A stretch of 64,000 nt of DNA from Patescibacteria group bacterium (lineage in GTDB: Bacteria > Patescibacteriota > Patescibacteriia > UBA9934): the NCBI GenBank assembly GCA_041660165.1, contig JBAZWW010000001.1, positions 105,035 through 169,034 of the forward strand. The letters run 5' to 3'. Shown here piece by piece: positions 1 to 64,000 of this stretch (its first letter is position 1; every line of letters starts with the position of its first letter). The notes below the pieces were generated by a model. The model was not told where the DNA came from. It was given only the letters and a program-made list of their open reading frames with translations, and ran no database searches. A program made the translations under genes and the position numbers.

Positions 1-244
1 CAAATGCTTGAGCTGGCTCAAGGCCATCCCTCTCTCGGTGATTCAACGTGGAGCGGGGGATGAGTTTGTGACGGCCGGTGGGGTCTCGCTCGACGAAATA
101 AATCCGCAAACCATGGAGTCAAAGATCTGTCCCGGACTCTTTTTTGCGGGTGAGATTATGAACGTGGACGGCTTTACGGGCGGGTTCAATTTGCAAGCTT
201 CTTGGTCTGCCGGACGCCTGGCCGGGCTCAGCACTTGCAATTAA
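1..244 (+). CDS. C-terminal fragment of a HI0933/YhiN-like flavoprotein (5' end is outside the window)
   Basis: ORF runs off the left edge. Its C-terminal GxFFAGE...DGxTGGFNLQ motif is typical of the HI0933-like FAD-dependent oxidoreductase family. Confidence 0.55.
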
Positions 245-295
245 ATTGTTTTTCCGCTAATATCAGCGGATTGAATCTCAAAAATTGCAATTTGT

Positions 296-712
296 ATGTT
301 TAACAAGCGATTTGGCAACAAAGGCGGGGGTGATTGGAAAGCTAAAAAGAGTTTTGGTAAGGATTTTGGCGACCGTGATAGCGCTCCGCGCGAGATGCAT
401 GAGGCTACTTGTTCTGGCTGTAACAAGCAGTGTGAAGTGCCATTTAAACCTAACGGCCGAAAGCCAGTTTTCTGCAGTGATTGTTTCCGCAAGGATGAGA
501 ACCAGGACGACCGTGCGTCCTTTGGCGAAAAGCGCTCTTTCCGTGATGACCGGGGTTCAGACCGTGGCGCAGATCGCTCTTTTGATCGCCCAGCTCCGCA
601 TCCGAATGACAGAAGCACTGACCGCGGTTCGAGCGAGATTTGCGCTGAACTCCGCATCATGAATACCAAGCTCGACTCCATTTTGAAGGCCCTCACGAAT
701 GGTGGCGAGTAA
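296..712 (+). CDS. Zinc-ribbon protein of the CxxC-x17-CxxC family
   Basis: The CSGCNKQCEVPFKPNGRKPVFCSDCF motif is followed by a low-complexity Arg/Asp-rich tail, as in the TIGR04272-like domain. Confidence 0.55.
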   Translation: MFNKRFGNKGGGDWKAKKSFGKDFGDRDSAPREMHEATCSGCNKQCEVPFKPNGRKPVFCSDCFRKDENQDDRASFGEKRSFRDDRGSDRGADRSFDRPAPHPNDRSTDRGSSEICAELRIMNTKLDSILKALTNGGE

Positions 713-809
713 GTGCTCGTACAGGAAGAAGACGACCGCAACCCTGTGGTCGTTTTGATTTCTGGTAAACTGTAGCCATGGTTTTGTACCGTTCTGCTAT
801 CATAGAGGA

Positions 810-2141
810 ATGAACATTGGGAAACTGGCCATGGTTCGATTTGGTTTACTCGCGCTTGGTTTCGCGCTAGCTTTTCGAGTATTCTCGATTGTTCGCGCCG
901 AGGACACCCCGCAAGCCCTCCAGCAACAGCTGAAGGAAATCGAGAGACAGATCAAGGCTGACCAGGCGGAGATTAAGCAGGTCCAGGGGCAGGCCAAGAC
1001 ATTGGCGAACATTATCAAGGTGCTCGGGAAACAGCAGAGCGTTTTACAGTTGCAGATCCAGTCAACTGAGGTAACGCTCAACGATGTTGAAAACCGCTTG
1101 CAGGATACGCAGATTGCCATGCAGGCAAATGAGAAGCATAGGGTGGCGTTACGCGAGCAGATGGGGGAGCTGATTCGGCAGATGAATTCCGCGGACGAGC
1201 AATCACTTTTGTATTCGTTTATTTCAAGCAAGAACATTTTTGACGTGCTGAATACCATCGAGCAGTACAAACAGCTGACCACTGATATTGGCGGAGCAGT
1301 TACTCGGGCCCGTGAGACCTCGGTGAAGCTCAAAAAACAAGAGACCGAGTTTACGCTTGAACAAGAAGAAGCGAGAAATTTGCAAACTGTTCGTGGTTTA
1401 CAGCAAACCGCGCTCGTCGAGAATACCGCCGAGCAAAAGACACTACTCGCAAATACCAAAGGCCAGGAGGCCGTGTATCAGTCAGAGCTGGGCGATCACA
1501 AGGCGCAGGCTGCTTTGATTCGCAATCGTATCTATGAACTGCTCGACGCTGGCAATACGCACATCACTTTTGGCCAAGCAGTGAAGATTGCGGATTGGGT
1601 GCATGAAGTGACCGGCATAGAGCCGGCTTTTCTGCTCGCCGTTGTCAGCCAAGAGTCCTCTCTCGGCGCGAACGTTGGCACGTGTAATCGAGCGGGCGAC
1701 CCTCCCTCGAAGAATTGGAAAGTCGTCATGAAACCAACGCGCGACCAAGCGCCGTTTGTCTCGATCATGAACCAGCTCGGCCGAAGCACTGAGGGCACGC
1801 CCATCTCCTGCCCCATGCATGACAAAGCCGGCCACCAGATTGGCTGGGGCGGGGCCATGGGCCCGGCGCAGTTTATTCCGTCTACATGGACAGGCTACGA
1901 CGCCAAGATTTCTGCCCTCACCGGCAAGCCCGCTGATCCCTGGGACATCCGTGATGCCTTCGTAGCCGCTGCACTAAAGTTAACTGCCGACGGAGCCTCA
2001 AGTAACACCGATCAAGGGGAGTGGAACTCGGCGATGCGTTACTTCAGCGGTTCGACCAATCCGCAATTCCGTTTCTACGGGGATCAGGTAATGACTCGCA
2101 CCGAGCGGTACAGAGCTGACATCAAAGAACTCGATAATTAG
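810..2141 (+). CDS. Secreted coiled-coil protein with a C-terminal lytic transglycosylase domain
   Basis: It has an N-terminal signal/TM segment, a long Q/E/L-rich coiled coil, and a C-terminal GAMGPAQFIPSTW motif of the MltB/Slt-like family. Confidence 0.65.
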   Translation: MNIGKLAMVRFGLLALGFALAFRVFSIVRAEDTPQALQQQLKEIERQIKADQAEIKQVQGQAKTLANIIKVLGKQQSVLQLQIQSTEVTLNDVENRLQDTQIAMQANEKHRVALREQMGELIRQMNSADEQSLLYSFISSKNIFDVLNTIEQYKQLTTDIGGAVTRARETSVKLKKQETEFTLEQEEARNLQTVRGLQQTALVENTAEQKTLLANTKGQEAVYQSELGDHKAQAALIRNRIYELLDAGNTHITFGQAVKIADWVHEVTGIEPAFLLAVVSQESSLGANVGTCNRAGDPPSKNWKVVMKPTRDQAPFVSIMNQLGRSTEGTPISCPMHDKAGHQIGWGGAMGPAQFIPSTWTGYDAKISALTGKPADPWDIRDAFVAAALKLTADGASSNTDQGEWNSAMRYFSGSTNPQFRFYGDQVMTRTERYRADIKELDN

Positions 2142-2191
2142 GGCGAAGTGAAGACGAACTTGTTATTCGTCCCATCTTTATCTTGATCGCC

Positions 2192-2225
2192 TCCGTACAC
2201 TAAGTTGTACGGGGCGTTTTCATTT
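2192..2225 (+). terminator. Rho-independent terminator candidate after the transglycosylase gene
   Basis: The hairpin CCGTACA-ctaagt-TGTACGG is followed by GGCGTTTTCATTT. Confidence 0.45.
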
Positions 2226-2273
2226 GTGGGTATGTATAGACGCTGTACTTCATTTGTACTACACTGCGGGTAT

Positions 2274-2474
2274 ATGAATACTATGCTTCAGGTGCGGGTT
2301 GATGGGAAAATCAAAGAGAAGGCCGGGAAGGCCTTTGTGGCCATGGGTCTTGATTTGTCATCGGGGGTGAGGCTCTATCTTACGCATGTAGCAAGAACGA
2401 AAACTATCCCGTACACAATGCTAGACATTGATAATTTTATTCGAGAACAAAAGATCAAACCTGCTACCAAATAG
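2274..2474 (+). CDS. DinJ/RelB-family antitoxin-like protein (ribbon-helix-helix)
   Basis: MLQVRVDGKIKEKAGKAFVAMGLDLSSGVRLYLTHVARTKTIPY aligns to the DinJ pattern VRxDxxLKxxAxxVLxxMGLxxSxxVRxxLTxVAxxKxLPF. The true start is taken as the ATG at 2274, not the ORF-track start at 2205, which lies inside the upstream terminator. Confidence 0.6.
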   Translation: MNTMLQVRVDGKIKEKAGKAFVAMGLDLSSGVRLYLTHVARTKTIPYTMLDIDNFIREQKIKPATK

Positions 2475-2480
2475 ACCTCT

Positions 2481-3038
2481 ATGGACTTCGGCAAACAAGC
2501 GATTATCATCCGCGGAAACGGGAACGCGAAACCAAGTAGTCATTGGTTCCCGTATGTTGAGCGCGAGCTGACCAAGCTCGGCCTTGAGGTGGTGAACGTT
2601 GAGTTTCCTGATCCCGTCATGGCGCATGAGCGCGAGTGGCTGCCGTTTCTTGACGAACTCGGTGCGGATGAGAACACGATTTTGATCGGCCATTCGTCTG
2701 GGGCGGTGGCGGCCATGCGGTACGCGGAGAAGAATGAAATCCTTGGCTCAGTCCTGGTTGGCGCCTGTTATACGGATCTTGGTGATGCGGGGGAGCGTGA
2801 GAGCGGGTATTATGATCGCCCGTGGGATTGGGAAGCAATCAAGAAGAACCAGCGGTGGATTGTGCAGTTTGCTTCAACGGATGACCCATTGATTCCGATT
2901 GCGGAGGCCAGGCATATTCACGAGGTGCTCGGCACAGAATACACAGAGTTCACTGACCGCCAGCATTTTGGCTATCCCAAAGAACAGAAAGAATTTCCTG
3001 AACTGGTGGCGTCTGTTCGTGAGAAGCTGAAGAGATAG
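2481..3038 (+). CDS. RBBP9/YdeN-family serine hydrolase (alpha/beta fold, PF06821-like)
   Basis: The IIIRGNGN..HWFPYV...GHSSGA nucleophile elbow and overall length match YdeN/RBBP9. The start lies 6 nt after the DinJ-like stop. Confidence 0.75.
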   Translation: MDFGKQAIIIRGNGNAKPSSHWFPYVERELTKLGLEVVNVEFPDPVMAHEREWLPFLDELGADENTILIGHSSGAVAAMRYAEKNEILGSVLVGACYTDLGDAGERESGYYDRPWDWEAIKKNQRWIVQFASTDDPLIPIAEARHIHEVLGTEYTEFTDRQHFGYPKEQKEFPELVASVREKLKR

Positions 3039-3054
3039 CTTAGACAGACCTGGC

Positions 3055-3120
3055 GTTCTTAGACCCTGACGTGAGGAAGCCCGTCCGACCGGATCGTCCG
3101 GGCGGGGGTCTAGAGGTGGA
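3055..3120. repeat. Short hairpin unit GACCCTGACGTGAGGAAG..GGTCTAGAGGTGG with an internal palindromic insertion
   Basis: The same unit recurs at about 23149, 23563 (inverted) and 26030. Confidence 0.5.
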
Positions 3121-3123
3121 CGC

Positions 3124-4902
3124 TTATGTATTTTTTTGCGTCTCCTGATACTTCTCCCACATTGTCTGGAATCTTTTCGAGTTTCTCATTAGCTCGTCGA
3201 GCGATCCCGATGTGATGATTCGTCCCTCGTCAAAATAGTAAATAACGTCAAACAGGTGAAGGAGGTGCAAGCGGTGAACGGAGGAGATGATGGCCTTATT
3301 CTTAAATTCTTTAAAAATATTTTCGTAAATGGCGGATTCGTTTTGGAGATCGACACTGCTGGTCGGCTCATCGAGCAAGACAATCGACTTGTCAGTACAG
3401 GCGAGTAATCCGCGAGCCAGCGCCAGGCGTTGTTTTTCGCCTCCGCTCAAGTTCACGCCTTTTTCGACGATCGAGGAATCAAGTCCGTGGGGGAGACGCT
3501 CGACTACATCCGTAAACCTGGCCATGTCCGTGTACTTGGTGATTGTTGAAGCCTTGTGCTCCACGCCCATCGTAATGTTTTCCCGAATAGTCGTAGCGAA
3601 AATCTCCGGATCCTGCGGGATTAGGGCAATCTGCGCGCTCATGGCGTCTAGTCCGTGCTTGAGCGGTTTGCCGTCAAGGATTACTCGAACATTCTTCGGT
3701 TCATACAGTCCTCGCAAAACTTTCAGCATGGTGGTCTTTCCGCTTCCGCTCTCGCCAATGAAGGCAATACGCGCTCCTCGACGAATAGAGATCGAGACAT
3801 CTTCAAGGTGAAGATCAGCGCCGGTTTCTGGATGATATGAGAAGGAGAGCTGGTTGATGTCCAGTTCCTTCCAGTTTGGTTTTGATGAAAGAAGGTTGAG
3901 ATTTTTCTTGGTGCGGAATTCGTCTGAAAGCTCCTCGGCATTTAAGACAGCCGAGCGTTGCTTAACCATGTCGCCGTACATGTAGGTGAAGTTGAAGAAG
4001 ACATCCGTGGCCCGCTGAACATAGGTATAGAGGAGATAGACCGCGCCAAGCGAGACGGCCAGGCCAAGCTGAACATTATGGGTGAAGTAAATGGCCAGCA
4101 CAAAGAACATGGTGATGCCCGTGCACATGGCTACCAGAAACCACTTCACTTCATTTAGCGTGGTATTCTTCTTATAGAGCGGGAATGGCTGGAAGATTTT
4201 AGTTTCTATGGTTTTGGCAACGAGTTTTTCAATTCGCAAGACAATGACCGTGGTCACATTGCTGATGACGTCAAATACTTTTGCGGAATTGGAATTGTAC
4301 ATTCGGTTTAATTCCCGATATTGCGCAATCAGCCGTTTATCAAAGGTGAGAATGATAACTGCGCTGACGCCAGCCATGCCGGCCACAATGAGGCCCGCCC
4401 AAATATCAAAGTAAAGGAGAATGCCAAAGGTGAAGAGAAGCCGGGAAGCGCTTTCTACAAGTTTATAAGTATCCTCGGCAAAGTTGCCAAGCGCCGTGGA
4501 GCCTTTTTCGATTTTATCTATCGTGTCGCCGGAATGATGATCCGTGTGCCAGGACGCTGGCAGATCAAGGACGCCATTAACGAGGAACATTTTGAAGTTC
4601 GAGAAAGTCAAAAAAGAATTCTTTCTTTCTATCACTCTGGCTGGTCCGTGAAAAGCCCAGAAGGCCAGCTGGACGCCTACAAACGAGCTTGAGAGCAGGA
4701 TGATTGACGGCAGAGTTGCTTGAGTGACGCCTTGGAATTGAATGACGTCGAGAATTTTTGCAACAAAGAACGGCTCCAGCAAATAAACCGTGTTAGCCCC
4801 CAAGAACAAGACAAAATACAAAACAACCATTCGGCGGTTGCCGGCGGAATATTTCCACAAGCGTTTGAGCAAGAAGAGTACCGGGTTGTTATCCAGCTTC
4901 AT
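3124..4902 (-). CDS. ABC exporter, fused permease/ATPase (MsbA/ABCB-type)
   Basis: It has six N-terminal TM helices, then GESGSGKTT Walker A, LSGGEKQRLALAR signature and LLDEPTS Walker B. The start is moved to the MKLDNNP ATG at 4900-4902; the ORF track extends it to 5013. Confidence 0.85.
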   Translation of the reverse strand: MKLDNNPVLFLLKRLWKYSAGNRRMVVLYFVLFLGANTVYLLEPFFVAKILDVIQFQGVTQATLPSIILLSSSFVGVQLAFWAFHGPARVIERKNSFLTFSNFKMFLVNGVLDLPASWHTDHHSGDTIDKIEKGSTALGNFAEDTYKLVESASRLLFTFGILLYFDIWAGLIVAGMAGVSAVIILTFDKRLIAQYRELNRMYNSNSAKVFDVISNVTTVIVLRIEKLVAKTIETKIFQPFPLYKKNTTLNEVKWFLVAMCTGITMFFVLAIYFTHNVQLGLAVSLGAVYLLYTYVQRATDVFFNFTYMYGDMVKQRSAVLNAEELSDEFRTKKNLNLLSSKPNWKELDINQLSFSYHPETGADLHLEDVSISIRRGARIAFIGESGSGKTTMLKVLRGLYEPKNVRVILDGKPLKHGLDAMSAQIALIPQDPEIFATTIRENITMGVEHKASTITKYTDMARFTDVVERLPHGLDSSIVEKGVNLSGGEKQRLALARGLLACTDKSIVLLDEPTSSVDLQNESAIYENIFKEFKNKAIISSVHRLHLLHLFDVIYYFDEGRIITSGSLDELMRNSKRFQTMWEKYQETQKNT

Positions 4903-4989
4903 AAGGCACCAGCAATTATAACAGGATAGCGCTCCTGTTCCCGATGTTGTAAACTTCCACCCATAATGCAACGCACTTCTTTCATGCGT

Positions 4990-6285
4990 ATGGCCAAGAT
5001 TGCCAAGATTCATGGGCGGGAAATTCTTGATTCGCGCGGGAATCCTACGGTTGAGGTTGATCTGTGGCTTGATAGCGGGCAGATGGTTAGGGCGAGTGTC
5101 CCCTCGGGCGCATCCACCGGTAAGCGCGAGGCGATTGAACTGCGCGATGGCGACAAGAAGCGCTATGCAGGCAAAGGCGTCTTAAACGCGGTGAATAACG
5201 TGAATACTGAACTGGCCAAACTGGTAGTCGGCCAGGATCCGGATGAACTTGAGAAGATCGATCAGATGATGATTGAGCTTGATGGCACTGAGAACAAAGG
5301 CCGGCTGGGGGCGAATGCAATTCTCGGCGTCTCCATCGCCGTCTTGAAGGCGGGCGCGGCTGCTGCGAATCTCCCCATCTACGAATACATCAAACGAAAG
5401 TATCGCCCAGAGACGCCGTACATCATGCCGGTGCCCATGTTCAACATTTTGAACGGTGGATTGCACGCCGAGGGCTCGTCCGATTTTCAGGAGTACAAGA
5501 TCGCTGCCATTGGTGCGCCGAGTTTGACGGAGGCTGTGCGCTGGAGTGCGGAGGTGTTCCACGTCCTTAAAAAGATTCTGCACGAGCGCGGTTTGACTAC
5601 AACGGTGGGGGATGAGGGGGGCTTTGCCCCGGCGCTCAGCTCGAACGACGAGTACCCACAGATCATTGTTGAAGCGATCAAGAAGGCGGGATACGAACCA
5701 GGTAAGGATATTTATCTGGCTCTCGATCCAGCGAGTAGTGCCTTCTATGACAATGGCAAGTACAATTTGAAGCGTGATGGTCGAGTACTAAACTCGGACG
5801 AAATGATTGCTTTCTGGGTTGATTGGGTGAACAAGTATCCGATTATCTCCATTGAGGATGGGCTAGGCGAGGATGACTGGGAGAACTGGAAGAAACTTTA
5901 CGAGACCCTGGGTCACAAGATCCAGATCATGGGTGATGATTTGCTCGTCACAAATCCCAAGATCATCAAGAAAGCAATAGCTGACAAGCTGGCTAACTCG
6001 GCCTTGATCAAGATCAACCAGATCGGTTCGATGTCTGAGACGATTGAAGCGGTGAACCTGGCCCACGCTGCGGGCTGGTCGGCCGTCGTGTCTCACCGAT
6101 CGGGGGAGACCGAAGACACAACTATCGCTGACCTGGTGGTCGGCCTTAGTACGGGCATGATCAAGACAGGCTCGGCCAGCCGGTCAGAACGCGTGGCCAA
6201 GTACAACCAGCTGATGCGCATTGAGGAAGAACTGGGGGAGAAGGCTGTGTACCCCGGCATGAAGGCGTTTGCGAATATTAAGTAG
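4990..6285 (+). CDS. eno: Enolase (phosphopyruvate hydratase)
   Basis: MAKIAKIHGREILDSRGNPTVEVD and SHRSGETEDTTIADL motifs identify it. The start is trimmed to the MAKI ATG. Confidence 0.95.
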   Translation: MAKIAKIHGREILDSRGNPTVEVDLWLDSGQMVRASVPSGASTGKREAIELRDGDKKRYAGKGVLNAVNNVNTELAKLVVGQDPDELEKIDQMMIELDGTENKGRLGANAILGVSIAVLKAGAAAANLPIYEYIKRKYRPETPYIMPVPMFNILNGGLHAEGSSDFQEYKIAAIGAPSLTEAVRWSAEVFHVLKKILHERGLTTTVGDEGGFAPALSSNDEYPQIIVEAIKKAGYEPGKDIYLALDPASSAFYDNGKYNLKRDGRVLNSDEMIAFWVDWVNKYPIISIEDGLGEDDWENWKKLYETLGHKIQIMGDDLLVTNPKIIKKAIADKLANSALIKINQIGSMSETIEAVNLAHAAGWSAVVSHRSGETEDTTIADLVVGLSTGMIKTGSASRSERVAKYNQLMRIEEELGEKAVYPGMKAFANIK

Positions 6286-6294
6286 GTCTTGTTC

Positions 6295-6425
6295 GTGTCA
6301 TCCCGACGTAAGGAGGGATCTGAATTGGCAATCTGGATAATGCATCGACCAATCAGATCTCTCGGCCGTCGGACGGCCTCGAGATGACAACAACGCTCAG
6401 GCTGACGCTGAGACTCGGGACGACA
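6295..6425. repeat. Dispersed nested-palindrome repeat, copy A (MITE/REP-like)
   Basis: GTCATCCCGACG...GGGATCTGAATTGG..CCAATCAGATCTCTCGGCCGTCGGACGGCCTCGAGATGAC, directly after the eno stop. Confidence 0.6.
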
Positions 6426-6441
6426 GCGAATAATACATAAG

Positions 6442-6474
6442 ACACTTATTATATAAGAGACTTATATAATTTCT
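6442..6474. promoter_or_regulatory. Conserved AT-rich palindrome block (TTATATAAG-aga-CTTATATAA) upstream of the helicase gene
   Basis: The arms are a perfect 9-bp inverted repeat. A near-identical 33-bp block occurs at 26683-26716. Confidence 0.4.
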
Positions 6475-6494
6475 GCTTGGGACGCGAATTTTCT

Positions 6495-8171
6495 ATGACC
6501 CAAAATGAAGCCCTTAACATCCTCAAAACCGGCGCGAATGTGTTCCTGACGGGGGAGCCAGGGGCGGGCAAGAGCCACACTGTGCGCGAGTACGTGCACT
6601 ATTTGCGCTCGCATGGCGTAGAGCCGGCCATTACGGCAAGTACCGGCATCGCCGCCACGCACATTGGCGGGCTCACCATTCATTCCTGGAGCGGGATTGG
6701 CATCAAGAAGGCGCTGACGAAGCACGAGATTCGAGAAATCGGAACTAACGATCGTGTAGCGAGCCGGATGCGGAAGACGCATGTGCTGATTATTGACGAG
6801 GTGTCCATGCTCGACGCCAACACGCTCGGCCTGGTTGACGCGGTGTTGCGAGGAGTGAAAGAGAATCACGCGGCCTTTGGTGGGATGCAGGTTATCTTTG
6901 TGGGCGACTTTTTCCAGCTTCCGCCAGTGTCCAGGCACGGCGAGGAGCCGAGCGAATTCTCTTTTACTGCAGACGCGTGGCACTCGGCCAAGCCGGTGGT
7001 TTGCTATTTGAGCGAGCAACACCGTCAAGAGGATCCCGAATTTCTCGAGGTCCTGTCCTCGATGCGTACCGGCAGTGTCCCCGCCGAGCACAAAGCTCGT
7101 CTGCTCGCTCGCCAACAAACGGGTGTTTCAGAATCCGATATCACGAAACTGTTCCCGCACAACGCCGACGTGGATAGGATCAACGCGAATGAGCTCTCGA
7201 AAATCCCGGGGGAGGCCAAATCTTTTAAGATGAATGACAACGGGAATCCAAAAATGTGCGAGGCTTTGCGCCGGGGCTGTCTCTCGCCCGAGAGGCTCGA
7301 CTTGAAGAAAGGCGCGCGAGTCATGTTTACTCGAAACAATTTCGAGGAGGGTTTTGTGAACGGCACAACGGGGGATGTAGAAGGCTTCTCGCCAGATACA
7401 GGATTCCCCGTAGTAATAACTCGATCCGGTCGCCGAATCGAAGTAGAACCGGCGCGCTGGGCGATTGAGGCGGATTCAAGAACGCTTGCGTCAATTTCGC
7501 AGATTCCTTTACGGCTGGCGTGGGCCATGACCGTGCATAAGAGCCAAGGCATGAGTCTCGACGCGGCCTTCGTTGATTTGTCCGGCGCGTTTGCGTACGG
7601 GCAGGGGTATGTGGCGCTGTCGAGAGTTCGTACGCTCGCCGGTCTGTTCCTTGGCGGTCTCAATGAGCGCGCGCTCGAGGTTGATCAAACGGTGCTTGCC
7701 GAAGACGGCGAGTTTAGAGCGCGCTCGGAAAATGCTCGAACAACCTACGGCGAACTTGATTCCGCAAAACTTGAACAGAAGCACAAAGGATTTTTGGTAG
7801 CCTGCGGGGGGAGAGTAACGGCGCGGACACCTATCGAGATGCTCGCGGCCCCGCTCACTCGCACACCAAGGAGCAAAGAACCACGATACGAACAAACGCT
7901 CGCGTTATTACTCGAAGGAAAAAGCGTGAGCGAGGTTGCCACCGAGCGGAGCCGAAAAGACGGGACAATTATCGAACACCTCGAAAAGTTAAAAGAACTC
8001 GGCAAACTGCCAAAGGAAAAATTGGAACACCTGCAGAGCAAAAAAATGTTCGCAGACATTCACTCCGCGTTCAAGGCCAAGAAGACTCAACAGCTGAGCC
8101 CGATCTTTGCGCACCTAAAGGGCAAGTACTCGTACGATGACATCAGGCTCGCGCGCATTTTCTACCCGTAG
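6495..8171 (+). CDS. PIF1/RecD-like ATP-dependent DNA helicase (AAA_30 family) with C-terminal HTH-like region
   Basis: LTGEPGAGKSH Walker A, LIIDEVSM Walker B and the FFQLPPV motif identify it. The ORF track begins at a TTG (6477), so the ATG at 6495 is preferred. Confidence 0.75.
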   Translation: MTQNEALNILKTGANVFLTGEPGAGKSHTVREYVHYLRSHGVEPAITASTGIAATHIGGLTIHSWSGIGIKKALTKHEIREIGTNDRVASRMRKTHVLIIDEVSMLDANTLGLVDAVLRGVKENHAAFGGMQVIFVGDFFQLPPVSRHGEEPSEFSFTADAWHSAKPVVCYLSEQHRQEDPEFLEVLSSMRTGSVPAEHKARLLARQQTGVSESDITKLFPHNADVDRINANELSKIPGEAKSFKMNDNGNPKMCEALRRGCLSPERLDLKKGARVMFTRNNFEEGFVNGTTGDVEGFSPDTGFPVVITRSGRRIEVEPARWAIEADSRTLASISQIPLRLAWAMTVHKSQGMSLDAAFVDLSGAFAYGQGYVALSRVRTLAGLFLGGLNERALEVDQTVLAEDGEFRARSENARTTYGELDSAKLEQKHKGFLVACGGRVTARTPIEMLAAPLTRTPRSKEPRYEQTLALLLEGKSVSEVATERSRKDGTIIEHLEKLKELGKLPKEKLEHLQSKKMFADIHSAFKAKKTQQLSPIFAHLKGKYSYDDIRLARIFYP

Positions 8172-8190
8172 ATTTGGTATACTCTGGCAT

Positions 8191-8835
8191 ATGTGTTTTT
8201 CAGCAACTGCTAGTTTCGTAGCCAGTGGGGTGCTCGTAGGCGCCTCGATTATTACGTTTGCGAACATGAGGAAACAGCCGACAAGGCTGTTCGCTGTCAT
8301 CCCGCTGTTGTTCGCTGTACAACAAGCTATTGAGGGCTTCCAATGGCTGGCGCTCGGCCACGGTTCGGCTAGCTTGCCATTAGGCTACGCGTTTCTCTTT
8401 TTTGCCTATCTGTTCTGGCCGGTTTTCCTTCCGCTCGCTTCGCTTCAAGCGGAGACTGACAAAACTCGGCGAACGCTTATCAAGGTTTGTTTCGGCGCGG
8501 GCATTTTTACGGCCATTCTTTTGGGCTACTATCTCATTGCCCGACCGCTCGTTGTAGAGGAGCTTGGGAATTGCATAAACTATTCCATTGAAACCACGCA
8601 TTCCGTTATCCTGCCCTTGGCGTATGTTATATCAGTTATTGGTGGAGGCCTTTTGGTCAAACGTTTCTGGATCCAGATGTTTGGCACTCTTGGCCTTGTT
8701 GGCCTGGCCGTAAGTTACATTGGCTTCACTCAGGCCTACCAATCCGTCTGGTGTTTTTTTGCGGCCGCTCTCAGCCTGTGCGTGATCATGGAGTTGCGCG
8801 CTCATCATCAACGATCAAATAATAAACAAGAGTAA
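8191..8835 (+). CDS. Multi-pass membrane protein, hypothetical
   Basis: About six predicted hydrophobic helices. The start is moved to the internal ATG so it does not overlap the helicase 3' end. Confidence 0.45.
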   Translation: MCFSATASFVASGVLVGASIITFANMRKQPTRLFAVIPLLFAVQQAIEGFQWLALGHGSASLPLGYAFLFFAYLFWPVFLPLASLQAETDKTRRTLIKVCFGAGIFTAILLGYYLIARPLVVEELGNCINYSIETTHSVILPLAYVISVIGGGLLVKRFWIQMFGTLGLVGLAVSYIGFTQAYQSVWCFFAAALSLCVIMELRAHHQRSNNKQE

Positions 8836-8847
8836 TTATTTTCTTAT

Positions 8848-9255
8848 ATGACAACTTTTCATTCGTATCGTTTGGGGCTTGCGTGTTCGGCAGTCGCTCT
8901 AGTTTTTATGGGCGCTGGTTGCACTGGATCATCATTAAACACACCGAGCGTTTCGACTGCTCCCGTAGCGCAGTCGGCCATCACGGTTGCCTCGCCCAAG
9001 GCGAATGAGACTGTCACAAACCCGCTGGCCATCACGGGCCAGGCTCCTGTTGGGCAAACGGTTTATGCTGCCGCCGTGGTAGACGGCAACCCCGTTTCTT
9101 TGACGCTCGATCAGCCGGATGAGGCAGGCAACTTTACCCTAAAGGAACTTGGACTTGATCGAGTCACTGGTGACTTTTCGCTAGTGGTCTACAACATTAA
9201 CGAGAACGGCGACTGGCTGAACCAGGTGACGATCCCACTGCATCTCAGACAGTAG
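8848..9255 (+). CDS. Small lipoprotein, possibly an Ig-like beta-sandwich
   Basis: Signal peptide with lipobox FMGAGC. Its architecture is similar to the lipoprotein at 63333..63719. Confidence 0.5.
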   Translation: MTTFHSYRLGLACSAVALVFMGAGCTGSSLNTPSVSTAPVAQSAITVASPKANETVTNPLAITGQAPVGQTVYAAAVVDGNPVSLTLDQPDEAGNFTLKELGLDRVTGDFSLVVYNINENGDWLNQVTIPLHLRQ

Positions 9256-9270
9256 AGGATATCCTCGGCA

Positions 9271-9924
9271 ATGTCTTCTATGATTCATGGTCTTCGAATA
9301 GTTTTTATAGCCTTGATCGGAACAGCCCTGGCAGGATTTCTTTTGCTGTTTTCGGTTATTATGATCGAGGGGAAACGGCATGATGTGAAGGCTGATCTTC
9401 AGGCCATTGCTCCGCAGAATGTAGCGATTGTTTTTGGCGCAGGAATCAAACGAGACAATACGCCATCTGATGCCTTAGAAGATAGGTTGATCGTAGCGGC
9501 GAGGCTCTATCATGCTGGTCAGGTCAAAACGATTCTTGTTTCCGGCGACAACCGATTTAAAAATTATTCCGAGCCGGACGTGATGCGGGATGCGCTTGTT
9601 GAGCGCATGGGCGTAGATGCAAAAGACATTCAGGCTGATTACGCCGGACGCCGGACGTATGACACTTGTATTCGAGCAAAAAAACTTTGGGGAGTTGATC
9701 ACGCCATTCTAATTTCACAAGATTTTCATCTTCCGCGAGCCATCTGGACCTGTGATAAATTAGGTATTGAAAGTTCCGGCGCTTCAGCCTCACTCCGTCC
9801 CTACATGTTTGCCGTGGATTATCGTGCTCGAGAAATTCTGGCCGATCTGAACGCCTTTATTAACGTCTATATTTGGCATCCTGGGTACGTGGGAGGGGAG
9901 TTTGTGACGGATATTGATCCGTAA
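9271..9924 (+). CDS. sanA: SanA/YdcF (DUF218) family envelope protein
   Basis: N-terminal TM segment, then IVFGAGI...LVSGDNRFKNYSEPDVMRD...ILISQDFHLPRA, characteristic of SanA/DUF218. Confidence 0.75.
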   Translation: MSSMIHGLRIVFIALIGTALAGFLLLFSVIMIEGKRHDVKADLQAIAPQNVAIVFGAGIKRDNTPSDALEDRLIVAARLYHAGQVKTILVSGDNRFKNYSEPDVMRDALVERMGVDAKDIQADYAGRRTYDTCIRAKKLWGVDHAILISQDFHLPRAIWTCDKLGIESSGASASLRPYMFAVDYRAREILADLNAFINVYIWHPGYVGGEFVTDIDP

Positions 9925-9983
9925 TTGAAACACCCCGCCGTTAGCGACCCATGGGGGCGTTTCATCGGCGGGATGACGGCGGG
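9925..9983 (+). repeat. Island boundary repeat, copy 1
   Basis: TTGAAACACCCCGCCGTTAGCGACCCATGGGGGCGTTTC starts directly at the sanA stop. It differs by 2 mismatches in 39 nt from the copy at 12768. Confidence 0.6.
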
Positions 9984-10011
9984 AGGCTTAGGCGCATGGC
10001 CCGAAGCCTCA

Positions 10012-10431
10012 CCAGAAGTGATTCCGTAAGGCATGGCAGGTAGCTGCCAAAAGCTGGCTAAGCTTTTTTCTGGCCCGTATATTTCTAAGCTCTGAGGGTT
10101 GCGCCGGTGAAGCAGGATATTCGGTGAGAACTTCCGGCACCGGGCGCGGAATGAAACGCACGACGCAGTCACGGATCAGCCCTTCCAGGCTGACTCCCAT
10201 GCGCTCCTGTCCGCGCTCCGACCAGGTGATGCGCACGCGGACGGGGGCGCCGTTTGAGCGTTCGTGCTTTGGCCTGTACTTGATGACGATGTCGTCCGGC
10301 TTGCAGGGGAACCCGGCGGTAGTACAGACCGCGCTCAGCTCTTTCTGCAGACGGGCTTGTTGATGGCCGGTCAGCACATCCATACTCCATTGCACGTCTC
10401 CCAAGCAGTTGAGGATTTCAACAGTGGGCAT
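10012..10431 (-). CDS. Hypothetical protein with 4-OT/tautomerase-like N-terminus
   Basis: Starts MPTVEILNCLGDV... (a Pro-1 pattern). A strong AGGGAGGG Shine-Dalgarno lies 5 nt upstream. The gene is GC-rich. The ORF-track extension to 10683 is probably spurious. Confidence 0.4.
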
Positions 10432-10490
10432 TGGACCCTCCCTGGCGTGTTGAGAAGCGATTACACGCGAACAAAATACGCCTCCCACGT

Positions 10491-10550
10491 AAAGCGTCAA
10501 GTACAAAACACCCCGCCTGCGCGCGATCCTCGGTCGAGGTGTTTCGCGGT
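10491..10550 (+). repeat. Island repeat, copy 1b
   Basis: GTACAAAACACCCCGCC...GGTGTTTCGCGGTAGCGGGGTG. Confidence 0.5.
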
Positions 10551-10583
10551 AGCGGGGTGCAGGTGATGGTTGTGGGATGGCGG

Positions 10584-10958
10584 CTACATCCCGAGACAGG
10601 CCTTTTCGATGACTCCATTTTTGACGATGAAGTCGGTTCCCGAGTTCGGATCGATGTAGACGATTCCAGCGTCCCTCGGCCAATCTGCATGAAGAGTGGC
10701 GTAGGTTACGGCGACGAGCACAAGATCGGTTCGAAGAGTAGCTAGCGGTTCGTCCGTCTTGATTGCTTCTACGACGCCGTATGCATGATCCGTTCCTTTG
10801 CGGGTGATACGCACGACTCGATGCAGATCGTATTCAACTATGACACCGCCCGCTGACCAGACGATGCTTTTGAGGAGTGGAACAGGCAGGTGGCGATGGC
10901 TACGACCACATGCATCAAGGTAGTAGTGGATACATTCTTGAACGAGTGTAAATTCCAT
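10584..10958 (-). CDS. Hypothetical protein, 124 aa, GC-rich
   Basis: Reasonable amino-acid composition. GGAG lies 5 nt upstream of the MEFTLVQE start, and a TATACT -10-like box is further upstream. Confidence 0.4.
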   Translation of the reverse strand: MEFTLVQECIHYYLDACGRSHRHLPVPLLKSIVWSAGGVIVEYDLHRVVRITRKGTDHAYGVVEAIKTDEPLATLRTDLVLVAVTYATLHADWPRDAGIVYIDPNSGTDFIVKNGVIEKACLGM

Positions 10959-11110
10959 GGGGTCTCCATATCGAACCATTCAGTATAGCAAAAAAATACG
11001 AATTTGTCAATAATTCCGCTAACATTAGATAGAAAAACTACCAAGAGCTCCTCAGCGAACGCTAGTCAAAGACCATTGAAAAACAAGTGCCGGTCTTTCA
11101 ATACGCATAA

Positions 11111-11182
11111 TGTACATTTTGTTCAAATTGAAACACCCCGCTCGTCAGCTGGCCCGGAGGGGTGTTTCGCTGTGGCGGGGCG
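11111..11182 (+). repeat. Island repeat, copy 2
   Basis: TGTACATTTTGTTCAAATTGAAACACCCCGC-loop-GGGGTGTTTCGCTGTGGCGGGGCG. Confidence 0.6.
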
Positions 11183-11207
11183 TACGTGGCAGATGCCAGT
11201 AGTCGAG

Positions 11208-11549
11208 CTACGCGCTCGTGGGCGCAGGGGCCTTGATGGCCAGGAGCTCTTCGACCGTTTTTTCGATGATCTGGTCGAGCAGTCCGCCGGGCGCGGTGAT
11301 CTGCTCCAGGGTGACCGGCTTCATTCGCTTGAGGTCGTCGTAGACGTCCTCCATGAGGTCGAGAGTTGCGCCGACCTTGAGCGGGATGTCGTTCACGGCG
11401 AGCACATTGATCGTTTCGATCTCGCGGACGATGCCCTGCATGGGCGTCTCGCCGTTCGCCGACACCTCGGCGCAGAAGCGCGTGATGCAGGAGCGGATGA
11501 AGGCCGTGATCATGGCAACTTCTTCGGGGATGAGACCTGACGGTGGCAT
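11208..11549 (-). CDS. Hypothetical protein B, 113 aa, paralogous to the adjacent gene
   Basis: A GGAG Shine-Dalgarno precedes the start. Its C-terminus ...LLDQIIEKTVEELLAIKAPAPTSA resembles ...VLDQLRSEITAIKIPEPANV of the upstream gene. Confidence 0.55.
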   Translation of the reverse strand: MPPSGLIPEEVAMITAFIRSCITRFCAEVSANGETPMQGIVREIETINVLAVNDIPLKVGATLDLMEDVYDDLKRMKPVTLEQITAPGGLLDQIIEKTVEELLAIKAPAPTSA

Positions 11550-11622
11550 GAAAACTCCAATAGGCGGATTGCCTGCCTATAAAGTAAGCATTTTTTTGCA
11601 CCCAGTCAACGGTAGACCCTGG

Positions 11623-11955
11623 CTAGACGTTGGCCGGCTCAGGAATCTTGATAGCCGTGATTTCCGACCGGAGCTGGTCGAGCACGGTGTTGATTGCGTC
11701 CCTGAACTCTTCGATCGTTTTCGGGGCCAGGACCGCCAGCTCCACGTAGCACTGCCGGTGGAACCCAAGGTAGCGTTCTTGGAGGGTGGTGGGCTTGTCG
11801 TCGAGTATCTGGTCAATCATCCGGATGACGGTCCAGATCTTGTCGACGGGTTGGCTCTTTTCCTTATCGATCGTTTGTCCCAGCCGAATCGCCGACGAAG
11901 CGAACGTGTCGAAGTGCCCGTCCAATTCCTTCAAAGTGACGTCAATCGGTTGCAT
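11623..11955 (-). CDS. Hypothetical protein A, 110 aa, paralogous to the downstream gene
   Basis: A strong GGAGG Shine-Dalgarno lies 4 nt upstream. The protein is non-repetitive and of balanced composition. Confidence 0.6.
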   Translation of the reverse strand: MQPIDVTLKELDGHFDTFASSAIRLGQTIDKEKSQPVDKIWTVIRMIDQILDDKPTTLQERYLGFHRQCYVELAVLAPKTIEEFRDAINTVLDQLRSEITAIKIPEPANV

Positions 11956-12039
11956 GAGACCTCCGTGAGCATGGCTCCTGGAAAGGGTAGGCGTTTGCTT
12001 CTACCGCGTCAACGGTGTTTGGTTATTGATTAAATATAT

Positions 12040-12095
12040 TACATAAGATGCTTATGTATTTTTTGAATGGGTAATTTGTACAAATTGTACAAATT
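12040..12095. promoter_or_regulatory. Promoter/operator region of higBA with two palindromes
   Basis: TACATAAG-atg-CTTATGTA (12040-12058) and AATTTGTACAAATTGTACAAATT (12073-12095) lie 55-110 bp upstream of higB. Confidence 0.4.
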
Positions 12096-12125
12096 GAAAC
12101 ACCCCGTCGATAGCAGCCATCATTC
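12073..12125 (+). repeat. Island repeat, copy 3 (left half only)
   Basis: AATTTGTACAAATTGTACAAATTGAAACACCCCGTCG... has no matching right arm. Confidence 0.4.
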
Positions 12126-12168
12126 GGCCATTGACACATAGTAACGCGTGGCGTTATCATTGGAACGT

Positions 12169-12453
12169 ATGATTCAATCGTTCGCCGATGCAGATACGAA
12201 GCATATTTTCCAACGGGATCTCATTAAGAGGTTTCCAACGTGGCTGCAGAAGATTGCGTTAAGAAAACTTCTGCATATTCACGCCGCTCACCGGCTTGAT
12301 GATCTGAAAGTCCCGCCGGGTAATCGTCTTGAGAAACTCAAAGGCAAGGACGGAGACAAGCACAGCATCCGAGTAAACGATCAATGGCGGTTGCGCTTCA
12401 AATGGAAAGATAGCGACGCCTATGAAGTTTGTTTAATCGATTACCACGACTAA
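12169..12453 (+). CDS. higB: HigB toxin (RelE/ParE superfamily)
   Basis: MIQSF....PPGNRLEKLKGKDGDKHSIRVNDQWRLRFKWKDSDAYEVCLIDYHD matches the HigB killer-protein consensus. The ORF-track GTG start at 12148 is trimmed to the ATG. Confidence 0.8.
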   Translation: MIQSFADADTKHIFQRDLIKRFPTWLQKIALRKLLHIHAAHRLDDLKVPPGNRLEKLKGKDGDKHSIRVNDQWRLRFKWKDSDAYEVCLIDYHD

Positions 12454-12454
12454 T

Positions 12455-12751
12455 ATGAAAAAACAAAAACCCATTCATCCTGGCGAAATCCTCCTTGAAG
12501 ATTTTCTTCTGGCGATGGAGATCACTCAGTATCGTTTGGCAAAGGATATTAGCGTGCCTGCTCGCCGAATCAACGAAATCGTTCACGGCAACCGCGCCAT
12601 TAGCCCGGACACCGCGCTTCGACTGGCAAAGTATTTTGGCACCAGTCCCGAATTCTGGATGAATCTCCAGGCTCATTATGATCTTGAGCTACTCAATGAG
12701 AGTTGGTCGAAAACCATCGAGAAACAGGTGCGAGTATTTCAACCGGCGTAA
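12455..12751 (+). CDS. higA: HigA antitoxin (XRE-type HTH)
   Basis: IHPGEILLEDFL...ITQYRLAKDISVPARRINEIVHGNRAISPDTALRLAKYFGTSPEFWMNLQ is the canonical HigA sequence. The gene begins 2 nt after the higB stop. Confidence 0.85.
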   Translation: MKKQKPIHPGEILLEDFLLAMEITQYRLAKDISVPARRINEIVHGNRAISPDTALRLAKYFGTSPEFWMNLQAHYDLELLNESWSKTIEKQVRVFQPA

Positions 12752-12767
12752 AGTACAATTTGTACAA

Positions 12768-12822
12768 AATGAAACACCCCGCCGTTAGCGACCCATGGGG
12801 GTGTTTCGCTGTGGCGGGGTGA
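12768..12822 (+). repeat. Island boundary repeat, copy 4
   Basis: ATGAAACACCCCGCCGTTAGCGACCCATGGGGGTGTTTCGCTGTGGCGGGGTG, preceded by AATTTGTACAAAA. Confidence 0.6.
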
Positions 12823-12854
12823 CGAAGGAGATACGTTTCGCGGACGTTGGAGCG

Positions 12855-13121
12855 TTATTCGTTATCAGTGAACTTTGGGCTTTCGACGCCGAGTTCAATG
12901 AGCGTCTGGTGTGCTTTTTTGTGCTCGTCATCGGTGTTGTACACCAGGCCGCCGCAGAGCCTGCAGTCGCTCCACATGACGCTCATATGGACGATGCCGT
13001 TATTCGAGCGTCTGCGAAGAGATATTGCGCCTTTGATCTTTTGCACCGCCGTTTCGATGCGCCTTTTTTCTAGAAATTTGTTGAACTTCTCTTCTGGAGT
13101 GACGGCTTTTTCTTCGCCCAT
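12855..13121 (-). CDS. Hypothetical 88-aa protein with an H..CxxC..HxxxH cluster
   Basis: GGAGG lies 4 nt upstream of ATGGGCGAAGAA. The upstream part of the ORF-track prediction is discarded. Confidence 0.55.
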   Translation of the reverse strand: MGEEKAVTPEEKFNKFLEKRRIETAVQKIKGAISLRRRSNNGIVHMSVMWSDCRLCGGLVYNTDDEHKKAHQTLIELGVESPKFTDNE

Positions 13122-13182
13122 GATGCCTCCTATAGTGAGGCTAGCACATTTCGGAGTCTTAGGGTATGATCCTGCCACTTTT

Positions 13183-14631
13183 ATGGACCATGGAGATGTC
13201 ATTATCAGATTTGAGGCCGTGTCCTTTGGATACGACGCGGAAAACATGCTTTTAGACGAGGCAGATTTTTCGGTGAGAGAGAACTCGAAAATGACCGTCA
13301 TGGGGCAGAACGGGGCGGGGAAGAGCACGATTTTTAAATTATTGACGGGCGCTTTGAAGCCGGATAGGGGCGAGATTCATATCAAGCAGGGGGCGAGTAT
13401 TGCCATCGCTACGCAGGTCATGCCGAGAGAGAAGCTCGAGCATACTGTCCGCGAGTTTTTTGCGAGTGCCTTCTCGGAAAAACACCACAACCTCGACAAA
13501 CTGATTACGGATGTACTCGTCGTAGTAAATCTCAAGGCACCACTCGATAAGAAGATCAAAGAATTTTCGGGGGGCCAGCAAGCTCGTCTTCTTCTCGCTT
13601 ATGCACTCATTCAAGAGCCGGACATTCTGCTTCTAGACGAGCCGACGAACAATCTTGACGCTGACGGCATTGCCGAGCTCACGGCTTTCTTGATCATGTA
13701 CGAAAAAACGGTGCTCGTTATTTCCCACGACGCGGATTTCTTGAACTCGTTCACGGACGGCGTGCTTCACCTTGACGTGTATACCGGCAAGGTTGATCGC
13801 TACGAGGGCAACTATGTAGACGTTGTCAAAGAGATCACGGCGCGGGTTGAGCGCGAGCAGATGAAGAACGCCAGACTATTAAAAGAAATCCAAGATAGAA
13901 AGGATAAGGTGAACTTCTTTGCGCACAAAGGAGGCAAGATGCGAAAACTCGCCAGCAAGCTCAAGGACCAGGTCGAGGAAGCCGAGGAAAACATGGTCGA
14001 GGTCAAGCGCGATGACAGAACCATCCGCGATTTTCAGATTCCGGCGCAGGCTTGGAATGACAACGTGTTGTCCATTACCTCAGTTAAGGTCATAAAGAAT
14101 CACGAGGCCGAGGAGAAGCCGGTTAAGATATATCTACGCAAGGGCCAGCGCCTGCTGATCACCGGACCAAACGGTATTGGCAAGAGCACGTTTTTACGAT
14201 CTCTCTCCGCCGGGGAAGCTGGTTCGAACATTGCTAAGGGTGTTGCCGTCGGCTATTATCGCCAGGATTTTTCCGGCCTCGACTTCAATAAGAGCGCCTA
14301 TGACTCGCTGGCTGAAATGATGCACCAGCCGGATAATGAAACGATCAGAAAAACGGGCGCCCATTTCCTCCTGAACGGCGACGCGCTCGCCACCAAAGTT
14401 GGCAGTCTATCTGAGGGACAGAAGGGTTTGCTCTGCTTCGCCCGGTTCGTACTCCAGAAGCCGGGCCTCCTAATTCTCGACGAGCCGACTAATCACATTA
14501 ACTTCCGCCACCTGCCAATTATTGCTAAGGCTATTGAGAATTATGAGGGGGCCATTGTGATGGTGAGCCACGCGCCGGACTTTGTGAGCCAGATTAAGTT
14601 TGGCCAAACGCTTGACCTTTCTGCTTTGTAG
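13183..14631 (+). CDS. ABC-F family ATPase (two ABC domains, no permease)
   Basis: Two Walker A sites (GQNGAGKST, GPNGIGKST), two signature motifs (FSGGQQARL, LSEGQKGLL) and an inter-domain linker. The start is trimmed to the MDHGD ATG. Confidence 0.85.
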   Translation: MDHGDVIIRFEAVSFGYDAENMLLDEADFSVRENSKMTVMGQNGAGKSTIFKLLTGALKPDRGEIHIKQGASIAIATQVMPREKLEHTVREFFASAFSEKHHNLDKLITDVLVVVNLKAPLDKKIKEFSGGQQARLLLAYALIQEPDILLLDEPTNNLDADGIAELTAFLIMYEKTVLVISHDADFLNSFTDGVLHLDVYTGKVDRYEGNYVDVVKEITARVEREQMKNARLLKEIQDRKDKVNFFAHKGGKMRKLASKLKDQVEEAEENMVEVKRDDRTIRDFQIPAQAWNDNVLSITSVKVIKNHEAEEKPVKIYLRKGQRLLITGPNGIGKSTFLRSLSAGEAGSNIAKGVAVGYYRQDFSGLDFNKSAYDSLAEMMHQPDNETIRKTGAHFLLNGDALATKVGSLSEGQKGLLCFARFVLQKPGLLILDEPTNHINFRHLPIIAKAIENYEGAIVMVSHAPDFVSQIKFGQTLDLSAL

Positions 14632-14671
14632 GCTGTTTACGTTTCGGGCGCAGTGCTTGCCCTTGGCGGGC

Positions 14672-15577
14672 TTAGGCGGTTTTTCTTTTGCCGAATCGAA
14701 TCTTCCAATGACTCCCCGGGTACCAGACTCGCCTAATGCCAAAGCGCGTTTTGAAGAGCGAGTAGCCTATGTCGGATTGAAAGGGGAGCGGGTTCGGTCC
14801 GCACATGTCGCCAAAGTTGCAGAGGGCGAGTTGTTTTTCGCGAGAACGCTCGAACCAGAGATTAACAAGACCAGTCATGGCCTGGGATTGCTTTGCTTGG
14901 GGGAGATAGAAGCCAAGGATGTAGAAGCTCTGAGATGCCTCACGGCACTCGCCAGCTACAAAGCCGGCCACTATGCCGTGCTCACGCGATTCGGCGATCA
15001 TGACGTCAATGGTTTCGGGATGCTCTTTGAGATGGCGCTCGGCTAAAGTCCAGAAGGTGGAGCGCATACTCCGGGGGACGCTTGAATGAAAATAGGCAGA
15101 TTTGATTTCGTCGAGAAGGCCGAGGCGCAGGGTAACGTTTGATTGTTTCTGAAATGTTCTGAGATGTCGTTTCGCCTGCGTGCGCCAGTTGGCGGTGACA
15201 GGGCCCTCGGCGAGTATCTCGGCTATCCCATGGAGACGGGGAGGACCAAAGGCCTTGAAGCCGTGCGTGACGCTTCCACCGAGGAAGGCGGGAACCCATT
15301 CCTCGATTCGAATGAGAGAGAGCCCGCCCCCCTTCCCCCTCCCAGGATGGGCGGGGGAGTCACTGTGAAGCGGGTTGTTGTCCGTGGTGAAGGTGCGGTG
15401 CCAAGAGATGAGGGGATTCTTCATGACAACCGTGGTGAATCCGCGTTCATTCAAGGTAGCGTAGCCGGGGTCAATTTGGCCAAGTCCCGCCCAATGCGTG
15501 GCGTCATACGGAGGGAGTACGCCGGGGGTGAAGAGCGGGCAGACGTCATTCACGTATTTGAGGTCTTTGCGCTTCAT
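14672..15577 (-). CDS. GNAT-fold protein, possibly FemAB/BioF2-like
   Basis: The family call is weak and rests on C-terminal acetyltransferase-like blocks. Confidence 0.35.
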   Translation of the reverse strand: MKRKDLKYVNDVCPLFTPGVLPPYDATHWAGLGQIDPGYATLNERGFTTVVMKNPLISWHRTFTTDNNPLHSDSPAHPGRGKGGGLSLIRIEEWVPAFLGGSVTHGFKAFGPPRLHGIAEILAEGPVTANWRTQAKRHLRTFQKQSNVTLRLGLLDEIKSAYFHSSVPRSMRSTFWTLAERHLKEHPETIDVMIAESREHGIVAGFVAGECREASQSFYILGFYLPQAKQSQAMTGLVNLWFERSREKQLALCNFGDMCGPNPLPFQSDIGYSLFKTRFGIRRVWYPGSHWKIRFGKRKTA

Positions 15578-15582
15578 AAGCT

Positions 15583-16437
15583 ATGATGAGCAGTGTAAAT
15601 CGAATGACCGCTATGATCAATAAAGAAACTGGTATCCAAGCATCCGTCAGCGTCCTCTTTGTCCTCCTTGTGGCCGGGCTTGGTTCGTACTTTACTTCGC
15701 TTGGCCTCCATGGCTGGTATGGCGCGCTTGAACGCCCGGCCATCATCCCCGCGGGTCAGACCTTCGGCCTTGTGTGGACGGTGCTGTTTGTCCTTCTGGC
15801 TGTGTCGATCTTTCTTTCCTGGCGGTCAGTGCCAAAAACGTTTTTGCGAACGCTCGGCCGATTGTACCTAGTGAACGGCGGGCTGAACGTGCTGTGGTGC
15901 TACGTCTTCTTTTCAATGCATGAACTTGGCGGGGCGGCTATCACGGCCGTGTTGCTGGCGTTCTCCGTTTTTGTGTTGATCGCAGCGAACGTGAAAGTGT
16001 CGAAAATCGCTGCGGTACTTTTGATCCCGTATTTTCTTTGGACAAGTTTTGCTGTCTATTTGAGCGCGGATATCGCGTACATGAACAAAACGCCTACGGT
16101 CCCGCCTGTGCTCATCGGCAACCCCGTTGATGAGACTGTCCAATTCGACTTCGATAGCCCCGGCCAGCAAGGGTTTACCCTGTACGTGGGCGTGACCAGG
16201 ACGATTGACTCACACGCGTCAATCAAACTTCTACGCGTAGATGACTCCCATTGTCCCGCAGACGTGAAGTGCATTTGGGCGGGGGAGCTCTCGCCCGTCT
16301 TCACGGTAACAGTTGACGGACAGAAGACCGAGTTAAAACTTGGCACCATGACCGCAGAGAAAGGCGGGGTTAGCGGGTATCACTTCACGCTTCTGGATGC
16401 TGGATTAGACTTTGCAAAAGTGAGTGTTGAGAGATAG
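15583..16437 (+). CDS. tspO: TspO/MBR family membrane protein with a C-terminal extra domain
   Basis: GLHGWYGALERPAIIPAGQTFGLVWTVLFVLLAVS and five TM helices identify TspO. An unassigned soluble domain of about 110 aa follows. Confidence 0.7.
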   Translation: MMSSVNRMTAMINKETGIQASVSVLFVLLVAGLGSYFTSLGLHGWYGALERPAIIPAGQTFGLVWTVLFVLLAVSIFLSWRSVPKTFLRTLGRLYLVNGGLNVLWCYVFFSMHELGGAAITAVLLAFSVFVLIAANVKVSKIAAVLLIPYFLWTSFAVYLSADIAYMNKTPTVPPVLIGNPVDETVQFDFDSPGQQGFTLYVGVTRTIDSHASIKLLRVDDSHCPADVKCIWAGELSPVFTVTVDGQKTELKLGTMTAEKGGVSGYHFTLLDAGLDFAKVSVER

Positions 16438-16455
16438 CGGTGTTGCTGTTCTGAT

Positions 16456-16616
16456 TCCTATCCCGTCCCGACCCTGAGTTCGACGAAGGGGAGGGATAGA
16501 ATTGGATGCCATTGGGAATCCTCGTCATCCTTGCTACCCCTCCTGTCGTCGGGGTGGGAACCACCGCAACGGCCAATCGGATCCTTCATCGCTGAAAGCT
16601 CCTCAGGATGACTGAA
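16456..16616. repeat. Dispersed nested-palindrome repeat, copy P (long form)
   Basis: It contains ...GGGAGGGATAGAATTGG...CCCCTCCTGTCGTCGGGGTGGGAACC and ends ...GCTGAAAGCTCCTCAGGATGAC. Confidence 0.55.
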
Positions 16617-16643
16617 TCGTTCAGGACGACAAAGACAAAACAA

Positions 16644-16675
16644 AAGGACCCCCGAATGGGGGTCCTTATTTGAAT
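16644..16675. terminator. Bidirectional intrinsic terminator
   Basis: GGACCCCC-gaat-GGGGGTCC is followed by TTATTTG. Confidence 0.6.
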
Positions 16676-16694
16676 GTACATTCTGAGCCCGGTC

Positions 16695-16895
16695 TTACTT
16701 CTGTGGCGGGGGATTAACCGGCTTAGGAGCTGGAGCTGGCGGAACTGGCTGACCTGGCTGTTGTCCATCGAATCGCATAATCTTTGCCGTTAAGAATAAC
16801 CAATGCCCATCCACCATAGAGCCAAGGGGAGGGGTGAACAATAAGTTATCCACATGGGGGCCTTTGAAGGCCCTGTTCATGGCCGAATAACCCAC
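16695..16895 (-). CDS. Small Pro-rich hypothetical ORF
   Basis: It ends right at the terminator hairpin but has no Shine-Dalgarno sequence. Low confidence. Confidence 0.2.
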   Translation of the reverse strand: MGYSAMNRAFKGPHVDNLLFTPPLGSMVDGHWLFLTAKIMRFDGQQPGQPVPPAPAPKPVNPPPQK

Positions 16896-16951
16896 AGTGT
16901 TTTACGACGCAACTACCGAATTTTATTATTCCCTAGGAAATTTGGATATTT

Positions 16952-17983
16952 GTGGTAGAGTTAGTCAATATGGTCAACAGTCTTGCACGAATCGCCAGTG
17001 AAAACGTCTCTACTATTGTGGAACACGTTTTTGCGGTAACGAAAGCTGAAAAATCCTTAATCGTGTTTGACCGTCAGTGCGAGCTCGCAAAAATACTCGC
17101 CGGCGCCTATCAAACTGCCTTGCCAGGGGCTACGGTGGTTGAGTTTGCGGAAGACAAGGCGCCGGAAATACTCGCCATCATTGAAAGCTTGAAGGCCGGT
17201 GATTTCGTGGCGCTTATTCAATCATCGAGTTTTCGTTTGAACGAGTTTCGGCTCCGTGTCGAGCTCTTTAAGAAAGGACTGAAGGTGGTCGAGCATCCGC
17301 ACCTCGATCGGATGAAGAGTGAAGCGGACATCGCTACCTACATTGACTCGCTGGCGTATGATTCGGCGTATTACCGAACCGTTGGTCGGGCCTTGAAAAC
17401 GGCCATTGATCGTGCGCAGAAAATTGTCGTCGAGTCTGACGGTTCAGTGCTCGAATATCTCGGGCCGTTTGAGGATGCAAAATTGAACATTGGTGATTAC
17501 ACCGGCATGAATAACGCTGGCGGGCAGTTTCCCATTGGCGAGGTATTCACGGAGCCGAAAGATATCGCGAACGTAAACGGCACGGCCAAGATTTTTGCTT
17601 TCGGTGATAACCAGTTTCGTCTGAACATTCCCGCAGAGCCCATCGAGCTGTTCATCATTGGCGGTCGAATTGATCATGTTGAAAACTCCACGCCAGAGTT
17701 TGACGCCGTCCTTGAAGAAATCCGCGAAGGGGATGAAGCCGTGGTCCGTGAACTCGGCCTAGGGATGAACAAAGCGTACACAAGAGCCAGGACCGTCCCA
17801 GACGTTGGCTCCTATGAACGCATGTGCGGAGTCCACATGTCCCTCGGCGGTAAGCACGCCATTTACGCCAAAGAAGGTTTTTCGAGGAAGCACTCGCGAT
17901 TCCACGTTGATGTTTTTGTAAAAGTTGATCGGGTTTTAATCGACGGCAAAACAATTTTTGAAAATCAGCAATACGTCGTCTAA
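16952..17983 (+). CDS. Aminopeptidase, possibly M29 (AmpS/PepS-like)
   Basis: Overall similarity to thermophilic aminopeptidases. The family assignment is uncertain. Confidence 0.5.
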   Translation: MVELVNMVNSLARIASENVSTIVEHVFAVTKAEKSLIVFDRQCELAKILAGAYQTALPGATVVEFAEDKAPEILAIIESLKAGDFVALIQSSSFRLNEFRLRVELFKKGLKVVEHPHLDRMKSEADIATYIDSLAYDSAYYRTVGRALKTAIDRAQKIVVESDGSVLEYLGPFEDAKLNIGDYTGMNNAGGQFPIGEVFTEPKDIANVNGTAKIFAFGDNQFRLNIPAEPIELFIIGGRIDHVENSTPEFDAVLEEIREGDEAVVRELGLGMNKAYTRARTVPDVGSYERMCGVHMSLGGKHAIYAKEGFSRKHSRFHVDVFVKVDRVLIDGKTIFENQQYVV

Positions 17984-17986
17984 ACA

Positions 17987-18012
17987 AAAAACTCCCGAAT
18001 GGGAGTCTGTTG
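17987..18012 (+). terminator. Terminator candidate after the aminopeptidase gene
   Basis: CTCCC-gaat-GGGAG is followed by TCTGTTGATT. It has the same cccgaatggg loop as the terminator at 16644. Confidence 0.4.
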
Positions 18013-18026
18013 ATTGAGGCAATTTA

Positions 18027-18164
18027 CTTTTTTGCAGCCGCAGCTTTTTCAAGCTTAGCCAAGCGAACTGCCTTTTGCTTCCGGCGGCGGAATTCCGCTT
18101 CCTTTCGCTTCACGGCGAACATGGCGTTAATGTCCTTGCGGGAGGTGTGTTGTCGTTGGGGCAT
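18027..18164 (-). CDS. Small basic ORF, 45 aa (MPQRQHTSRKDINAMFAVKRKEAEFRRRKQKAVRLAKLEKAAAAKK)
   Basis: It lies between convergent terminators. It has no Shine-Dalgarno sequence and could instead be part of an sRNA locus. Confidence 0.2.
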
Positions 18165-18249
18165 ATGTTGTGGGTGGGTAGGGGTCGACCCATGTGTCGA
18201 CCCAATATGCCGAGAATAATAATGGTCAGGGGCGAATTCGTCAAGTCTT

Positions 18250-18293
18250 AGCTGAATATAAATTACGAAAGCCGGCAGCGTGGTTCTGCCGGC
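18250..18293 (-). terminator. Terminator of the 18314..18922 gene
   Basis: GCCGGCAG-aaccacg-CTGCCGGC followed by TTTCGTAATTTATATT on the minus strand. Confidence 0.5.
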
Positions 18294-18313
18294 TGATTGA
18301 GCCGAGTAGCGGG

Positions 18314-18922
18314 CTACTTCGGCTTGGTGGTGGCGTCCGTCAGCTTCAGCTCGATCGCTTTGCTGAGCGGAATCCATCCTCCGCGGTGCTTGGGGCAGTC
18401 GCTCGGCCGTACGTGCGAGTAGTCCATCCAGGCCGGGTCTAGCACTTGGGGATCGAACCCGTTGACTTCGCCCTTCACGAGAATGCGCTGACCAGCAAAC
18501 TCGTTCTCTGAACCATGCAGGTCTGGGTACTCCCGGGGGATGATGAAGAAGGAGCCAATCATGGGTCCCTCCGTGGCGTAGAAGACCATGGTTTCCGGGA
18601 TGGCGGGCGGGAGCGGAAACGTACCGTCCGTGTAGCCCAGCTCGATGGCCGCTTCCCGGCTCACGTAGTGGCCACAACTTGCCGGCGCGTTCTTTTTCAT
18701 GTACGCAAGCCAGCCGGGGTTCATGATTTCCAGCTCGCTCCGACAGGATGCGAACATGAGCGGGCGTTGGCTGTCAGGAAACGTAGATACGGCATCCTTG
18801 CAGGGACGGAGGTTGGCCGAGGCCAACACGACTTCGTCGAAATAGAACCCCTTCATGCTCCCTTCCGTGGCGATGAACACTTCGCCTCTTTTCGGGTACA
18901 CGAGCGCTGTCAGATCCGACAT
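18314..18922 (-). CDS. Hypothetical GC-rich protein with an internal tandem duplication
   Basis: EVFIATEGSMKGFYFDEVVLASANL is repeated as MVFYATEGPMIGSFFIIPREYPDL. Confidence 0.5.
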   Translation of the reverse strand: MSDLTALVYPKRGEVFIATEGSMKGFYFDEVVLASANLRPCKDAVSTFPDSQRPLMFASCRSELEIMNPGWLAYMKKNAPASCGHYVSREAAIELGYTDGTFPLPPAIPETMVFYATEGPMIGSFFIIPREYPDLHGSENEFAGQRILVKGEVNGFDPQVLDPAWMDYSHVRPSDCPKHRGGWIPLSKAIELKLTDATTKPK

Positions 18923-19023
18923 GTAACCTCCCTAGTCGCAAGTGAATGGCCGAGAGAGGTTAGCGAAAAAATCTCAAGAAGTCAACTTGACAGATCTACA
19001 GAAATGCACGAAAACTAGGCTAT

Positions 19024-20517
19024 ATGACTATCAATATTGAGCGGGGGACGGCGGGGACGGCGGGAGCGAATCTGCTAGTGATTCCGATTTTTGGGGGGAA
19101 GACGTTTACGCTGAAGAGCATCAAGGGGATTCCGGATGATATGTTTGATAGATTTTTGGTGCTGGCTGAGCGGGCCGAGTTTGCCGGCAAAGCGAATGAG
19201 ACGGTCTATCTTCAGTTGCCGGTTGGCAGAAATGCTGACGGTATTCTCGTCATCGGTCTGGGCGAGAAGGGGAAGGACGTAGCGGGTGCGGTGCGCGAGG
19301 TTGTGGGGACGGCGGGAGCATTTGCTCGCCGGGGCGGGATGAAATCCGTGGCGCTCATCCTGCCGAAGGAACTGGCGAAAGCGAATGTCATTGACGCGAT
19401 TGCTACGGCGATTCATCTGGGCGAGTACTCATTCGACATGTACAAAAAAGAGCCGAGCAAAAAGCATCTCGATTCATTTTCGATTGTTATCGAGGACAGG
19501 AAGCAGTTGCTGGCGTTCAGAAAAATTGTCGAGCACGCCGAGACGGTATGTGACGGCGTCACGGTGGCGCGAGACCTGGTCAACACGCCCGCGCAGGAGA
19601 TGACGCCTACGCATTTGGCGGAAGCGGCGTTGGAAATTGCTAAAGTCTCAAACGAGCTCATTACCGTCAAAATCCTCGACGCCAAGGAATGCAAAGCGTT
19701 GGGCATGGGCGCCTATCTAGCGGTGGCGCAGGGGAGTGACGAAGCGCCAAAGTTCATTCACTTGATTTACACCTCGCCAAGACCCTCAAAAAAGACGATC
19801 GCCGTTGTCGGCAAAGGAATCACTTTTGATTCGGGTGGTCTGTCGCTCAAGCCGGCTGACGGCATGATGACCATGAAGTGCGACATGGCTGGCGCGGCCT
19901 CAGTGCTTGGCTTCTTTGCCACGTTGTCGCGGATCAAACCGCGCGTTAATATTCACGGCGTGATCGCTGCCACTGAAAATATGCCGAGCGGGAAAGCCAT
20001 TCGGCCAGGCGACATTGTGAAATCCATGAATGGAAAAACCGTCGAGATCCTGAATACCGATGCTGAAGGACGCCTCGTCCTCGCCGATTCCATGACGTAC
20101 ATCCAGCGCGAAGTGAAACTCGACGCCATGGTTGACCTGGCAACACTCACCGGTGCTGTTGTCGTAGCTCTCGGCGAAGAAGTTTCCGGCGTCATGGGCA
20201 ATGACAAAAAATTGATGAAAGAAATATTGTCGAGCGCCGGTTTGGTTGGCGAACAAACATGGGAATTACCGCTCGTTGAAAGGTACTCAGTACTTATGAA
20301 GTCCGAGCACGCTGATCTAAAAAATATTTCGAGTACAAAATACGGCGGATGCCTAACCGCCGGCTCTTTCCTGGCCGAATTTGTTGAGAACACTCCCTGG
20401 GTTCACTGGGACATTGCCGGCCCGGCCTTTGCAGAAAAGCCCCTGTCGAGCTATCTCGGCAAGGGCGGGACTGGTTTTGGGGTACGAACACTAGTCGAAT
20501 GGGTTCGTGAGATGTAA
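19024..20517 (+). CDS. pepA: Leucyl aminopeptidase (M17)
   Basis: VGKGITFDSGG and NTDAEGRL motifs identify the M17 family. Confidence 0.9.
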   Translation: MTINIERGTAGTAGANLLVIPIFGGKTFTLKSIKGIPDDMFDRFLVLAERAEFAGKANETVYLQLPVGRNADGILVIGLGEKGKDVAGAVREVVGTAGAFARRGGMKSVALILPKELAKANVIDAIATAIHLGEYSFDMYKKEPSKKHLDSFSIVIEDRKQLLAFRKIVEHAETVCDGVTVARDLVNTPAQEMTPTHLAEAALEIAKVSNELITVKILDAKECKALGMGAYLAVAQGSDEAPKFIHLIYTSPRPSKKTIAVVGKGITFDSGGLSLKPADGMMTMKCDMAGAASVLGFFATLSRIKPRVNIHGVIAATENMPSGKAIRPGDIVKSMNGKTVEILNTDAEGRLVLADSMTYIQREVKLDAMVDLATLTGAVVVALGEEVSGVMGNDKKLMKEILSSAGLVGEQTWELPLVERYSVLMKSEHADLKNISSTKYGGCLTAGSFLAEFVENTPWVHWDIAGPAFAEKPLSSYLGKGGTGFGVRTLVEWVREM

Positions 20518-20607
20518 TCCCATCCTGAGTGCAACTGTCATCTCGAGCAAAGCGAGAGATCCGCATTGGCCGGCCAATCAGATCCCTCCTCACGTCGGGA
20601 TGACATT
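20518..20607. repeat. Dispersed nested-palindrome repeat, copy B
   Basis: TCCCATCCTGAG...GAGATCCGCATTGGCCGGCCAATCAGATCCCTCCTCACGTCGGGATGAC. It fills the gap between convergent pepA and the peroxiredoxin gene. Confidence 0.6.
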
Positions 20608-21130
20608 ACGCCTTACCGAGCGTCTTCTCCCCCGGTTCCCACTCAACTGGACACAGTTCGCCAGACTGCAGGGCTTTAAGTACTCGATAAACTTCTTTGA
20701 CGCTTCGGCCAACCGAACCGGCGGAGATGACCGCGTATTTAACGATGCCTTCTGGGTTGATGATGAAGAGACCGCGGTCAGCACTGCCGTCATCCTCATT
20801 CAACACGCCGTAATTTCTAGAAACCTGTTGCGTCGTATCGGCAAGGATTGGATACTCGACCTCCTGCAAATCAGCTTGAAACCAGGTCTTGTGCGACCAT
20901 TCGGAATCAGTTGACGCCGAAAGAATCTTTGCGCCAAGTTTGCCAAAATCCGCCTCCATTTTAGCGAATCCCCTGATTTCGGTCGGGCAGATAAAGGTGA
21001 AGTCCCTTGGGTAAAAGAAGAGGATGAGCCAAGAGCCTTTATAGGTCTGCAGGCTGACCTTGGTGAATTCGCCTTTACAGTATGCGGTTACGTTGCTAAA
21101 ATCCGGTGCAGGTTTGTTGATTGAGATCAT
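20606..21130 (-). CDS. Peroxiredoxin (AhpC/Tsa, 2-Cys)
   Basis: FFYPRDFTFICPTEI peroxidatic-Cys motif. The start is trimmed to the MISINKPAPDF ATG. Confidence 0.9.
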   Translation of the reverse strand: MISINKPAPDFSNVTAYCKGEFTKVSLQTYKGSWLILFFYPRDFTFICPTEIRGFAKMEADFGKLGAKILSASTDSEWSHKTWFQADLQEVEYPILADTTQQVSRNYGVLNEDDGSADRGLFIINPEGIVKYAVISAGSVGRSVKEVYRVLKALQSGELCPVEWEPGEKTLGKA

Positions 21131-21190
21131 AGTGTGAGAAGTATACAGGATGAACACAGATTGAATTAGCGTGACAGATTTAACACAGAT

Positions 21191-22420
21191 ATGAAAAAAA
21201 TCAAGCAATTTATCCCGCTTATAGTTGGCGTCCTGGTCATCCTTATCCTCATTGGCGTGCGCGCTTGGGGCCTGTCGCATCTGCCAAAGGATGGACGCTG
21301 GCCAAACGTGGCCGGGGGCATGTATGACAAGCCGGTCATGAAAAACGGCGTGGAGTATTATGTTCCACCGGATGAGATTTATGAGAATGGCTTGGGCAAG
21401 AACGGTCTTCCTGCACTCAACTCCGCTACGTATGTAACGGTGGCGGTGGCTGATGACGTGCTCGCAGACGACGTTGAGGGCATTGACGTTGCGGTGAACG
21501 GCAAACACCGCTTCTATTCATTTCAAATTTTGAACTGGCACGGGTTGGTGAATGACCGCTTTGGCGACAAAGATTTGCTCGTATCGTACTCCTCGCTCTG
21601 CGGGAGCGCGGTGGTTTATGACCGGGTAGTTGAAGACGGCATCACTAGAACCTTTGGCGACAACGGCCAGGTCTATAACAACTGCCCGGTGCTGTACGAT
21701 GACAAGTCAGAAGAGTTGTGGGATCAGGCTAACGGCCTGCTTATTTCCGGCCATGAGCACAGCATGCGCCTGGCCCGTTACCCTAGCGCGGTGCTGACCT
21801 GGTCTGCTTGGAAGGACGCTAACCCGAATGGGGAAGTGCTCTCAACTGAGACAGGTTTCACGCGCGATTACCGCCGTCATCCGTACGGGAATTACGACAA
21901 GAATGCGTCGCTCTTTTTCCCGACCAATAAAACGGATGCCCGCTTGGCTGTGAAGGATTTTGTGGATGATTATGAACTGGATTACTACGGTGAGGTTCAT
22001 GTGGGAGCCAGCGCTAAATTCCTGTCCTTCGCTAAAGAGCCAAACTACACCATGGATTCCTTCGGACCAGGCGGTTCATTTGTGGTGGACTTCACCGCCT
22101 TTGTTGATGCGAACAATAAAGCTCATCTCTTCAGCCGTTCTGTGGACGGCCAGCTGTTGACCTTTGTTCGCGAGAACAATGAGATCAAGGATAAGGAAAC
22201 GGATTCCCGCTGGACGGCCAATGGCCTTTGCATTAAAGGTAAAATGAAAGGCAAGAAATTGGACGAGATGAAGCCAACCGGGCGCTACTTCGCCTTTGCA
22301 TATGTATCGCACTTCCCAAAAGCTACTTTGCTTGGCGCGGACGCGTATGATCTTGAGCAGGCTAAGGCTGAAACTCCTAAGGCTGTAAATCCGCCAACTG
22401 AAATCAATGTCACACCCTAA
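21191..22420 (+). CDS. DUF3179-family protein with N-terminal TM anchor
   Basis: LVSYSSLCGSAVVYDR...GQVYNNCPVLYDDKSEELWDQ matches the DUF3179 YCPLC...LYRSNLVMYDR..SLWSQ pattern. Confidence 0.6.
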   Translation: MKKIKQFIPLIVGVLVILILIGVRAWGLSHLPKDGRWPNVAGGMYDKPVMKNGVEYYVPPDEIYENGLGKNGLPALNSATYVTVAVADDVLADDVEGIDVAVNGKHRFYSFQILNWHGLVNDRFGDKDLLVSYSSLCGSAVVYDRVVEDGITRTFGDNGQVYNNCPVLYDDKSEELWDQANGLLISGHEHSMRLARYPSAVLTWSAWKDANPNGEVLSTETGFTRDYRRHPYGNYDKNASLFFPTNKTDARLAVKDFVDDYELDYYGEVHVGASAKFLSFAKEPNYTMDSFGPGGSFVVDFTAFVDANNKAHLFSRSVDGQLLTFVRENNEIKDKETDSRWTANGLCIKGKMKGKKLDEMKPTGRYFAFAYVSHFPKATLLGADAYDLEQAKAETPKAVNPPTEINVTP

Positions 22421-23078
22421 AGGCCAGCTCTTCATTGTTGCCACGCCCATCGGCAACCTGGGTGATATTTCAGCGCGCGCTAAGGAGATTTTGTCGAGCG
22501 TAGATCTCGTGCTGTGCGAGGATACAAGAGTGACGAGCAAGCTCTTGGCAGCACTCGAGATTACGCCGAGCACGATGAGCTTTCACGAGCACACTGATCC
22601 TCTGAAACGAAAACAAATTGTCGATAGACTCGTTAACGGATCGAGAATCGCCCTCGTCACTGACGCTGGCACTCCGGCCATCTCTGACCCCGGCGGTTTC
22701 CTCGTTAAGGATGCCGTTGACGCGGACATCGAGGTTACGCCCATCCCCGGGCCAAGTGCCGTGATCGCCGCGCTTTCGGTTTCTGGCTTCGCGATCGACA
22801 GATTTACTTTTCTAGGTTTCCCCCCGCACAAAAAAGGGCGCAATGGCTTCTTTGCTGACATCGCCGGCCTTGAGCACGCGGTGGTATTGTATGAATCGAC
22901 TCACCGCATCACGAAAACGCTCGAAGCCCTCAAAGAACTCGGCCGACCGCTCGTAGTTTGTCGAGAGCTCACGAAGATGCATGAGACAATCTATCGAGGG
23001 AGCGCGGAGGAGATTCTGAAAAAACTTGATGAGACGAGTACAAAGGGCGAGTTCGTGATCGTGGTTGGGAGGGTGTGA
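22407..23078 (+). CDS. rsmI: 16S rRNA (cytidine1402-2'-O)-methyltransferase
   Basis: LFIVATPIGNLGDIS...VLCEDTRVT matches the tetrapyrrole-methylase-like RsmI fold. Confidence 0.9.
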   Translation: MSHPKGQLFIVATPIGNLGDISARAKEILSSVDLVLCEDTRVTSKLLAALEITPSTMSFHEHTDPLKRKQIVDRLVNGSRIALVTDAGTPAISDPGGFLVKDAVDADIEVTPIPGPSAVIAALSVSGFAIDRFTFLGFPPHKKGRNGFFADIAGLEHAVVLYESTHRITKTLEALKELGRPLVVCRELTKMHETIYRGSAEEILKKLDETSTKGEFVIVVGRV

Positions 23079-23084
23079 CGCCGA

Positions 23085-23185
23085 GTCATCCTGAGGAGCT
23101 TTCAGCGACGAAGGAGCTGATTGGTCGCTCAGATTGGACCGACGTATTCGACCCTGACGTAAGGAAGGGTCTAGAGGTGGCGGAT
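23085..23185. repeat. Dispersed repeat copy C, ending in the short hairpin unit GACCCTGACGTAAGGAAGGGTCTAGAGGTGGCGG
   Basis: It starts with the GTCATCCTGAGGAGCTTTCAGCGA terminal inverted repeat shared with copy P. Confidence 0.55.
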
Positions 23186-23198
23186 TGGATAAAGAATT

Positions 23199-23561
23199 AT
23201 GAAATATCGCGGGCTACTACTTAAAGAGGGGCTAACCGACGAGACGATTCTCAATGATCTTGTTATTACAAAAACCGATTATTGGGATGTAAAAAATTCC
23301 TCGGCAGATCAGCCCAAGCAATGGACCGCTGTTTCATTTGAAGTCGAAGGAGATCGAGCTGACGTCATTGCGGAAAACCTAAGCAATGTTCTGAAGCCAA
23401 CGGGCTGGTACCTAAACATGAATAGCAATGATACGGTTATGGTTGTATTTCCGGGGAAGGTTTTTAAATATCTTAAGGGGGATAGCGCAAAACGTGCTGA
23501 AGCTATAGAATTCGGAAGGAGCATCGAGATTCCGGATAGTCAGCTCGATTGGGAGGAATAA
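23199..23561 (+). CDS. Hypothetical 120-aa protein flanked by 34-bp inverted repeats
   Basis: Clean ORF of ordinary composition. No family recognised. Confidence 0.5.
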   Translation: MKYRGLLLKEGLTDETILNDLVITKTDYWDVKNSSADQPKQWTAVSFEVEGDRADVIAENLSNVLKPTGWYLNMNSNDTVMVVFPGKVFKYLKGDSAKRAEAIEFGRSIEIPDSQLDWEE

Positions 23562-23562
23562 C

Positions 23563-23598
23563 CACCGCCTCTAGACCCTTCCTCACGTCAGGGTCTGG
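23563..23598. repeat. Inverted copy of the short hairpin unit (CCACCGCCTCTAGACCCTTCCTCACGTCAGGGTC)
   Basis: It is the reverse complement of 23149-23182, with 2-3 mismatches. Confidence 0.55.
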
Positions 23599-23627
23599 CC
23601 CAGCGCACGGGAACCGCCGAAAAATAT

Positions 23628-25067
23628 ATGCCCAATTATTACATCACCACAACGCTTCCGTACGTTAACGCTGATCCGCATATTGGCCATGCGATTGAGT
23701 TCATTCAGGCGGATGCGATTGCTCGATATCGACGGTCACTCGGGGACGAGGTCATTTTTAATACCGGTACAGACGAGCACGGGCAGAAGATTTATAAGAA
23801 GGCGCTTGAGCTTGGCGTCGAACCGAAAATCTATTGCGACATGTTCGCGGTGAAATTTGAGGCACTCCGCGAGTCTCTGAATTTATCGTACACGAACTTC
23901 ATTCGCACTACTGACCCGAAGCATATTGCGGCGGCTCAGGAATTCTGGAAGCGTTGTGATGCGTCCGGCGATATCTATAAGAAGCAATATCAAACGAAGT
24001 ATTGCGTCGGTTGCGAGCTCGAAAAGACGGACTCGGATCTCGTTGACGGTAAGTGTCCGGTGCACCCAAAGATGGAGATTGAAATGCGTGATGAGGAAAA
24101 CTACTTCTTCCGCTGGTCAAAGTATGAGAAAGCAATTATCGACTATTACGCTGAGCATCCCGATTTTGTTGTTCCCAAAGAAAAGTTCAATGAAATTAAA
24201 AACTTTGTAAAAGGCGGGCTGAACGATTTTAGTATCTCGCGCCTCAAAGAAAAGATGCCGTGGGGCATTGCAGTGCCCGGTGATGAAGATCATGTCATGT
24301 ACGTGTGGTTTGATGCGCTCGTCAATTACATTTCCACGCTCGACTGGCCAGCCAAGGGAAACTTTGAAAAGTTTTGGCCTGGCGTTCAAGTGGCCGGCAT
24401 AGACAATCTGAGACAGCAGAGCGCCATGTGGCAGGGGATGCTTTTCTCGGCCGGTTTGCCAATGAGCAAACAGATTTTTATTCACTCGTTCATCACCGTG
24501 AACGGCCAGAAGATGAGCAAGTCGCTTGGCAACGTGATTAACCCGAAGGATCTCGTTGAGAAATACGGAACTGATGCGGTTCGTTATTTCTTGTTGCGCG
24601 AAATGCCGTACGGGACTGACGGGGACTATTCTGAGATGCGGATGGAGGAACGATACAACGAACTCGCAAATAACCTTGGCAACCTGGCCGGCCGGGTAGC
24701 TGCTATGGCGAACAAATATTTTGACGGCATGGTCGGCGAGGTACCGTTCGGCCATACTGATCTCGACGCTTCACTCGACGCCTCCATGCGCGAGTACAAT
24801 TTCAAGCAATATATCGAGCATGTGTGGACGGTGGTTGATTCTGCGAATCATAAAATCGACGTTGAAGCTCCCTTCAGACTCGTCAAAACAGATCCCGACG
24901 GCGCTAAGAAATCCCTGGCCGAGCTGGCGTCCATGATCCGCTGGATCGCCACGTCTCTTGCCCCGATTATTCCTGGCACCTCAGCAGAGATCCTAAAGAG
25001 ATATACTAGTGAGCGGTTGATTCACGGAGAGCCGTTGTTTCCGAAGAGGGACGCGAAGTCATCCTGA
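23628..25067 (+). CDS. metG: Methionyl-tRNA synthetase (short form)
   Basis: PYVNADPHIGHA (HIGH motif), KMSKSLGN (KMSKS motif) and a CxxC...CP zinc knuckle. Confidence 0.9.
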   Translation: MPNYYITTTLPYVNADPHIGHAIEFIQADAIARYRRSLGDEVIFNTGTDEHGQKIYKKALELGVEPKIYCDMFAVKFEALRESLNLSYTNFIRTTDPKHIAAAQEFWKRCDASGDIYKKQYQTKYCVGCELEKTDSDLVDGKCPVHPKMEIEMRDEENYFFRWSKYEKAIIDYYAEHPDFVVPKEKFNEIKNFVKGGLNDFSISRLKEKMPWGIAVPGDEDHVMYVWFDALVNYISTLDWPAKGNFEKFWPGVQVAGIDNLRQQSAMWQGMLFSAGLPMSKQIFIHSFITVNGQKMSKSLGNVINPKDLVEKYGTDAVRYFLLREMPYGTDGDYSEMRMEERYNELANNLGNLAGRVAAMANKYFDGMVGEVPFGHTDLDASLDASMREYNFKQYIEHVWTVVDSANHKIDVEAPFRLVKTDPDGAKKSLAELASMIRWIATSLAPIIPGTSAEILKRYTSERLIHGEPLFPKRDAKSS

Positions 25068-25170
25068 CGCACTGTCATCCCGAGCAGAGCGAGGGATCTG
25101 AATTGGCCGGCCAATGCAGATCTCTCGGCCGTCGGACGGCCTCGAGATGACAATTACGCTCAGGATGACA
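25058..25170. repeat. Dispersed nested-palindrome repeat, copy D
   Basis: GTCATCCTGACGCACTGTCATCCCGAGCAGAGCGAGGGATCTGAATTGGCCGGCCAATGCAGATCTCTCGGCCGTCGGACGGCCTCGAGATGACAATTACGCTCAGGATGAC. It shows outer and inner inverted-repeat pairs. Confidence 0.65.
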
Positions 25171-25179
25171 ATACCGCCT

Positions 25180-25659
25180 ATGAACTCGATAATTGTTGAC
25201 ATCATCTTCTTAGTCCTCGCCCTTCTTCTTGCCCTCCAGGGCTGGAAACAGGGTTTTGTTAGGATGGGCGGAAGTTTGATCGCACTCGTCATCAGTGTTG
25301 TGCTCGCTACATGGGGTGTGGCGTGGATCGAGTCGGTGACTGGCTGGCGTATTAGCGCGAATCCTGTGGTGTTTGTACTCGTGTTCCTGCTCGTGACGCT
25401 TATTTTGACCAAGCTGATGGGTTTAGCAATTACGCTCCTCGACCTTGTCAGAAAAATAGTTTCTATCATCCCCGGCATCGGCATTCTGAACAGCATTCTC
25501 GGCTTTATCGTCGGCGCGCTTGAGGCTGGCATGATTGCTCTGGCCATTGCGTACGCAACCGTGAATTTCTTTCCGGCGAGTCAGGTCAGAACAGCTCTCG
25601 TGCAATCTAGAACGATTTCTACCGCGGTTGATGTGCTCGTGAGGATGAATGTGCTTTAG
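25180..25659 (+). CDS. cvpA: CvpA family membrane protein
   Basis: Four TM helices; MNSIIVDIIFLVLALLLALQGWKQGFV is a typical CvpA N-terminus. Confidence 0.7.
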   Translation: MNSIIVDIIFLVLALLLALQGWKQGFVRMGGSLIALVISVVLATWGVAWIESVTGWRISANPVVFVLVFLLVTLILTKLMGLAITLLDLVRKIVSIIPGIGILNSILGFIVGALEAGMIALAIAYATVNFFPASQVRTALVQSRTISTAVDVLVRMNVL

Positions 25660-25675
25660 CCCGGTCGCGATGCTT

Positions 25676-25775
25676 CGTCCCACCCCGACGTGAGGAGGGG
25701 TAGCATGGAGGCCGTTGGATCAGATCGAATTTCAGTAACCAATTCGACCCCTCCTTACGTCGGGGTGGGAACCAT
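25676..25775. repeat. Dispersed repeat copy E (CCCACCCCGACG variant)
   Basis: TCCCACCCCGACGTGAGGAGGGGTAGC...GACCCCTCCTTACGTCGGGGTGGGAACC, a compensated-arm variant. Confidence 0.6.
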
Positions 25776-25794
25776 TTTGAGACAACCGACCACT

Positions 25795-26670
25795 ATGAAA
25801 TTTATAGACACTCACTGTCACGTTCACTTCCAGGCCTACAAGGATGACATGGATGAGGTTGTTAAACGCTCGCTTGGAAAAGGCGTGGGCATGATTACGG
25901 TTGGGACGCAATCGACCACGAGTAAGAACGGCATCGCACTCGCCGAAAGGTATGACGGCGTGTGGTGTACCATCGGTCTCCACCCGAACCACCTGCATGC
26001 GCAAGAATTCCTCGATGAGGATGAGCTACCGGCTTTAGACCCCGACGCCAGGAGGGGCCTAGAGGTGGTTGCTACGAAAATCAAAACTCGCGCTGAAAAA
26101 TTTGACGCCGAGTATTACAAACCGCTCGTGACTCATCCGAAGGTTGTAGCTATCGGCGAGTTTGGACTCGACTATTTCCGCGTTCCGCCGAGCGTGAACC
26201 TTGAACAATTAAAATTCGATCAAGCCAGTGCTGTGCGCGAGCAGTTGCGCTTTGCCTCGCAATTCAACAAACCGATTGTTATCCATTGCCGTGACGCCCA
26301 CGCTGATCAGTGGCAACTGCTGAAGGAGGAAATTGACAGAGGTGGGATCGCCAAGAGGGGAGTAATCCACTGCTTCACGGGTACCGCCGAGGAAGCCTCG
26401 AAATATCGAGAGCTCGGTTTCCTTGTGTCATTTACCGGCATCGTTACCTTTGGCAAAAATGTTATGGCCACGGCCCGTGAGGTCCCGCTTGACCAAATCC
26501 TGATTGAAACTGATTCGCCATATCTCACCCCAGCGCCGAACAGAGGCAAGAGAAATGAACCGAGCAATGTGGTCTATGTTGCCGAGACGATTGCCAAGCT
26601 GAAGGGAATCTCAGTGGACGAGGTGGCGCGAGTAACGACGGAGAATGCGATGAAGCTTTTCGGGCTGTAG
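25795..26670 (+). CDS. tatD: TatD-family metal-dependent hydrolase
   Basis: FIDTHCHVHF metal-binding start and a conserved ...IETDSPYL block. The start is trimmed to MKFIDTHCH. Confidence 0.85.
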   Translation: MKFIDTHCHVHFQAYKDDMDEVVKRSLGKGVGMITVGTQSTTSKNGIALAERYDGVWCTIGLHPNHLHAQEFLDEDELPALDPDARRGLEVVATKIKTRAEKFDAEYYKPLVTHPKVVAIGEFGLDYFRVPPSVNLEQLKFDQASAVREQLRFASQFNKPIVIHCRDAHADQWQLLKEEIDRGGIAKRGVIHCFTGTAEEASKYRELGFLVSFTGIVTFGKNVMATAREVPLDQILIETDSPYLTPAPNRGKRNEPSNVVYVAETIAKLKGISVDEVARVTTENAMKLFGL

Positions 26671-26682
26671 AAGAATATATAA

Positions 26683-26716
26683 AACACTGATTATATAAGA
26701 TACTTATATAATTTCC
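26683..26716. promoter_or_regulatory. Second copy of the conserved AT-rich palindrome block (TTATATAAG-ata-CTTATATAA)
   Basis: Near-identical to 6442-6474, including flanks ACACT.ATTATATAAGA.ACTTATATAATTTC. Confidence 0.4.
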
Positions 26717-26744
26717 GCTCTCCTATTGTTTCCTCCCCAAAATC

Positions 26745-26795
26745 AGAAACCGCCCAGCACGTAGGACCTGGACGGTTCCTGTTGTGCGCGGGCGG
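26745..26795 (-). terminator. Terminator of the 26796..27323 gene
   Basis: Minus-strand CCGCCCGCGCAC...GTGCTGGGCGG followed by TTTCTGATTTTGGGG. Confidence 0.5.
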
Positions 26796-27323
26796 TTAGT
26801 CGTCCACGCAGCTGTGCTCGTCCCAATGTTCGTTGCAGAGCGCAACCAGCTCGGGGCAGGTTTCACGCAACGTTTCGCTGTCATACTTCCGCATGACGTT
26901 CACGATCAGATCGAGGCGTTCGCCGTAGGAAGCGATCGCGGACTCCTCCGAAACCTCTTCCGTGAGGAGAAGCTTCAGGAGCCCTAGAGCGGCGTTTTCA
27001 TGGAGCAACGCTGTTACGGCGGAGGCTGACTGGCCTAGTATCAGGCCGTTGATCTCGGCCATTCTGCCACTGATGTGCTCCAGGATCTCCGTCCTCTCGT
27101 CTTTTTCATCGCGGTCGTATTTACCGCTAACTCTCTGAGCCGCGGAGAGGGAGAGGACGCCCATGAGCAAGCTCCCCACGAGGAGGGGGAAATTGGCCGT
27201 CTGGTGTTCCTTTCTGAGGAGATCCAACTCGCTCGCAAACAGCAGGGCATTGAAGGCCAGTGAGAACAACAGCGCCATGAGTATGAGGCCATCAAGTTCG
27301 TTCGGTGGCTCGTCATCAACCAT
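26796..27323 (-). CDS. Hypothetical membrane protein, GC-rich (~57%)
   Basis: Start at MVDDEPPNEL. Two or three hydrophobic helices, then an acidic cytoplasmic part ending CNEHWDEHSCVDD. Confidence 0.45.
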   Translation of the reverse strand: MVDDEPPNELDGLILMALLFSLAFNALLFASELDLLRKEHQTANFPLLVGSLLMGVLSLSAAQRVSGKYDRDEKDERTEILEHISGRMAEINGLILGQSASAVTALLHENAALGLLKLLLTEEVSEESAIASYGERLDLIVNVMRKYDSETLRETCPELVALCNEHWDEHSCVDD

Positions 27324-27514
27324 CACGCACCTCAGTGAAAATGTGAATTGAAACGGGCTCCAGCATAGCCCTTTTCCCACAAAAAGTCAACCCCGCCAAC
27401 CTGAAAAAGCAAGCAGAAAATGAGCACGAGATCACATAAGACACAGATTACATTAGCAACCCTGTGCGTATTCCTTGACCTATTTTCCGCTCGCCCGTAT
27501 ACTACTGGCGTTTT

Positions 27515-27769
27515 ATGGCAGGGGATGATGTGCGGAAATATTACGTATTCGCGGCCAAGGCGGCGGGAGACATTCTGGCGACCATTTTGGTTCCAGGATT
27601 CCTGGTCCTTGTCCTCAAGTATGCGTTCCACCTTCCGTACAGCATTTTCCTTGGCCTGCTTATCGTGGCGCTAATTTTCACCGCCATGGTGCTCTGGAAA
27701 AAGATTACTGACTATGGCCGAGCGTACGACCAACTTAACGAAAGTGAGCTTCGCCGCCCTGGCAGCTGA
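27515..27769 (+). CDS. Small two-TM protein, AtpZ/AtpI-like ATP-synthase-associated
   Basis: It sits immediately upstream of atpB, overlapping it by 56 nt. Confidence 0.4.
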   Translation: MAGDDVRKYYVFAAKAAGDILATILVPGFLVLVLKYAFHLPYSIFLGLLIVALIFTAMVLWKKITDYGRAYDQLNESELRRPGS

Positions 27770-28553
27770 ACCATTGTTTCGTCTTGGTCATTTCACGGTA
27801 ACGAATTCATTGCTGAACGCTTGGATAGCGGTCGGCATTTTTGTTGTCTTTGCGTTTATTGCTTCCCGCCGAAAGTCCATTGTTCCTCATGGCATTCATA
27901 ATGCGATTGAGGCTTTGTTTGAGGGCATGCTGGGCGAGGTTCAGAAGGTGACCGGCGACCGTAAGCGCGCCATGGCCTTCTTTCCCATTTTTGCCACCTT
28001 GTTTTTATACATTCTGGTTAATAATTGGATGGGACTCATTCCGGGGACCGGCACCATAGGCCTCAGCGGTGAAGAGTTTATTCCGCTTTTCCGTCCGGCG
28101 GCTGCGGATCTGAACTTCACGCTGGCGATTGCTGTTTTCTCCGTTGTTCTGGTTCAGTTGGTAGGTATCAGGGCCACCGGGTTTATGAATTACGTCAGCA
28201 AGTTCATAAACATTCGGGGAATTATTTGGGCAATTCCCAAAGGCCCAATGGCGATAGTAATTGCGATCATTGAATTTTTTGTTGGCCTCATTGAAATCGT
28301 CAGTGAGGTGGCGAAAGTGGTTTCACTATCGCTTCGGTTGTTCGGTAATGTTTTTGCCGGTGAAATTTTGATCAGCGTCATGCTATCGCTCTTTGCCTTC
28401 ATCTTGCCGGTGCCGTTTATGTTCCTTGAGGTCTTGGTTGGCCTTATCCAAGCCACAGTTTTTGCTATGCTGGTTTTGGTCTTCCTAACAGTGGCCACGG
28501 ACTCGCATGGGCATGATGATGGGGCCGAGCATGGGATTGAGCCCAGTCATTGA
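27714..28553 (+). CDS. atpB: F0F1 ATP synthase subunit a
   Basis: LSLRLFGNVFAGEIL region and the conserved Arg helix. Confidence 0.85.
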   Translation: MAERTTNLTKVSFAALAAEPLFRLGHFTVTNSLLNAWIAVGIFVVFAFIASRRKSIVPHGIHNAIEALFEGMLGEVQKVTGDRKRAMAFFPIFATLFLYILVNNWMGLIPGTGTIGLSGEEFIPLFRPAAADLNFTLAIAVFSVVLVQLVGIRATGFMNYVSKFINIRGIIWAIPKGPMAIVIAIIEFFVGLIEIVSEVAKVVSLSLRLFGNVFAGEILISVMLSLFAFILPVPFMFLEVLVGLIQATVFAMLVLVFLTVATDSHGHDDGAEHGIEPSH

Positions 28554-28561
28554 GCAGGGGA

Positions 28562-28589
28562 GGGTTGCGGGTTGCGGGTTGCAGGTTAG
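28562..28589. repeat. Tandem heptamer (GGGTTGC)x3 + AGGTTAG
   Basis: Seen directly in the sequence after the atpB stop. Confidence 0.5.
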
Positions 28590-28620
28590 GGAGGCCTAAT
28601 CTATAACGCGGAACGTATAA

Positions 28621-28857
<237 letters not shown>

Positions 28858-28877
28858 CCACCAGGTAATAGGTTTCT

Positions 28878-28955
28878 TTTCCCATCCTGAGCGAGAGCGA
28901 AGGATCCGACTTTCACCTGTGAGGGTCGGACCCCTCGCATAGCTCGGGGTGGGAA
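28878..28955. repeat. Dispersed repeat, copy H
   Basis: TTCCCATCCTGAGCGAGAGCGAAGGATCCGACTTTCACCTGTGAGGGTCGGACCCCTCGCATAGCTCGGGGTGGGAATG. Confidence 0.6.
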
Positions 28956-28988
28956 TGAGATGATACTCGAAAACAGATTTTTCAAACT

Positions 28989-29513
28989 ATGGCAGAAACT
29001 CAAACAGCAAGCGGAATAGCTGGCGTTATCCAGACATTTAATGTCCGCGGGGATCTTTTTCTGGGCCAACTGACAGGTTTTCTCATTGTCCTGGCGGTCA
29101 TGTGGCTCTTTGCGTATAAGCCCGTACTGAAAATGTTGAACGATCGCGAGGCTCGTATTGCTAAGAGCCTGAAGGACGCCGAAGAGATTGAAAAAAGAAT
29201 GGTCGAGGCTGAAAAAGAACGCGCTGTCATGGTTGCCTCTGCGCAGAAAGAAGCACAGGCCATGCTCGTCAAGGCCGCGGCCGATACTGAAGCTCGGAAA
29301 ACAGAAATGGTTGAAGCCGCTAAGCGCGAAGTAGAGCGCGTCATTCAGAAAGGGAAGGAGAAACTGCAGGAAGAGCATTCGGCTATGCTGATTGAGGCCA
29401 GGAAGGACCTCGTCGAAATTGCTGTGAAAGCTGCAGCGAAGATCCTCTCAACGGGTCTTGACGAAAAGAAGTCCTCATCTCTTGCCGAAGAGGTAGTGCG
29501 CAAGCTCACCTAA
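28989..29513 (+). CDS. atpF: F0F1 ATP synthase subunit b
   Basis: N-terminal TM segment plus a long charged helix, in the expected operon position. Confidence 0.8.
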   Translation: MAETQTASGIAGVIQTFNVRGDLFLGQLTGFLIVLAVMWLFAYKPVLKMLNDREARIAKSLKDAEEIEKRMVEAEKERAVMVASAQKEAQAMLVKAAADTEARKTEMVEAAKREVERVIQKGKEKLQEEHSAMLIEARKDLVEIAVKAAAKILSTGLDEKKSSSLAEEVVRKLT

Positions 29514-29514
29514 T

Positions 29515-29907
29515 ATGAAGAAGAGCTTAAAACCACTTGCGGAAGCAATAGTCGAGCATCTCCACGGCAGAACTCGAAAAGAAATTGATAAAGAAATGGA
29601 CCTAGTCATCAAGTTCCTGGCCGATAAGAAATTACTTGGTCGAGTAAGAGATCTGGAAAAAGAAATTGGCGAGGCCTGGAAAGCAAAATTCGGTGCCTCA
29701 AAGGTCACGATTGTCTCCGCTCATCCGCTAACGAAGAAAGCCAGGTTAGAGATCGAGGAATTTGCTAAGGGCGCGGAGCTGGTTGAGCGAGTGGACGAAC
29801 GATTGATGGGCGGGGCGGTTATCCGAGCAGACGAGAGAAGGATCGACGGATCTTTAATCGGATCACTCCAACGCCTTAAGAATGCTCTTCTCAGAAATGA
29901 TGTGTAA
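29515..29907 (+). CDS. atpH: F0F1 ATP synthase subunit delta (short, 130 aa)
   Basis: Operon position between atpF and atpA. The C-terminal GGAVIRADERRIDGSLIGSLQRL is an OSCP-like block. Confidence 0.6.
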   Translation: MKKSLKPLAEAIVEHLHGRTRKEIDKEMDLVIKFLADKKLLGRVRDLEKEIGEAWKAKFGASKVTIVSAHPLTKKARLEIEEFAKGAELVERVDERLMGGAVIRADERRIDGSLIGSLQRLKNALLRNDV

Positions 29908-29950
29908 AATCTGTCGCACCTTGTAATCCGTGTAAATTGTTTTCAAAAAT

Positions 29951-31459
29951 ATGGCTAAAAAAATGGATATAATTGAATCGCTCCGAGCGCAACTTGACGC
30001 CTTCTCAGCTGGCGCAGAAGTTGAACGCGTCGGCACTGTTGCCTCTGTTGGTGACGGCACCGCCCGTATGACCGGACTCTCAAACGCGATGAGCCAAGAA
30101 ATGTTGGACTTCGGTTCCGGCGTGATTGGTATTGCGCTAAACCTTGAAGAGCAGAGTACGGGCGCGATTCTTCTTTCTGGAGCCTCGACGGTTAAGGCGG
30201 GGGACACAGTGCGAGCCACGGGCAAGATTCTTTCAATTCCCGTTGGCGATGGCATCATCGGACGAGTCGTTGACTCTCTCGGCCAGCCCGTTGATGGCAA
30301 GGGCCCGATCGCTGATACAACGTTCGTCTCTGTTGAGAAAGTTGCTCCAGGCGTGATGACTCGCAAGTCAGTTGGCGTGCCATTGCAGACGGGCATCAAA
30401 GCGATCGACGCTCTAATCCCTATCGGCCGGGGCCAGCGCGAACTTATTATTGGCGATCGTCAGACGGGAAAAACAGCGATTGCGATTGATACCATTTTGA
30501 ACCAAGCCGGACAGAACGTGAAGTGTGTGTACGTTGCCATTGGTCAGAAAGAGTCGAAGGTGGCGCAGATCCGCGCCAGACTCGAGAAGGCAGGGGCGAT
30601 GGATTATACGACTATTGTGCTTGCCGGCGCGTCTGACCAGGCCGCCATGTTGTATATTGCGCCGTACACGGGCTGTGCCATTGCCGAATATTTCATGGCC
30701 AAGGGCGAAGATGTTTTGATCGTGTACGATGATCTTTCCAAGCATGCCTGGGCGTATCGTGAGATCTCGCTCTTGCTCCGCCGTCCGCCGGGACGCGAGG
30801 CCTATCCGGGAGACGTTTTCTACCTGCACTCCCGTTTGCTCGAGCGTTCTGCTCGTTTGAACGAAGAGAACGGCGGGGGATCGATCACCGCGCTTCCTAT
30901 CATCGAAACTCAAGGCGGAGACGTGGCGGCCTACATTCCAACGAACGTGATTTCGATTACCGATGGCCAGATTTATCTTGAATCCGATTTGTTTTACCGG
31001 GGACAGCGCCCAGCACTGAACGTCGGTCTCTCAGTTTCCCGCGTAGGCTCCGCCGCTCAGACCAAGGCGATGAAGAACGTGGCCAAGTCGCTCAAAGTTG
31101 ACCTGGCGCAGTTCCGTGAGCTTGAAGCGTTCGCACAGTTTGCGACAGATCTTGACGAAGCCACGAAGAAACAAATCGAACGCGGACGCCGGGCTATGGA
31201 GCTCATGAAACAGAAGCAATATTCGCCGATGCACTTTGCAGACCAGTCGATTGTTATCTTCGCACTGAATAACGGGTATCTCGACACCATTCCCGTAGCC
31301 GACGTCCTGCGGTTTGAGTCCGAATTACTCGAACTCATGCACGGCGTAGGCGCGGATCTTTTGAAGGCGATTGTTGAAAGCAAGGAAGTGACCGCTGAGT
31401 CAAAGGCGGAACTTGAGAAAATGCTGAAGACGTTTGTGGCGGGGTTCACCAAGGGATAA
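29951..31459 (+). CDS. atpA: F0F1 ATP synthase subunit alpha
   Basis: [13 protein letters not shown] Walker A, and a DDLSKHA motif. Confidence 0.95.
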
Positions 31460-31475
31460 CATCTTGACATGACTG

Positions 31476-31562
31476 TTCCCATCCCGAGCAATGCGAGGGA
31501 TCCGACTTTCTCCTGTGATAGTGGAGAGGGCCGGACCCTTCGCTCTCGCTCAGGGTGGGAAG
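31476..31562. repeat. Dispersed repeat, copy I
   Basis: TTCCCATCCCGAGCAATGCGAGGGATCCGACTTTCTCCTGTGATAGTGGAGAGGGCCGGACCCTTCGCTCTCGCTCAGGGTGGGAAG. Confidence 0.6.
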
Positions 31563-31590
31563 TGATACGAAGCACGAGCATCGCAACCAT

Positions 31591-32466
31591 ATGGCTCAAT
31601 CAAAAAAACTCATCAAGCTTCGCATCAAGTCGGTGCGCAACACTCGCAAAATTACCAAGGCGATGGAGCTTGTGGCTGCTTCAAAAATGCGCCGGGCGGT
31701 GGCTTCTGCTTTGCGCACTCGGTCATATGCGGATTCGGCGTTTGAGGCCATTCGTTCCGCGGCTGAGCAGGCGCCGGAAAACGTACAGAGCGTGCTCTTG
31801 CACGGCAACCCCAAGGCCAAGCGCTCGCTTGTGGTTCTGTTCTCAAGTGATCGAGGCCTGGCTGGCGGGCTGAACGTAAACCTGGCGCGGGCCGCGATTG
31901 AGAAAATCCGCGGACTAGGCGCCGGCGAGGTAGACGTGATCGGCGTGGGTAAGAAGGGCGCGGATGCGGTTGAGAGGGCGGGCATCAAAGTCATTGCTCG
32001 CTTCCCAGCGCTTTCAAACAATCCGGTCTATACCGATCTTCTTCCTACCGCCCGTTTAGCCCTCGACGAGTTCATGAAGGGAACGTACAAGACGGTCACG
32101 ATTGGCTATACGCATTTTGTCTCCGGTATTTCCCAGCGCCCAACTCTAAAAGATTTTCTCCCCTTTGCCTTTGAAGCCAAGTCCGGCAAAGCCGGATCCG
32201 GCTCTGCCGGAAATTTACGTTTTGAGCCTTCGCCCCATGAAGTCTTTGAACGGATGCTTCCCGCGGTTGCCAGAACAATGCTTTATCAGTCCTTGCTAGA
32301 GTCTGTAGCAAGCGAACACGCGGCCCGCATGCTCGCCATGAGAAACGCCTCAGACTCCGCTCTGGAAATGCTCGACAGCCTCACGTTCACCTATAACCAA
32401 GCCCGACAGGCAGGCATCACGCAAGAAATTGCAGAAATCAGTTCGGGTAAAGCAGCACTTGAATGA
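31591..32466 (+). CDS. atpG: F0F1 ATP synthase subunit gamma
   Basis: MAQSKKLIKLRIKSVRNTRKITKAMELVAASKMRRA N-terminus. The start is trimmed past the upstream repeat. Confidence 0.9.
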   Translation: MAQSKKLIKLRIKSVRNTRKITKAMELVAASKMRRAVASALRTRSYADSAFEAIRSAAEQAPENVQSVLLHGNPKAKRSLVVLFSSDRGLAGGLNVNLARAAIEKIRGLGAGEVDVIGVGKKGADAVERAGIKVIARFPALSNNPVYTDLLPTARLALDEFMKGTYKTVTIGYTHFVSGISQRPTLKDFLPFAFEAKSGKAGSGSAGNLRFEPSPHEVFERMLPAVARTMLYQSLLESVASEHAARMLAMRNASDSALEMLDSLTFTYNQARQAGITQEIAEISSGKAALE

Positions 32467-32477
32467 GGCTAGAATTA

Positions 32478-32574
32478 TTCCCATCCCGAGCAAAGCGAGG
32501 GATAGCAAGGAGGCCATTGGCTCACGACAAGTCTCAGTAAACCAATTCTATCCCTCCTCACGTCGGGATGGGAA
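32478..32574. repeat. Dispersed repeat, copy J
   Basis: TTCCCATCCCGAGCAAAGCGAGGGATAGC...CTATCCCTCCTCACGTCGGGATGGGAACC. Confidence 0.65.
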
Positions 32575-32595
32575 CCAAACACCATCCATCACTAA

Positions 32596-33966
<1,371 letters not shown>

Positions 33967-34054
33967 TCAGGTTTCAGGTGTCAGGTATCAGGTTATTGAA
34001 TGGATTCTTCAAAGAATTTAGTCCTCAACCTGACACCTGAAACCTGACACCTGA
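33967..34054. repeat. Long inverted repeat between atpD and atpC
   Basis: TCAGGTTTCAGGTGTCAGGTATCAGGTT ... AACCTGACACCTGAAACCTGACACCTGA gives a stem of about 25-28 bp. Confidence 0.55.
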
Positions 34055-34060
34055 TGGAAT

Positions 34061-34492
34061 ATGTTGAAATACAAACTCATCACTCCCGACCGTATAGTTT
34101 CCGAAGGCGAGACCAGCTCGCTCACGGTCATGACGGAAAGCGGAGAGATCACCATTCTGCCCGGCCACATCCCGCTGGCTACGCTTTTGCGCGCCGGTGA
34201 AATGCGCGTAGGCTCAGGCGCAAAGGAGGAATTACTCGCCGTGTCTGGCGGAATGCTCGAAGTAAAACCGGGGAATGAGATTGTAATTCTCGCTGAAACT
34301 GCCGAGCATTCGCATGAGCTCGAACTCGCAGCGATTGAGGAAGCCAAGAAGCGCGCAGAAGACGCGCTTAAGGAAGCTCGAAATAGAAACGACGTTGGTT
34401 ACGCAGACGCCGCCGCCCACCTTGAAAGAGAACTGGCGAGGTATCGAGTAGCGATGAAAGGAAAGGGGAGACAACCGAAAGGGAGGGTCTAA
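34061..34492 (+). CDS. atpC: F0F1 ATP synthase subunit epsilon
   Basis: Operon position and an N-terminal beta-sandwich-like sequence. Confidence 0.85.
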   Translation: MLKYKLITPDRIVSEGETSSLTVMTESGEITILPGHIPLATLLRAGEMRVGSGAKEELLAVSGGMLEVKPGNEIVILAETAEHSHELELAAIEEAKKRAEDALKEARNRNDVGYADAAAHLERELARYRVAMKGKGRQPKGRV

Positions 34493-34514
34493 GACCCTCC
34501 CTAACAATGCAGAG

Positions 34515-34550
34515 AGCCCTCCTGCGCGATCCGCAAGGGGGCTCTTTCGA
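34515..34550. terminator. Bidirectional terminator candidate
   Basis: AGAGCCCTCCTGCG...CGCAAGGGGGCTCT, between convergent atpC and the 34560 gene. Confidence 0.45.
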
Positions 34551-34559
34551 TGAGGGCGA

Positions 34560-34886
34560 TCACGTGGCGTTCGCCCGGACAAGTTCGGCCACGAGTCTTG
34601 GTTTGAGCCACGGACTCGGGGTAATGAACTTGCTGATGTCATCGGGCAAAGGATCGCGGGCGTAGTCTGACAGCGGCAGGATGCGCGATTTCCTCGGGAC
34701 GGAACCGCGTTCCTCAGCGAGCTGGACGAAGATGTCTCCAGCTTCATCTACGCCGTAGTAGACCAAGAACGTGAATTTGGCGTCCATGTCTCCAGTCAGG
34801 TCCATTGCCTTCACGGTATCCACGCACACATGATGTGCGTCGGTCATCAGTTCGGGATACATGCCCGATTCTAGCGTATCTCCCAT
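34560..34886 (-). CDS. Hypothetical 108-aa protein, GC-rich
   Basis: AGGGAGG lies 7 nt upstream of the MGDTLESG start. It is divergent from uvrD. Confidence 0.5.
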   Translation of the reverse strand: MGDTLESGMYPELMTDAHHVCVDTVKAMDLTGDMDAKFTFLVYYGVDEAGDIFVQLAEERGSVPRKSRILPLSDYARDPLPDDISKFITPSPWLKPRLVAELVRANAT

Positions 34887-34950
34887 GAAACCTCCCTTAG
34901 GCAGAGCCCGTACTGACAATATTCCTTCTTCACACTACAATAGCCCGGCT

Positions 34951-37900
34951 ATGCCTGCAAACCCGCTTCTTGAAGATTTGAACCCTGAACAGCTGATGGC
35001 CGTGACCCACGGGGAAGGCCCGCTTATGATTATTGCTGGCGCGGGGACGGGAAAAACTACTGTGGTAACTAAGCGTATCGCGTGGTTGATCGAGCAGAAA
35101 TTGGCCGAGCCGAATGAGATCCTGGCGCTGACGTTTACGGATAAGGCGGCCAACGAAATGGAGGAACGCGTTGATCGATTATTACCGATGGGCTATCTCG
35201 ATCTTAGTATTTCGACATTCCATTCGTTCTGCGAGAAAGTTCTGCGCGAGCATGGAATTCACATTGGCATCCCCTCGGACTTTAAGCTGTATACCGAGGT
35301 TGATTGCTGGCTTTTGATGCGCCGAAATATTGATAGGTTCGAGCTCGACTATTTTAAGCCGAGGGGATCACCGACCAAGTTCCTTAGACAATTGCTTCAG
35401 CATTTTTCTCGCGCCAAGGATGAGGGAATCACGCCGGAGAAGTATCTGCTCGCCGTCGAGGAACTCGAATCAGTCATCCTGAGCGATGTTGTCATCTCGA
35501 GCGGAGCGAGAGATCTGATTGGCCAATCAAATCCCTCCTCACGTCGGGATGACAATGCGGTGAGCGACGAAGATCGGCTCGAACTTCAAAAGTGGCAGGA
35601 ACTTTCAAGTGCGTACGCCATGTATGAAACGTTGCTGTCTGAAAAGCACGCCATTGATTTTGGCGGGTTATTATTGCTGACGCTCGAGTTATTCAAAACT
35701 CGGCCGAACGTACTCGAGGAGTATAAGAAGCGGTTTAAATATATTATCGTCGACGAATTCCAGGACACGAATAGCATTCAGAATGAGCTCGTCAAAATCC
35801 TTGTTCACGAGCCGAGGAACATTACTGTCGTGGGCGACGACGACCAGGCCATTTATAAGTTTCGAGGCGCCGCTCTGGCAAACATTCTTGAGTTCAGAAC
35901 AGATTTTCCTGATGCATCTCGCGTGGTGCTGACTCGCAATTACCGAAGTGGAGCAACGATCCTCGACGCCGCTCACAAACTCATCCAGACAAACAACCCG
36001 CACCGGCTCGAAGCGAGCGAGGGACTCTCGAAAAAGCTTCAATCACAAACTGAGTCTGAGGGACTTGTCCGCCATTTGCACTGCGCCACTGCCGTTGAGG
36101 AGGTTGAGCAAGTTATTAAAGAAATCATCACGAAGCACGAGAGCGGGGAAGCGGAGTGGAGCGACTTTGCGATTCTGGCCAGATCGAATGACGCCGTTGA
36201 TCCGTTCCTTGAGGCCCTTGAACGCGCCGGCGTCCCGTATCATTTCGTGGCGCTCTCGGGTTTGTACACGAAGCCGATTATTCTTGATGCCATGGCGTAC
36301 ATGCGCGCGGTCTGCGAACCGTACCACTCGCCGGCGATGTATCGAATTTTGAGCCACCCCAGGCTCGGTCTCACTGAGGGTGACTTGTCCGAGCTGATGC
36401 GCTACGTTCGCCGAAAGTCTGGCGGAGCGATTATTGACGGCATGCGTTCACTCACTCAAGCGATTGGCATGTCGCTCGACGGACGCAATCGAGCCATGCA
36501 GATTACGACTATTATTGAGCAGTTGCGTGAGAAGGCCAAACGCCTACCAGTCACCGAGCTCTTCGTCTCGGTTCTCAAAGACACCGGTTTGCTTGGCGAC
36601 TTGAAAGTTCTCGCCGAACGAGACCAGCAGGAAAACTTCCGTCATCTCGAGGGCTTCCTGGCGCGTCTTAAGCGTTATGTAATCGCGAGTCCGGACAACA
36701 AGCTCCTCCCTGGTTTTCTCGAAGAGTTTGATGCCGAACGCGAGGCAGGGGAGGCTGGCGGATTACGGCCAGACGCCGAGGAAGGGCCGGACGTGGTGAA
36801 CGTCATGACGATTCACGCCGCTAAGGGGCTTGAGTTCAAATATGTGTTTGTCGTTAACATGATCGAGCAGAGATTTCCCTCGGTCTCACGCTCCGACCAA
36901 CTACCACTCCCGCCTGCGCTTGTTCGTAAGGTTGACGCTGCACTGGACGATCATGTAGCTGAGGAACGCCGGTTATTTTATGTGGCCATGACGCGAGCGA
37001 AAGAAGGTTTGTATCTTTGCTCGGCCGAGGATTACGGAGGTACCCGAAAACGCAAGCCGTCGAGATTCCTGGCCGAGCTCGGTTATCAAGCTCCGGTAGT
37101 CGAAAAGAAAAAAACGATCACGACCGATGATCTCCTCGATGAGCGCGCCGGCGGTAGGGACGAGGATCGAGCCATCCCCTCGTTGGCGCTCCCCACGAAA
37201 TTCTCCTTTTCGCAAATCGCCGCCTTTGGCAATTGTCCTCTGCAATACAAATACGCGCACATTCTCAAGATTCCCACCTTTGGCCGGCACCAGTTTAGCT
37301 TTGGCCAGAGCATGCACTTGACCCTTGAAAAGTTTGTAAAACGACTACTCGAGGCCGAGGGCAACACGCAAGTTTCATTGTTCGGTGCACCGCCGACTGC
37401 TCCCGTGCTACCGAGCGAACGAGAACTCCTCGAAATGTATTCAGCTTCATTTATTGACGAGTGGTACCCGGATTCAGCTACTCGTGAAAAGTATCGAGAA
37501 GAGGGCGTGAAGGCACTCAAGGAGTTTCACCGAAAAGTGGCCGAGAACACACCCAAACCACTCCTTCTCGAAGCTGGCTTCACTTTGAAGATCGGCGATA
37601 TCTTGATGAAGGGTCGGATCGACAGAATTGACTCGGTTGACGGCGGTGTCGAGATCATTGACTACAAGACTGGTCGAGCGAAAGAAAAACTCGAATGGGA
37701 CGACCGCCGACAGTTGTTGCTGTACGCGCTCGCCGGCGAGCAATGTTTTAATCCTCCACTCATCGTGAAAGCACTGACATATTATTACGTAGAGACAAAC
37801 CAGACCATGAGTTTTGCGCCAACAGAAAAGGACAAAGAAAAACTACTCGATGAGATTCAAGAGACAGTTGGTGGTATTCGAACGAGCTCGTTCGAGGCCA

Positions 37901-37965
37901 AGCCCGGACCGTTTACGTGCAAGTACTGTGATTTTAAAGATATTTGTCCGAAAGCTGAGCTGTAA
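34951..37965 (+). CDS. uvrD: UvrD/PcrA-type superfamily-1 DNA helicase with a C-terminal PD-(D/E)xK-like extension
   Basis: AGAGTGKTTV Walker A, VDEFQDTN motif II, and a downstream TIHAAKGLEFKYVFVV block. The start is at the MPANPLLEDLNPEQ ATG. Confidence 0.85.
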   Translation: MPANPLLEDLNPEQLMAVTHGEGPLMIIAGAGTGKTTVVTKRIAWLIEQKLAEPNEILALTFTDKAANEMEERVDRLLPMGYLDLSISTFHSFCEKVLREHGIHIGIPSDFKLYTEVDCWLLMRRNIDRFELDYFKPRGSPTKFLRQLLQHFSRAKDEGITPEKYLLAVEELESVILSDVVISSGARDLIGQSNPSSRRDDNAVSDEDRLELQKWQELSSAYAMYETLLSEKHAIDFGGLLLLTLELFKTRPNVLEEYKKRFKYIIVDEFQDTNSIQNELVKILVHEPRNITVVGDDDQAIYKFRGAALANILEFRTDFPDASRVVLTRNYRSGATILDAAHKLIQTNNPHRLEASEGLSKKLQSQTESEGLVRHLHCATAVEEVEQVIKEIITKHESGEAEWSDFAILARSNDAVDPFLEALERAGVPYHFVALSGLYTKPIILDAMAYMRAVCEPYHSPAMYRILSHPRLGLTEGDLSELMRYVRRKSGGAIIDGMRSLTQAIGMSLDGRNRAMQITTIIEQLREKAKRLPVTELFVSVLKDTGLLGDLKVLAERDQQENFRHLEGFLARLKRYVIASPDNKLLPGFLEEFDAEREAGEAGGLRPDAEEGPDVVNVMTIHAAKGLEFKYVFVVNMIEQRFPSVSRSDQLPLPPALVRKVDAALDDHVAEERRLFYVAMTRAKEGLYLCSAEDYGGTRKRKPSRFLAELGYQAPVVEKKKTITTDDLLDERAGGRDEDRAIPSLALPTKFSFSQIAAFGNCPLQYKYAHILKIPTFGRHQFSFGQSMHLTLEKFVKRLLEAEGNTQVSLFGAPPTAPVLPSERELLEMYSASFIDEWYPDSATREKYREEGVKALKEFHRKVAENTPKPLLLEAGFTLKIGDILMKGRIDRIDSVDGGVEIIDYKTGRAKEKLEWDDRRQLLLYALAGEQCFNPPLIVKALTYYYVETNQTMSFAPTEKDKEKLLDEIQETVGGIRTSSFEAKPGPFTCKYCDFKDICPKAEL
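35472..35555. repeat. Dispersed repeat copy K, inserted in-frame inside uvrD
   Basis: GTCATCCTGAGCGATGTTGTCATCTCGAGCGGAGCGAGAGATCTGATTGGCCAATCAAATCCCTCCTCACGTCGGGATGAC encodes ...SVILSDVVISSGARDLIGQSNPSSRRDD... with no stop codon. Confidence 0.6.
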
Positions 37966-37976
37966 GGGCGCGTGTT

Positions 37977-38088
37977 TTTCCATCCCGAGCAGAGCGAGGG
38001 ATAGAATTGGCTAGTGAAATTTGTCACGATCCTCGTCCAACGGCATCCATGCTACCCCTCCTGTCGTCGGGGTGGGAATCATCCCAAT
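37977..38088. repeat. Dispersed repeat, copy L
   Basis: TTCCATCCCGAGCAGAGCGAGGGATAGAATTGG...CCCCTCCTGTCGTCGGGGTGGGAATC, directly after the uvrD stop. Confidence 0.6.
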
Positions 38089-38133
38089 TACTCGAATATG
38101 CAAAAACGCAGTCCGCTCACGTCCGTCAGTAGC

Positions 38134-38430
38134 ATGATGGAATCCGTCATGGCCAGGCATGGCATTGGCAAACAGGTGCTGTCCGCGCAGGTTGTTCGAC
38201 GGGCAAACACTATGCTCGGCGAGCTCATAACGCCCGAGATGCTTGGCGACATTCGTGTCTTGAGCCTGAAGGACGGCGTCCTGACACTCGCCTGCAGAAA
38301 TAACGTAGCCATGTATGACGCGGAGAATATTGGCAAGAAGATCGCCAGGGCGCTTGAGGAGGAATTTCCGTCTCTCTCATTGACCGCCATGGCCAGGCTT
38401 CGGCCAGAGGCCTTCAACGAGGTATACTAG
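38134..38430 (+). CDS. DUF721/DciA-like small protein
   Basis: ...IRVLSLKDGVLTLACRNNVAMYDAEN... fits DUF721. The start is placed after the repeat. Confidence 0.45.
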   Translation: MMESVMARHGIGKQVLSAQVVRRANTMLGELITPEMLGDIRVLSLKDGVLTLACRNNVAMYDAENIGKKIARALEEEFPSLSLTAMARLRPEAFNEVY

Positions 38431-38437
38431 CCCGGCT

Positions 38438-38851
38438 ATGAACCTTCGCCAGTACCTCCTCATTCTTGCGCTTGGCACCGCGGTGGCCCTGGGCGCCTGG
38501 GCCATTGTGCTTATGGCCATTGATCCCGCTACCGCTGGCGGGCTGTCGCTTCTCATCTTCTATGTCACGCTCGGCAGTGGTCTGGTGGGCCTCTTTACGA
38601 TTGTCGGGACCGTACTACGAGCCCGAAAATTCAAGGACAGTGGTATCGGCATTGCCGTCACTCGATCTCTCAGACAGGGCACTTTGCTGTCAATCCTCTT
38701 GATTGCTTCCTTAATTCTTCTCTCGACTGGTCGATTCTCAACGCCTCTACTCTTCCTCATGGTTGGCATCTCTGCCTTGATCGAGTTTTTCTTCTTGTTT
38801 TTCCAGGAACGGCACGCCGGTATTGAAACGGAAACCGAGCCAACGGCATAA
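38438..38851 (+). CDS. Membrane protein (4 TM), hypothetical
   Basis: Hydrophobic segments only; no family recognised. Confidence 0.45.
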   Translation: MNLRQYLLILALGTAVALGAWAIVLMAIDPATAGGLSLLIFYVTLGSGLVGLFTIVGTVLRARKFKDSGIGIAVTRSLRQGTLLSILLIASLILLSTGRFSTPLLFLMVGISALIEFFFLFFQERHAGIETETEPTA

Positions 38852-38919
38852 TCGCTTTTTGCTCCACACCCCGCCTTGTCCCCAAAACCTCCCCGTGGTG
38901 AAATGCGCGTGGACACCCT

Positions 38920-39963
38920 ATGTTCAACAGCGTTTTTGGGCGTTTTTCAAAAGATATTGCCGTAGACCTTGGGACCTCAAATACGAGGGTTTTTGTGCGC
39001 GAGCGCGGAATTGTCATGCATGAGCCGTCGATCGTGGCGGTCAATACTCGAACAAATCATATTCTGGCCGTGGGAACCGCGGCTAAGGACATGCTCGGCA
39101 AAACCCCGCCACACATCGTAACCACCCGTCCGCTTACTAAGGGTGTTATTTCGGACTTCGAGGTGACTGAAAAAATGTTGAAATATTTCGTCGACAAAGT
39201 TCATGAGGAAACGTTCACGCTCGTCCCTCGGCCTCGGATGATCATGTCGGTTCCACTCGAAACGACTGAGGTAGAACGTAAGGCCGTTGAAGACGCCGCT
39301 CTCTCGGCTGGCGCTCGCGAAGCATTTTTGGTCGAGGCTCCACTGTGTGCAGCGATTGGCGCTGGCCTACCCGTTGAGGAATCCATCGGCAGTATGATCG
39401 TGGACATCGGTGGGGGAACGACTGAGATTGCGGTCATCGCTCTCGGTGGTATCGTCACCTGGAAATCGCTGACCGTGGCTGGAGACGAAATGACGAAGAG
39501 CATTGTGCAATACGCGCGGGACGTCTTCAACTTGCTCGTTGGCGAAAGAGTTGCCGAGGAGGTGAAATGGCGTATTGGCAGTACCATGGACATGGGCACG
39601 CCGGTTGAAATGGAAATGCGCGGACGGTATTTGATCACGGGTTTGCCTCGCCAGGTCATGGTGAACGACACGCAGATCAGAGAGGCCATCTATCGCAACG
39701 TCCAGCATATTGTCGAGAATATCAAGGCGACGATCGAGGTAACACCGCCGGAAATTGTGGCCGATATTTACGAACGCGGTATTGTCCTGACAGGCGGTGG
39801 CGCGCTTTTGCGAGGGATTGACCGAACAATTGCTCGCGAGACCGATATCCCCGTACGCATCGCCGACGATCCGCTGACGTGTACAGTCCGAGGTGCCGGC
39901 GCACTGCTCGACCATGAGGCGTTACTCAAGGACATCTCGCTCCCAACTACGGCGCACAACTGA
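38920..39963 (+). CDS. mreB: Rod-shape-determining actin homologue
   Basis: DLGTSNTRV phosphate-1 and DIGGGTTEIAVI phosphate-2 motifs. Confidence 0.95.
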   Translation: MFNSVFGRFSKDIAVDLGTSNTRVFVRERGIVMHEPSIVAVNTRTNHILAVGTAAKDMLGKTPPHIVTTRPLTKGVISDFEVTEKMLKYFVDKVHEETFTLVPRPRMIMSVPLETTEVERKAVEDAALSAGAREAFLVEAPLCAAIGAGLPVEESIGSMIVDIGGGTTEIAVIALGGIVTWKSLTVAGDEMTKSIVQYARDVFNLLVGERVAEEVKWRIGSTMDMGTPVEMEMRGRYLITGLPRQVMVNDTQIREAIYRNVQHIVENIKATIEVTPPEIVADIYERGIVLTGGGALLRGIDRTIARETDIPVRIADDPLTCTVRGAGALLDHEALLKDISLPTTAHN

Positions 39964-39969
39964 TGAAAT

Positions 39970-40776
39970 ATGGTCCAAGAAACGGGCTCATGGCGTAAAG
40001 CAGTGAAGCCTTTAGGGGTCTTTTTTGCAGTCCTTGGCATCCTTTTCCTCTCGCCTAAAATTCCGTATGTTGGCGGAGTTGTGCGCTCAATTGAAGCCGG
40101 TTTTTCAGCCTTTGGTTCCGCCTTTGGCAGAGGTGCATCACGATTTCTCGCCTCGGAAAACTCGCTGTCAACTCAGCTGACCATTTGTCGAGATGATAAA
40201 ACTGCGCTCGCCAGGGACGTGGTTGAGTTCGAGCGCCTGAAAGATGAGAACGCGGAACTGCGGGAGTCGCTTCATTACAAAGAAACCACCGGGCGTTCCG
40301 GCCTGACCGCGCGCATTATTGCCCGGTCAATCCCCGAGGATACAATGCGGGTGATTATTGACAAAGGATCGGCTGACGGTGTGGCCCGCGGTTCCTCGGC
40401 GGTGGTTGGCCAAGGTATTGTGTTCGGAACGGTCACTGAGGTGAAGGAGACGACGTCGATCATAACGCTTCTCACGAGCACGGCTAGCAAGATGCCCTCT
40501 GCCATTCTTGGCAAAAAGAAAACCATTGGGTTAGCCGAGGGACGGGATGGTGCGGTCATGTCCCTTAAGTTCATTCCGCGCGACGTTGATATTGCCCGCG
40601 CTGACGTGGTCGTGACCAGCGGTCTTGGCGGGCTGGTACCCGAGGGGCTCCTCCTTGGCACGGTGACTGATGTGGTGGACATGGAGAGCGCGCCGTTCAA
40701 AGAGGCGTTTGTTGCTCCGCTTGAGGATCCGCTTGACTGGTCAACGGTTCTGCTGATACCTCCATCCGCAAATTAA
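39970..40776 (+). CDS. mreC: Rod-shape-determining protein MreC
   Basis: TM segment, coiled coil and beta-domain, downstream of mreB. Confidence 0.8.
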   Translation: MVQETGSWRKAVKPLGVFFAVLGILFLSPKIPYVGGVVRSIEAGFSAFGSAFGRGASRFLASENSLSTQLTICRDDKTALARDVVEFERLKDENAELRESLHYKETTGRSGLTARIIARSIPEDTMRVIIDKGSADGVARGSSAVVGQGIVFGTVTEVKETTSIITLLTSTASKMPSAILGKKKTIGLAEGRDGAVMSLKFIPRDVDIARADVVVTSGLGGLVPEGLLLGTVTDVVDMESAPFKEAFVAPLEDPLDWSTVLLIPPSAN

Positions 40777-40779
40777 CCT

Positions 40780-41298
40780 ATGTCTTCCGCAATTCTTTCG
40801 GCTCTAGGCCTTTTAACGGCCCTGCTCCTTGAACAGGCATGCATGTCTGCTTTGCCGTATCCCTGGAGAAGCATTCCGCTCCTTCTTGTCATTGCTCTTG
40901 TTATTATGCATCGCGCCTCCCTTGAGCTTGGCGTATCAGCGTTCATGGTTGGAACCATTTTCATGGTTGTTTCCGGAATGGCTGGCGCAGAAACGCTTCT
41001 TACCGCATCTCTCACCATGGGCGGGGCGGTCTTCTTTTCCACCAGAATTTTTGCTCGGCGGTCACTGGCCGCGTTTTTTGGCTTCGCCCTCGGGACATCA
41101 TTTCTGTATGAAGCTCTCCACTCGGCGAGTCTTGCAATCCGCATGGCGGATGTTTCTCTCTTGGCCGAAATATTTTTAATCGGAGTGGCATCGGCATTAG
41201 CCCTGTTGCTTTCACTGGTGGTAGAAACCATGGTGAGAAACTTTGGCCTCAGATTTGTTCGAAAAGAAACCACGTATGAAGTCCGGCAGACATCTTGA
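40780..41298 (+). CDS. mreD: Rod-shape-determining protein MreD (putative)
   Basis: Polytopic membrane protein in the mreBCD position. Confidence 0.55.
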   Translation: MSSAILSALGLLTALLLEQACMSALPYPWRSIPLLLVIALVIMHRASLELGVSAFMVGTIFMVVSGMAGAETLLTASLTMGGAVFFSTRIFARRSLAAFFGFALGTSFLYEALHSASLAIRMADVSLLAEIFLIGVASALALLLSLVVETMVRNFGLRFVRKETTYEVRQTS

Positions 41299-41371
41299 AA
41301 ATGGTCTCTTCGGCCTGCCCGAATCCCTGCCGGAGTGGGGTCTTTCGGGCGACGAAAATATTGAGGGCGTC

Positions 41372-43165
41372 ATGGGGAACCCGAACGCAACCAGGGCCCG
41401 GGTGTCCACTAAGGCGCCTATTCACTTTGCCCGCATGCGTGTGGGGGTTTTGCTGATGGTGCTGGCGGGCGTGCTTCTTCTTGGAAAAACGGCCTATCTC
41501 CAGCTCATCCGCGGAGGGTTCTATAGAGCACTTGCTGAGCAGAATCGCATCCGTATTCACGCCACTCCTTCGCATCGAGGAATTTTGAAAGACAGAAACG
41601 GCATCGCACTGGCCGAAAATTTGCCAACATTTCGTCTGGTGGCGTACTCATCCCAGTTGCCGGTGAAGGTTGAGGAACGCAGAGCGATGCTCAATTATCT
41701 GGCAATGAAACTGAATCTTTCGGTTGATGATCTCACAGCAAAAACGAGCGAGCAGAAACCGCCAGAAGAATTACTCCTGGCGGAGGACATTGATTATGAG
41801 AAGGCGATTGCGTACATGGGAGGCGACGTGCAGTATCCGGGTATTTCTGTCGAGTTGTCAGAAATGCGTGGGTATCCGACTGATGCTATTCCCACGCTCT
41901 CGCACGTGATCGGCTATACCGGACCAGTCAGCGAAAAAGAATACGCTTCGCTCAAGGATGACGGCTATAGAAAATTCGACGTAGTTGGCAAGCAGGGGAT
42001 TGAGGCTTCGCGCGAGGTTGATCTGCGCGGGTCATTCGGCCAAGAAGTGCTTGAAGTAAACGCCAAGGGCGAGCCGTTGCGCACCATTTCAGAAAAAGAT
42101 CCGGTTGACGGCAAAGATTTGACGCTAACGATTGACGCCAGACTTCAAGCGTACATAGAGATGGTGCTTGAAAACAAACTCAAGAATGTGCCGGTGAAGA
42201 AGGCGGCGGTTGTGGCCATGAATCCGCAGAACGGCGAAGTCCTGGCTCTTGTTTCGTATCCCGCCTTTGACGCCAACCTGTTCGCGAAGGGTATTTCGAC
42301 GGAAAAGTATCAGGCGCTCGTTGATGACCCCGACGCTCCGCTCTTTCCAAGGGCAATGTCTGGTCAGTATCCGTCAGGTTCGATCATTAAGCCCATCTTC
42401 GCCTCGGCCGCGCTGATTGAGGGGATTGTCACTCCGCAAAAGACGTTTCTTTCAACTGGCGGACTAAAACTCGGTGATCACTTTTTCCCTGACTGGCGCC
42501 CCGGCGGTCATGGGATTACGAATATCTATCACGCCATTGCCGACTCGGTTAACACTTATTTTTACATGATCGGCGGAGGGAATGAGTCATTCAAGGGCCT
42601 CGGTGTCGAAAAGTTGATGAGCTACGCGCGTTTGTTTGGTCTGGCCACAAAAACTGGCATTGGTTTGCCCGGCGAGGCTGACGGTTTTTTGCCAAGCAAA
42701 GAGTGGAAGAAAGAAACCAAGGGCGAGGACTGGTTTCTGGGCGATACGTATAACGTATCTATCGGCCAAGGCGATGTGCTCGTCACTCCGCTCCAGATGG
42801 CCAGAGCAACCGCCGTAATCGCGAACGGCGGATCGCTTGTCAACCCGTATCTCGTCATCGGCGAGGACGAGGGCTCGACGAGGATCATTGATCAAGAAAC
42901 GGCAGGCATCGTCCGCGACGCCATGCGCACCACGGTCACGAACGGTACCGCTAGCTCATTGCAATCGCTTCCTGTCCCTTCCGCCGGCAAAACCGGTACT
43001 GCCCAGTGGAACGTTAACAAGGTTCCTCATTCTTGGTTCACTGGCTTTGCGCCATTTGATAACCCTAAGATTGTCCTCGCAGTGATAGTCGAAGAAGGCG
43101 GAGACATTACGGCCGCCACGCCGGTAGCTAAAGACATTTTAGATTGGTACTTGAGACAGCCTTAG
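41372..43165 (+). CDS. mrdA: Penicillin-binding protein 2 (transpeptidase)
   Basis: SGSIIKP (SxxK), SxN, and KTGTAQ (KTG) motifs. The start is chosen at the ATG with a GAGGG Shine-Dalgarno. The ORF track starts at a TTG (41243), and an ATG at 41276 is an alternative. Confidence 0.8.
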   Translation: MGNPNATRARVSTKAPIHFARMRVGVLLMVLAGVLLLGKTAYLQLIRGGFYRALAEQNRIRIHATPSHRGILKDRNGIALAENLPTFRLVAYSSQLPVKVEERRAMLNYLAMKLNLSVDDLTAKTSEQKPPEELLLAEDIDYEKAIAYMGGDVQYPGISVELSEMRGYPTDAIPTLSHVIGYTGPVSEKEYASLKDDGYRKFDVVGKQGIEASREVDLRGSFGQEVLEVNAKGEPLRTISEKDPVDGKDLTLTIDARLQAYIEMVLENKLKNVPVKKAAVVAMNPQNGEVLALVSYPAFDANLFAKGISTEKYQALVDDPDAPLFPRAMSGQYPSGSIIKPIFASAALIEGIVTPQKTFLSTGGLKLGDHFFPDWRPGGHGITNIYHAIADSVNTYFYMIGGGNESFKGLGVEKLMSYARLFGLATKTGIGLPGEADGFLPSKEWKKETKGEDWFLGDTYNVSIGQGDVLVTPLQMARATAVIANGGSLVNPYLVIGEDEGSTRIIDQETAGIVRDAMRTTVTNGTASSLQSLPVPSAGKTGTAQWNVNKVPHSWFTGFAPFDNPKIVLAVIVEEGGDITAATPVAKDILDWYLRQP

Positions 43166-43182
43166 GTGGTAGAATCATAAGT

Positions 43183-43803
43183 ATGGAATCAAATTGGCGC
43201 ACATCAATTGAAAAAGAAACAGCCATCATGGTTTATTTAGACGTTGCGAATATAATCGGCTGGCAGAAACGGCTTGGCTGGAAGATTCGCATTGTTCGAC
43301 TCATAGAACAGTTACGAGCAATGAATAACGTACGTGAGGTGAAGGCATATTACGGAACGAACGAACGGGCCAAGGCCCAATCAGATGCATTTAATCGTGA
43401 CGTCATGAAGTCCGGAGCTATTTTGAGAACGAAACCGGTAAAATTTATCCGTAAAACGATTGATCTGGGAATGTTTTTCAAAAAGATGACGCTGAATCAG
43501 CTTGATCTTGGAACGACCACCCTCGTGAATAGCGTGGTCGAGGCCGTCCAATCCTCTGGGACGGTGATTGAGGAGCCAAAATGTAACTTCGATGTCGAAA
43601 TAACCATGGATCTCATGGATGACGTTGAACGTGCGTCTGGGTTCATGCTCTTTTCCGGAGATTCTGATTTTTATGCACCGTTAGAGCGTCTCAAGCTAAA
43701 AGGAAAACATGTGTATGTCGTTGGCGCGCGAGGTGCTGTAGCCGGCGAGCTGTTTCGTGTAGCTGACGCGTACATCGACATCGGAAAACTATATCAGCGG
43801 TAG
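43183..43803 (+). CDS. NYN-domain (LabA/DUF88-like, PIN-fold) protein
   Basis: MVYLDVANIIGW...FMLFSGDSDFYAPLERLKLKGKHVYVVG. Confidence 0.7.
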   Translation: MESNWRTSIEKETAIMVYLDVANIIGWQKRLGWKIRIVRLIEQLRAMNNVREVKAYYGTNERAKAQSDAFNRDVMKSGAILRTKPVKFIRKTIDLGMFFKKMTLNQLDLGTTTLVNSVVEAVQSSGTVIEEPKCNFDVEITMDLMDDVERASGFMLFSGDSDFYAPLERLKLKGKHVYVVGARGAVAGELFRVADAYIDIGKLYQR

Positions 43804-44005
43804 CATTTTAAAAAGCGAAATCCCGCTTTTGGCGGGACCGCGTGAATCGCAGTGATTGCTCACTACGCAGATAATATAGCAAGAAAATTACGGATCGGTC
43901 AAGGATTGTGTATAACTAAGCTATTCAGTCTTCGTGCACACCCCGCATTGACCACGCCCCCCCCAATGACATGATTCCGCTATTGAAATAAGCGAAATCT
44001 TTCCT

Positions 44006-45136
44006 ATGGGTATGAAAAGAGAAATGATGGCCGCTGGCATGGCAGCCTCCCTCTCGACTGGGGCTGAGGCGCATGCACAGGATAGGGGACACGATGTCGA
44101 ACCAAAAGCGGAAGTGATGTATACGATTGAGGGGAAGGAATACTCAAGCGAAGAAATGTCTGCGCATGTTCGTCTACTGAGAGATGGGGCATATTTTTCT
44201 TGGGAAAAGGATAAGAAAAATAAGGATAAGAAAATTGATGAATTTGTACACTTTAGTTCAGAAGCGTTAGACGTTGGTGATGACCGCGCAGAGAGACAAG
44301 TCATTAGTTGCGTTGATCGACTCTGGGAAAAGCCCGAGCTACATCAGGTTCTTATCCCTTTGGTTAGCGATGTCACGCTGAAATTATCAGCCGAGGCTCA
44401 CGGTTATCTACATGAAGGGAAGCCGATCGACGTTGACACCGTGATTGCGCTGGAGGAGCTTGATTCCTTTACATATGACCTAAAGACGCATACACAGCCT
44501 GGAGAAGATCTTGGTGAACTACGGAGGGTAGACCAAAAAATAGTTTCAGAGAAGCTGGCTGAGGTCTATTTGGATTATCAGCTTTCGCTTGACCGCCACA
44601 CAAAGGATGGAGACCGCCCATTTCGCTATGGTGAGCTTACAACACCGAATCGTTCTTTAGTGTTGACCAATGGACCAGACTTTGACCGCGCCCTCTATCA
44701 CGCACAGGCGGCGGGTGCAGAGACGTATAAGGATGTTTCGGAAAAAATTCTTGAGAAGTATTTGACTGATTTGGAGTTAGAGAAGGGTGGAAGTAGCATA
44801 TACTGGGACCAAATTAGTCCGTTAGGGTGGGTTGGACCGAAGAAAGCGAGCGAGCCGATGGCGCAGTATTTTACTGTCAGGGAAGGCCTTGACGTACTTG
44901 CCTTGGCCGTTAGTGCCGGCTGGTCTGAAAAACAGCTTATTGATCGCCTGACCCCGATGAAGACGGAAGCGTTGCGTGAGGAAGACTACGGCGCCGTCAT
45001 GACCGTCCAGGGGCTTATGAAACAAGTTGAACGTGGTGATTATGCCGTAGATTTAGACTACCTCGCGTCAAATCGTATAGAACTAGTATCGGGTCCCCAT
45101 AGCTCTCCCTACTATGAGGAGACATTCACTTATTAG
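44006..45136 (+). CDS. Hypothetical secreted protein, 376 aa
   Basis: The signal-like N-terminus MKREMMAAGMAASLSTGAEAHAQ suggests secretion. No family recognised. A terminator hairpin follows the gene. Confidence 0.5.
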   Translation: MGMKREMMAAGMAASLSTGAEAHAQDRGHDVEPKAEVMYTIEGKEYSSEEMSAHVRLLRDGAYFSWEKDKKNKDKKIDEFVHFSSEALDVGDDRAERQVISCVDRLWEKPELHQVLIPLVSDVTLKLSAEAHGYLHEGKPIDVDTVIALEELDSFTYDLKTHTQPGEDLGELRRVDQKIVSEKLAEVYLDYQLSLDRHTKDGDRPFRYGELTTPNRSLVLTNGPDFDRALYHAQAAGAETYKDVSEKILEKYLTDLELEKGGSSIYWDQISPLGWVGPKKASEPMAQYFTVREGLDVLALAVSAGWSEKQLIDRLTPMKTEALREEDYGAVMTVQGLMKQVERGDYAVDLDYLASNRIELVSGPHSSPYYEETFTY

Positions 45137-45149
45137 CCGTGTTGGTTTG

Positions 45150-45226
45150 CCTCTTGACGCATCGGGAACGTAGGGCATAATGGCGTTAACGCGCCCCTCT
45201 TTTGGGGCGGTCTCTTTTTTACAAGT
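45150..45226 (+). promoter_or_regulatory. greA promoter and leader with a terminator-like hairpin
   Basis: TTGACG-N16/17-CATAAT, then GCGCCCCTCTTTTGGGGCGG + TCTCTTTTTT, all before the greA ATG. Confidence 0.3.
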
Positions 45227-45688
45227 ATGGAAAACAGCAATACGTACATTTCTGAGTCCGGGCTCGCCGACATGAAGAAGGAGCTTGAATATCGTATTAA
45301 GGAACTTCGCCCAGAAATTGCACAGAGAATTAGTGATGCCAAAGAGATGGGGGACCTGTCCGAAAATTTTGCGTACCATGAAGCCCGTGATCAGCAAGGA
45401 ATCAATGAAACACGCGTTGTCAATTTACAGGAATATATTTCTACGGCGGTTGTAGTCGAGGAAAAGAAGGGAGGCTCGATCGGCCTCGGTTCTACGTTTA
45501 AGGTAAAAACCGGCGGAAAGGAAATTACCTATGAAATTGTGGGTGAAAATGAGGCTAGTCCCATGGACGCTAAGATCAGCAACGTTTCGCCACTCGGCAG
45601 TGCCTTCCTTGGTAAAGGCGTTGGTGATAAAGTAGAGGCCAAAGTACCGTCTGGAGTAACCACCTACGAAATCATTTCGGTCGAATAA
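45227..45688 (+). CDS. greA: Transcription elongation factor GreA
   Basis: GDLSENFAYHEAR (Asp/Glu acidic tip) and the C-terminal FKBP-like fold. Confidence 0.9.
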   Translation: MENSNTYISESGLADMKKELEYRIKELRPEIAQRISDAKEMGDLSENFAYHEARDQQGINETRVVNLQEYISTAVVVEEKKGGSIGLGSTFKVKTGGKEITYEIVGENEASPMDAKISNVSPLGSAFLGKGVGDKVEAKVPSGVTTYEIISVE

Positions 45689-45693
45689 CCACT

Positions 45694-47130
45694 ATGATGC
45701 GCGAAGAAGGTGACCGTCGTGTAAGACTGCAATCGCTGATTGACGCGAATGCGAATCCCTATCCGGATGATATTTCTCGCACGCATGAGATCGGCCAGGT
45801 TCTTTCGAGCTTTGATAAACTCGTCGAGTCGCAAGAGCGCGTGATCATTGTTGGCCGAGCAATTGCTCTGCGCGACATTGGCGCGCTCACCTTTGCCAAG
45901 CTGATGGATGCGACTGGGACAATGCAAATTGTTTTGCGGAAGGCAGACCTTGAAACCGCCTATGACTTTTTCTTGGCGCACACTGACGTAGGAGACATTC
46001 TTGAAGCAAAAGGGCGAGCCTACGTGACCAAGACGGGCGAGAAATCTGTACTGATTGACGAAGTACGGATCATCTCAAAGGCGCTTAAACCCCTTCCTGA
46101 AAAGTGGCATGGACTCACGGATGTTGAGGCTAGATTCCGCCAGCGTGAACTTGATCTAATCTCGAACCCTGAAGTTCGCGAGCGTTTTATTACCAGATCA
46201 AAAATCGTTTCTTCGCTTCGCCGATATCTCGACGAGCGCGGATTCCTTGAGGTTGAGACGCCCATCCTCCAGCCGATTGCTGGCGGGGCGAGTGCGAAGC
46301 CGTTCATGACGCATCACAACGCGCTCGGTGCTGATCTGTTTTTACGCATCGCTCCAGAGCTGTACCTCAAGCGCTTGATCGTGGGCGGGTTTGAAAAGAT
46401 TTACGAGATTGGACGTTGTTTTAGGAATGAAGGGATCGATCACACACACAATCCTGAATTCACGATGCTCGAACTTTATTGGGCGTATGCAAACAAGGAC
46501 GAGTTTATTTCATTCATGGAAGGACTCGTGACTAGCGCGGCTATGTTTAAGATCCCTGCGCCGTGGCCTCGAAAAACATTCCGCGAGGCGATTCTCGATG
46601 CTTGCGGAATTGATATTGACGAGCTTGCCACCGTTGAGGATTTGATCGGCGAGATCAAAAAAAGGAAGCTTAAGATTGATTTCAAAAAGTGCGTTGGTCT
46701 TGGCGAGCATCTTGACGAGCTTTGGAAGAAAACGGCGAGAGCGGAACTTGAGGGCCCGATCTGGATTTTCGACTACCCCGCCGAGCTAAAGCCGCTTGCC
46801 AAATCACACGGCGCGGATAAGACGAAGAGCTCGACTGCCCAGCTGGTCATTGGCGGGGCTGAGATCATTAACGCCTACTATCACGAGCTGAATGATCCGA
46901 TTGATCAGCGCAATCGGTTCCTCGCGCAGGAGAAGCTACGTGAAGAGGGGAGTGAGGAAGCCCAGCATCTTGACGAAGCCTTCCTCGAATCGCTCGAACA
47001 TGGCATGCCTCCTACGAGCGGTTTTGGCATCGGTATCGACAGGCTCGTAGCTTTTCTGACGGGGGCTGAAAGTCTGAAAGAAGTGATCTTGTTTCCAACC
47101 TTGAAACCAGAAAAACCCAACCAGGTATGA
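45694..47130 (+). CDS. lysS: Lysyl-tRNA synthetase, class II
   Basis: FLEVETPILQ, RIAPELYLKRL, FRNEGID and GIGIDRL motifs. Confidence 0.95.
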   Translation: MMREEGDRRVRLQSLIDANANPYPDDISRTHEIGQVLSSFDKLVESQERVIIVGRAIALRDIGALTFAKLMDATGTMQIVLRKADLETAYDFFLAHTDVGDILEAKGRAYVTKTGEKSVLIDEVRIISKALKPLPEKWHGLTDVEARFRQRELDLISNPEVRERFITRSKIVSSLRRYLDERGFLEVETPILQPIAGGASAKPFMTHHNALGADLFLRIAPELYLKRLIVGGFEKIYEIGRCFRNEGIDHTHNPEFTMLELYWAYANKDEFISFMEGLVTSAAMFKIPAPWPRKTFREAILDACGIDIDELATVEDLIGEIKKRKLKIDFKKCVGLGEHLDELWKKTARAELEGPIWIFDYPAELKPLAKSHGADKTKSSTAQLVIGGAEIINAYYHELNDPIDQRNRFLAQEKLREEGSEEAQHLDEAFLESLEHGMPPTSGFGIGIDRLVAFLTGAESLKEVILFPTLKPEKPNQV

Positions 47131-47534
47131 AGACCGTTCTAGTGTTCGGTTCATTTGATGGCATTCATCCGGGGCATGAAGCCATGCTGAAGGAGGCTCG
47201 CCGGCATGGCGATAGATTAGTGGCTGCCCTCGCCCCCGATAATGTCATCGAAAGAATCAAGGGTCGTTTTCCGAAACATTTGTTTGAGGAACGCCAGGAC
47301 GCACTCATTGCGAGCGGACTCGTAGACCAAATTGCGACGAGTGACAAAGAGAACGGAACTTATAACATTTTGAACCGCGTGCACCCGGACGTGGTGGCCT
47401 TTGGGTATGACCAAACGGAGCTCCGGGAAAACTTTTTGAAGTATTTAGAGAAAACTGGTAGAAAGGTAGCGATTGTCATGCTCTCCCCGTTTGAGCCCGA
47501 GAAGTACAAATCCTCGAAAATTCAATCTGAGTGA
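47127..47534 (+). CDS. FMN adenylyltransferase-like nucleotidyltransferase domain protein (RibF N-domain-like)
   Basis: GSFDGIHPGH (HxGH motif). Translationally coupled to lysS via ATGA. Confidence 0.55.
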   Translation: MKTVLVFGSFDGIHPGHEAMLKEARRHGDRLVAALAPDNVIERIKGRFPKHLFEERQDALIASGLVDQIATSDKENGTYNILNRVHPDVVAFGYDQTELRENFLKYLEKTGRKVAIVMLSPFEPEKYKSSKIQSE

Positions 47535-47538
47535 TTTG

Positions 47539-47625
47539 GTTCCCACCCCGAGGCGACGAGGGGTAGGATTCTAGCCGAGATTCTCGAATAAAATACTATC
47601 CCTCCTATCGTCGGGATGGGAGATC
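47539..47625. repeat. Dispersed repeat copy M (CCCACCCCGAGG variant)
   Basis: TTCCCACCCCGAGGCGACGAGGGGTAGGATT...CTATCCCTCCTATCGTCGGGATGGGAGATCC. Confidence 0.6.
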
Positions 47626-47641
47626 CGTACACAACAGCCAT

Positions 47642-48904
47642 ATGATTGACATCAAACTGTTCCGAGAAAATCCAAACTTCTATCGTGACGCATCGCGCGC
47701 CAAAAATATTGAGATAGACATCCAGCGCATCATGGAGCTTGATCGGCGCGTACGATTATTGAAAACGGAACTCGAGGGTATTAGTGCGCAGAAGAATGAG
47801 GTCTCCAAGCGTATTCCGAAGGCGACGGCTGAAGAACGTAAAGAGATGATTGGCGAGATGCGGACGATTGATCAAAAAGCGGAAACGCTTCAGGCCGAGC
47901 TTGGCCCGATTGACAATGAGCTTGAGGATTTGCTTTACCATATCCCAAACCCCGCGCTCGCTGACGTAAAACTCGGCAAGAATGACACGGAGAATGAGGT
48001 CCTGCGCGAGGTTGGCAAACCAACGGAGTTTTCGTTTGCACCAAAGGATCATCTGGCGCTTGGCGAGGCGCTCGGAATTATTGACGTTGAGCAAGCCTCA
48101 AAGGTCAGCGCGTCGCGTTTCAACTATTTGATTGGCAACGGTGCGGGATTGGCCTACGCCATTCAGCAGTACGCCATGTGTACGGTCATGAAGCACGGTT
48201 TCACGCCGGTGGTTGTTCCGCACCTTGTCAACGCTCGCACCATGCGCGCCATGGGCTATCTTGAACACGGCGGACATGATGAGATTTACTATTTCCCCAA
48301 AGACAATTTGTATCTGATCGGTACGGCGGAACAACCGCTCGGTGGTCTGCACGTTGATCAGATTCTGGCCGAAAAAGTCTTGCCATTACGCTACGTGGCG
48401 TTTTCTAATGCTTTCAGACGCGAGGCCGGTAGTTATGGCAAGGATACGAAGGGCCTCATCCGCATGCACGAGTTCCAAAAGATCGAAATGTTCAGCTACA
48501 CCATCCCTGAAAACTCGAACGCTGAGCATGAGTTGCTGTTGTCAATTGAGGAGGAACTCGTTCGGGGCCTTGGTGTTCCTTATCGAGTAATCAAACAGTG
48601 TACAGGCGACCTCGGTCTCCCAGCGGCACGCAAGTACGACATTGAGTGCTGGATGCCAACACAGAATACCTACCGCGAGACTCACTCGACGAGTACGTGC
48701 ACGGACTTCCAGTCCAGACGTTTGAATACTCGCTATAAGAATGGGGAAGGGGAGACCAAACTCGTCCATACGCTGAACGGCACAGCCTTTGCCATAGGCC
48801 GTATCCTCGCGGTCATTCTCGAGAATTTCCAGAACGAGGATGGCTCGATCACTATCCCGGGGGTGTTACGGCCGTACATGGGCGGGATGGAACGGATCGG
48901 GTAG
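47642..48904 (+). CDS. serS: Seryl-tRNA synthetase
   Basis: N-terminal coiled coil; class II motifs FRREAGS and GLGVPYRVI. Confidence 0.95.
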   Translation: MIDIKLFRENPNFYRDASRAKNIEIDIQRIMELDRRVRLLKTELEGISAQKNEVSKRIPKATAEERKEMIGEMRTIDQKAETLQAELGPIDNELEDLLYHIPNPALADVKLGKNDTENEVLREVGKPTEFSFAPKDHLALGEALGIIDVEQASKVSASRFNYLIGNGAGLAYAIQQYAMCTVMKHGFTPVVVPHLVNARTMRAMGYLEHGGHDEIYYFPKDNLYLIGTAEQPLGGLHVDQILAEKVLPLRYVAFSNAFRREAGSYGKDTKGLIRMHEFQKIEMFSYTIPENSNAEHELLLSIEEELVRGLGVPYRVIKQCTGDLGLPAARKYDIECWMPTQNTYRETHSTSTCTDFQSRRLNTRYKNGEGETKLVHTLNGTAFAIGRILAVILENFQNEDGSITIPGVLRPYMGGMERIG

Positions 48905-48905
48905 T

Positions 48906-50051
48906 ATGCACGCCAAAACCTGGGTTGAGATTTCTGCTCCGGCTCTGCGGAGCAATATTCGTGAGCTGATGGCTACGCTCAGCCCAGGCGTTTCTTTTTG
49001 CGCCATCGTCAAAGCGAATGCCTACGGCCACGGCACAGCGCAAGTGGCCTCAATCGCCGTTCAGGAAGGCGTGAAGCTATTCGGGGTTGACTCAGTTGAC
49101 GAAGCCTTGGTTGTTAGAGCCGTCGCGCCTAAAGCGTCGATTTTTATTATGGGGGCAACCATCCCCGAACGGCTTGAGGACGTTATAAATGTTCGAGCAA
49201 TTCAAGCCATCTATGACGTTGGCAGTCTGAAAGCCATTCGCGAGACGGCTCGATTACTTGGCAAACCGGCGCTCGTGACGATCGAGCTTGAAACCGGTTT
49301 GCACCGGCTCGGCGCGGAAGGGCGAGAACTTTCGGCTATGCTAGACGAGCTCAAATTTTCCTGTGGGCTCGTGTATGTCGTTAGTGTTGCTTCGCATCTT
49401 TCGAGTGCGGAAGACCTGCCGATGGCGGGTTTGACAAGCGGTCAGTATGACCGTTTCTGGAAAGCGGTCAGCGAGATTCAGACAAAGGGCCATCAGCCTG
49501 AACACCTGCATATTGCCTGCTCGGCTGCCGGCATCATGCATGAGCTGAATCACGGCACGCAGATTCGCTACGGCATTGTCATGTACGGCCTGTGGCCATC
49601 GCTTGACGTCCGGCGAGCCGGCACGCTCGGTAAACACCACGCCGACCTGAAACCGGTGCTGTCGTGGAAAACAACGATTGCTCAAGTGAAGGATGTGTCG
49701 GCTGGTGCGGGAATTAGTTATGGACCAACGGTTGTTGTAAATAGGCTGACTCGAGTAGCTGTTTTGCCAGTAGGCTATTACGATGGCTATGATCGAGCGT
49801 TGTCTGGCATTAGTTCGGTTGTCATTCACGGCACAAAGTGCCCTATCCTCGGCCGTGTTTGCATGAACATGTTCATGGTGGATGTCTCGACCGTTCCAGG
49901 AACGCTCTCTGCGAACACGCCAGTTACCTTGCTCGGACGTGACGGCATTCATACAATTACCGCTGAAGACATCGCTGATAAACTCGGCACGATCAATTAC
50001 GAGGTGGTAACGCGCATAAATCCGCTCTTGCCTCGTGTTATCGTTGGGTAG
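48906..50051 (+). CDS. alr: Alanine racemase
   Basis: AIVKANAYGHG PLP-lysine motif. The start is trimmed to MHAKTWVEIS. Confidence 0.9.
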   Translation: MHAKTWVEISAPALRSNIRELMATLSPGVSFCAIVKANAYGHGTAQVASIAVQEGVKLFGVDSVDEALVVRAVAPKASIFIMGATIPERLEDVINVRAIQAIYDVGSLKAIRETARLLGKPALVTIELETGLHRLGAEGRELSAMLDELKFSCGLVYVVSVASHLSSAEDLPMAGLTSGQYDRFWKAVSEIQTKGHQPEHLHIACSAAGIMHELNHGTQIRYGIVMYGLWPSLDVRRAGTLGKHHADLKPVLSWKTTIAQVKDVSAGAGISYGPTVVVNRLTRVAVLPVGYYDGYDRALSGISSVVIHGTKCPILGRVCMNMFMVDVSTVPGTLSANTPVTLLGRDGIHTITAEDIADKLGTINYEVVTRINPLLPRVIVG

Positions 50052-50052
50052 T

Positions 50053-50922
50053 ATGAAGCGCGACTTTTTTAGGGCCTCGATAGCGAAAGCGCATGATGGA
50101 GAAGGGATGGCTAATCCCTTGTTTCCGGTTCATCAAAAACCGCTCTGGAAAAAGATCTTGTATGTGGTATTTGTGACGAGTCTATCATTTGGTGCCTGCG
50201 AGTTTGGCATTTCGTATTTACAACGTCCGCAATTTCAGTTATCGAACGTGACATTAGAGGGCCTGTCGTTGCTTGATGAGGGGGCGGTGCGAGGCGTGAT
50301 TGATAAAGACCTGCATGAAAGAACGATGCTCTTCTTCACGCAAGGGCATCAAGCATTTTTTAACGCTGATGATCTCAAGGCCGTGCTAACAGAAAATTTC
50401 TCTATTCGCGGAGTTTCAGTCGCCCGAAACGGAGCAGATCTTCATGTGGCCATCGTTGAAGATATCGTTATGGTCCTGGTGCATTCCAGCGAGCATTGGC
50501 TTTTAACAGGACTCGATGGAAAGATCTTGCGGGAACTTTCAGCAGAGGAAATTAAGAATGCTAGCGCCTCTGAAGTTACCCCGCCATTTGATAGAGTGCC
50601 CTTGATCGTTCTTGACGAACAAATTGATTCCGCACTCGCTGAACCCGTCATCTCGCCCGCCAGGCTTGCGGGCTTGGTGAAACTCGACCATAATCTGCGG
50701 GCCAGAACGCTGACTCCCATCAGCTATTCCCTCAATACTCGCAAAACGAGCTGGCTAAAGGTAAAAGTAAAAGAAAAACCCTACGGCATTCTGGTGGATC
50801 TTGATCAGGACATTGAACAAGAAACCGCCATGTTAGACGCCGCCGCTGCCTCATACGCCAACGCCGATGGGGGACTGCAATACATTGATCTTAGATTTGG
50901 AAATCACGTTTACGTAAAATAA
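50053..50922 (+). CDS. FtsQ/DivIB-like cell-division protein (TM + POTRA)
   Basis: Single TM segment, then a POTRA-like beta-alpha block. Weak family call. Confidence 0.5.
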   Translation: MKRDFFRASIAKAHDGEGMANPLFPVHQKPLWKKILYVVFVTSLSFGACEFGISYLQRPQFQLSNVTLEGLSLLDEGAVRGVIDKDLHERTMLFFTQGHQAFFNADDLKAVLTENFSIRGVSVARNGADLHVAIVEDIVMVLVHSSEHWLLTGLDGKILRELSAEEIKNASASEVTPPFDRVPLIVLDEQIDSALAEPVISPARLAGLVKLDHNLRARTLTPISYSLNTRKTSWLKVKVKEKPYGILVDLDQDIEQETAMLDAAAASYANADGGLQYIDLRFGNHVYVK

Positions 50923-50923
50923 T

Positions 50924-51910
50924 ATGAAAATTCTTGTCACGGGAGGCGCGGGCTTTATTGGCTCGAACCTTGTTCGCCGATTGCTTGATGCCAAGCACGA
51001 TGTTACAATTTACGACTGTTTTTCTACCGGCGTTGAGGCGAACATTGAAGGACTGCCCGTGGAAATTATCCGTGACACAATTAGTAATTTCGACAAGCAC
51101 GATTCGTCCGCCTTTGAGGTAATTTTCCACCTTGGTATGCCAAGTACCATGATGCTCTATAGAAACGACTCGGTTGATACCATGTATGAGGCGGTCATTG
51201 GCATGCAGAGGATACTCGAGGCCTGCAGAGTACATGGCTCAAAGCTCATTTTTGCCAGTTCGTCGAGCGTCTATAACGGCCTTGAACTCCCGCACACGGA
51301 AGATCGAGAGATACTGATCAAAGACTTCTACACGGAGGCGCGAGTAGCTATGGAGCGCATGGCCAAATTATATACGGATCTCTACGGCCTGAATTCAATC
51401 GGCTTCCGTTTCTTTGCGGTCTACGGCCCGCACGAGGAGGCTAAGAAAGGCTACGCGAATATGGTCAGTCAGTTTATGTGGTCAATCATGAAGGGTGATG
51501 CTCCGCGAGTATTTGGCGACGGTACGCAGACCCGTGATTTTACCTACGTTGATGACGTGACGAGGATTCTCGCGGAAGCCATGGACAGGACGTTTGACCG
51601 CACGGAGATTTTCAACATTGGCACGGCGCACAACTATACTTTTAACGACATCATTCGAGTAATAAACGAAGAACTCGGCACGAACGTTCAGCCGGTCTAC
51701 GTCCCGAATCCGATCCGCAATTACGTTTCAACTTTGCTCGCTGACATCACGAAGCTAAAACAGCACTTCGGTGCACCAGAGATTGAACTTCGCGAGGGCG
51801 TAAGACGGCTCGTGAACTACTACAAAACAGAATCAGCCCCTCCAGATATGCAAAAGATGGAAGACTACTACGTCTCAAAGGTGGCCACCCGCGGACCTGA
51901 CGAGAAATAA
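50924..51910 (+). CDS. NAD-dependent sugar epimerase/dehydratase (SDR extended)
   Basis: VTGGAGFIGSNL Rossmann motif and a YxxxK catalytic pair. Confidence 0.85.
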   Translation: MKILVTGGAGFIGSNLVRRLLDAKHDVTIYDCFSTGVEANIEGLPVEIIRDTISNFDKHDSSAFEVIFHLGMPSTMMLYRNDSVDTMYEAVIGMQRILEACRVHGSKLIFASSSSVYNGLELPHTEDREILIKDFYTEARVAMERMAKLYTDLYGLNSIGFRFFAVYGPHEEAKKGYANMVSQFMWSIMKGDAPRVFGDGTQTRDFTYVDDVTRILAEAMDRTFDRTEIFNIGTAHNYTFNDIIRVINEELGTNVQPVYVPNPIRNYVSTLLADITKLKQHFGAPEIELREGVRRLVNYYKTESAPPDMQKMEDYYVSKVATRGPDEK

Positions 51911-51913
51911 TTT

Positions 51914-52339
51914 ATGGCCATTAGAAAACCACCGCGAGGAGTTGCTGCGTCCGTTGCTGTTTATTCGGCGAGTACAGGTTCATTTTTGATGATTCAGAGA
52001 AAGTGGGACCCAGATAAGGGCAAATGGGCCTTTCCTGGCGGGTATATGGAGGTTGATCAGGAAACCCTTGAGCAGGCCGGGGTCCGAGAATTAAAAGAAG
52101 AAACGGGTGTTGAGATTGCCGAAGCTCAGCTGAAGCTGATGCACGTACTGTCGGACCCTAAAAGAGACCCGCGGGGCCACGTAGTTGACGTGGGCTACTT
52201 TGTTCGCTTTGAAAAAGAGGCGCCCGGAATTGGCAGTGATGAAACGCGTACAAAATGGATCACGGTAGATGTGGCAAAACGGCTTGATTTCGCCCTGGGG
52301 CACCGTCAAATGTTTGATGAGGCCATGAAACTTATCTAG
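51914..52339 (+). CDS. NUDIX hydrolase
   Basis: GGYMEVDQETLEQAGVRELKEETGV Nudix box. Confidence 0.8.
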   Translation: MAIRKPPRGVAASVAVYSASTGSFLMIQRKWDPDKGKWAFPGGYMEVDQETLEQAGVRELKEETGVEIAEAQLKLMHVLSDPKRDPRGHVVDVGYFVRFEKEAPGIGSDETRTKWITVDVAKRLDFALGHRQMFDEAMKLI

Positions 52340-53265
52340 AGCTTCACGATCTGTTCGGCAAGCTGCACGTTCTCAATTTTGCTGTCGTGGTCAACGATAC
52401 ATGTGTCAATTTTCGAGTTCTCGATTCGTGCTCCCGCCAAAATGATCGAATCCTTAATGGTCGAATTTTTGATCTCGCAAGTTTCGTCAACATGATTCAC
52501 ACCCGCGAACGTATTGCCGAGTGCGGGGTCAAGGAACCTTGGCGGAACGGCGATCGAGGCCCCGGCATGAATGTGGGCGTCCACATACGCCCTGAAAGAG
52601 CCGATGTCATTCCAGTAGCCCGTGAAGGTATAGACATGAGACTCAACTCCTTGTTCGAGGAAATTCTCGAACACTGCCCCGATACGATCAGGCAAGCGGA
52701 CAGCGAGTTCCGAAATCATCGGCAAGTAGCGCTGAGGCACGTAATAGAAACAGGCGCCAACGAGTGTGGAGAGGGGATGCTCCGGCTTCTCTTGAAAGCT
52801 TTTTACGACGCTACCTTCCGCGATAACTACCCCGTACTTTTTTGCATCTTCAACATTTTGAATATCATAAGCAGCTAGCGCCGGCTGATTCTGAGTAAAG
52901 GCCATGAAGTCCTCTATCTTGAAGCTGAAGAAATTGTCCCCGCCGATAATTAGCAGGTCCTCGTCAATCTTAAACTGGTCTATGGCGAGTCCTACCGCGC
53001 CAAGGGAACCCTTCTTCGTAGCTTCTGACGTAGACGGTTCTACGAGCACAGTGATGTCCCTGTCTGCGTGCAGTTTTCGCCACTCGTGAAAATCGTTCTC
53101 AAACGCGGTATTGGTGCTCACAATGATGGGGAAGTGGGCGGGGACGTTCTCCACGATATGCGAAATGACCGCCTTGCCAGCCAGCGGTAAAAGCGTCTTC
53201 GCTTTATCTGCGGTTAATGGTTGCAAGCGTTTAGCAAAACCTCCGGCGAGGATCAATACTTTCAT
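52336..53265 (-). CDS. Sugar-1-phosphate nucleotidyltransferase with C-terminal left-handed beta-helix
   Basis: MKVLILAGGFAKRLQPLT G-x-G-x-R motif, and hexapeptide repeats at the C-terminus. Confidence 0.8.
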   Translation of the reverse strand: MKVLILAGGFAKRLQPLTADKAKTLLPLAGKAVISHIVENVPAHFPIIVSTNTAFENDFHEWRKLHADRDITVLVEPSTSEATKKGSLGAVGLAIDQFKIDEDLLIIGGDNFFSFKIEDFMAFTQNQPALAAYDIQNVEDAKKYGVVIAEGSVVKSFQEKPEHPLSTLVGACFYYVPQRYLPMISELAVRLPDRIGAVFENFLEQGVESHVYTFTGYWNDIGSFRAYVDAHIHAGASIAVPPRFLDPALGNTFAGVNHVDETCEIKNSTIKDSIILAGARIENSKIDTCIVDHDSKIENVQLAEQIVKL

Positions 53266-53469
53266 AAGATGATTCTTTTTATCACAAAATGGGAGACGGT
53301 TCAATATGGGTCAGATTCTAGACAGGGGAGTAGGGAGACCCATATGCTAGTTTAAAACGCGGGTATCCAGATAGCCTTCACACGAATATAGTGGCGTCGC
53401 ACAATATATCTTCTACGACCCTTGGGGCGTTAATTACCATGAATCGCTAATACCTCAATAACCTTAGCA

Positions 53470-53545
53470 TCCCTCCTGAATCATACTTGTTCGCCCAATC
53501 AGATCTCTTCCCTTCGACAAGCTCAGGGTCGAGATGACAACGTGG
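53470..53545. repeat. Degenerate dispersed-repeat copy N
   Basis: CGCCCAATCAGATCTCTTCCCTTCGACAAGCTCAGGGTCGAGATGACAA resembles the inner half of copies A and D. Confidence 0.4.
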
Positions 53546-53673
53546 ACCGTCAGATCCAGCCTCGATCACAACCGTCTTTAAACTCGCCAAAACCCCGACG
53601 CGTTTAAATGCCCTGGGTTGATTTGGGGGTATCCTAGTACCCCTAATTTAAAGTGCGAAAACCAGCGGTCCTT

Positions 53674-54903
53674 TTAGCGTGGCAAGAACGGCATAGGGTC
53701 TACAGGAATACCACCTTTACGCACTTCAAAGTGCAGGTGCGGACCCGTTGAGAGTCCCGCACCCTTGCTTCCTGGGCGTCCACCAGATAGTCCAATGATG
53801 TCGCCACGGCTGACTACCTGGTCTTGCACGACCATGAATTTTGAAAGATGCGCGTATAACGTAGCCAAACCGTTTTCATGAATAATCATGATGTAGTTGC
53901 CGTATTGACTGCCGGTACGGGTCCAGGCCACAACGCCTGGCGCAGCGGCCTCAACGGGACTGCCCTGAGGCGTAGCGATATCGAGTCCAGGGTGTTCGAA
54001 CAAGTATCGAAACGGATAGGTAGGGTCGTGAAATAATGTAGTAATGATCCCGCGGAGAGGCCAGGTTATAGCACTCGGATTCGGATCATCGCTCTGTGCC
54101 AATGCCTCATCCGCTTTATTTTGAAGCTCATTGATTCTGGTAGTGATCGCTTGCTGTTCTTGGCGTAATTCATTGATGAGCTGGCGGTACCCCGCCTCTG
54201 TGTCCTCCGTCTCCGCAGCCAGAACTTCCTTTGCTCCCTTCTGATTTTCAAGGACGAGCGCCTGCTTCTTCAGCTTCTGTTCAAGGGTCTGGAGGTCCTC
54301 TAATTTAGAGCTGGCTGTACTCATATCCTCCTGAAGTCCTTCCCGCGTGACGTGCGTAGCGGACAGTGTCTTGCGCAGGTCTCCGTTCACGGATTCAAGA
54401 TCCGCCACAGCTTTAAATACCTGATCAAATGTCTTTGCGCCAAGCATGAGCTCAAGCGCTCCTCCTTCTGCGTCCTGCTTGTGGAGTGAAAAGATGAGAT
54501 TGCCAAGCAATTGCTTTTGTCTCTCCAGCTTCTTATCAGCCTCGCTAATCTTACCGTTGATTTGTTGGAGCTCAAGATTTGAGGTATCAATCTCCGCCTG
54601 CGTGCTTGCCACGTCAAGCTCTGCCATGGCCGTTTGGTTTTCAAGAAGTGCTATGTCATTCATGAGCGATGCTGACTTCTTTCCGTACTCCGCAATTTTC
54701 TTTTTATACTCGCCCAGCTGATTGTTAATGGTCTCAATCTGCGCTTTGCGGTTTTGAATTTCTTGAGCAATCGCCGTAGGATCCGTTGGCATTTCAGCGA
54801 GCGCGAACAACTGCGCGGGCGCAATGCTCACAGCTAGAAGCGCTAGAACAGTTTGTCGAACAATCCTCCGAATGTTCATAGTGGCGTTCATACTGATGGC
54901 CAA
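53674..54903 (-). CDS. M23 peptidase with N-terminal coiled coil (EnvC/NlpD-like)
   Basis: HPGLDIA...GNYIMIIHENGLATLYAHL...GPHLHFEV LytM motifs. Confidence 0.85.
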   Translation of the reverse strand: MAISMNATMNIRRIVRQTVLALLAVSIAPAQLFALAEMPTDPTAIAQEIQNRKAQIETINNQLGEYKKKIAEYGKKSASLMNDIALLENQTAMAELDVASTQAEIDTSNLELQQINGKISEADKKLERQKQLLGNLIFSLHKQDAEGGALELMLGAKTFDQVFKAVADLESVNGDLRKTLSATHVTREGLQEDMSTASSKLEDLQTLEQKLKKQALVLENQKGAKEVLAAETEDTEAGYRQLINELRQEQQAITTRINELQNKADEALAQSDDPNPSAITWPLRGIITTLFHDPTYPFRYLFEHPGLDIATPQGSPVEAAAPGVVAWTRTGSQYGNYIMIIHENGLATLYAHLSKFMVVQDQVVSRGDIIGLSGGRPGSKGAGLSTGPHLHFEVRKGGIPVDPMPFLPR

Positions 54904-54942
54904 TTCAGATCCCTCGCTCTGCTCGGGATGACAAACGCGTCC
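54899..54942. repeat. Half copy of the dispersed repeat (inverted), copy O
   Basis: CCAATTCAGATCCCTCGCTCTGCTCGGGATGAC is the reverse complement of the left half of copy D. Confidence 0.5.
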
Positions 54943-56405
54943 TACTCGATGATCTTAATAGCCTTCTCGATCCGTTTCAGAGATTCCTCTTTTCCTAAAA
55001 CCCACAACAGCTCGAATGGACTGGCAGATTTTTCACGGCCGGATAACGCGACGCGAAGAGGCCACAACACGTTGCCGTTTGAGAGGCCCTTATCCGTAAT
55101 ATACGCCTTCACAGATGCCTCGAGAAGCACAATTTCTGAAAAGGTCTTTTGGTCGAGCATTTTCAGGTGCTCAAGCATTCCCGCCAACTGCATCTTTGCA
55201 TCCACGACATCAGCTTTTTTCCAAACGAGAATCGCTGGCTCGTAGCCCTCGGCCGACAGATACGGCGCGATCGCCGGCACGAACTCGGCCAGCGTGTTGA
55301 CCCGGGGGCGCTCGATAATCACAGCTCGGCGGACGAGTTCATTCTGCAGATCAATCTCCGCAGAAAAAGCCCCAAGTGTCGTAAAAAACTCAGCCTCCCC
55401 CATTGCGTTCAGATAGTGGTGGTTCATCCAGTCGAGTTTCTCGTGATTGAGTACGGCTCCGCTCTTATTCACTTTGGAGAGATCAAAAAGTTCGATCAGT
55501 TCCTGTAGCGTATAGAGTTCCTGGTCAGCTTTCGGATTAAAGCCGAGTGTTCCAATAAAGTTCAGGAGCGTTTTTGGCAAGTAGCCCTTCTGTAAAAACT
55601 CCTCCACTGCTACATCACCCTGGCGCTTGGATAACTTCGTTTTATCAGGGTTGAGCAGAAGCGGAAGATGAGCGAACTCCGGAACCTTCCAGCCGAACAT
55701 GCCAAAAAGGATGGTCTGCTTTGGCGTTGACGGCAACCATTCTTCGCCCCGAATAATGTGCGAGATTTCCATGTGGTGGTCATCAACCACCACGGCCAAG
55801 TGATACGTTGGGAAACCGTCAGACTTCATCAGCACCTGGTCATCAATCTCCTGGTGCGAGATGGTAACTTCGCCCCGTACAAGGTCCTTGATCGTGGTTG
55901 AGCCTTCGGGCACCTTCATGCGGATGACGCTAGGCTCGCCGGCAGTTAATCTGGCGCTAACCTCGCCTGCCGATAGTTTTAGACACAGGCGATCATAGCG
56001 CGGTGTTTGTTTGGCAGCCGTTTGCGCCGTGCGCATTTCTTCTAGTCGCTCGGCCGTGCAGAAACAGCGATACGCGTGGCCATCAGTGAGCAACTGTTCG
56101 GCATACTTCTGATACATGGGCAAGCGTTGTGACTGGACGTACGGGCCGAACGGTCCTTTTTCAGACAGCGTTCCATCCGCTAAAAGAACCGGGCCTTCAT
56201 CATGCCCAAGCCCAAAAACCGCCAGCGTTTTGAGTAAATTTTCAACCGCTCCGGGGACAAGGCGCTTCTGATCAGTGTCCTCAATGCGGATCAAAAATTC
56301 ACCGCCATTTTTCTTCGCGAAGAGATAATTGGACAACGCCATACGAAGCGTTCCAATGTGCATGAAGCCGGTTGGCGATGGTGCAATTCTTGTTCGGACA
56401 TGCAT
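54942..56405 (-). CDS. gltX: Glutamyl-tRNA synthetase
   Basis: RIAPSPTGFMHIGTLR (HIGH motif) and KLSKR (KMSKS-like motif). Confidence 0.95.
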   Translation of the reverse strand: MHVRTRIAPSPTGFMHIGTLRMALSNYLFAKKNGGEFLIRIEDTDQKRLVPGAVENLLKTLAVFGLGHDEGPVLLADGTLSEKGPFGPYVQSQRLPMYQKYAEQLLTDGHAYRCFCTAERLEEMRTAQTAAKQTPRYDRLCLKLSAGEVSARLTAGEPSVIRMKVPEGSTTIKDLVRGEVTISHQEIDDQVLMKSDGFPTYHLAVVVDDHHMEISHIIRGEEWLPSTPKQTILFGMFGWKVPEFAHLPLLLNPDKTKLSKRQGDVAVEEFLQKGYLPKTLLNFIGTLGFNPKADQELYTLQELIELFDLSKVNKSGAVLNHEKLDWMNHHYLNAMGEAEFFTTLGAFSAEIDLQNELVRRAVIIERPRVNTLAEFVPAIAPYLSAEGYEPAILVWKKADVVDAKMQLAGMLEHLKMLDQKTFSEIVLLEASVKAYITDKGLSNGNVLWPLRVALSGREKSASPFELLWVLGKEESLKRIEKAIKIIE

Positions 56406-56428
56406 AGCGTTGTTGTTGTCCTAATTTA

Positions 56429-57244
56429 TTAAAATAACTCGCTGTAAACGCGCTTCGCTGCCTTCAAGAGCCTTCTCCGGCCGATACACTCCCAGACTAC
56501 AACTGCTGGAAAAACGATGACTGCCCGGAATATTCGCGGTGATCGCCAGGGCTGTTTAATCAACCGCCACAAGGACTCTACCCCTCGCTTGCGCCAGGCT
56601 AACGGCGGAATGAGCGACGGATGCGCCAGCGTGCGAATGGCCCCGCCAACGCCAATGAGAATACGTGCGGTCGAAATTTCCTCAGCAAGAAACGCCATGA
56701 CCCGCTCCTGTTTCCCCTGCCGGCGCCCCCTCCCCTGCCCCAACGCCACAGCAATAATAACAGGTTCAAGCGATTTGACGCGGGAGGCCACAGCCTCAGA
56801 TAGCCTTGGCACCTCATCATCAATGATGCCGGGATCAAGAGCCACAATATCAAGCGTGGGATATAACTTCTTAAACTCTCCGCCAACAATTTCCGGATCT
56901 TTGCCAGTTCCGCCAAGAATGAGCATCCGCTTGCCAGACTCAGCGCTGAGGCGGGCTAACAACTGCAGAGTGTCAACGCCAGTGTGACGATGAATAAGCG
57001 CCTCATCATCCGTCAACGCGGCCACGGCGTACTTAATACTGACCCCATCGGGCAAAGATAAGTCCGCACTTTTTAGAATACCGCGGAACTCTGCATCATC
57101 CCGAGCGGAAAGAATAAATTCAGCGTTGGGCGTAACCACAATATTCGCCCGGGCAGAGACGAGCATGTCGTTCAGTCTTTGTTCAAGCTCCGCGTCAGGA
57201 ATGTCATCCACTCGAACACCTAAGATGTCATGCGAAGAGTTCAT
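56429..57244 (-). CDS. WecB/TagA/CpsF-family glycosyltransferase
   Basis: ILGVRVD...VVTPNAEF N-terminus is typical of GT26. Confidence 0.75.
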   Translation of the reverse strand: MNSSHDILGVRVDDIPDAELEQRLNDMLVSARANIVVTPNAEFILSARDDAEFRGILKSADLSLPDGVSIKYAVAALTDDEALIHRHTGVDTLQLLARLSAESGKRMLILGGTGKDPEIVGGEFKKLYPTLDIVALDPGIIDDEVPRLSEAVASRVKSLEPVIIAVALGQGRGRRQGKQERVMAFLAEEISTARILIGVGGAIRTLAHPSLIPPLAWRKRGVESLWRLIKQPWRSPRIFRAVIVFPAVVVWECIGRRRLLKAAKRVYSELF

Positions 57245-57705
57245 GATTTTTTACGAAAGGTGATGTACGAGCATGCAAACGCAGCCATTGCCCCGAATAG
57301 ATCAAAAAATAAATCTTTCATAGTATCTCCAATACTCGGCTGGGCAGGAGTAAAAACAACCTGCGTAAAGGCTCGGGCAAAATCGTGAATAAACTCATAC
57401 CACTCCCAAACAATACCTACAATCGCCACAAAGCCAATCACCGCCACCGTCTTCACCAGGAACGGTATACTGGAGAGCGAACGCTTGCCGTAGCCCAGGC
57501 CCATATCCCACGCAACCAGCCCCATGACTGCAATAGATGCTCCACCCAGGAAGTGCATGGGAATATCAAAGTACGGCCAAACCCCATAAACACCGGCCTT
57601 CGCCCCAAAAAAGTTAATGAAGTAAATTGCCAAAGTGAAGCCAAAAAGCTTAAGTAATTTGCTCAACATATTGGCCCCATGATACGCCCACCCAAAGTTC
57701 TCCAC
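57241..57705 (-). CDS. VanZ-like membrane protein
   Basis: Four TM helices and a GDTMKDLFFDLFGAMAAF C-terminal motif. Confidence 0.45.
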   Translation of the reverse strand: MENFGWAYHGANMLSKLLKLFGFTLAIYFINFFGAKAGVYGVWPYFDIPMHFLGGASIAVMGLVAWDMGLGYGKRSLSSIPFLVKTVAVIGFVAIVGIVWEWYEFIHDFARAFTQVVFTPAQPSIGDTMKDLFFDLFGAMAAFACSYITFRKKS

Positions 57706-57767
57706 AAGTAAATTGACACCCCTATTTTAGCAATCTATACTTGTGAGTGCTAAGCTGAAAATGCCCT

Positions 57768-60419
57768 ATGCCCCCCAACAATTTCACCAGCAAATCCCAA
57801 GAAGCTATTCAAGAAGCCCAAATCATCGCTCACGGGAGCGGTCAACAGGGCGTTGAGCCCATTCACCTGCTCTCCGCTCTTGTCTCTCAAGAAGATGGTT
57901 TTGTGGTAACCGTTCTCAAAAAGATGGAGGTCAGCCTGCCGGCGCTTCGGGCAGATATCGCCAGAGTAATGGATACGCTTCCCAAGATGCAATCGGTCGA
58001 GCGGAACCAAGGCGGGCCGGTCATGCTCACCCCTCCCCTAGCGCAAGCCCTCCAAGTGGCCACGCAAAAAGCCAAACAATTCGGTGATGAATATATTTCC
58101 ACGGAACACTTGTTCCTTGGCCTTATTGGCGACCGTTTACTGCATGAGCTTCTTTCGCTTCACAATATCCATGAAGAGCTGATTCTAACTTCGCTCAAAA
58201 CGTTGCGCGGATCCCAGCGCGTAGACTCTCCGGAGCCGGAAGCAAAATTCCAAGCCATCGAAAAGTACAGCCTAAATTTGACAGAACGCGCTCGGCACGG
58301 AAAATTGGATCCCATCATCGGACGCGATGAAGAAATCCGCCGAATAATGCAAGTCCTTTCCCGCCGAACAAAAAATAATCCGGTACTTATTGGCGAGGCC
58401 GGCGTAGGAAAAACATCGATCGTCGAGGGGCTGGCTCAACGAATTGTGGCCGGTGATGTGCCGGAAACGTTGCTCAACAAAGAAGTGGTGTCGCTTGATC
58501 TTGGCGCACTCATTGCCGGCACAAAATTCCGCGGAGAATTTGAGGAGCGTCTGAAAGCCGTTGTTAGAGAGATCCAAGAAGCGTCTGGCCGGTATATTTT
58601 GTTCATTGACGAACTTCACATGCTCGTTGGCGCTGGCAAAGCCGATGACTCGCCAATGGATGCCAGCAACATGTTAAAACCGGCGTTGGCCCGGGGAGAA
58701 CTGCGAGTGATTGGTGCAACCACCACGAAGGAATACCACAAACATATTGAAAAAGATCAGGCTCTCGAACGCCGTTTCCAGCCGATCTTCGTGAACGAGC
58801 CCTCGATCCCTGATGCCATTGCCATGCTTCGAGGCCTCAAAGAACGCTACGAACTCCACCATGGCGTGCGCATTAACGACGGCGCGGTAGTGGCGGCGGT
58901 TGAGCTATCCGCACGCTACATTTCCGATCGCCAGCTTCCAGACAAGGCCGTTGATCTGATTGACGAAGCGGCCTCAGCTTTACGCTTGCAAATCGAATCA
59001 ATGCCGGAAGAACTCGACAGATTCAAGCGCGAAGAAATGAGACTAGAAATCGAACGGCGAGCTTTGCAAAAAGAAGAAGACAAGGACTCGAAAACCCGCT
59101 TAAAGGAAATCGAGAAGGCGCTCGCTGACGTTAAAGAGAAAAAAGAAGCACTTGAGCTCAGATGGAAAGGCGAGAAAGATATTATCGGTTCTCTGCGAGA
59201 GAAAAAGAACGAACTCGACCGCCTTACGAGCGAGGCTGATTTTGAGGAACGTCGTGGCAACCTCGAGCGGGTTGCTGAGATTCGCTACGGCGAAATCCCC
59301 GCCATGCGGACCGAGCTTGAAAAACTCGACAATGAACTACGCAAATTCCAGGCTGAACGCGGGCTCCTAAAAGAAGTCATCTCGGAAGAAGACATTGCGC
59401 AGGTGGTGGCCCGCTGGACAAACATTCCTGTCTCAAAAATGCTTGAAAGCGAAATGATGAAGCTCATCCGCATGGAAGATGAGCTGAAGAAACGCGTGGT
59501 TGGCCAGGAAGAAGCCATCGTGGCCGTGAGCAATGCTCTCAGGCGCTCGCGGGCTGGCATCAGCGAGGAAAAGCGCCCCATCGGCTCCTTCATTTTCCTT
59601 GGTCCCACGGGCGTAGGTAAGACCGAGCTGGCCAAAGCACTGGCGGAGTTCATGTTTAATGACGAAAAGGCGCTCATCAGGCTAGACATGAGCGAATACA
59701 TGGAACGCCACAGCGTCAGTAAGATGATCGGTTCTCCGCCGGGGTATATCGGTTATGACGAGGGAGGCCAACTCACTGACATGGTTCGTCGTCATCCTTA
59801 TGCGGTCGTGTTGTTCGACGAGATAGAGAAGGCGCATCCTGACGTGTTCAATACGCTCCTCCAAATCCTCGACGACGGTCGGCTGACTGACGCCAAAGGA
59901 CGAGTGGTCAACTTCAAGAACACGATCATCATCATGACAAGCAATCTTGGATCCGAGGCTATTCTATCTAACGGCAAAGCCGGAGGCATTGGTTTCGGCA
60001 ATGCGACGAGCTCGGCAGAGGACGAAACGAAAACAAAAATCCTTGATCTCCTCAAAGAACAGTTCCGTCCTGAATTCCTGAACCGCGTAGATGACGTGAT
60101 TGTTTTCCACGCCTTAACCGAAGAGAACATTACTGGCGTGGTTGAGCTCCAGCTTGCACTCGTAGCCGATCGTCTCAAAGAAACCCGCGGAATCATTCTC
60201 AAAGTTACTGACCGAGCGAAAAAGTTGCTCGCCGAAAAAGGCTATGACCCGCACTACGGCGCCCGCCCGCTCAAGCGCGTCATCCAGCAGATGATTCTCA
60301 ATCCCGTCGCCATGAAAATAGTTTCCGGCGAGGTGAAAGAAGATGGCGTGGTAACAATCGATGCGAAAAACGAACTGATCGAGCTAAAGCTCAAGGCGCC
60401 ACTTGCGTACGCCAAATAA
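57768..60419 (+). CDS. clpB: ATP-dependent chaperone ClpB
   Basis: Two AAA+ modules ([16 protein letters not shown]) and an M-domain coiled coil. Confidence 0.95.
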
Positions 60420-60424
60420 ACAGA

Positions 60425-60456
60425 AAGAAAAAAGAGGCCCTGGGGAAGCCTCTTTT
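60425..60456. terminator. Bidirectional intrinsic terminator
   Basis: AGAGGC-cctggggaa-GCCTCT is flanked by A-runs and T-runs. Confidence 0.7.
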
Positions 60457-60460
60457 TTTG

Positions 60461-60790
60461 TTAGGTTGCTGGTTTGTATCTGAGACCATGGTTCATCCGA
60501 AACTTGTCAAGCTGTTCTTCAACGAATCCTTTTGAAGCCATTTGCGTATCTATTTTCTTGTCGATGTGATCTGCCCTGTTTTCAATCCGATCTACTTTAT
60601 CCTCGAGTCTATCTACCGTTACCTCGAGCTTATCAATTCGACTGTGGATAAGATCGAATTGTGGCATAAGCACATTTTCTAATGCAGAGTTAATGCCCCT
60701 ATCAATCATCAGAGGAACACGCTCGTCAATCGCTTTATAAACGACTTCCGTCACAATCCCCCTGATCTGCTGAAGATCCTGTTTGTTCAT
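60461..60790 (-). CDS. Hypothetical coiled-coil protein
   Basis: The KLEVTVDRLEDKVDRIENRADHIDKKID block is heptad-like. Confidence 0.4.
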   Translation of the reverse strand: MNKQDLQQIRGIVTEVVYKAIDERVPLMIDRGINSALENVLMPQFDLIHSRIDKLEVTVDRLEDKVDRIENRADHIDKKIDTQMASKGFVEEQLDKFRMNHGLRYKPAT

Positions 60791-60849
60791 ACAAACAACA
60801 CTAAGAATTATTCGCACAGTTCTGGGGAGTGATTACTATTCTATCACAC

Positions 60850-61656
60850 TCAATTCTGCCGAATATCCAAGCTATAAAGAGCCACCGCGTTGAGAGCGAA
60901 TATTTTCTCTTCAGCTTCGAAACCAAGATTCAAATCTTTAATCAGCTGAATGTGTTTATCAACAGGGCACATCGGCCAGTCCGAACCAAACAACACATTA
61001 GCTGGCTTGGCGAGAACTACTTTTTTTAGTACTTGGACAACCGCTTCCCAGCCGCCGGATGCTTTAACGACTTCGGGATCACCCATGGCTGAAATATCGT
61101 AATATATGTTCGGTTGATCTTTGGTGATGTCAAAACAGTATTGCATCTTCGGCCAATAGAAATGAGCCAGAACTATTTTGAGCCTTGGGTATTTCTCACA
61201 AAGTTCGACGGCGTATTTCGGATCATTGTATTTCGCGCACTCAATGTCGTCAGAGTTAATGCCAGTATGAATCACAACCGGAACATCGAACCTAACGCAT
61301 AACTCATAAATCGACGAACATCTTTCGTCTATCGGGTAAAATGGATCGTGTCCAGGAAATAATTTAATGGCACAAATTTCCTTGTTGGCAAGCGAAGCCT
61401 CGAGCTTTTGGATTTGTTCGTCACGATCATGAAATATGTTTATCGTCCCCATTGTAAACAGATGATCCTTATCGCGAACTAATTCCGGCAGCGTATTTAG
61501 ATCAGCACATTTTGGATTTGGCACGTTGTCAGGAATAACAATCGAATAACTGATCCCTTTATTTTTCATTGACGAAAGTAACTCAGTTTCTATACTTGTT
61601 AGCTCCCTCTTCTGATCACCGGAATACGAAATGTGTACGTGGCTATCGATAATCAT
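60850..61656 (-). CDS. Amidohydrolase-2 family TIM-barrel metal hydrolase
   Basis: IIDSHVHI metal-binding start. Confidence 0.7.
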   Translation of the reverse strand: MIIDSHVHISYSGDQKRELTSIETELLSSMKNKGISYSIVIPDNVPNPKCADLNTLPELVRDKDHLFTMGTINIFHDRDEQIQKLEASLANKEICAIKLFPGHDPFYPIDERCSSIYELCVRFDVPVVIHTGINSDDIECAKYNDPKYAVELCEKYPRLKIVLAHFYWPKMQYCFDITKDQPNIYYDISAMGDPEVVKASGGWEAVVQVLKKVVLAKPANVLFGSDWPMCPVDKHIQLIKDLNLGFEAEEKIFALNAVALYSLDIRQN

Positions 61657-61657
61657 A

Positions 61658-62770
61658 TTATTTTATTACACCACTCCCAACCGCCTCTTTAATGTTCTTG
61701 AACCCATCTCTTCGTAGTAGTTCCGCGAGGCCCTTGTTGATTTCGCCGATGGCTTGCGGACCTTGGAAAATCATGCCAGTAATCATTTGGACAAGTGAGG
61801 CGCCACGGCGTATTTTCTCGTAGGCGTCTTCAGCCGTAAAGATTCCGCCGGTGCCGATGATGACGAACCTATCGCCGGTTGTTTTGTACAGGTGCTCGAT
61901 GAGTGCGAGTGATGCGTCGACAGTTGGCTTGCCGCTAATTCCGCCCTTGTCGATGCCAGCAATTTCGGTTTGGTCGATTTCCGGCCGGTCGCGCTTCTTC
62001 GTTAGGTTCGACAAAATGATTCCGTGGACGCGATGGCGCTTGCAAACCTCTACCAAGCCATCGAGTTCACTGGTCGTCAAATCCGCCGGCATCTTGATGA
62101 AGATTGGTTTGCTGGTGGCAATCTTGTCGAGTTCGGTCATGAGTAACTCGAGGCGCTCCGGCGTGGTAAAAGGCTCTCCCCCGCACGTATTCGGACAACT
62201 TATGTTTATCGTAAAGTATTGTCCAATATCAACGAACGCCTTAAACGCTTTTACGTAGTCGGCGATTCCCGATTGAACCTCGACGGTCGACGAATCATTA
62301 GTCTTCGCGACGCTTATGCCGATCGGCAGCGGTAACTTTTCGTGCTTCAACTTCGCCGAAAGCAACTCTGCTCCATCATTCTTCAGCCCGTAATAGACAA
62401 CAAGTCCTTTGCTCTTTGGCAGTCTCCATAGTCGAGGTCTTGGATTCCCCGCGCACGGCTCCCCCGTGATAGAGCCAACTTCCTCAAAACCAAAACCTAC
62501 GGTCTCCATAACATTTGTCAACTGCGCGTTCTTATCAAAGCCGGCAGATAAACCAACGGGGTTCGCGAAATGTATTCCAAGAATATCCTGCTCCAGGATC
62601 GCATCGTCATACCGGTAATTCAGTCGCGCGAGCATCCGCAACGGCGCAACCGAACCAATCACTCGCCCAATCAATGAAAAACCGTCATGTACATCTTCCG
62701 GGTCGCGCTTAAAAATAATCGGCTTCAATATATTCTGATAACCCCAAGCCTGTAACTTCGTAGCGAACAT
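61658..62770 (-). CDS. pyrD: Dihydroorotate dehydrogenase (quinone-type)
   Basis: GFDKNAQ...FGFEEVGSITGEPCAGNPRPRLWRL and IIGTGGI motifs. Confidence 0.85.
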   Translation of the reverse strand: MFATKLQAWGYQNILKPIIFKRDPEDVHDGFSLIGRVIGSVAPLRMLARLNYRYDDAILEQDILGIHFANPVGLSAGFDKNAQLTNVMETVGFGFEEVGSITGEPCAGNPRPRLWRLPKSKGLVVYYGLKNDGAELLSAKLKHEKLPLPIGISVAKTNDSSTVEVQSGIADYVKAFKAFVDIGQYFTINISCPNTCGGEPFTTPERLELLMTELDKIATSKPIFIKMPADLTTSELDGLVEVCKRHRVHGIILSNLTKKRDRPEIDQTEIAGIDKGGISGKPTVDASLALIEHLYKTTGDRFVIIGTGGIFTAEDAYEKIRRGASLVQMITGMIFQGPQAIGEINKGLAELLRRDGFKNIKEAVGSGVIK

Positions 62771-62812
62771 AGAAAGAAAAGCACGAGCTGTTTAGGCTCG
62801 CGCTTTATTCAA

Positions 62813-63319
62813 CTAGGCTTTAGCTCTAGTAATCCCCTCGACAATCAACTTCTTAGCAGCTACGGCGTCTTGCCAGCCCTCTATCTTTGTCATCTTCTTC
62901 TCCAGGATCTTGTAGGACTCAAAGAAAAATGAAATCTCGTCCTTCATGTGTTGAGACACGTCGGCGAGGTCGTTCACGTGCTTGAAGCGTGGGTCGTCCT
63001 TCGCAACAGCGAGAATCTTCTCGTCCTGGCCTTTGTCGTCACTCATGACGAGGACACCGATCGGACGAACATCGACAGCTACACCTGGGAAGAGCGGATT
63101 CGACACGAGCACCAAGACGTCGAGCGGGTCTCCGTCTCCGCCGAGGGTCTCTGGAAAGAAACCATAATCAGCCGGATAGAACATGGGGGCGAACAACACT
63201 CGATCAAGCTTGATAATTCCCTGCTCTTTATCAAACTCGTACTTGTTCTGCGAGCCCTTTGGAACCTCGATAATTGCTTGACACACTTCTGGAGCTTTAG
63301 AACCAATGGAGAGTTTCAT
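62813..63319 (-). CDS. ppa: Inorganic pyrophosphatase, family I
   Basis: EVPKGSQNKYEFD and DGDPLDVLV motifs. The start is trimmed to the MKLSIGS ATG. Confidence 0.9.
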   Translation of the reverse strand: MKLSIGSKAPEVCQAIIEVPKGSQNKYEFDKEQGIIKLDRVLFAPMFYPADYGFFPETLGGDGDPLDVLVLVSNPLFPGVAVDVRPIGVLVMSDDKGQDEKILAVAKDDPRFKHVNDLADVSQHMKDEISFFFESYKILEKKMTKIEGWQDAVAAKKLIVEGITRAKA

Positions 63320-63332
63320 ACATTGAAAATGG

Positions 63333-63719
63333 TTAAAATGTAATGGGAACGGTAAGCGCGCCAGCATTTTCTGGCAAGCCCGATGGGTTGTCCTTCTCAA
63401 GAAGGAGCGTCCCGTGCGTGCCAGAAGCAGGCTGAACAAACTCAATCGTTGCAGTGAAGGGAACGAAATCCGTTGTCATCCAGTCACCGTCCGCATGTGC
63501 GGTAGAGGAACCAATCATCGTACCGTTCTCATCGAGTACCTTCACAGGGAACTGAGCTTCAAAAAAGAAACTGTCGACTGCTTCGCCCCTCAGAACGAGC
63601 GGGCTTGAGACCGGTTTTGACTCGTCAAAATTAGTGAGCCGTACAAGATTTGATCGATCTGCACAGCCAGCCCCAAACAGAGCGAGTCCGAGAGTAGCAA
63701 TGAGCATTTTCTTGAACAT
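63333..63719 (-). CDS. Small lipoprotein (lipobox LFGAGC)
   Basis: MFKKMLIATLGLALFGAGCADRS. Its architecture resembles the protein at 8848..9255. Confidence 0.5.
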   Translation of the reverse strand: MFKKMLIATLGLALFGAGCADRSNLVRLTNFDESKPVSSPLVLRGEAVDSFFFEAQFPVKVLDENGTMIGSSTAHADGDWMTTDFVPFTATIEFVQPASGTHGTLLLEKDNPSGLPENAGALTVPITF

Positions 63720-63767
63720 ATGGGACAAAGTGTACGGCAATCTGCAAATTTTGTATACTACCAGCGT

Positions 63768-64000
63768 ATGCAACATCCTAAAATGTTTGCTTTTTTGCTG
63801 GCAGTCGGTCTTCTTCTCTCCCCCGCCGGAAAAGCCCTCGCGTTTGATCCCAACTATATCCTATCAGATGATGATCTTAAGGATTCCTTCTCCATGGATC
63901 TCCCCCAGATTCAAGCCTTCTTATCAAGGGGCTTCCTTGGCGAGTATCGGACGGCCGATCAGAACGGAAACATTCGCAGTGCAGCCCAGATTATTTACAA
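63768..64000 (+). CDS. N-terminal fragment of a signal-peptide protein (3' end is outside the window)
   Basis: ATG at about 63768, MQHPKMFAFLLAVGLLLSPAGKALA... The reading frame runs open to the window edge. Confidence 0.3.
   Translation, partial: MQHPKMFAFLLAVGLLLSPAGKALAFDPNYILSDDDLKDSFSMDLPQIQAFLSRGFLGEYRTADQNGNIRSAAQIIY

Follow-up and report, generated by a model that had tools for sequence, protein, structure and literature searches.

A low-GC small gene between inverted REP/BIME-like hairpin repeats in the rsmI-metG spacer of a Patescibacteria genome

Background

The REPs and REPINs of Proteobacteria are short palindromes that occur in high copy number, mostly outside genes and just downstream of coding regions (PMC3733652, PMC3116915). 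Their dimers are mostly inverted, with spacers of 20-100 bp separating partners of the same or of different kinds (homo- and heterodimers), and the variants are specific to the genome that carries them (PMC3733652, PMC3116915). In the classification of Di Nocera et al. (2013), an unpaired GTAG or CGTC tag stands at one end of the palindrome; the same authors describe DNA inserted between the partners of REP dimers, and some REPs that lie within genes, in frame (PMC3733652). A RAYT gene flanked by REPs is called a REPtron (PMC3733652).

The hairpin repeats described here share with REP/BIME systems (Di Nocera et al. 2013; Bertels and Rainey 2011) high-copy stem-loops 3' of genes, inverted dimers and genome-specific variants. 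The family is REP/BIME-like but stands apart in its host phylum, the Patescibacteria (CPR), in having no GTAG or CGTC end tag (GACG is found inside the structured loop) and in the loop itself, which is invariant and reads as G.A-paired. It differs further in that no RAYT is found in the stretch of DNA analysed and that one pair is split by a whole gene. We found no description of such repeats in CPR/Patescibacteria in the literature searched.

Patescibacteria have very small, streamlined genomes. We analysed 64 kb of one of them, referred to below as the window, in which a 120-aa gene (ORF120) and two inverted hairpin units occupy the spacer between rsmI and metG. The exact ORF120 protein is recorded from a Patescibacteria group bacterium MAG, and the closest rsmI loci are those of Candidatus Uhrbacteria MAGs. 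On balance, we favour a reading in which the segment consists of a REP/BIME-like hairpin pair with a conserved small gene of foreign origin nested in it, the insertion having happened once and been passed on ever since. Family membership of the arms, covariation in the hairpins, empty sites, the reality of the gene, its foreign composition and stable orthology are each established in the sections that follow.

Structure of the locus

The segment and its neighbours comprise the following features, in window coordinates.

22407..23078, plus strand: rsmI-like methyltransferase gene (PF00590), the upstream neighbour, which bounds the insertion site and adjoins metG in relatives
23084..23127, plus strand: hairpin-repeat unit of another subfamily, GTCATCCTGAG...CGAAGGAGCTGATTGG, 44 nt
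23150..23183, plus strand: left arm; unit in forward orientation, TCTAGAGGTGG-tail subfamily
23150-23171: hairpin of the left arm, GACCCT / GACGTAAGGA / AGGGTC, followed by the tail TAGAGGTGGCGG
23199..23561, plus strand: ORF120, 120 aa, ATG to TAA
23562..23598, minus strand: right arm; unit in reverse orientation, TCTAGAGGTGG-tail subfamily
23571-23598: hairpin of the right arm, CTAGACCCT / TCCTCACGTC / AGGGTCTGG
23628..25067, plus strand: metG (PF09334), the downstream neighbour, which bounds the insertion site and adjoins rsmI in relatives

A repeat search placed the inverted repeat at 23150-23183 and 23562-23595: two arms of 34 nt, complementary at 31 of the 34 positions (91%), with 378 nt in between. 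The left arm (23150-23183) has the sequence GACCCTGACGTAAGGAAGGGTCTAGAGGTGGCGG, and the number of matches to the 22-nt core of the arm expected in dinucleotide shuffles of the window is 0. A terminal inverted repeat, the feature of transposons and MITEs, is present at both segment ends. A preliminary description of this DNA had reported a single ORF bracketed by an inverted repeat between rsmI and metG, and both points hold: the repeat is real, the ORF at 23199-23561 is tightly enclosed, and the neighbours carry PF00590 and PF09334. That description had placed the repeats 1-3 nt away from their actual positions and was otherwise accurate.

Each arm is a hairpin of its own, as had also been noticed, with a GACCCT/AGGGTC stem on both arms. 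On the left the stem is 6 bp and the loop 10 nt; on the right the stem extends to 9 bp. The subfamily tail runs on past the left arm to ATTGG at 23188, and ORF120 starts 15 nt past that arm. At the other end its TAA is followed directly by the right arm, whose tail, CCACCGCC, abuts the stop codon. The metG ATG lies 29 nt 3' of the 9-bp right hairpin, or 31 nt from a 7-bp stem, a distance inside the 24-34 nt usual for this family before a gene start. The left arm had been taken to be fused to a copy of a dispersed repeat; that copy, the unit at 23084-23127, is adjacent to the arm and separate from it, 22 nt upstream. It begins 6-9 nt past the rsmI stop, as a normal first unit after a stop codon does, and matches 16570-16613 at 91% in inverse orientation. 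In the orthologous locus L001 its outer frame is conserved and the inner hairpin is swapped.

Insertion into a conserved gene junction

We compared 41 rsmI loci from species-representative genomes. The gene order DUF3179-rsmI-metG-cvpA-tatD is widespread, and in more than 20 relatives that lack ORF120 here a gap of just 0-60 bp separates the adjacent rsmI and metG (L008-L011, L013, L016-L026, L031, L032, L035, L047). ORF120 is found in the rsmI-metG spacer only in the window, in L001 (82% amino acid identity) and in L049 (72%). In a database of 5.8 billion clusters, the complete unit of ORF120 between inverted repeats has these same three occurrences; each lies upstream of metG, in identical orientation. 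They are orthologous and old (dS ~0.95), and a second, non-orthologous site of the unit was not found in that database. The comparison of sequences supports reading the 450-bp segment as inserted between rsmI and metG, whose adjacency is ancestral and widely conserved.

Other genes have entered the same spacer: in L012, L065 and L071 a GIY-YIG gene accompanied by repeats of its own, in L014 a NUDIX gene and an ORF6N-like gene, and in L015 two minus-strand ORFs. Because several lineages carry different insertions there, the rsmI-metG spacer is an insertion hot spot. At the closest empty sites, L009 and L010, the spacers are too diverged to align and the insertion boundaries are not mappable. 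No relative with an 'empty' hairpin pair in this spacer was found among the loci examined.

In the reading we favour, a low-GC foreign ORF120 would have come between the two partners of a hairpin pair in the ancestor of the window, L001 and L049. The event would have taken place in the rsmI-metG spacer, a tight junction in relatives, and inheritance would have been vertical afterwards.

Signs of mobility

Outside the arms there is no direct repeat that could represent a target-site duplication in either the window or L001; the outer flanks end in CGTATTC (window) or GCATTC (L001) on the left, and begin with TGGCCCAG on the right in both. No transposase was found in the segment or among 28 window ORFs of 80-270 aa, and none of these 28 ORFs of the 64-kb window matches RAYT (PF01797). 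Like MITEs and composite transposons with a passenger, the segment has inverted repeats around a short stretch that is missing at the same site in relatives. Unlike them, it has no target-site duplication and no autonomous IS with the same ends, it is a single-copy orthologous unit, and its 'ends' are abundant alone, as hairpins and short pairs. There is no evidence that the segment ever moved as a transposon.

The preliminary description had proposed a mini-transposon with a passenger gene. In favour of this proposal are the insertion between rsmI and metG, the foreign composition, the distant homologues that lie elsewhere without repeats, and the position of the gene inside a convergent pair; what finds no support is the idea of the arms as private ends, since they belong to a dispersed family, and mobility as such, with no target-site duplication, no transposase and no second site found.

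Two other classes of element were considered and rejected. An inverton, in which the segment would be flipped by recombination between its arms, would account for a short segment between inverted repeats, but it is hardly credible here: the window, L001 and L049 all carry the segment in one orientation, a promoter-like site is missing both within it and next to it, a search of the small ORFs examined turned up no recombinase, and what the arms enclose is a complete gene that points the same way as the operon. Integron cassettes (an ORF with its attC) resemble the segment in having a promoterless small foreign ORF with an imperfect palindrome right past its stop, and in L055 and L012 direct hairpin copies flank a GIY-YIG gene. 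They differ in that the units flanking ORF120 are inverted, form no array and are accompanied by no integrase among the small ORFs examined, and in that units of this family are dispersed behind ordinary housekeeping genes.

The enclosed gene

ORF120 is a genuine coding gene and belongs to a family that is widespread and uncharacterised. Full-length identity to its 11 close homologues is 50-82%, and a profile search returned 883 cluster representatives at E<=1e-3, of which 367 reach E<=1e-10; some of the representatives are in Microgenomates. Between the window and L001, its dN/dS is 0.09 with dS ~0.95. The gene had first been described as an orphan with no family assigned. The former term does not survive the profile search; the latter statement does, in that Pfam, NCBIfam and PDB sequence searches with ORF120 and 52 family members returned no family. 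The AlphaFold (AF2) model is confident, with a pLDDT of 93 and a pTM of 0.84, and shows a small alpha/beta domain, ferredoxin-like. Fold searches gave weak ferredoxin-like matches to PII, ACT and S6, none of them at E<=1e-3. The invariant residues are G5, L6-8, K9, E10, W29, N33, Q38, P39, W42, Y91, D117, W118 and E120.

The protein does not have the HUH motif that, together with a catalytic Tyr, marks Y1 transposases of the IS200/IS605 type; it does not match PF01797 and contains zero histidines; because it is without histidine, ORF120 is not an HUH transposase. This bears on the likeness to REPtrons and TIRtrons, in which a RAYT tyrosine-transposase gene lies between inverted REPs or TIRs. 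Here too a small gene is tightly bracketed by inverted dispersed repeats, but ORF120 is not of the Y1/HUH type, and the genes bracketed in related genomes encode a GIY-YIG protein (PF01541), from another nuclease superfamily.

The composition of ORF120 is foreign to its host. Its GC content is 43.8% and its GC3 43%, against a GC3 of 60-63% in the flanking genes, and low GC3 is common to the window, L001 and L049 (0.43-0.50, vs 0.59-0.66 in host genes). Distant homologues sit elsewhere in their genomes, with no such hairpins around them.

In other genomes the ORF120 domain is fused to GNAT (three times), NUDIX (twice), SnoaL, a nucleoside phosphorylase (PNP_UDP_1) and an MFS transporter. In two AT-rich Patescibacteria a homologue lies 10-18 bp downstream of a 320-aa HhH-GPD (AlkA-like) gene; this partner gene has no homologue in the window. 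The fusions and the AlkA-like neighbour suggest that ORF120 might have a role connected with small molecules or damaged bases.

A dispersed family of hairpin repeats

The two arms belong to a much larger set of repeats. A strict census of the 64-kb window, in which a unit had to have a stem of 5 bp or more, GA at both ends of the loop and an inner closing pair, yielded about 24-26 units, compared with 0-3 (~1) in shuffles. Each unit is built of a G+C-rich stem of 5-9 bp, a loop of 10-12 nt and a tail, which in the subfamily of the arms runs from TCTAGAGGTGG to ATTGG. Two further copies of that subfamily, the third and fourth in the window, lie at 3058-3122 and 26035-26070, and about 20 related units are found elsewhere in it; the preliminary description had left further copies of the 34-mer as something to look for. 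The copy at 3058-3122 has another hairpin nested in its 3' stem arm, and that at 26035-26070 is inside tatD. Two of the four window copies of the TCTAGAGGTGG-tail subfamily thus flank ORF120.

We aligned 23 units, from the window and five other loci. G10, A11, G13, A16, G18 and A19 are invariant, and only two apical nucleotides are free. The 10-nt 'loop' therefore reads as fully structured, with tandem G.A pairs, a single C-G pair and GNNA as its cap. At the stem pairs C-G covaries with U-A, and four of the nine pairs contain no unpaired cells; covariation scores 0.29, compared with 0.14 in shuffles, and is lower in every slid register. This covariation preserves the hairpin. No Rfam family reached its gathering score anywhere in the window. 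The unpaired end tag of REPs, GTAG or CGTC, was not found 5' of the stem: GACG (CGTC on the other strand) is placed inside the loop, and GTAG occurs only at the 3' stem edge of one subfamily, in opposite polarity.

Units are arranged in a regular order. Eight convergent (tail-to-tail) pairs in the window have spacers of 16-51 nt and often join two different subfamilies. Each of the 10 repeat clusters begins with a forward unit 9-22 nt past a stop codon, and the reverse unit lies 24-34 nt before the next start. L058, found in the metagenome that also yielded L001, shows the TCTAGAGGTGG-tail subfamily as a normal pair, its partners about 30 nt apart. A pattern scan of metagenomes for units returned 6 loci, too few for a distribution of spacings.

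The pair at ORF120 is convergent, in the same orientation as the eight canonical pairs. ORF120 alone has a forward unit before it and a reverse unit after it, and the gene is therefore inside one pair rather than between pairs. Seen from outside, both ends look normal: a forward unit stands 9 nt past rsmI, and a reverse unit 31 nt ahead of metG. With the forward hairpin past rsmI and the reverse one before metG, the pair would have the same RNA role as in other spacers, probably at mRNA ends or in processing.

The abundance of units raises the question of whether the bracket arose by chance, ORF120 having arrived by an unrelated route and solo units having later colonised both new spacers, inverted by coincidence. 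Nearly every spacer from 20.5 to 26 kb contains units, whatever the gene; solo units exist (3058, 54909 and the copy in tatD); and in L056 a 582-aa gene is flanked by two TCTAGAGGTGG-tail subfamily units, in a divergent arrangement. We consider such independent colonisation improbable, however. The unit that follows a stop codon is forward in all ten clusters and ORF120 is the sole exception, as expected of a gene inside a pair; half of the window copies of the subfamily flank this one inserted gene; and in the window, L001 and L049 alike the reverse unit has a truncated tail that adjoins the stop codon.

Arms, family consensus and RNA pairing

We next set the arms against the other members of their family. 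Loops in the window are of the GTAA or GTGA type, and copies in the organism of L001 (its left, right and tatD copies, L056, L058 and L060) have GTTA or GTGA; the orthologous arms in L001 have the GTTA-type loop of that genome's other copies. The window right arm is 97% identical to the tatD copy of L001 and only about 87% identical to its own orthologue there, and the window left arm is as similar to a unit in L055 as to the window right arm. With loop variants that are specific to each genome, the arms track the family consensus and not each other, and their complementarity at 31 of 34 positions follows from both being near that consensus. By these comparisons the arms are best described as ordinary members of a REP/BIME-like hairpin family, not as terminal repeats specific to an element.

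Changes between orthologues bear out the hairpins individually. In the right hairpin, CCCT/AGGG of the window is CCCC/GGGG in both L001 and L049, a compensatory change, and the left loop of L049 has gained one base pair (GAGCGTAGGCGA). In L049 arm-to-arm identity has fallen to ~65% with two indels (by manual count), and each hairpin is kept. What is maintained through these substitutions is the local hairpins.

The stretch from the arm to the ATG is ~95% conserved between the window and L001, while synonymous sites differ at 41-54%. Taken together, arms and 5' leader show 87-95% conservation from one genome to another, a level that, set against the synonymous difference, indicates that they are either constrained or homogenised. 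Arm conservation could also reflect a selected long-range RNA stem.

No promoter-like or terminator-like site was predicted at the arms or flanks, so that co-transcription of ORF120 with rsmI and metG is probable. Intrinsic terminators were rejected as an identity for the hairpins: the stems are followed by TAGAGG or TGGCCC, with no U-tract.

In such a transcript of rsmI, ORF120 and metG, the arms might pair with each other over ~34 bp, forming a panhandle that is processed (for example by RNase III) or insulates ORF120, in the manner of rRNA-precursor stems. The full transcript is predicted to close on the arms (z = -5.9 vs shuffles), and the predicted duplexes have -65 (window), -60 (L001) and -46 kcal/mol (L049), vs about -20 for the two local hairpins. 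The lack of a promoter or terminator between the genes and the conservation of the arms above the neutral level also agree with a panhandle. Even so, we regard it as very unlikely to be the explanation of the locus. Any two inverted units of the family would form such a stem; the orthologue changes, such as that from CCCT/AGGG to CCCC/GGGG, keep the local hairpins and weaken the arm-to-arm match in L001 and L049; and loop changes follow the genome-wide consensus and not the partner arm. Because the long-range duplex of L049 is still possible with G-U pairs, only the compensatory changes in the local stems discriminate between local and long-range pairing.

GIY-YIG genes among the same repeats

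In related genomes, a gene for a 98-aa GIY-YIG nuclease (PF01541) lies amid units of the same superfamily in five independent contexts, as follows.

L069: inverted repeat of 27 nt, 96% identical, at 1457-1483 and 1808-1834, around a GIY-YIG gene at 1501-1797
L061: forward unit 25 nt upstream and reverse unit 17 nt downstream of the GIY-YIG gene
L055: TCTAGAGGTGG-tailed forward unit, as in the left arm of the window, 23 nt before the ATG, and reverse unit 15 nt past the stop
L012, L065, L071: GIY-YIG gene in the rsmI-metG spacer, with reverse units on both sides
L072: forward units on both sides of the GIY-YIG gene

The bracket is convergent in three of the five GIY-YIG contexts, with units 10-27 nt from the gene ends, or in four of six when ORF120 is counted (p ~0.04 vs random orientation). 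The L055 module is flanked by a perfect 42-nt direct repeat. L070, a relative of L061, has an empty site with neither unit nor gene, in a MATCAP/cohesin context. The bracketed GIY-YIG genes are low in GC relative to their hosts. A literature search on an association of GIY-YIG with REPs found nothing relevant. By analogy, this architecture resembles a REPtron and keeps in play the idea that the bracketed genes are, or formerly were, mobile cassettes.

It is on these observations that the chief alternative to nesting draws, in which a non-autonomous element, bounded by the two inverted units, carried ORF120 whole into the rsmI-metG spacer. A nuclease that spreads the family would mobilise it in trans, the GIY-YIG versions would be autonomous, and the short pairs would be deletion derivatives. 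The tight bracket around ORF120 and the recurrence of GIY-YIG genes fit a mobile cassette too. Sites empty of both gene and units are known at rsmI-metG and, for the GIY-YIG insertion, at MATCAP/cohesin; convergent brackets recur around the 98-aa GIY-YIG gene, that of L069 among them; the same series of forward unit, tail (TCTAGAGGTGG.GGATTGG), about 10 nt and ATG precedes ORF120 in the window and the GIY-YIG gene in L055; both genes are low in GC compared with their hosts; and the rsmI-metG spacer has been hit independently by the GIY-YIG cluster (L012/L065/L071) and by ORF120.

Several results argue the other way. There is no target-site duplication, and the unit occupies a single orthologous site in three genomes at dS ~1. 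ORF120 homologues elsewhere are without hairpins. The orientations of the units that flank GIY-YIG genes are mixed, reverse/reverse in L012 and L071 and forward/forward in L072, and no GIY-YIG gene was found in the 64-kb window. The arms of L049 have diverged to ~65% with two indels even though each of its hairpins is kept. Weighing both sides, we see transport of ORF120 as cargo as a possibility, though not a likely one.

A stronger form of the proposal would make hairpin-bracketed small-gene cassettes a new REPtron-like mobile class in Patescibacteria, in which the 98-aa GIY-YIG protein, in place of a RAYT, is the cognate enzyme and nicks the G.A-structured hairpins, the short pairs are non-autonomous, and the ORF120 segment is a cargo derivative, a true mini-transposon with a passenger. 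This we judge rather unlikely.

In the nesting that we favour, the item recognised and propagated would be the hairpin unit and not the 450-bp segment, and the machinery that spreads it would act in trans. ORF120 would either have entered the spacer of a dimer or have travelled once between two units. The nuclease associated with the hairpin family may also differ from that of classical REPs.

If the association with GIY-YIG genes is causal, it would represent a second, independent partnership of enzyme and repeat of the REPtron type, and an entry route for small accessory genes into the rigid operons of these bacteria. If it is not causal, the segment would be an ordinary instance of DNA inserted between the partners of a REP dimer. 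As the ORF120 segment shows, the partners of a hairpin pair can have an entire gene between them, and this small genome spends a visible share of its intergenic space, and parts of two genes, on an ordered hairpin family.

Units within genes

Units also occur in frame within genes of the window, one in tatD and a full pair in a helicase gene. Rickettsia palindromic elements (RPEs) are palindromic repeats that lie in frame in protein genes, in variable surface loops. The intragenic units of the window, at about 35-90 nt, are far shorter than these and have no sequence relationship to them.

Insertions at the rsmI-metG junction

The rsmI-metG junction, where ORF120 lies in the window, is an insertion hot spot. 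It is tight in most relatives, and the small insertions found in its spacer differ by lineage, as in three loci from related genomes:

L012 4172-4925, spacer with a GIY-YIG gene
L014 4157-5294, spacer with a NUDIX gene and an ORF6N-like gene
L015 4178-5450, spacer with two minus-strand ORFs

At L001, which carries ORF120 at the same site in another genome, similarity to the window ends a few nucleotides past the right arm of the inverted repeat. Compared with the window metG (23628-25067), the L001 metG (4429-5880) is, by its pattern of identity, a mosaic: its first approximately 400 residues are just 30-68% identical to the window protein and its last approximately 80 residues are 92-98% identical. 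For the genes on either side, rsmI and cvpA, the identity is 94-95%. The metG genes of L049, the other locus sharing ORF120 at this site, and of L009 and L010, the closest relatives' loci without it, are 86-91% identical to that of the window.

ORF120 homologues in other genomes

In two AT-rich Patescibacteria, a gene for an HhH-GPD (AlkA-like glycosylase) protein of 318-322 amino acids lies 10-18 bp upstream of an ORF120 homologue:

L003 3015-4363, ORF120 homologue with upstream HhH-GPD gene
L005 3035-4360, ORF120 homologue with upstream HhH-GPD gene

Elsewhere, fusion proteins join the ORF120 domain to a GNAT, NUDIX, SnoaL, nucleoside phosphorylase or MFS partner. This neighbor and these fusions hint at a base- or nucleotide-related ligand-binding role for the domain.

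GIY-YIG genes embedded in hairpin units

The 98-amino-acid GIY-YIG nuclease genes of related Patescibacteria lie in every case (L069, L061, L055, L012, L065, L071 and L072) within units of the same hairpin superfamily as the arms, with units 10-27 nt from the stop codon. Four of these are:

L069 1457-1834, GIY-YIG gene and units, with a 27-nt inverted repeat (96%)
L061 1452-1840, GIY-YIG gene and units
L055 2160-2613, GIY-YIG gene and units, with a perfect 42-nt direct repeat flanking the forward unit plus gene
L012 4218-4879, GIY-YIG gene and units

A gene embedded in hairpin units recalls a REPtron, here with GIY-YIG as the nuclease; our literature search returned no description of this arrangement.

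Units within genes and within units

Three further sites in the window, and one orthologous copy, carry hairpin units:

26035-26070, arm-subfamily unit in frame inside tatD (25795-26670)
L001 6879-6918, orthologous tatD copy
35473-35560, full hairpin pair in frame within ORF 34861-37965
3058-3122, arm-subfamily unit with a second hairpin, between convergent genes 2481-3038 and 3124-5013

The tatD unit encodes DPDARRGLEVV in a length-variable loop of TatD; the L001 copy reads DPDVRKGLEAV, with a compensatory stem change, and in L009 and L010 the loop is five residues shorter and also different in sequence. The hairpin pair at 35473-35560 reads VILSDVVISSGARDLIGQSNPSSRRDDNAV within a putative 1,034-amino-acid UvrD/AddA-like helicase-nuclease, assigned by motif reading. 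Intragenic copies of classical REPs have been reported in repair genes (PMC3733652). At 3058-3122, the second hairpin, CCCGTCCGACCGGATCGTCCGGGCGG, is nested in the 3' stem arm of the unit. Hairpin units seem capable of inserting into each other.

Other repeats in the window

Two other repeats are present:

9923-9963, 11045-11141, 12062-12106 and 12686-12807, copies of a different family (..TTGAAACACCCCGCCGTTAGCGACCCATGGGGG(C/T)GTTTC)
6428-6477 and 26670-26719, AT-rich 50-nt repeat, 88% identical

Copies of the first surround a toxin-antitoxin pair (12169-12751) that is HigB/HigA-like, as well as small ORFs that gave no match in a Pfam search. The AT-rich repeat, which could be a shared regulatory element, adjoins two unrelated genes, lying immediately upstream of the gene at 6495 and immediately past tatD.

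What the first reader, a model, noticed from the sequence alone, without database searches (positions are those of the whole stretch)
35472..35555. In-frame insertion of a dispersed-repeat copy inside the uvrD/pcrA coding sequence
An 84-bp copy of the repeat (GTCATCCTGAGCGATGTTGTCATCTCGAGC...CCTCACGTCGGGATGAC) lies within the helicase ORF. It is translated without any stop codon as ...SVILSDVVISSGARDLIGQSNPSSRRDDNAV... . This adds about 28 residues to the helicase, which is 1005 aa against about 730-750 typical. Either the element tolerates or was selected for an open frame in this orientation, or the helicase carries a recent non-disruptive insertion in a surface loop.
Basis: seen in the sequence. 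Interest (0 to 1): 0.6.

Follow-up and report, generated by a model that had tools for sequence, protein, structure and literature searches.

The report
Palindromic repeat inserted in-frame in helicase
A short selfish palindromic DNA repeat that litters this Patescibacteria genome has landed inside a DNA-repair helicase gene without breaking the reading frame, lengthening a variable surface loop; this kind of event is already documented in other bacteria, such as Rickettsia.

Summary
Window 35473-35554 holds an inverted dimer of a dispersed palindromic repeat inside the helicase ORF (34951-37965). It is translated without a stop as VILSDVVISSGARDLIGQSNPSSRRDDN.

All 77 aligned orthologues lack this peptide, including syntenic relatives at 81-87% identity. 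They carry a variable loop of 0-43 aa there (mode 16). The repeat is therefore an insertion.

Three details in the finding need correction:
- The net gain is 17 aa, because about 11 loop codons were lost.
- The length of about 1000 aa is normal for this family, which has a C-terminal PD-(D/E)XK nuclease domain.
- The site is in domain 1B, not 2B.

The repeat units (tgtc-ATCYC-GA…AG-GRGAT-ctg) fit most defining features of the CGTC/TGTC-tagged REP superfamily of Di Nocera et al. 2013. That superfamily includes Rickettsia RPE-4 and RPE-6 and is known to sit in-frame in repair genes, UvrD/REP helicases among them.

The window has 21 such units, against none in 51.5 kb of the closest relatives' syntenic DNA.

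Two further results: a second in-frame unit lies in TatD (26038-26068), and unrelated hairpin repeats occupy the same helicase loop in three other lineages.

Verdict: a new member of a known kind, of moderate-low interest.

The parts
34951..37965 (+). UvrD/PcrA-like helicase fused to a C-terminal PD-(D/E)XK nuclease domain (1004 aa, identical to P0001); this is the host gene
   Evidence: Pfam UvrD-helicase 7e-78, UvrD_C 9e-45, PDDEXK_1 1.9e-35. PDB PcrA 1.9e-94. Foldseek hits PcrA/UvrD and AddA/AdnB. P0001 is 100% identical.
35473..35554 (+). Intragenic composite REP element: an inverted dimer of TGTC-tagged hairpin units plus a partial outer head. It encodes V175-N202 of P0001.
   Evidence: It folds as a 66-nt hairpin: DNA -19.9 kcal/mol (z -3.0), RNA -39.5 kcal/mol (z -3.2).
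35473..35485 (+). Partial outer copy of the unit head (GTCATCCTGAGCG). The same feature is present in the intergenic copies at 20520, 6406(-) and 25058/25169.
   Evidence: Alignment; pairwise alignments. The same partial 5' copy occurs next to many units in other phyla.
35490..35517 (+). Unit A: tgtc-ATCTC-GA-GC-GGA-GC-GA-GAGAT-ctg (5-bp stem, tandem G.A, GC-GNA-GC mini-hairpin)
   Evidence: unit 35494-35514 with tag and tail; structure.
35528..35554 (-). Unit B, inverted: tgtc-ATCCC-GA-C-GTGA-G-GA-GGGAT-ttg (8-position stem, 4-nt loop)
   Evidence: unit 35531-35550, minus strand. The same unit type is found in 83 metagenome stretches.
35467..35568 (+). Whole segment with no homology to the closest orthologues (about 33 codons here against 16, 16 and 11 codons in L001, L002 and L003)
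   Evidence: Codon-level DNA alignment with syntenic loci; protein alignments.
20520..20605 (+). Closest full intergenic copy of the same composite element, lying between the convergent pepA and peroxiredoxin genes
   Evidence: 82% identity and same module order; flanking genes.
6296..6406 (-). Intergenic copy (enolase / PIF1-like helicase spacer)
25058..25169 (+). Intergenic copy (metG / cvpA spacer), with partial heads at both ends
26038..26068 (+). Second intragenic REP in the window: a single unit of a sister sub-family, in-frame in TatD, encoding ~DPDARRGLEVV
   Evidence: The pattern has 3 matches (23150+, 23565-, 26038+) against 0 expected. The TatD alignment shows a variable loop at this site.

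Best explanation
Window 35473-35554 is an inverted dimer of a short palindromic repeat of the CGTC/TGTC-tagged REP type, the same superfamily as Rickettsia RPE-4 and RPE-6. The family proliferated recently in this Patescibacteria lineage, almost entirely in intergenic spacers. One copy entered the helicase-nuclease gene. It survived for three reasons: the net length change is a multiple of three (+51 nt), the frame it landed in is one of the two of six frames that are open, and the site is a length-variable loop at the tip of a helical hairpin in domain 1B. The protein therefore most likely remains functional with a 17-aa longer, probably disordered, loop. Shown: repeat identity, absence from orthologues, open frame, position and variability of the loop, lineage-specific proliferation, and presence in two assemblies. 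Inferred: that the change is (near-)neutral; that insertion was accompanied or followed by loss of about 11 ancestral codons; and the mobilisation mechanism, which is unknown. The literature reports no dedicated transposase for this REP class, and none was seen in the window ORFs scanned.
For: Repeat identity and excess over chance. Open frame, 2 of 6 frames open. All 77 aligned orthologues lack the peptide, and loop length ranges from 0 to 43 aa with mode 16. Codon-level alignment with three syntenic relatives places the non-homologous block at 35467-35568. Relatives have 0-10 nt spacers in the atp operon where the window has 95-135 nt filled with units. There are 21 units in the window and 0 in L001-L003. 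The PcrA alignment breaks at residues 173-176. In the AlphaFold model (mean pLDDT 86.7) the insert is the end of helix 162-183 plus a coil at 184-205 with pLDDT 51-66, between two long helices. Column conservation is 0.18 in the loop against 0.64-0.70 on either side. The same 1004-aa protein, insert included, is 1003/1004 identical in a second MAG. Unit architecture matches most of the published definition of CGTC REPs, and that paper lists intragenic copies in UvrD/REP helicases and recB; a CGTC-1 unit encodes DPGLRRDD against NPSSRRDD here. Independent precedents at the same loop in L207, L208 and L209.
Against: No empty-site allele from a near-identical strain is available; polarity rests on orthologues at 87% identity or less. 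It is not a clean insertion, because about 11 loop codons are missing, so a replacement or recombination event cannot be excluded. No target-site duplication is visible and no transposase or RAYT was found in the roughly 45 window ORFs scanned, so mobility is inferred from distribution only. There is no expression or activity evidence that the helicase is functional. A -39.5 kcal/mol mRNA hairpin inside the ORF could have effects on translation that were not assessed.
Confidence: 0.85

Rival explanations
1. The insertion is not neutral. It was retained because it changes helicase-nuclease behaviour, for example DNA binding by domain 1B, partner contacts or expression through the mRNA hairpin, giving an altered-repair or mutator phenotype as Di Nocera et al. 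speculated for REP-tagged repair genes.
For: Intragenic REPs are reported to be over-represented in replication and repair genes, including UvrD/REP and recBCD. In this window the two intragenic copies are both in DNA-metabolism enzymes, the helicase-nuclease and the TatD DNase. The same helicase loop carries unrelated repeats in three other lineages.
Against: The loop is the least conserved part of the region and ranges from 0 to 43 aa, so no constraint is evident. The insert is modelled mostly as low-confidence coil. In L209 the same repeat also sits in TatD and in a second helicase loop, which fits general permissiveness better than a specific function. No functional data exist.
Confidence: 0.1
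2. The segment is ancestral coding sequence, or the source from which the intergenic copies arose, and not an insertion.
For: None beyond the shared sequence itself.
Against: It is absent from all 77 aligned orthologues, including three syntenic relatives. The same units occur in many phyla in non-coding DNA. A 44-aa query spanning the peptide found no other protein.
Confidence: 0.02
3. It is an assembly artefact, with a repeat collapsed or mis-joined into the gene, or the gene is a decaying pseudogene.
For: Repeats are classic sites of MAG mis-assembly, and the source is a metagenome bin.
Against: A second MAG on a different contig (242 kb against 265 kb) encodes the same 1004-aa protein with 1003/1004 identity, insert included. 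Flanks on both sides continue in frame with full-length homology and all helicase and nuclease motifs intact. Net length is a multiple of three.
Confidence: 0.03

Closest known systems
CGTC-tagged REPs (CGTC-1 to CGTC-4; Di Nocera, De Gregorio & Rocco 2013, PMC3733652)
   Same: End tag CGTC, often TGTC. Stem of 8-9 positions beginning AT. Loops of 4-5 nt. Short unpaired tail. Mostly inverted dimers located just downstream of genes. No associated transposase. Intragenic in-frame copies occur, with dimers encoding 20-30 aa, including in UvrD/REP helicases (R. palustris RPE_2137, K. olearia Kole_1028) and recB. A CGTC-1 unit encodes DPGLRRDD, against NPSSRRDD here.
   Different: The tail is CTG (or AGC in the TCCC-tagged subtype) instead of the CCA consensus. 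Stems contain a tandem G.A mismatch. About half the window units carry TCCC rather than C/TGTC. The host is a Patescibacteria MAG, and I did not find this phylum named in the passages I read, which say only that five phyla carry the family. A partial outer head copy is part of the composite element.
Rickettsia palindromic elements (RPE; Ogata et al. 2000, as summarised in PMC10969869 and PMC3733652)
   Same: Palindromic selfish DNA inserted in-frame in housekeeping genes, adding a peptide at a structurally tolerant site. RPE-4 and RPE-6 are classed as CGTC REPs.
   Different: RPE-1 type elements are about 150 bp and hit dozens of genes per genome. Here the element is 82 nt and only 2 of about 15 repeat sites in 64 kb are intragenic. 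Direct sequence homology to RPEs was not tested.
GTAG-headed REPs / REPINs mobilised by RAYT transposases (Nunvar et al. 2010, PMC2817692; Bertels & Rainey)
   Same: A conserved 5' head followed by an imperfect palindrome, often with a GCGNAGC-type loop. Inverted doublets form a long hairpin. High copy number and intergenic location.
   Different: The head is TGTC or TCCC, not GTAG or GTGG. No RAYT gene was found in the window ORFs scanned. The class this element resembles is reported to lack a dedicated transposase.
Bacterial MITEs that form in-frame fusions (ERIC, BOX, QMITE1, Anabaena MITEs; review PMC10969869)
   Same: Small non-autonomous repeats with terminal inverted repeats (GTCATCCYGA...TCGGGATGAC) that occasionally sit inside ORFs in frame.
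   Different: No target-site duplication and no parent IS were identified. The unit is a 25-30 nt hairpin used singly or in pairs, which is REP-like rather than IS-derived.
d(GCGNAGC) / d(GCGNNAGC) mini-hairpin DNA (review PMC13037366)
   Same: Across phyla the apex of the type-a unit is GC-GNA-GC: loops GCA, GTA, GAA and GGA account for 118 of 144 cases. Type b has C-GNNA-G.
   Different: That is a structural motif and not a genetic element. It suggests only that the units are selected as single-stranded DNA or RNA hairpins.

Membership tests
CGTC/TGTC-tagged REP superfamily (Di Nocera 2013) | Terminal tetranucleotide tag CGTC (TGTC or CCTC variants accepted) | tested here: met
   11 of 21 window units, including both helicase units, carry tgtc immediately 5' of the stem. 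In other phyla the same unit carries tgtc or cgtc. Ten window units carry tccc or ttcc, a variant not listed in the paper.
CGTC/TGTC-tagged REP superfamily (Di Nocera 2013) | Stem of 8-9 positions beginning with complementary A-T, T-A; loop of 4-5 nt | tested here: met
   Unit B is ATCCCGAC-GTGA-GGAGGGAT (8 + 4). Unit A is ATCTCGAG-CGGAG-CGAGAGAT (8 + 5). Positions 6-7 are G.A/A.G rather than Watson-Crick pairs. Some window units start AC...GT.
CGTC/TGTC-tagged REP superfamily (Di Nocera 2013) | Short unpaired 3' tail, consensus CCA | tested here: inconclusive
   A 3-nt tail is present but reads CTG (TGTC subtype) or AGC/AGA (TCCC subtype), not CCA. The paper says 'most' tails fit CCA.
CGTC/TGTC-tagged REP superfamily (Di Nocera 2013) | Predominantly inverted dimers; mostly intergenic, close to the 3' ends of ORFs | tested here: met
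   There are four composite inverted dimers (6296, 20520, 25058, 35473) plus paired units at 25682/25747, 32483/32550, 37982/38054 and 47545/47598. Nearly all abut stop codons. I did not resolve whether they are 'HH' or 'TT' in the paper's nomenclature; the tags face outward.
CGTC/TGTC-tagged REP superfamily (Di Nocera 2013) | No flanking dedicated transposase | tested here: met
   No Y1_Tnp or any other transposase domain was found in about 45 window ORFs. This is a weak test, because only 64 kb of the genome was examined.
GTAG REP / REPIN-RAYT system | GTAG (or GTGG) head and a cognate RAYT gene flanked by REPs | tested here: not met
   The head is TGTC or TCCC. The only ORF flanked by inverted units (23199-23561) has no Y1 transposase signature.
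MITE (IS-derived) | Terminal inverted repeats plus target-site duplication and a related autonomous IS | tested here: not met
   TIRs are present (GTCATCCYGA / TCRGGATGAC). No direct duplication is seen at the four composite copies (flanks). No IS was found in the window ORFs scanned.
Rickettsia palindromic elements (RPE) | Sequence homology to RPE-1 to RPE-10 consensus sequences | not tested
The link is indirect, through the paper's assignment of RPE-4 and RPE-6 to CGTC REPs.
UvrD/PcrA/Rep SF1A helicase (host gene) | UvrD-helicase and UvrD_C domains with conserved motifs; fold similarity to PcrA/UvrD | tested here: met
   Pfam results; PcrA E-value 1.9e-94; Foldseek 5.6e-45 to 1pjr. The additional PDDEXK_1 domain makes it an AddA/AdnB-like helicase-nuclease and not a classical 730-aa UvrD.
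Any Rfam RNA family | Covariance-model match at gathering score | tested here: not met
   No match in the window. No match to the hairpin in eight loci from other phyla.

The most novel reading that the evidence does not exclude
Palindromic repeats may not land in this helicase by chance. Among 78 orthologues of this CPR helicase-nuclease, all four with a 1B loop longer than 17 aa (the window, P0068, P0104, P0115) carry hairpin-repeat DNA there, from unrelated repeat families. The three checked also carry repeats in a second loop of the nuclease domain. In the window, the only other intragenic copy is in the TatD DNase. If enzymes that process hairpin or damaged DNA are preferential targets, or if the insertions are selected because they tune repair, this would link REP biology to repair-gene evolution in reduced genomes, as Di Nocera et al. 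speculated.
Probability: 0.1. Interest if true: 0.7.

Novelty: new member of a known kind. Interest (0 to 1): 0.35.

Why it matters
The finding adds a Patescibacteria (CPR) example to the known phenomenon of selfish palindromic DNA inside protein-coding genes, first described for Rickettsia RPEs and for intragenic REPs.

It also shows how recently such elements can spread. Relatives at 85-87% protein identity have almost no intergenic DNA at sites where this genome now has 95-135 nt of hairpins.

There are three practical consequences:
- These repeats create false N-terminal extensions and spurious ORFs in CPR annotations.
- They mark loops that tolerate insertions, which is useful for protein engineering of UvrD-like helicases.
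- Their repeated presence in repair genes gives a concrete, testable case for the old question of whether that bias is targeting, selection or mere tolerance.

Tried and rejected
- Rfam at gathering thresholds gave no match on the window, and no match to the hairpin in eight loci from other phyla.
- A literal-sequence search of the literature for six variants of the unit returned only unrelated primer hits.
- A CPR-plus-palindrome keyword search found nothing relevant.
- A 44-aa query spanning the insert found no protein in the 5.8-billion-sequence database. Even the parent protein did not score, so this says little. Two earlier attempts failed on parameter limits.
- The look-up of the second MAG's contig (P0121) found no record, so the nucleotide sequence of its insert could not be compared.
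- I looked for target-site duplications at the four composite copies and saw none.
- I looked for a transposase or RAYT in about 45 window ORFs and found none.
- I prepared a Pfam scan of 150 ORFs next to the motif in other phyla but dropped it. With one RAYT per genome and hundreds of REPs, a negative result would be uninformative.
- A blastp screen of about 25 syntenic genes for window-specific insertions of 6 aa or more flagged only the helicase. It missed the 5-aa net TatD insertion, which was found later.
- Rejected: the idea that the protein's length of about 1000 aa reflects the insertion.
- Rejected: placement of the insertion in domain 2B.
Full report
**1. The observation**

Window 35473-35554 reads GTCATCCTGAGCGATGTTGTCATCTCGAGCGGAGCGAGAGATCTGATTGGCCAATCAAATCCCTCCTCACGTCGGGATGACA. 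It lies inside the long + strand ORF 34861-37965. The annotated product, P0001, starts at 34951 and is 1004 aa. In the gene's frame the segment is translated as VILSDVVISSGARDLIGQSNPSSRRDDN, which is V175-N202 of P0001, with no stop codon.

The segment is a genuine member of a dispersed repeat.
- Its first 30 nt recur at 6377-6406(-) with 3 mismatches, against 0 expected by chance.
- It aligns module by module with intergenic copies at 20520-20605 (82% identity), 6296-6406 and 25058-25169.

**2. Anatomy of the element**

The core, roughly 35489-35555, folds into one long hairpin. The energy is -19.9 kcal/mol as DNA (z -3.0) and -39.5 kcal/mol as RNA (z -3.2).

The core is an inverted dimer of two short hairpin units with their tags facing outward:
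- Unit A is tgtc-ATCTC-GA-GC-GGA-GC-GA-GAGAT-ctg.
- Unit B, on the minus strand, is tgtc-ATCCC-GA-C-GTGA-G-GA-GGGAT-ttg.

The two units are joined by the small palindrome ATTGGCCAAT. They are preceded by a partial copy of the head, GTCATCCTGAGCG.

A structural definition of the unit (5-bp stem A[TC]C[CT]C / G[AG]G[AG]T, with tandem GA on both sides) gave these counts:
- 21 units in the 64-kb window;
- none in ten shuffles of the window;
- none in the 51.5 kb of the three closest relatives' syntenic loci.

All but the two helicase units lie in intergenic spacers, typically abutting stop codons. The additional TatD copy described in section 8 belongs to a sister sub-family that this definition does not capture.

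**3. It is an insertion and not ancestral sequence**

The closest homologues are P0002 (87%), P0003 (85%) and P0004 (81%). They come from syntenic loci with the order atp operon, helicase, mreB, mreC. None of these three, nor any of the other 74 orthologues in the alignment, has the peptide.

At this position the orthologues carry a poorly conserved loop. It is most often 16 aa (VASKSGGAPEAFASMA) and ranges from 0 to 43 aa. Mean column conservation is 0.18 in the loop, against 0.70 and 0.64 on the two sides.

A codon-level DNA alignment shows homology lost after GAACTCG (35466) and regained at GACGAAGAT (35569). The window has 33 codons there against 16 in the nearest relatives, so the net gain is 17 aa. 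Only about 5 non-repeat residues (ES... and ...AVS) remain of the loop, so about 11 ancestral codons were lost at or after the insertion.

A second MAG encodes the same 1004-aa protein with 1003/1004 identity, insert included. This argues against an assembly artefact.

**4. The host protein and the site**

The protein has three Pfam domains: UvrD-helicase, UvrD_C and a C-terminal PDDEXK_1 nuclease domain. Members of this Patescibacteria family are typically 977-981 aa. The "1005 against 730-750" argument in the finding is therefore explained by the nuclease domain and not by the repeat.

The phmmer alignment to PcrA splits exactly at the insert. Query residues 35-210 align to PcrA 7-176, and query residues 248-740 align to PcrA 173-641. 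From my own knowledge of the published domain boundaries of PcrA, UvrD and Rep, residues of about 90-200 form domain 1B. The site is therefore in 1B, not in 2B or a linker.

An AlphaFold2 model built on 78 sequences has mean pLDDT 86.7. It shows two long helices, 162-183 and 206-231. The first nine inserted residues extend the first helix. The rest of the insert is coil, with block pLDDT of 66 and 51. Foldseek confirms the PcrA/UvrD core and resemblance to AddA/AdnB.

**5. Why the insertion was tolerated**

Only 2 of the element's 6 reading frames are open, and the frame in use is one of them. The net length change, +51 nt, is a multiple of three. The site is the most length-variable stretch of the N-terminal half of the protein. 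Nothing requires selection for an open frame. Purifying selection simply removes the disruptive insertions. Consistent with this, only one composite element and one single unit are intragenic among about 15 repeat-bearing sites in the window.

**6. The spread was recent and lineage-specific**

The relatives' atpA/atpG, atpG/atpD and helicase/downstream-gene junctions have spacers of 0-10 nt. In the window the same junctions carry 95-135 nt made of these hairpins.

**7. What the repeat is**

Two pattern scans show that the same units occur far outside this lineage.
The hosts include Acidobacteriota, Gemmatimonadota, Reyranella, Lysobacterales, Legionella, Chlamydiae, Pontibacter, Anaerolineales and a Portnoybacteria genome.
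- The flanks, which were not part of the pattern, are also conserved (tGT before the unit, CT after it). The loop is GNA in 118 of 144 cases. Inverted doublets and an upstream partial head copy are common, as in the window element.
- The type-b pattern ATCCCTCCTNACGTCGGGATGAC occurs in 83 metagenome stretches. There the stems covary (ATCCC/GGGAT, ATTCC/GGAAT, ATTTC/GAAAT, ATCTC/GAGAT).

Rfam has no matching family.

The literature does describe this class. Di Nocera et al. 2013 (PMC3733652) define CGTC-tagged REPs by the following features:
[quoted passage not shown] - loops of 4-5 nt;
- a 3-nt tail;
- predominance of dimers;
- no dedicated transposase;
- Rickettsia RPE-4 and RPE-6 are counted as members.

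They also report intragenic copies, in which dimers encode 20-30 aa. These copies are notably frequent in replication and repair genes. Their supplementary table lists CGTC units in the UvrD/REP helicases of R. palustris and K. olearia and in a recB homologue. It also lists a CGTC-1 unit that encodes DPGLRRDD, which compares with NPSSRRDD here.

The window units meet the tag, stem, loop, dimer and no-transposase criteria. The tail is CTG rather than CCA, and about half the units carry a TCCC tag. I therefore treat the window repeats as a variant sub-family within that superfamily.

GTAG-REP/RAYT membership is not met: the head is different, and no Y1 transposase was found in the window ORFs scanned. 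Classical MITE membership is not met either: there is no target-site duplication and no parent IS.

The GC-GNA-GC apex corresponds to the exceptionally stable d(GCGNAGC) mini-hairpin (PMC13037366). This suggests the units act, or are propagated, as single-stranded hairpins.

**8. Additional results**

(a) The window contains a second intragenic REP. GACCCCGACGCCAGGAGGGGCCTAGAGGTGG at 26038-26068 lies in-frame in TatD. Its sister copies are at 23150(+) and 23565(-), giving 3 matches against 0 expected. It encodes ~DPDARRGLEVV in a loop that differs in length among TatD orthologues.

(b) The same 1B loop of the helicase holds unrelated hairpin repeats in other lineages.
- In L207 (P0104, 43-aa loop), a copy of the repeat also lies intergenic at 19384-19417.
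- In L209 (P0068, 24-aa loop), the same repeat is also in-frame in that genome's TatD and in a second helicase loop.
- In L208 (P0115, 21-aa loop), a copy lies in the nuclease-domain loop of the same gene.
- All four orthologues with a loop longer than 17 aa are therefore repeat-derived.

(c) Locus L161, from an unrelated metagenome, has a 934-aa U32 peptidase ORF containing an in-frame block of GGGATGAC-type units.

These cases show that in-frame hairpin insertions into permissive loops are recurrent. The simplest reading is tolerance. The published speculation that repair genes are special targets remains open.

**9. Verdict**

The finding is real and its core interpretation is correct. It is an intragenic, in-frame dimer of a CGTC/TGTC-type REP in a variable 1B loop of a UvrD-like helicase-nuclease. 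This is a new example, in Patescibacteria, of a phenomenon documented since 2000 for RPEs and since 2013 for intragenic REPs. The mechanism of mobilisation is unknown, here as in the literature. Functional neutrality is inferred and has not been shown.

Noticed in passing
window 26038-26068 (TatD gene, about 25795-26670): A second in-frame REP: a single unit of a sister sub-family (GACCCYGACGNNAGGARGGGYCTAGAGGTGG), also found at 23150(+) and 23565(-). It encodes ~DPDARRGLEVV in a variable TatD loop. The L209 TatD carries a different hairpin repeat at the same loop.
   Followed up: yes
L207 10511-10639, L208 10514-10576, L209 10511-10582 (orthologous helicases): Unrelated hairpin repeats, encoding for example PLRKGEGRKDSPPPYEGG, NPPESPLGKEG and QPSPSYGEDGGG, sit in-frame in the same 1B loop. 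Copies also lie elsewhere in each locus: intergenic 19384-19417 in L207; TatD 2253-2287 and helicase 12348-12378 in L209; helicase 12329-12356 in L208. A second permissive loop exists in the nuclease domain.
   Followed up: yes
genome loci L004-L123 and metagenome loci L124-L203: The 27-nt unit tGTCATCCCGAGCGNAGCGAGGGATCT is nearly identical across many phyla. It often occurs as inverted doublets and with a truncated head copy (tgtcatcccgag...) a few bases upstream. Why the sequence itself, and not just the fold, is so conserved across phyla is not explained.
   Followed up: partly
L161 4114-6915: A 934-aa peptidase U32 / DUF3656 ORF contains a block of roughly 100 aa made of GGGATGAC-type units read in frame (...CRDDGLCRDDGASGDD...DPSLRRDDGASGDD...). 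It is either an in-frame insertion or a fusion of two adjacent genes through an open repeat array.
   Followed up: partly
window 33967-34060 (atpD/atpC spacer): A different palindromic insertion (GTCAGGTTTCAGGTGTCAGGT ... ACCTGACACCTGAAACCTGAC) fills a spacer that is only a few nucleotides long in relatives L001 and L002.
   Followed up: no
window 9923-12830: Four copies of a repeat of about 60-100 nt (…TTGTACAAATTGAAACACCCCGC…GGGGTGTTTCGCTGTGGCGGGG) separate small ORFs, including a HigB/HigA-like toxin-antitoxin pair (12148-12751). The layout resembles a cassette array with attC-like imperfect palindromes.
   Followed up: no
window 23150-23595: Two inverted REP units flank a 120-aa ORF (23199-23561) in a REPtron-like arrangement. 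The ORF has no transposase signature; its best Pfam hits are insignificant.
   Followed up: partly
window 38014, 25690, 25114, 31555 (ORF starts): The longest-ORF starts of several genes (the gene after the helicase, TatD, cvpA, atpG) fall inside REP units and give false N-terminal extensions such as MKFVTILVQRHPCYPSCRRGGNHPNY. This is an annotation hazard in this genome.
   Followed up: partly
helicase residues C762, C990, C993, C999 (P0001 numbering): Four cysteines are invariant across 78 family members in the PD-(D/E)XK domain. From my own knowledge this arrangement recalls the Fe-S cluster cysteines of AddB/Cas4-type nucleases; this was not tested.
   Followed up: no
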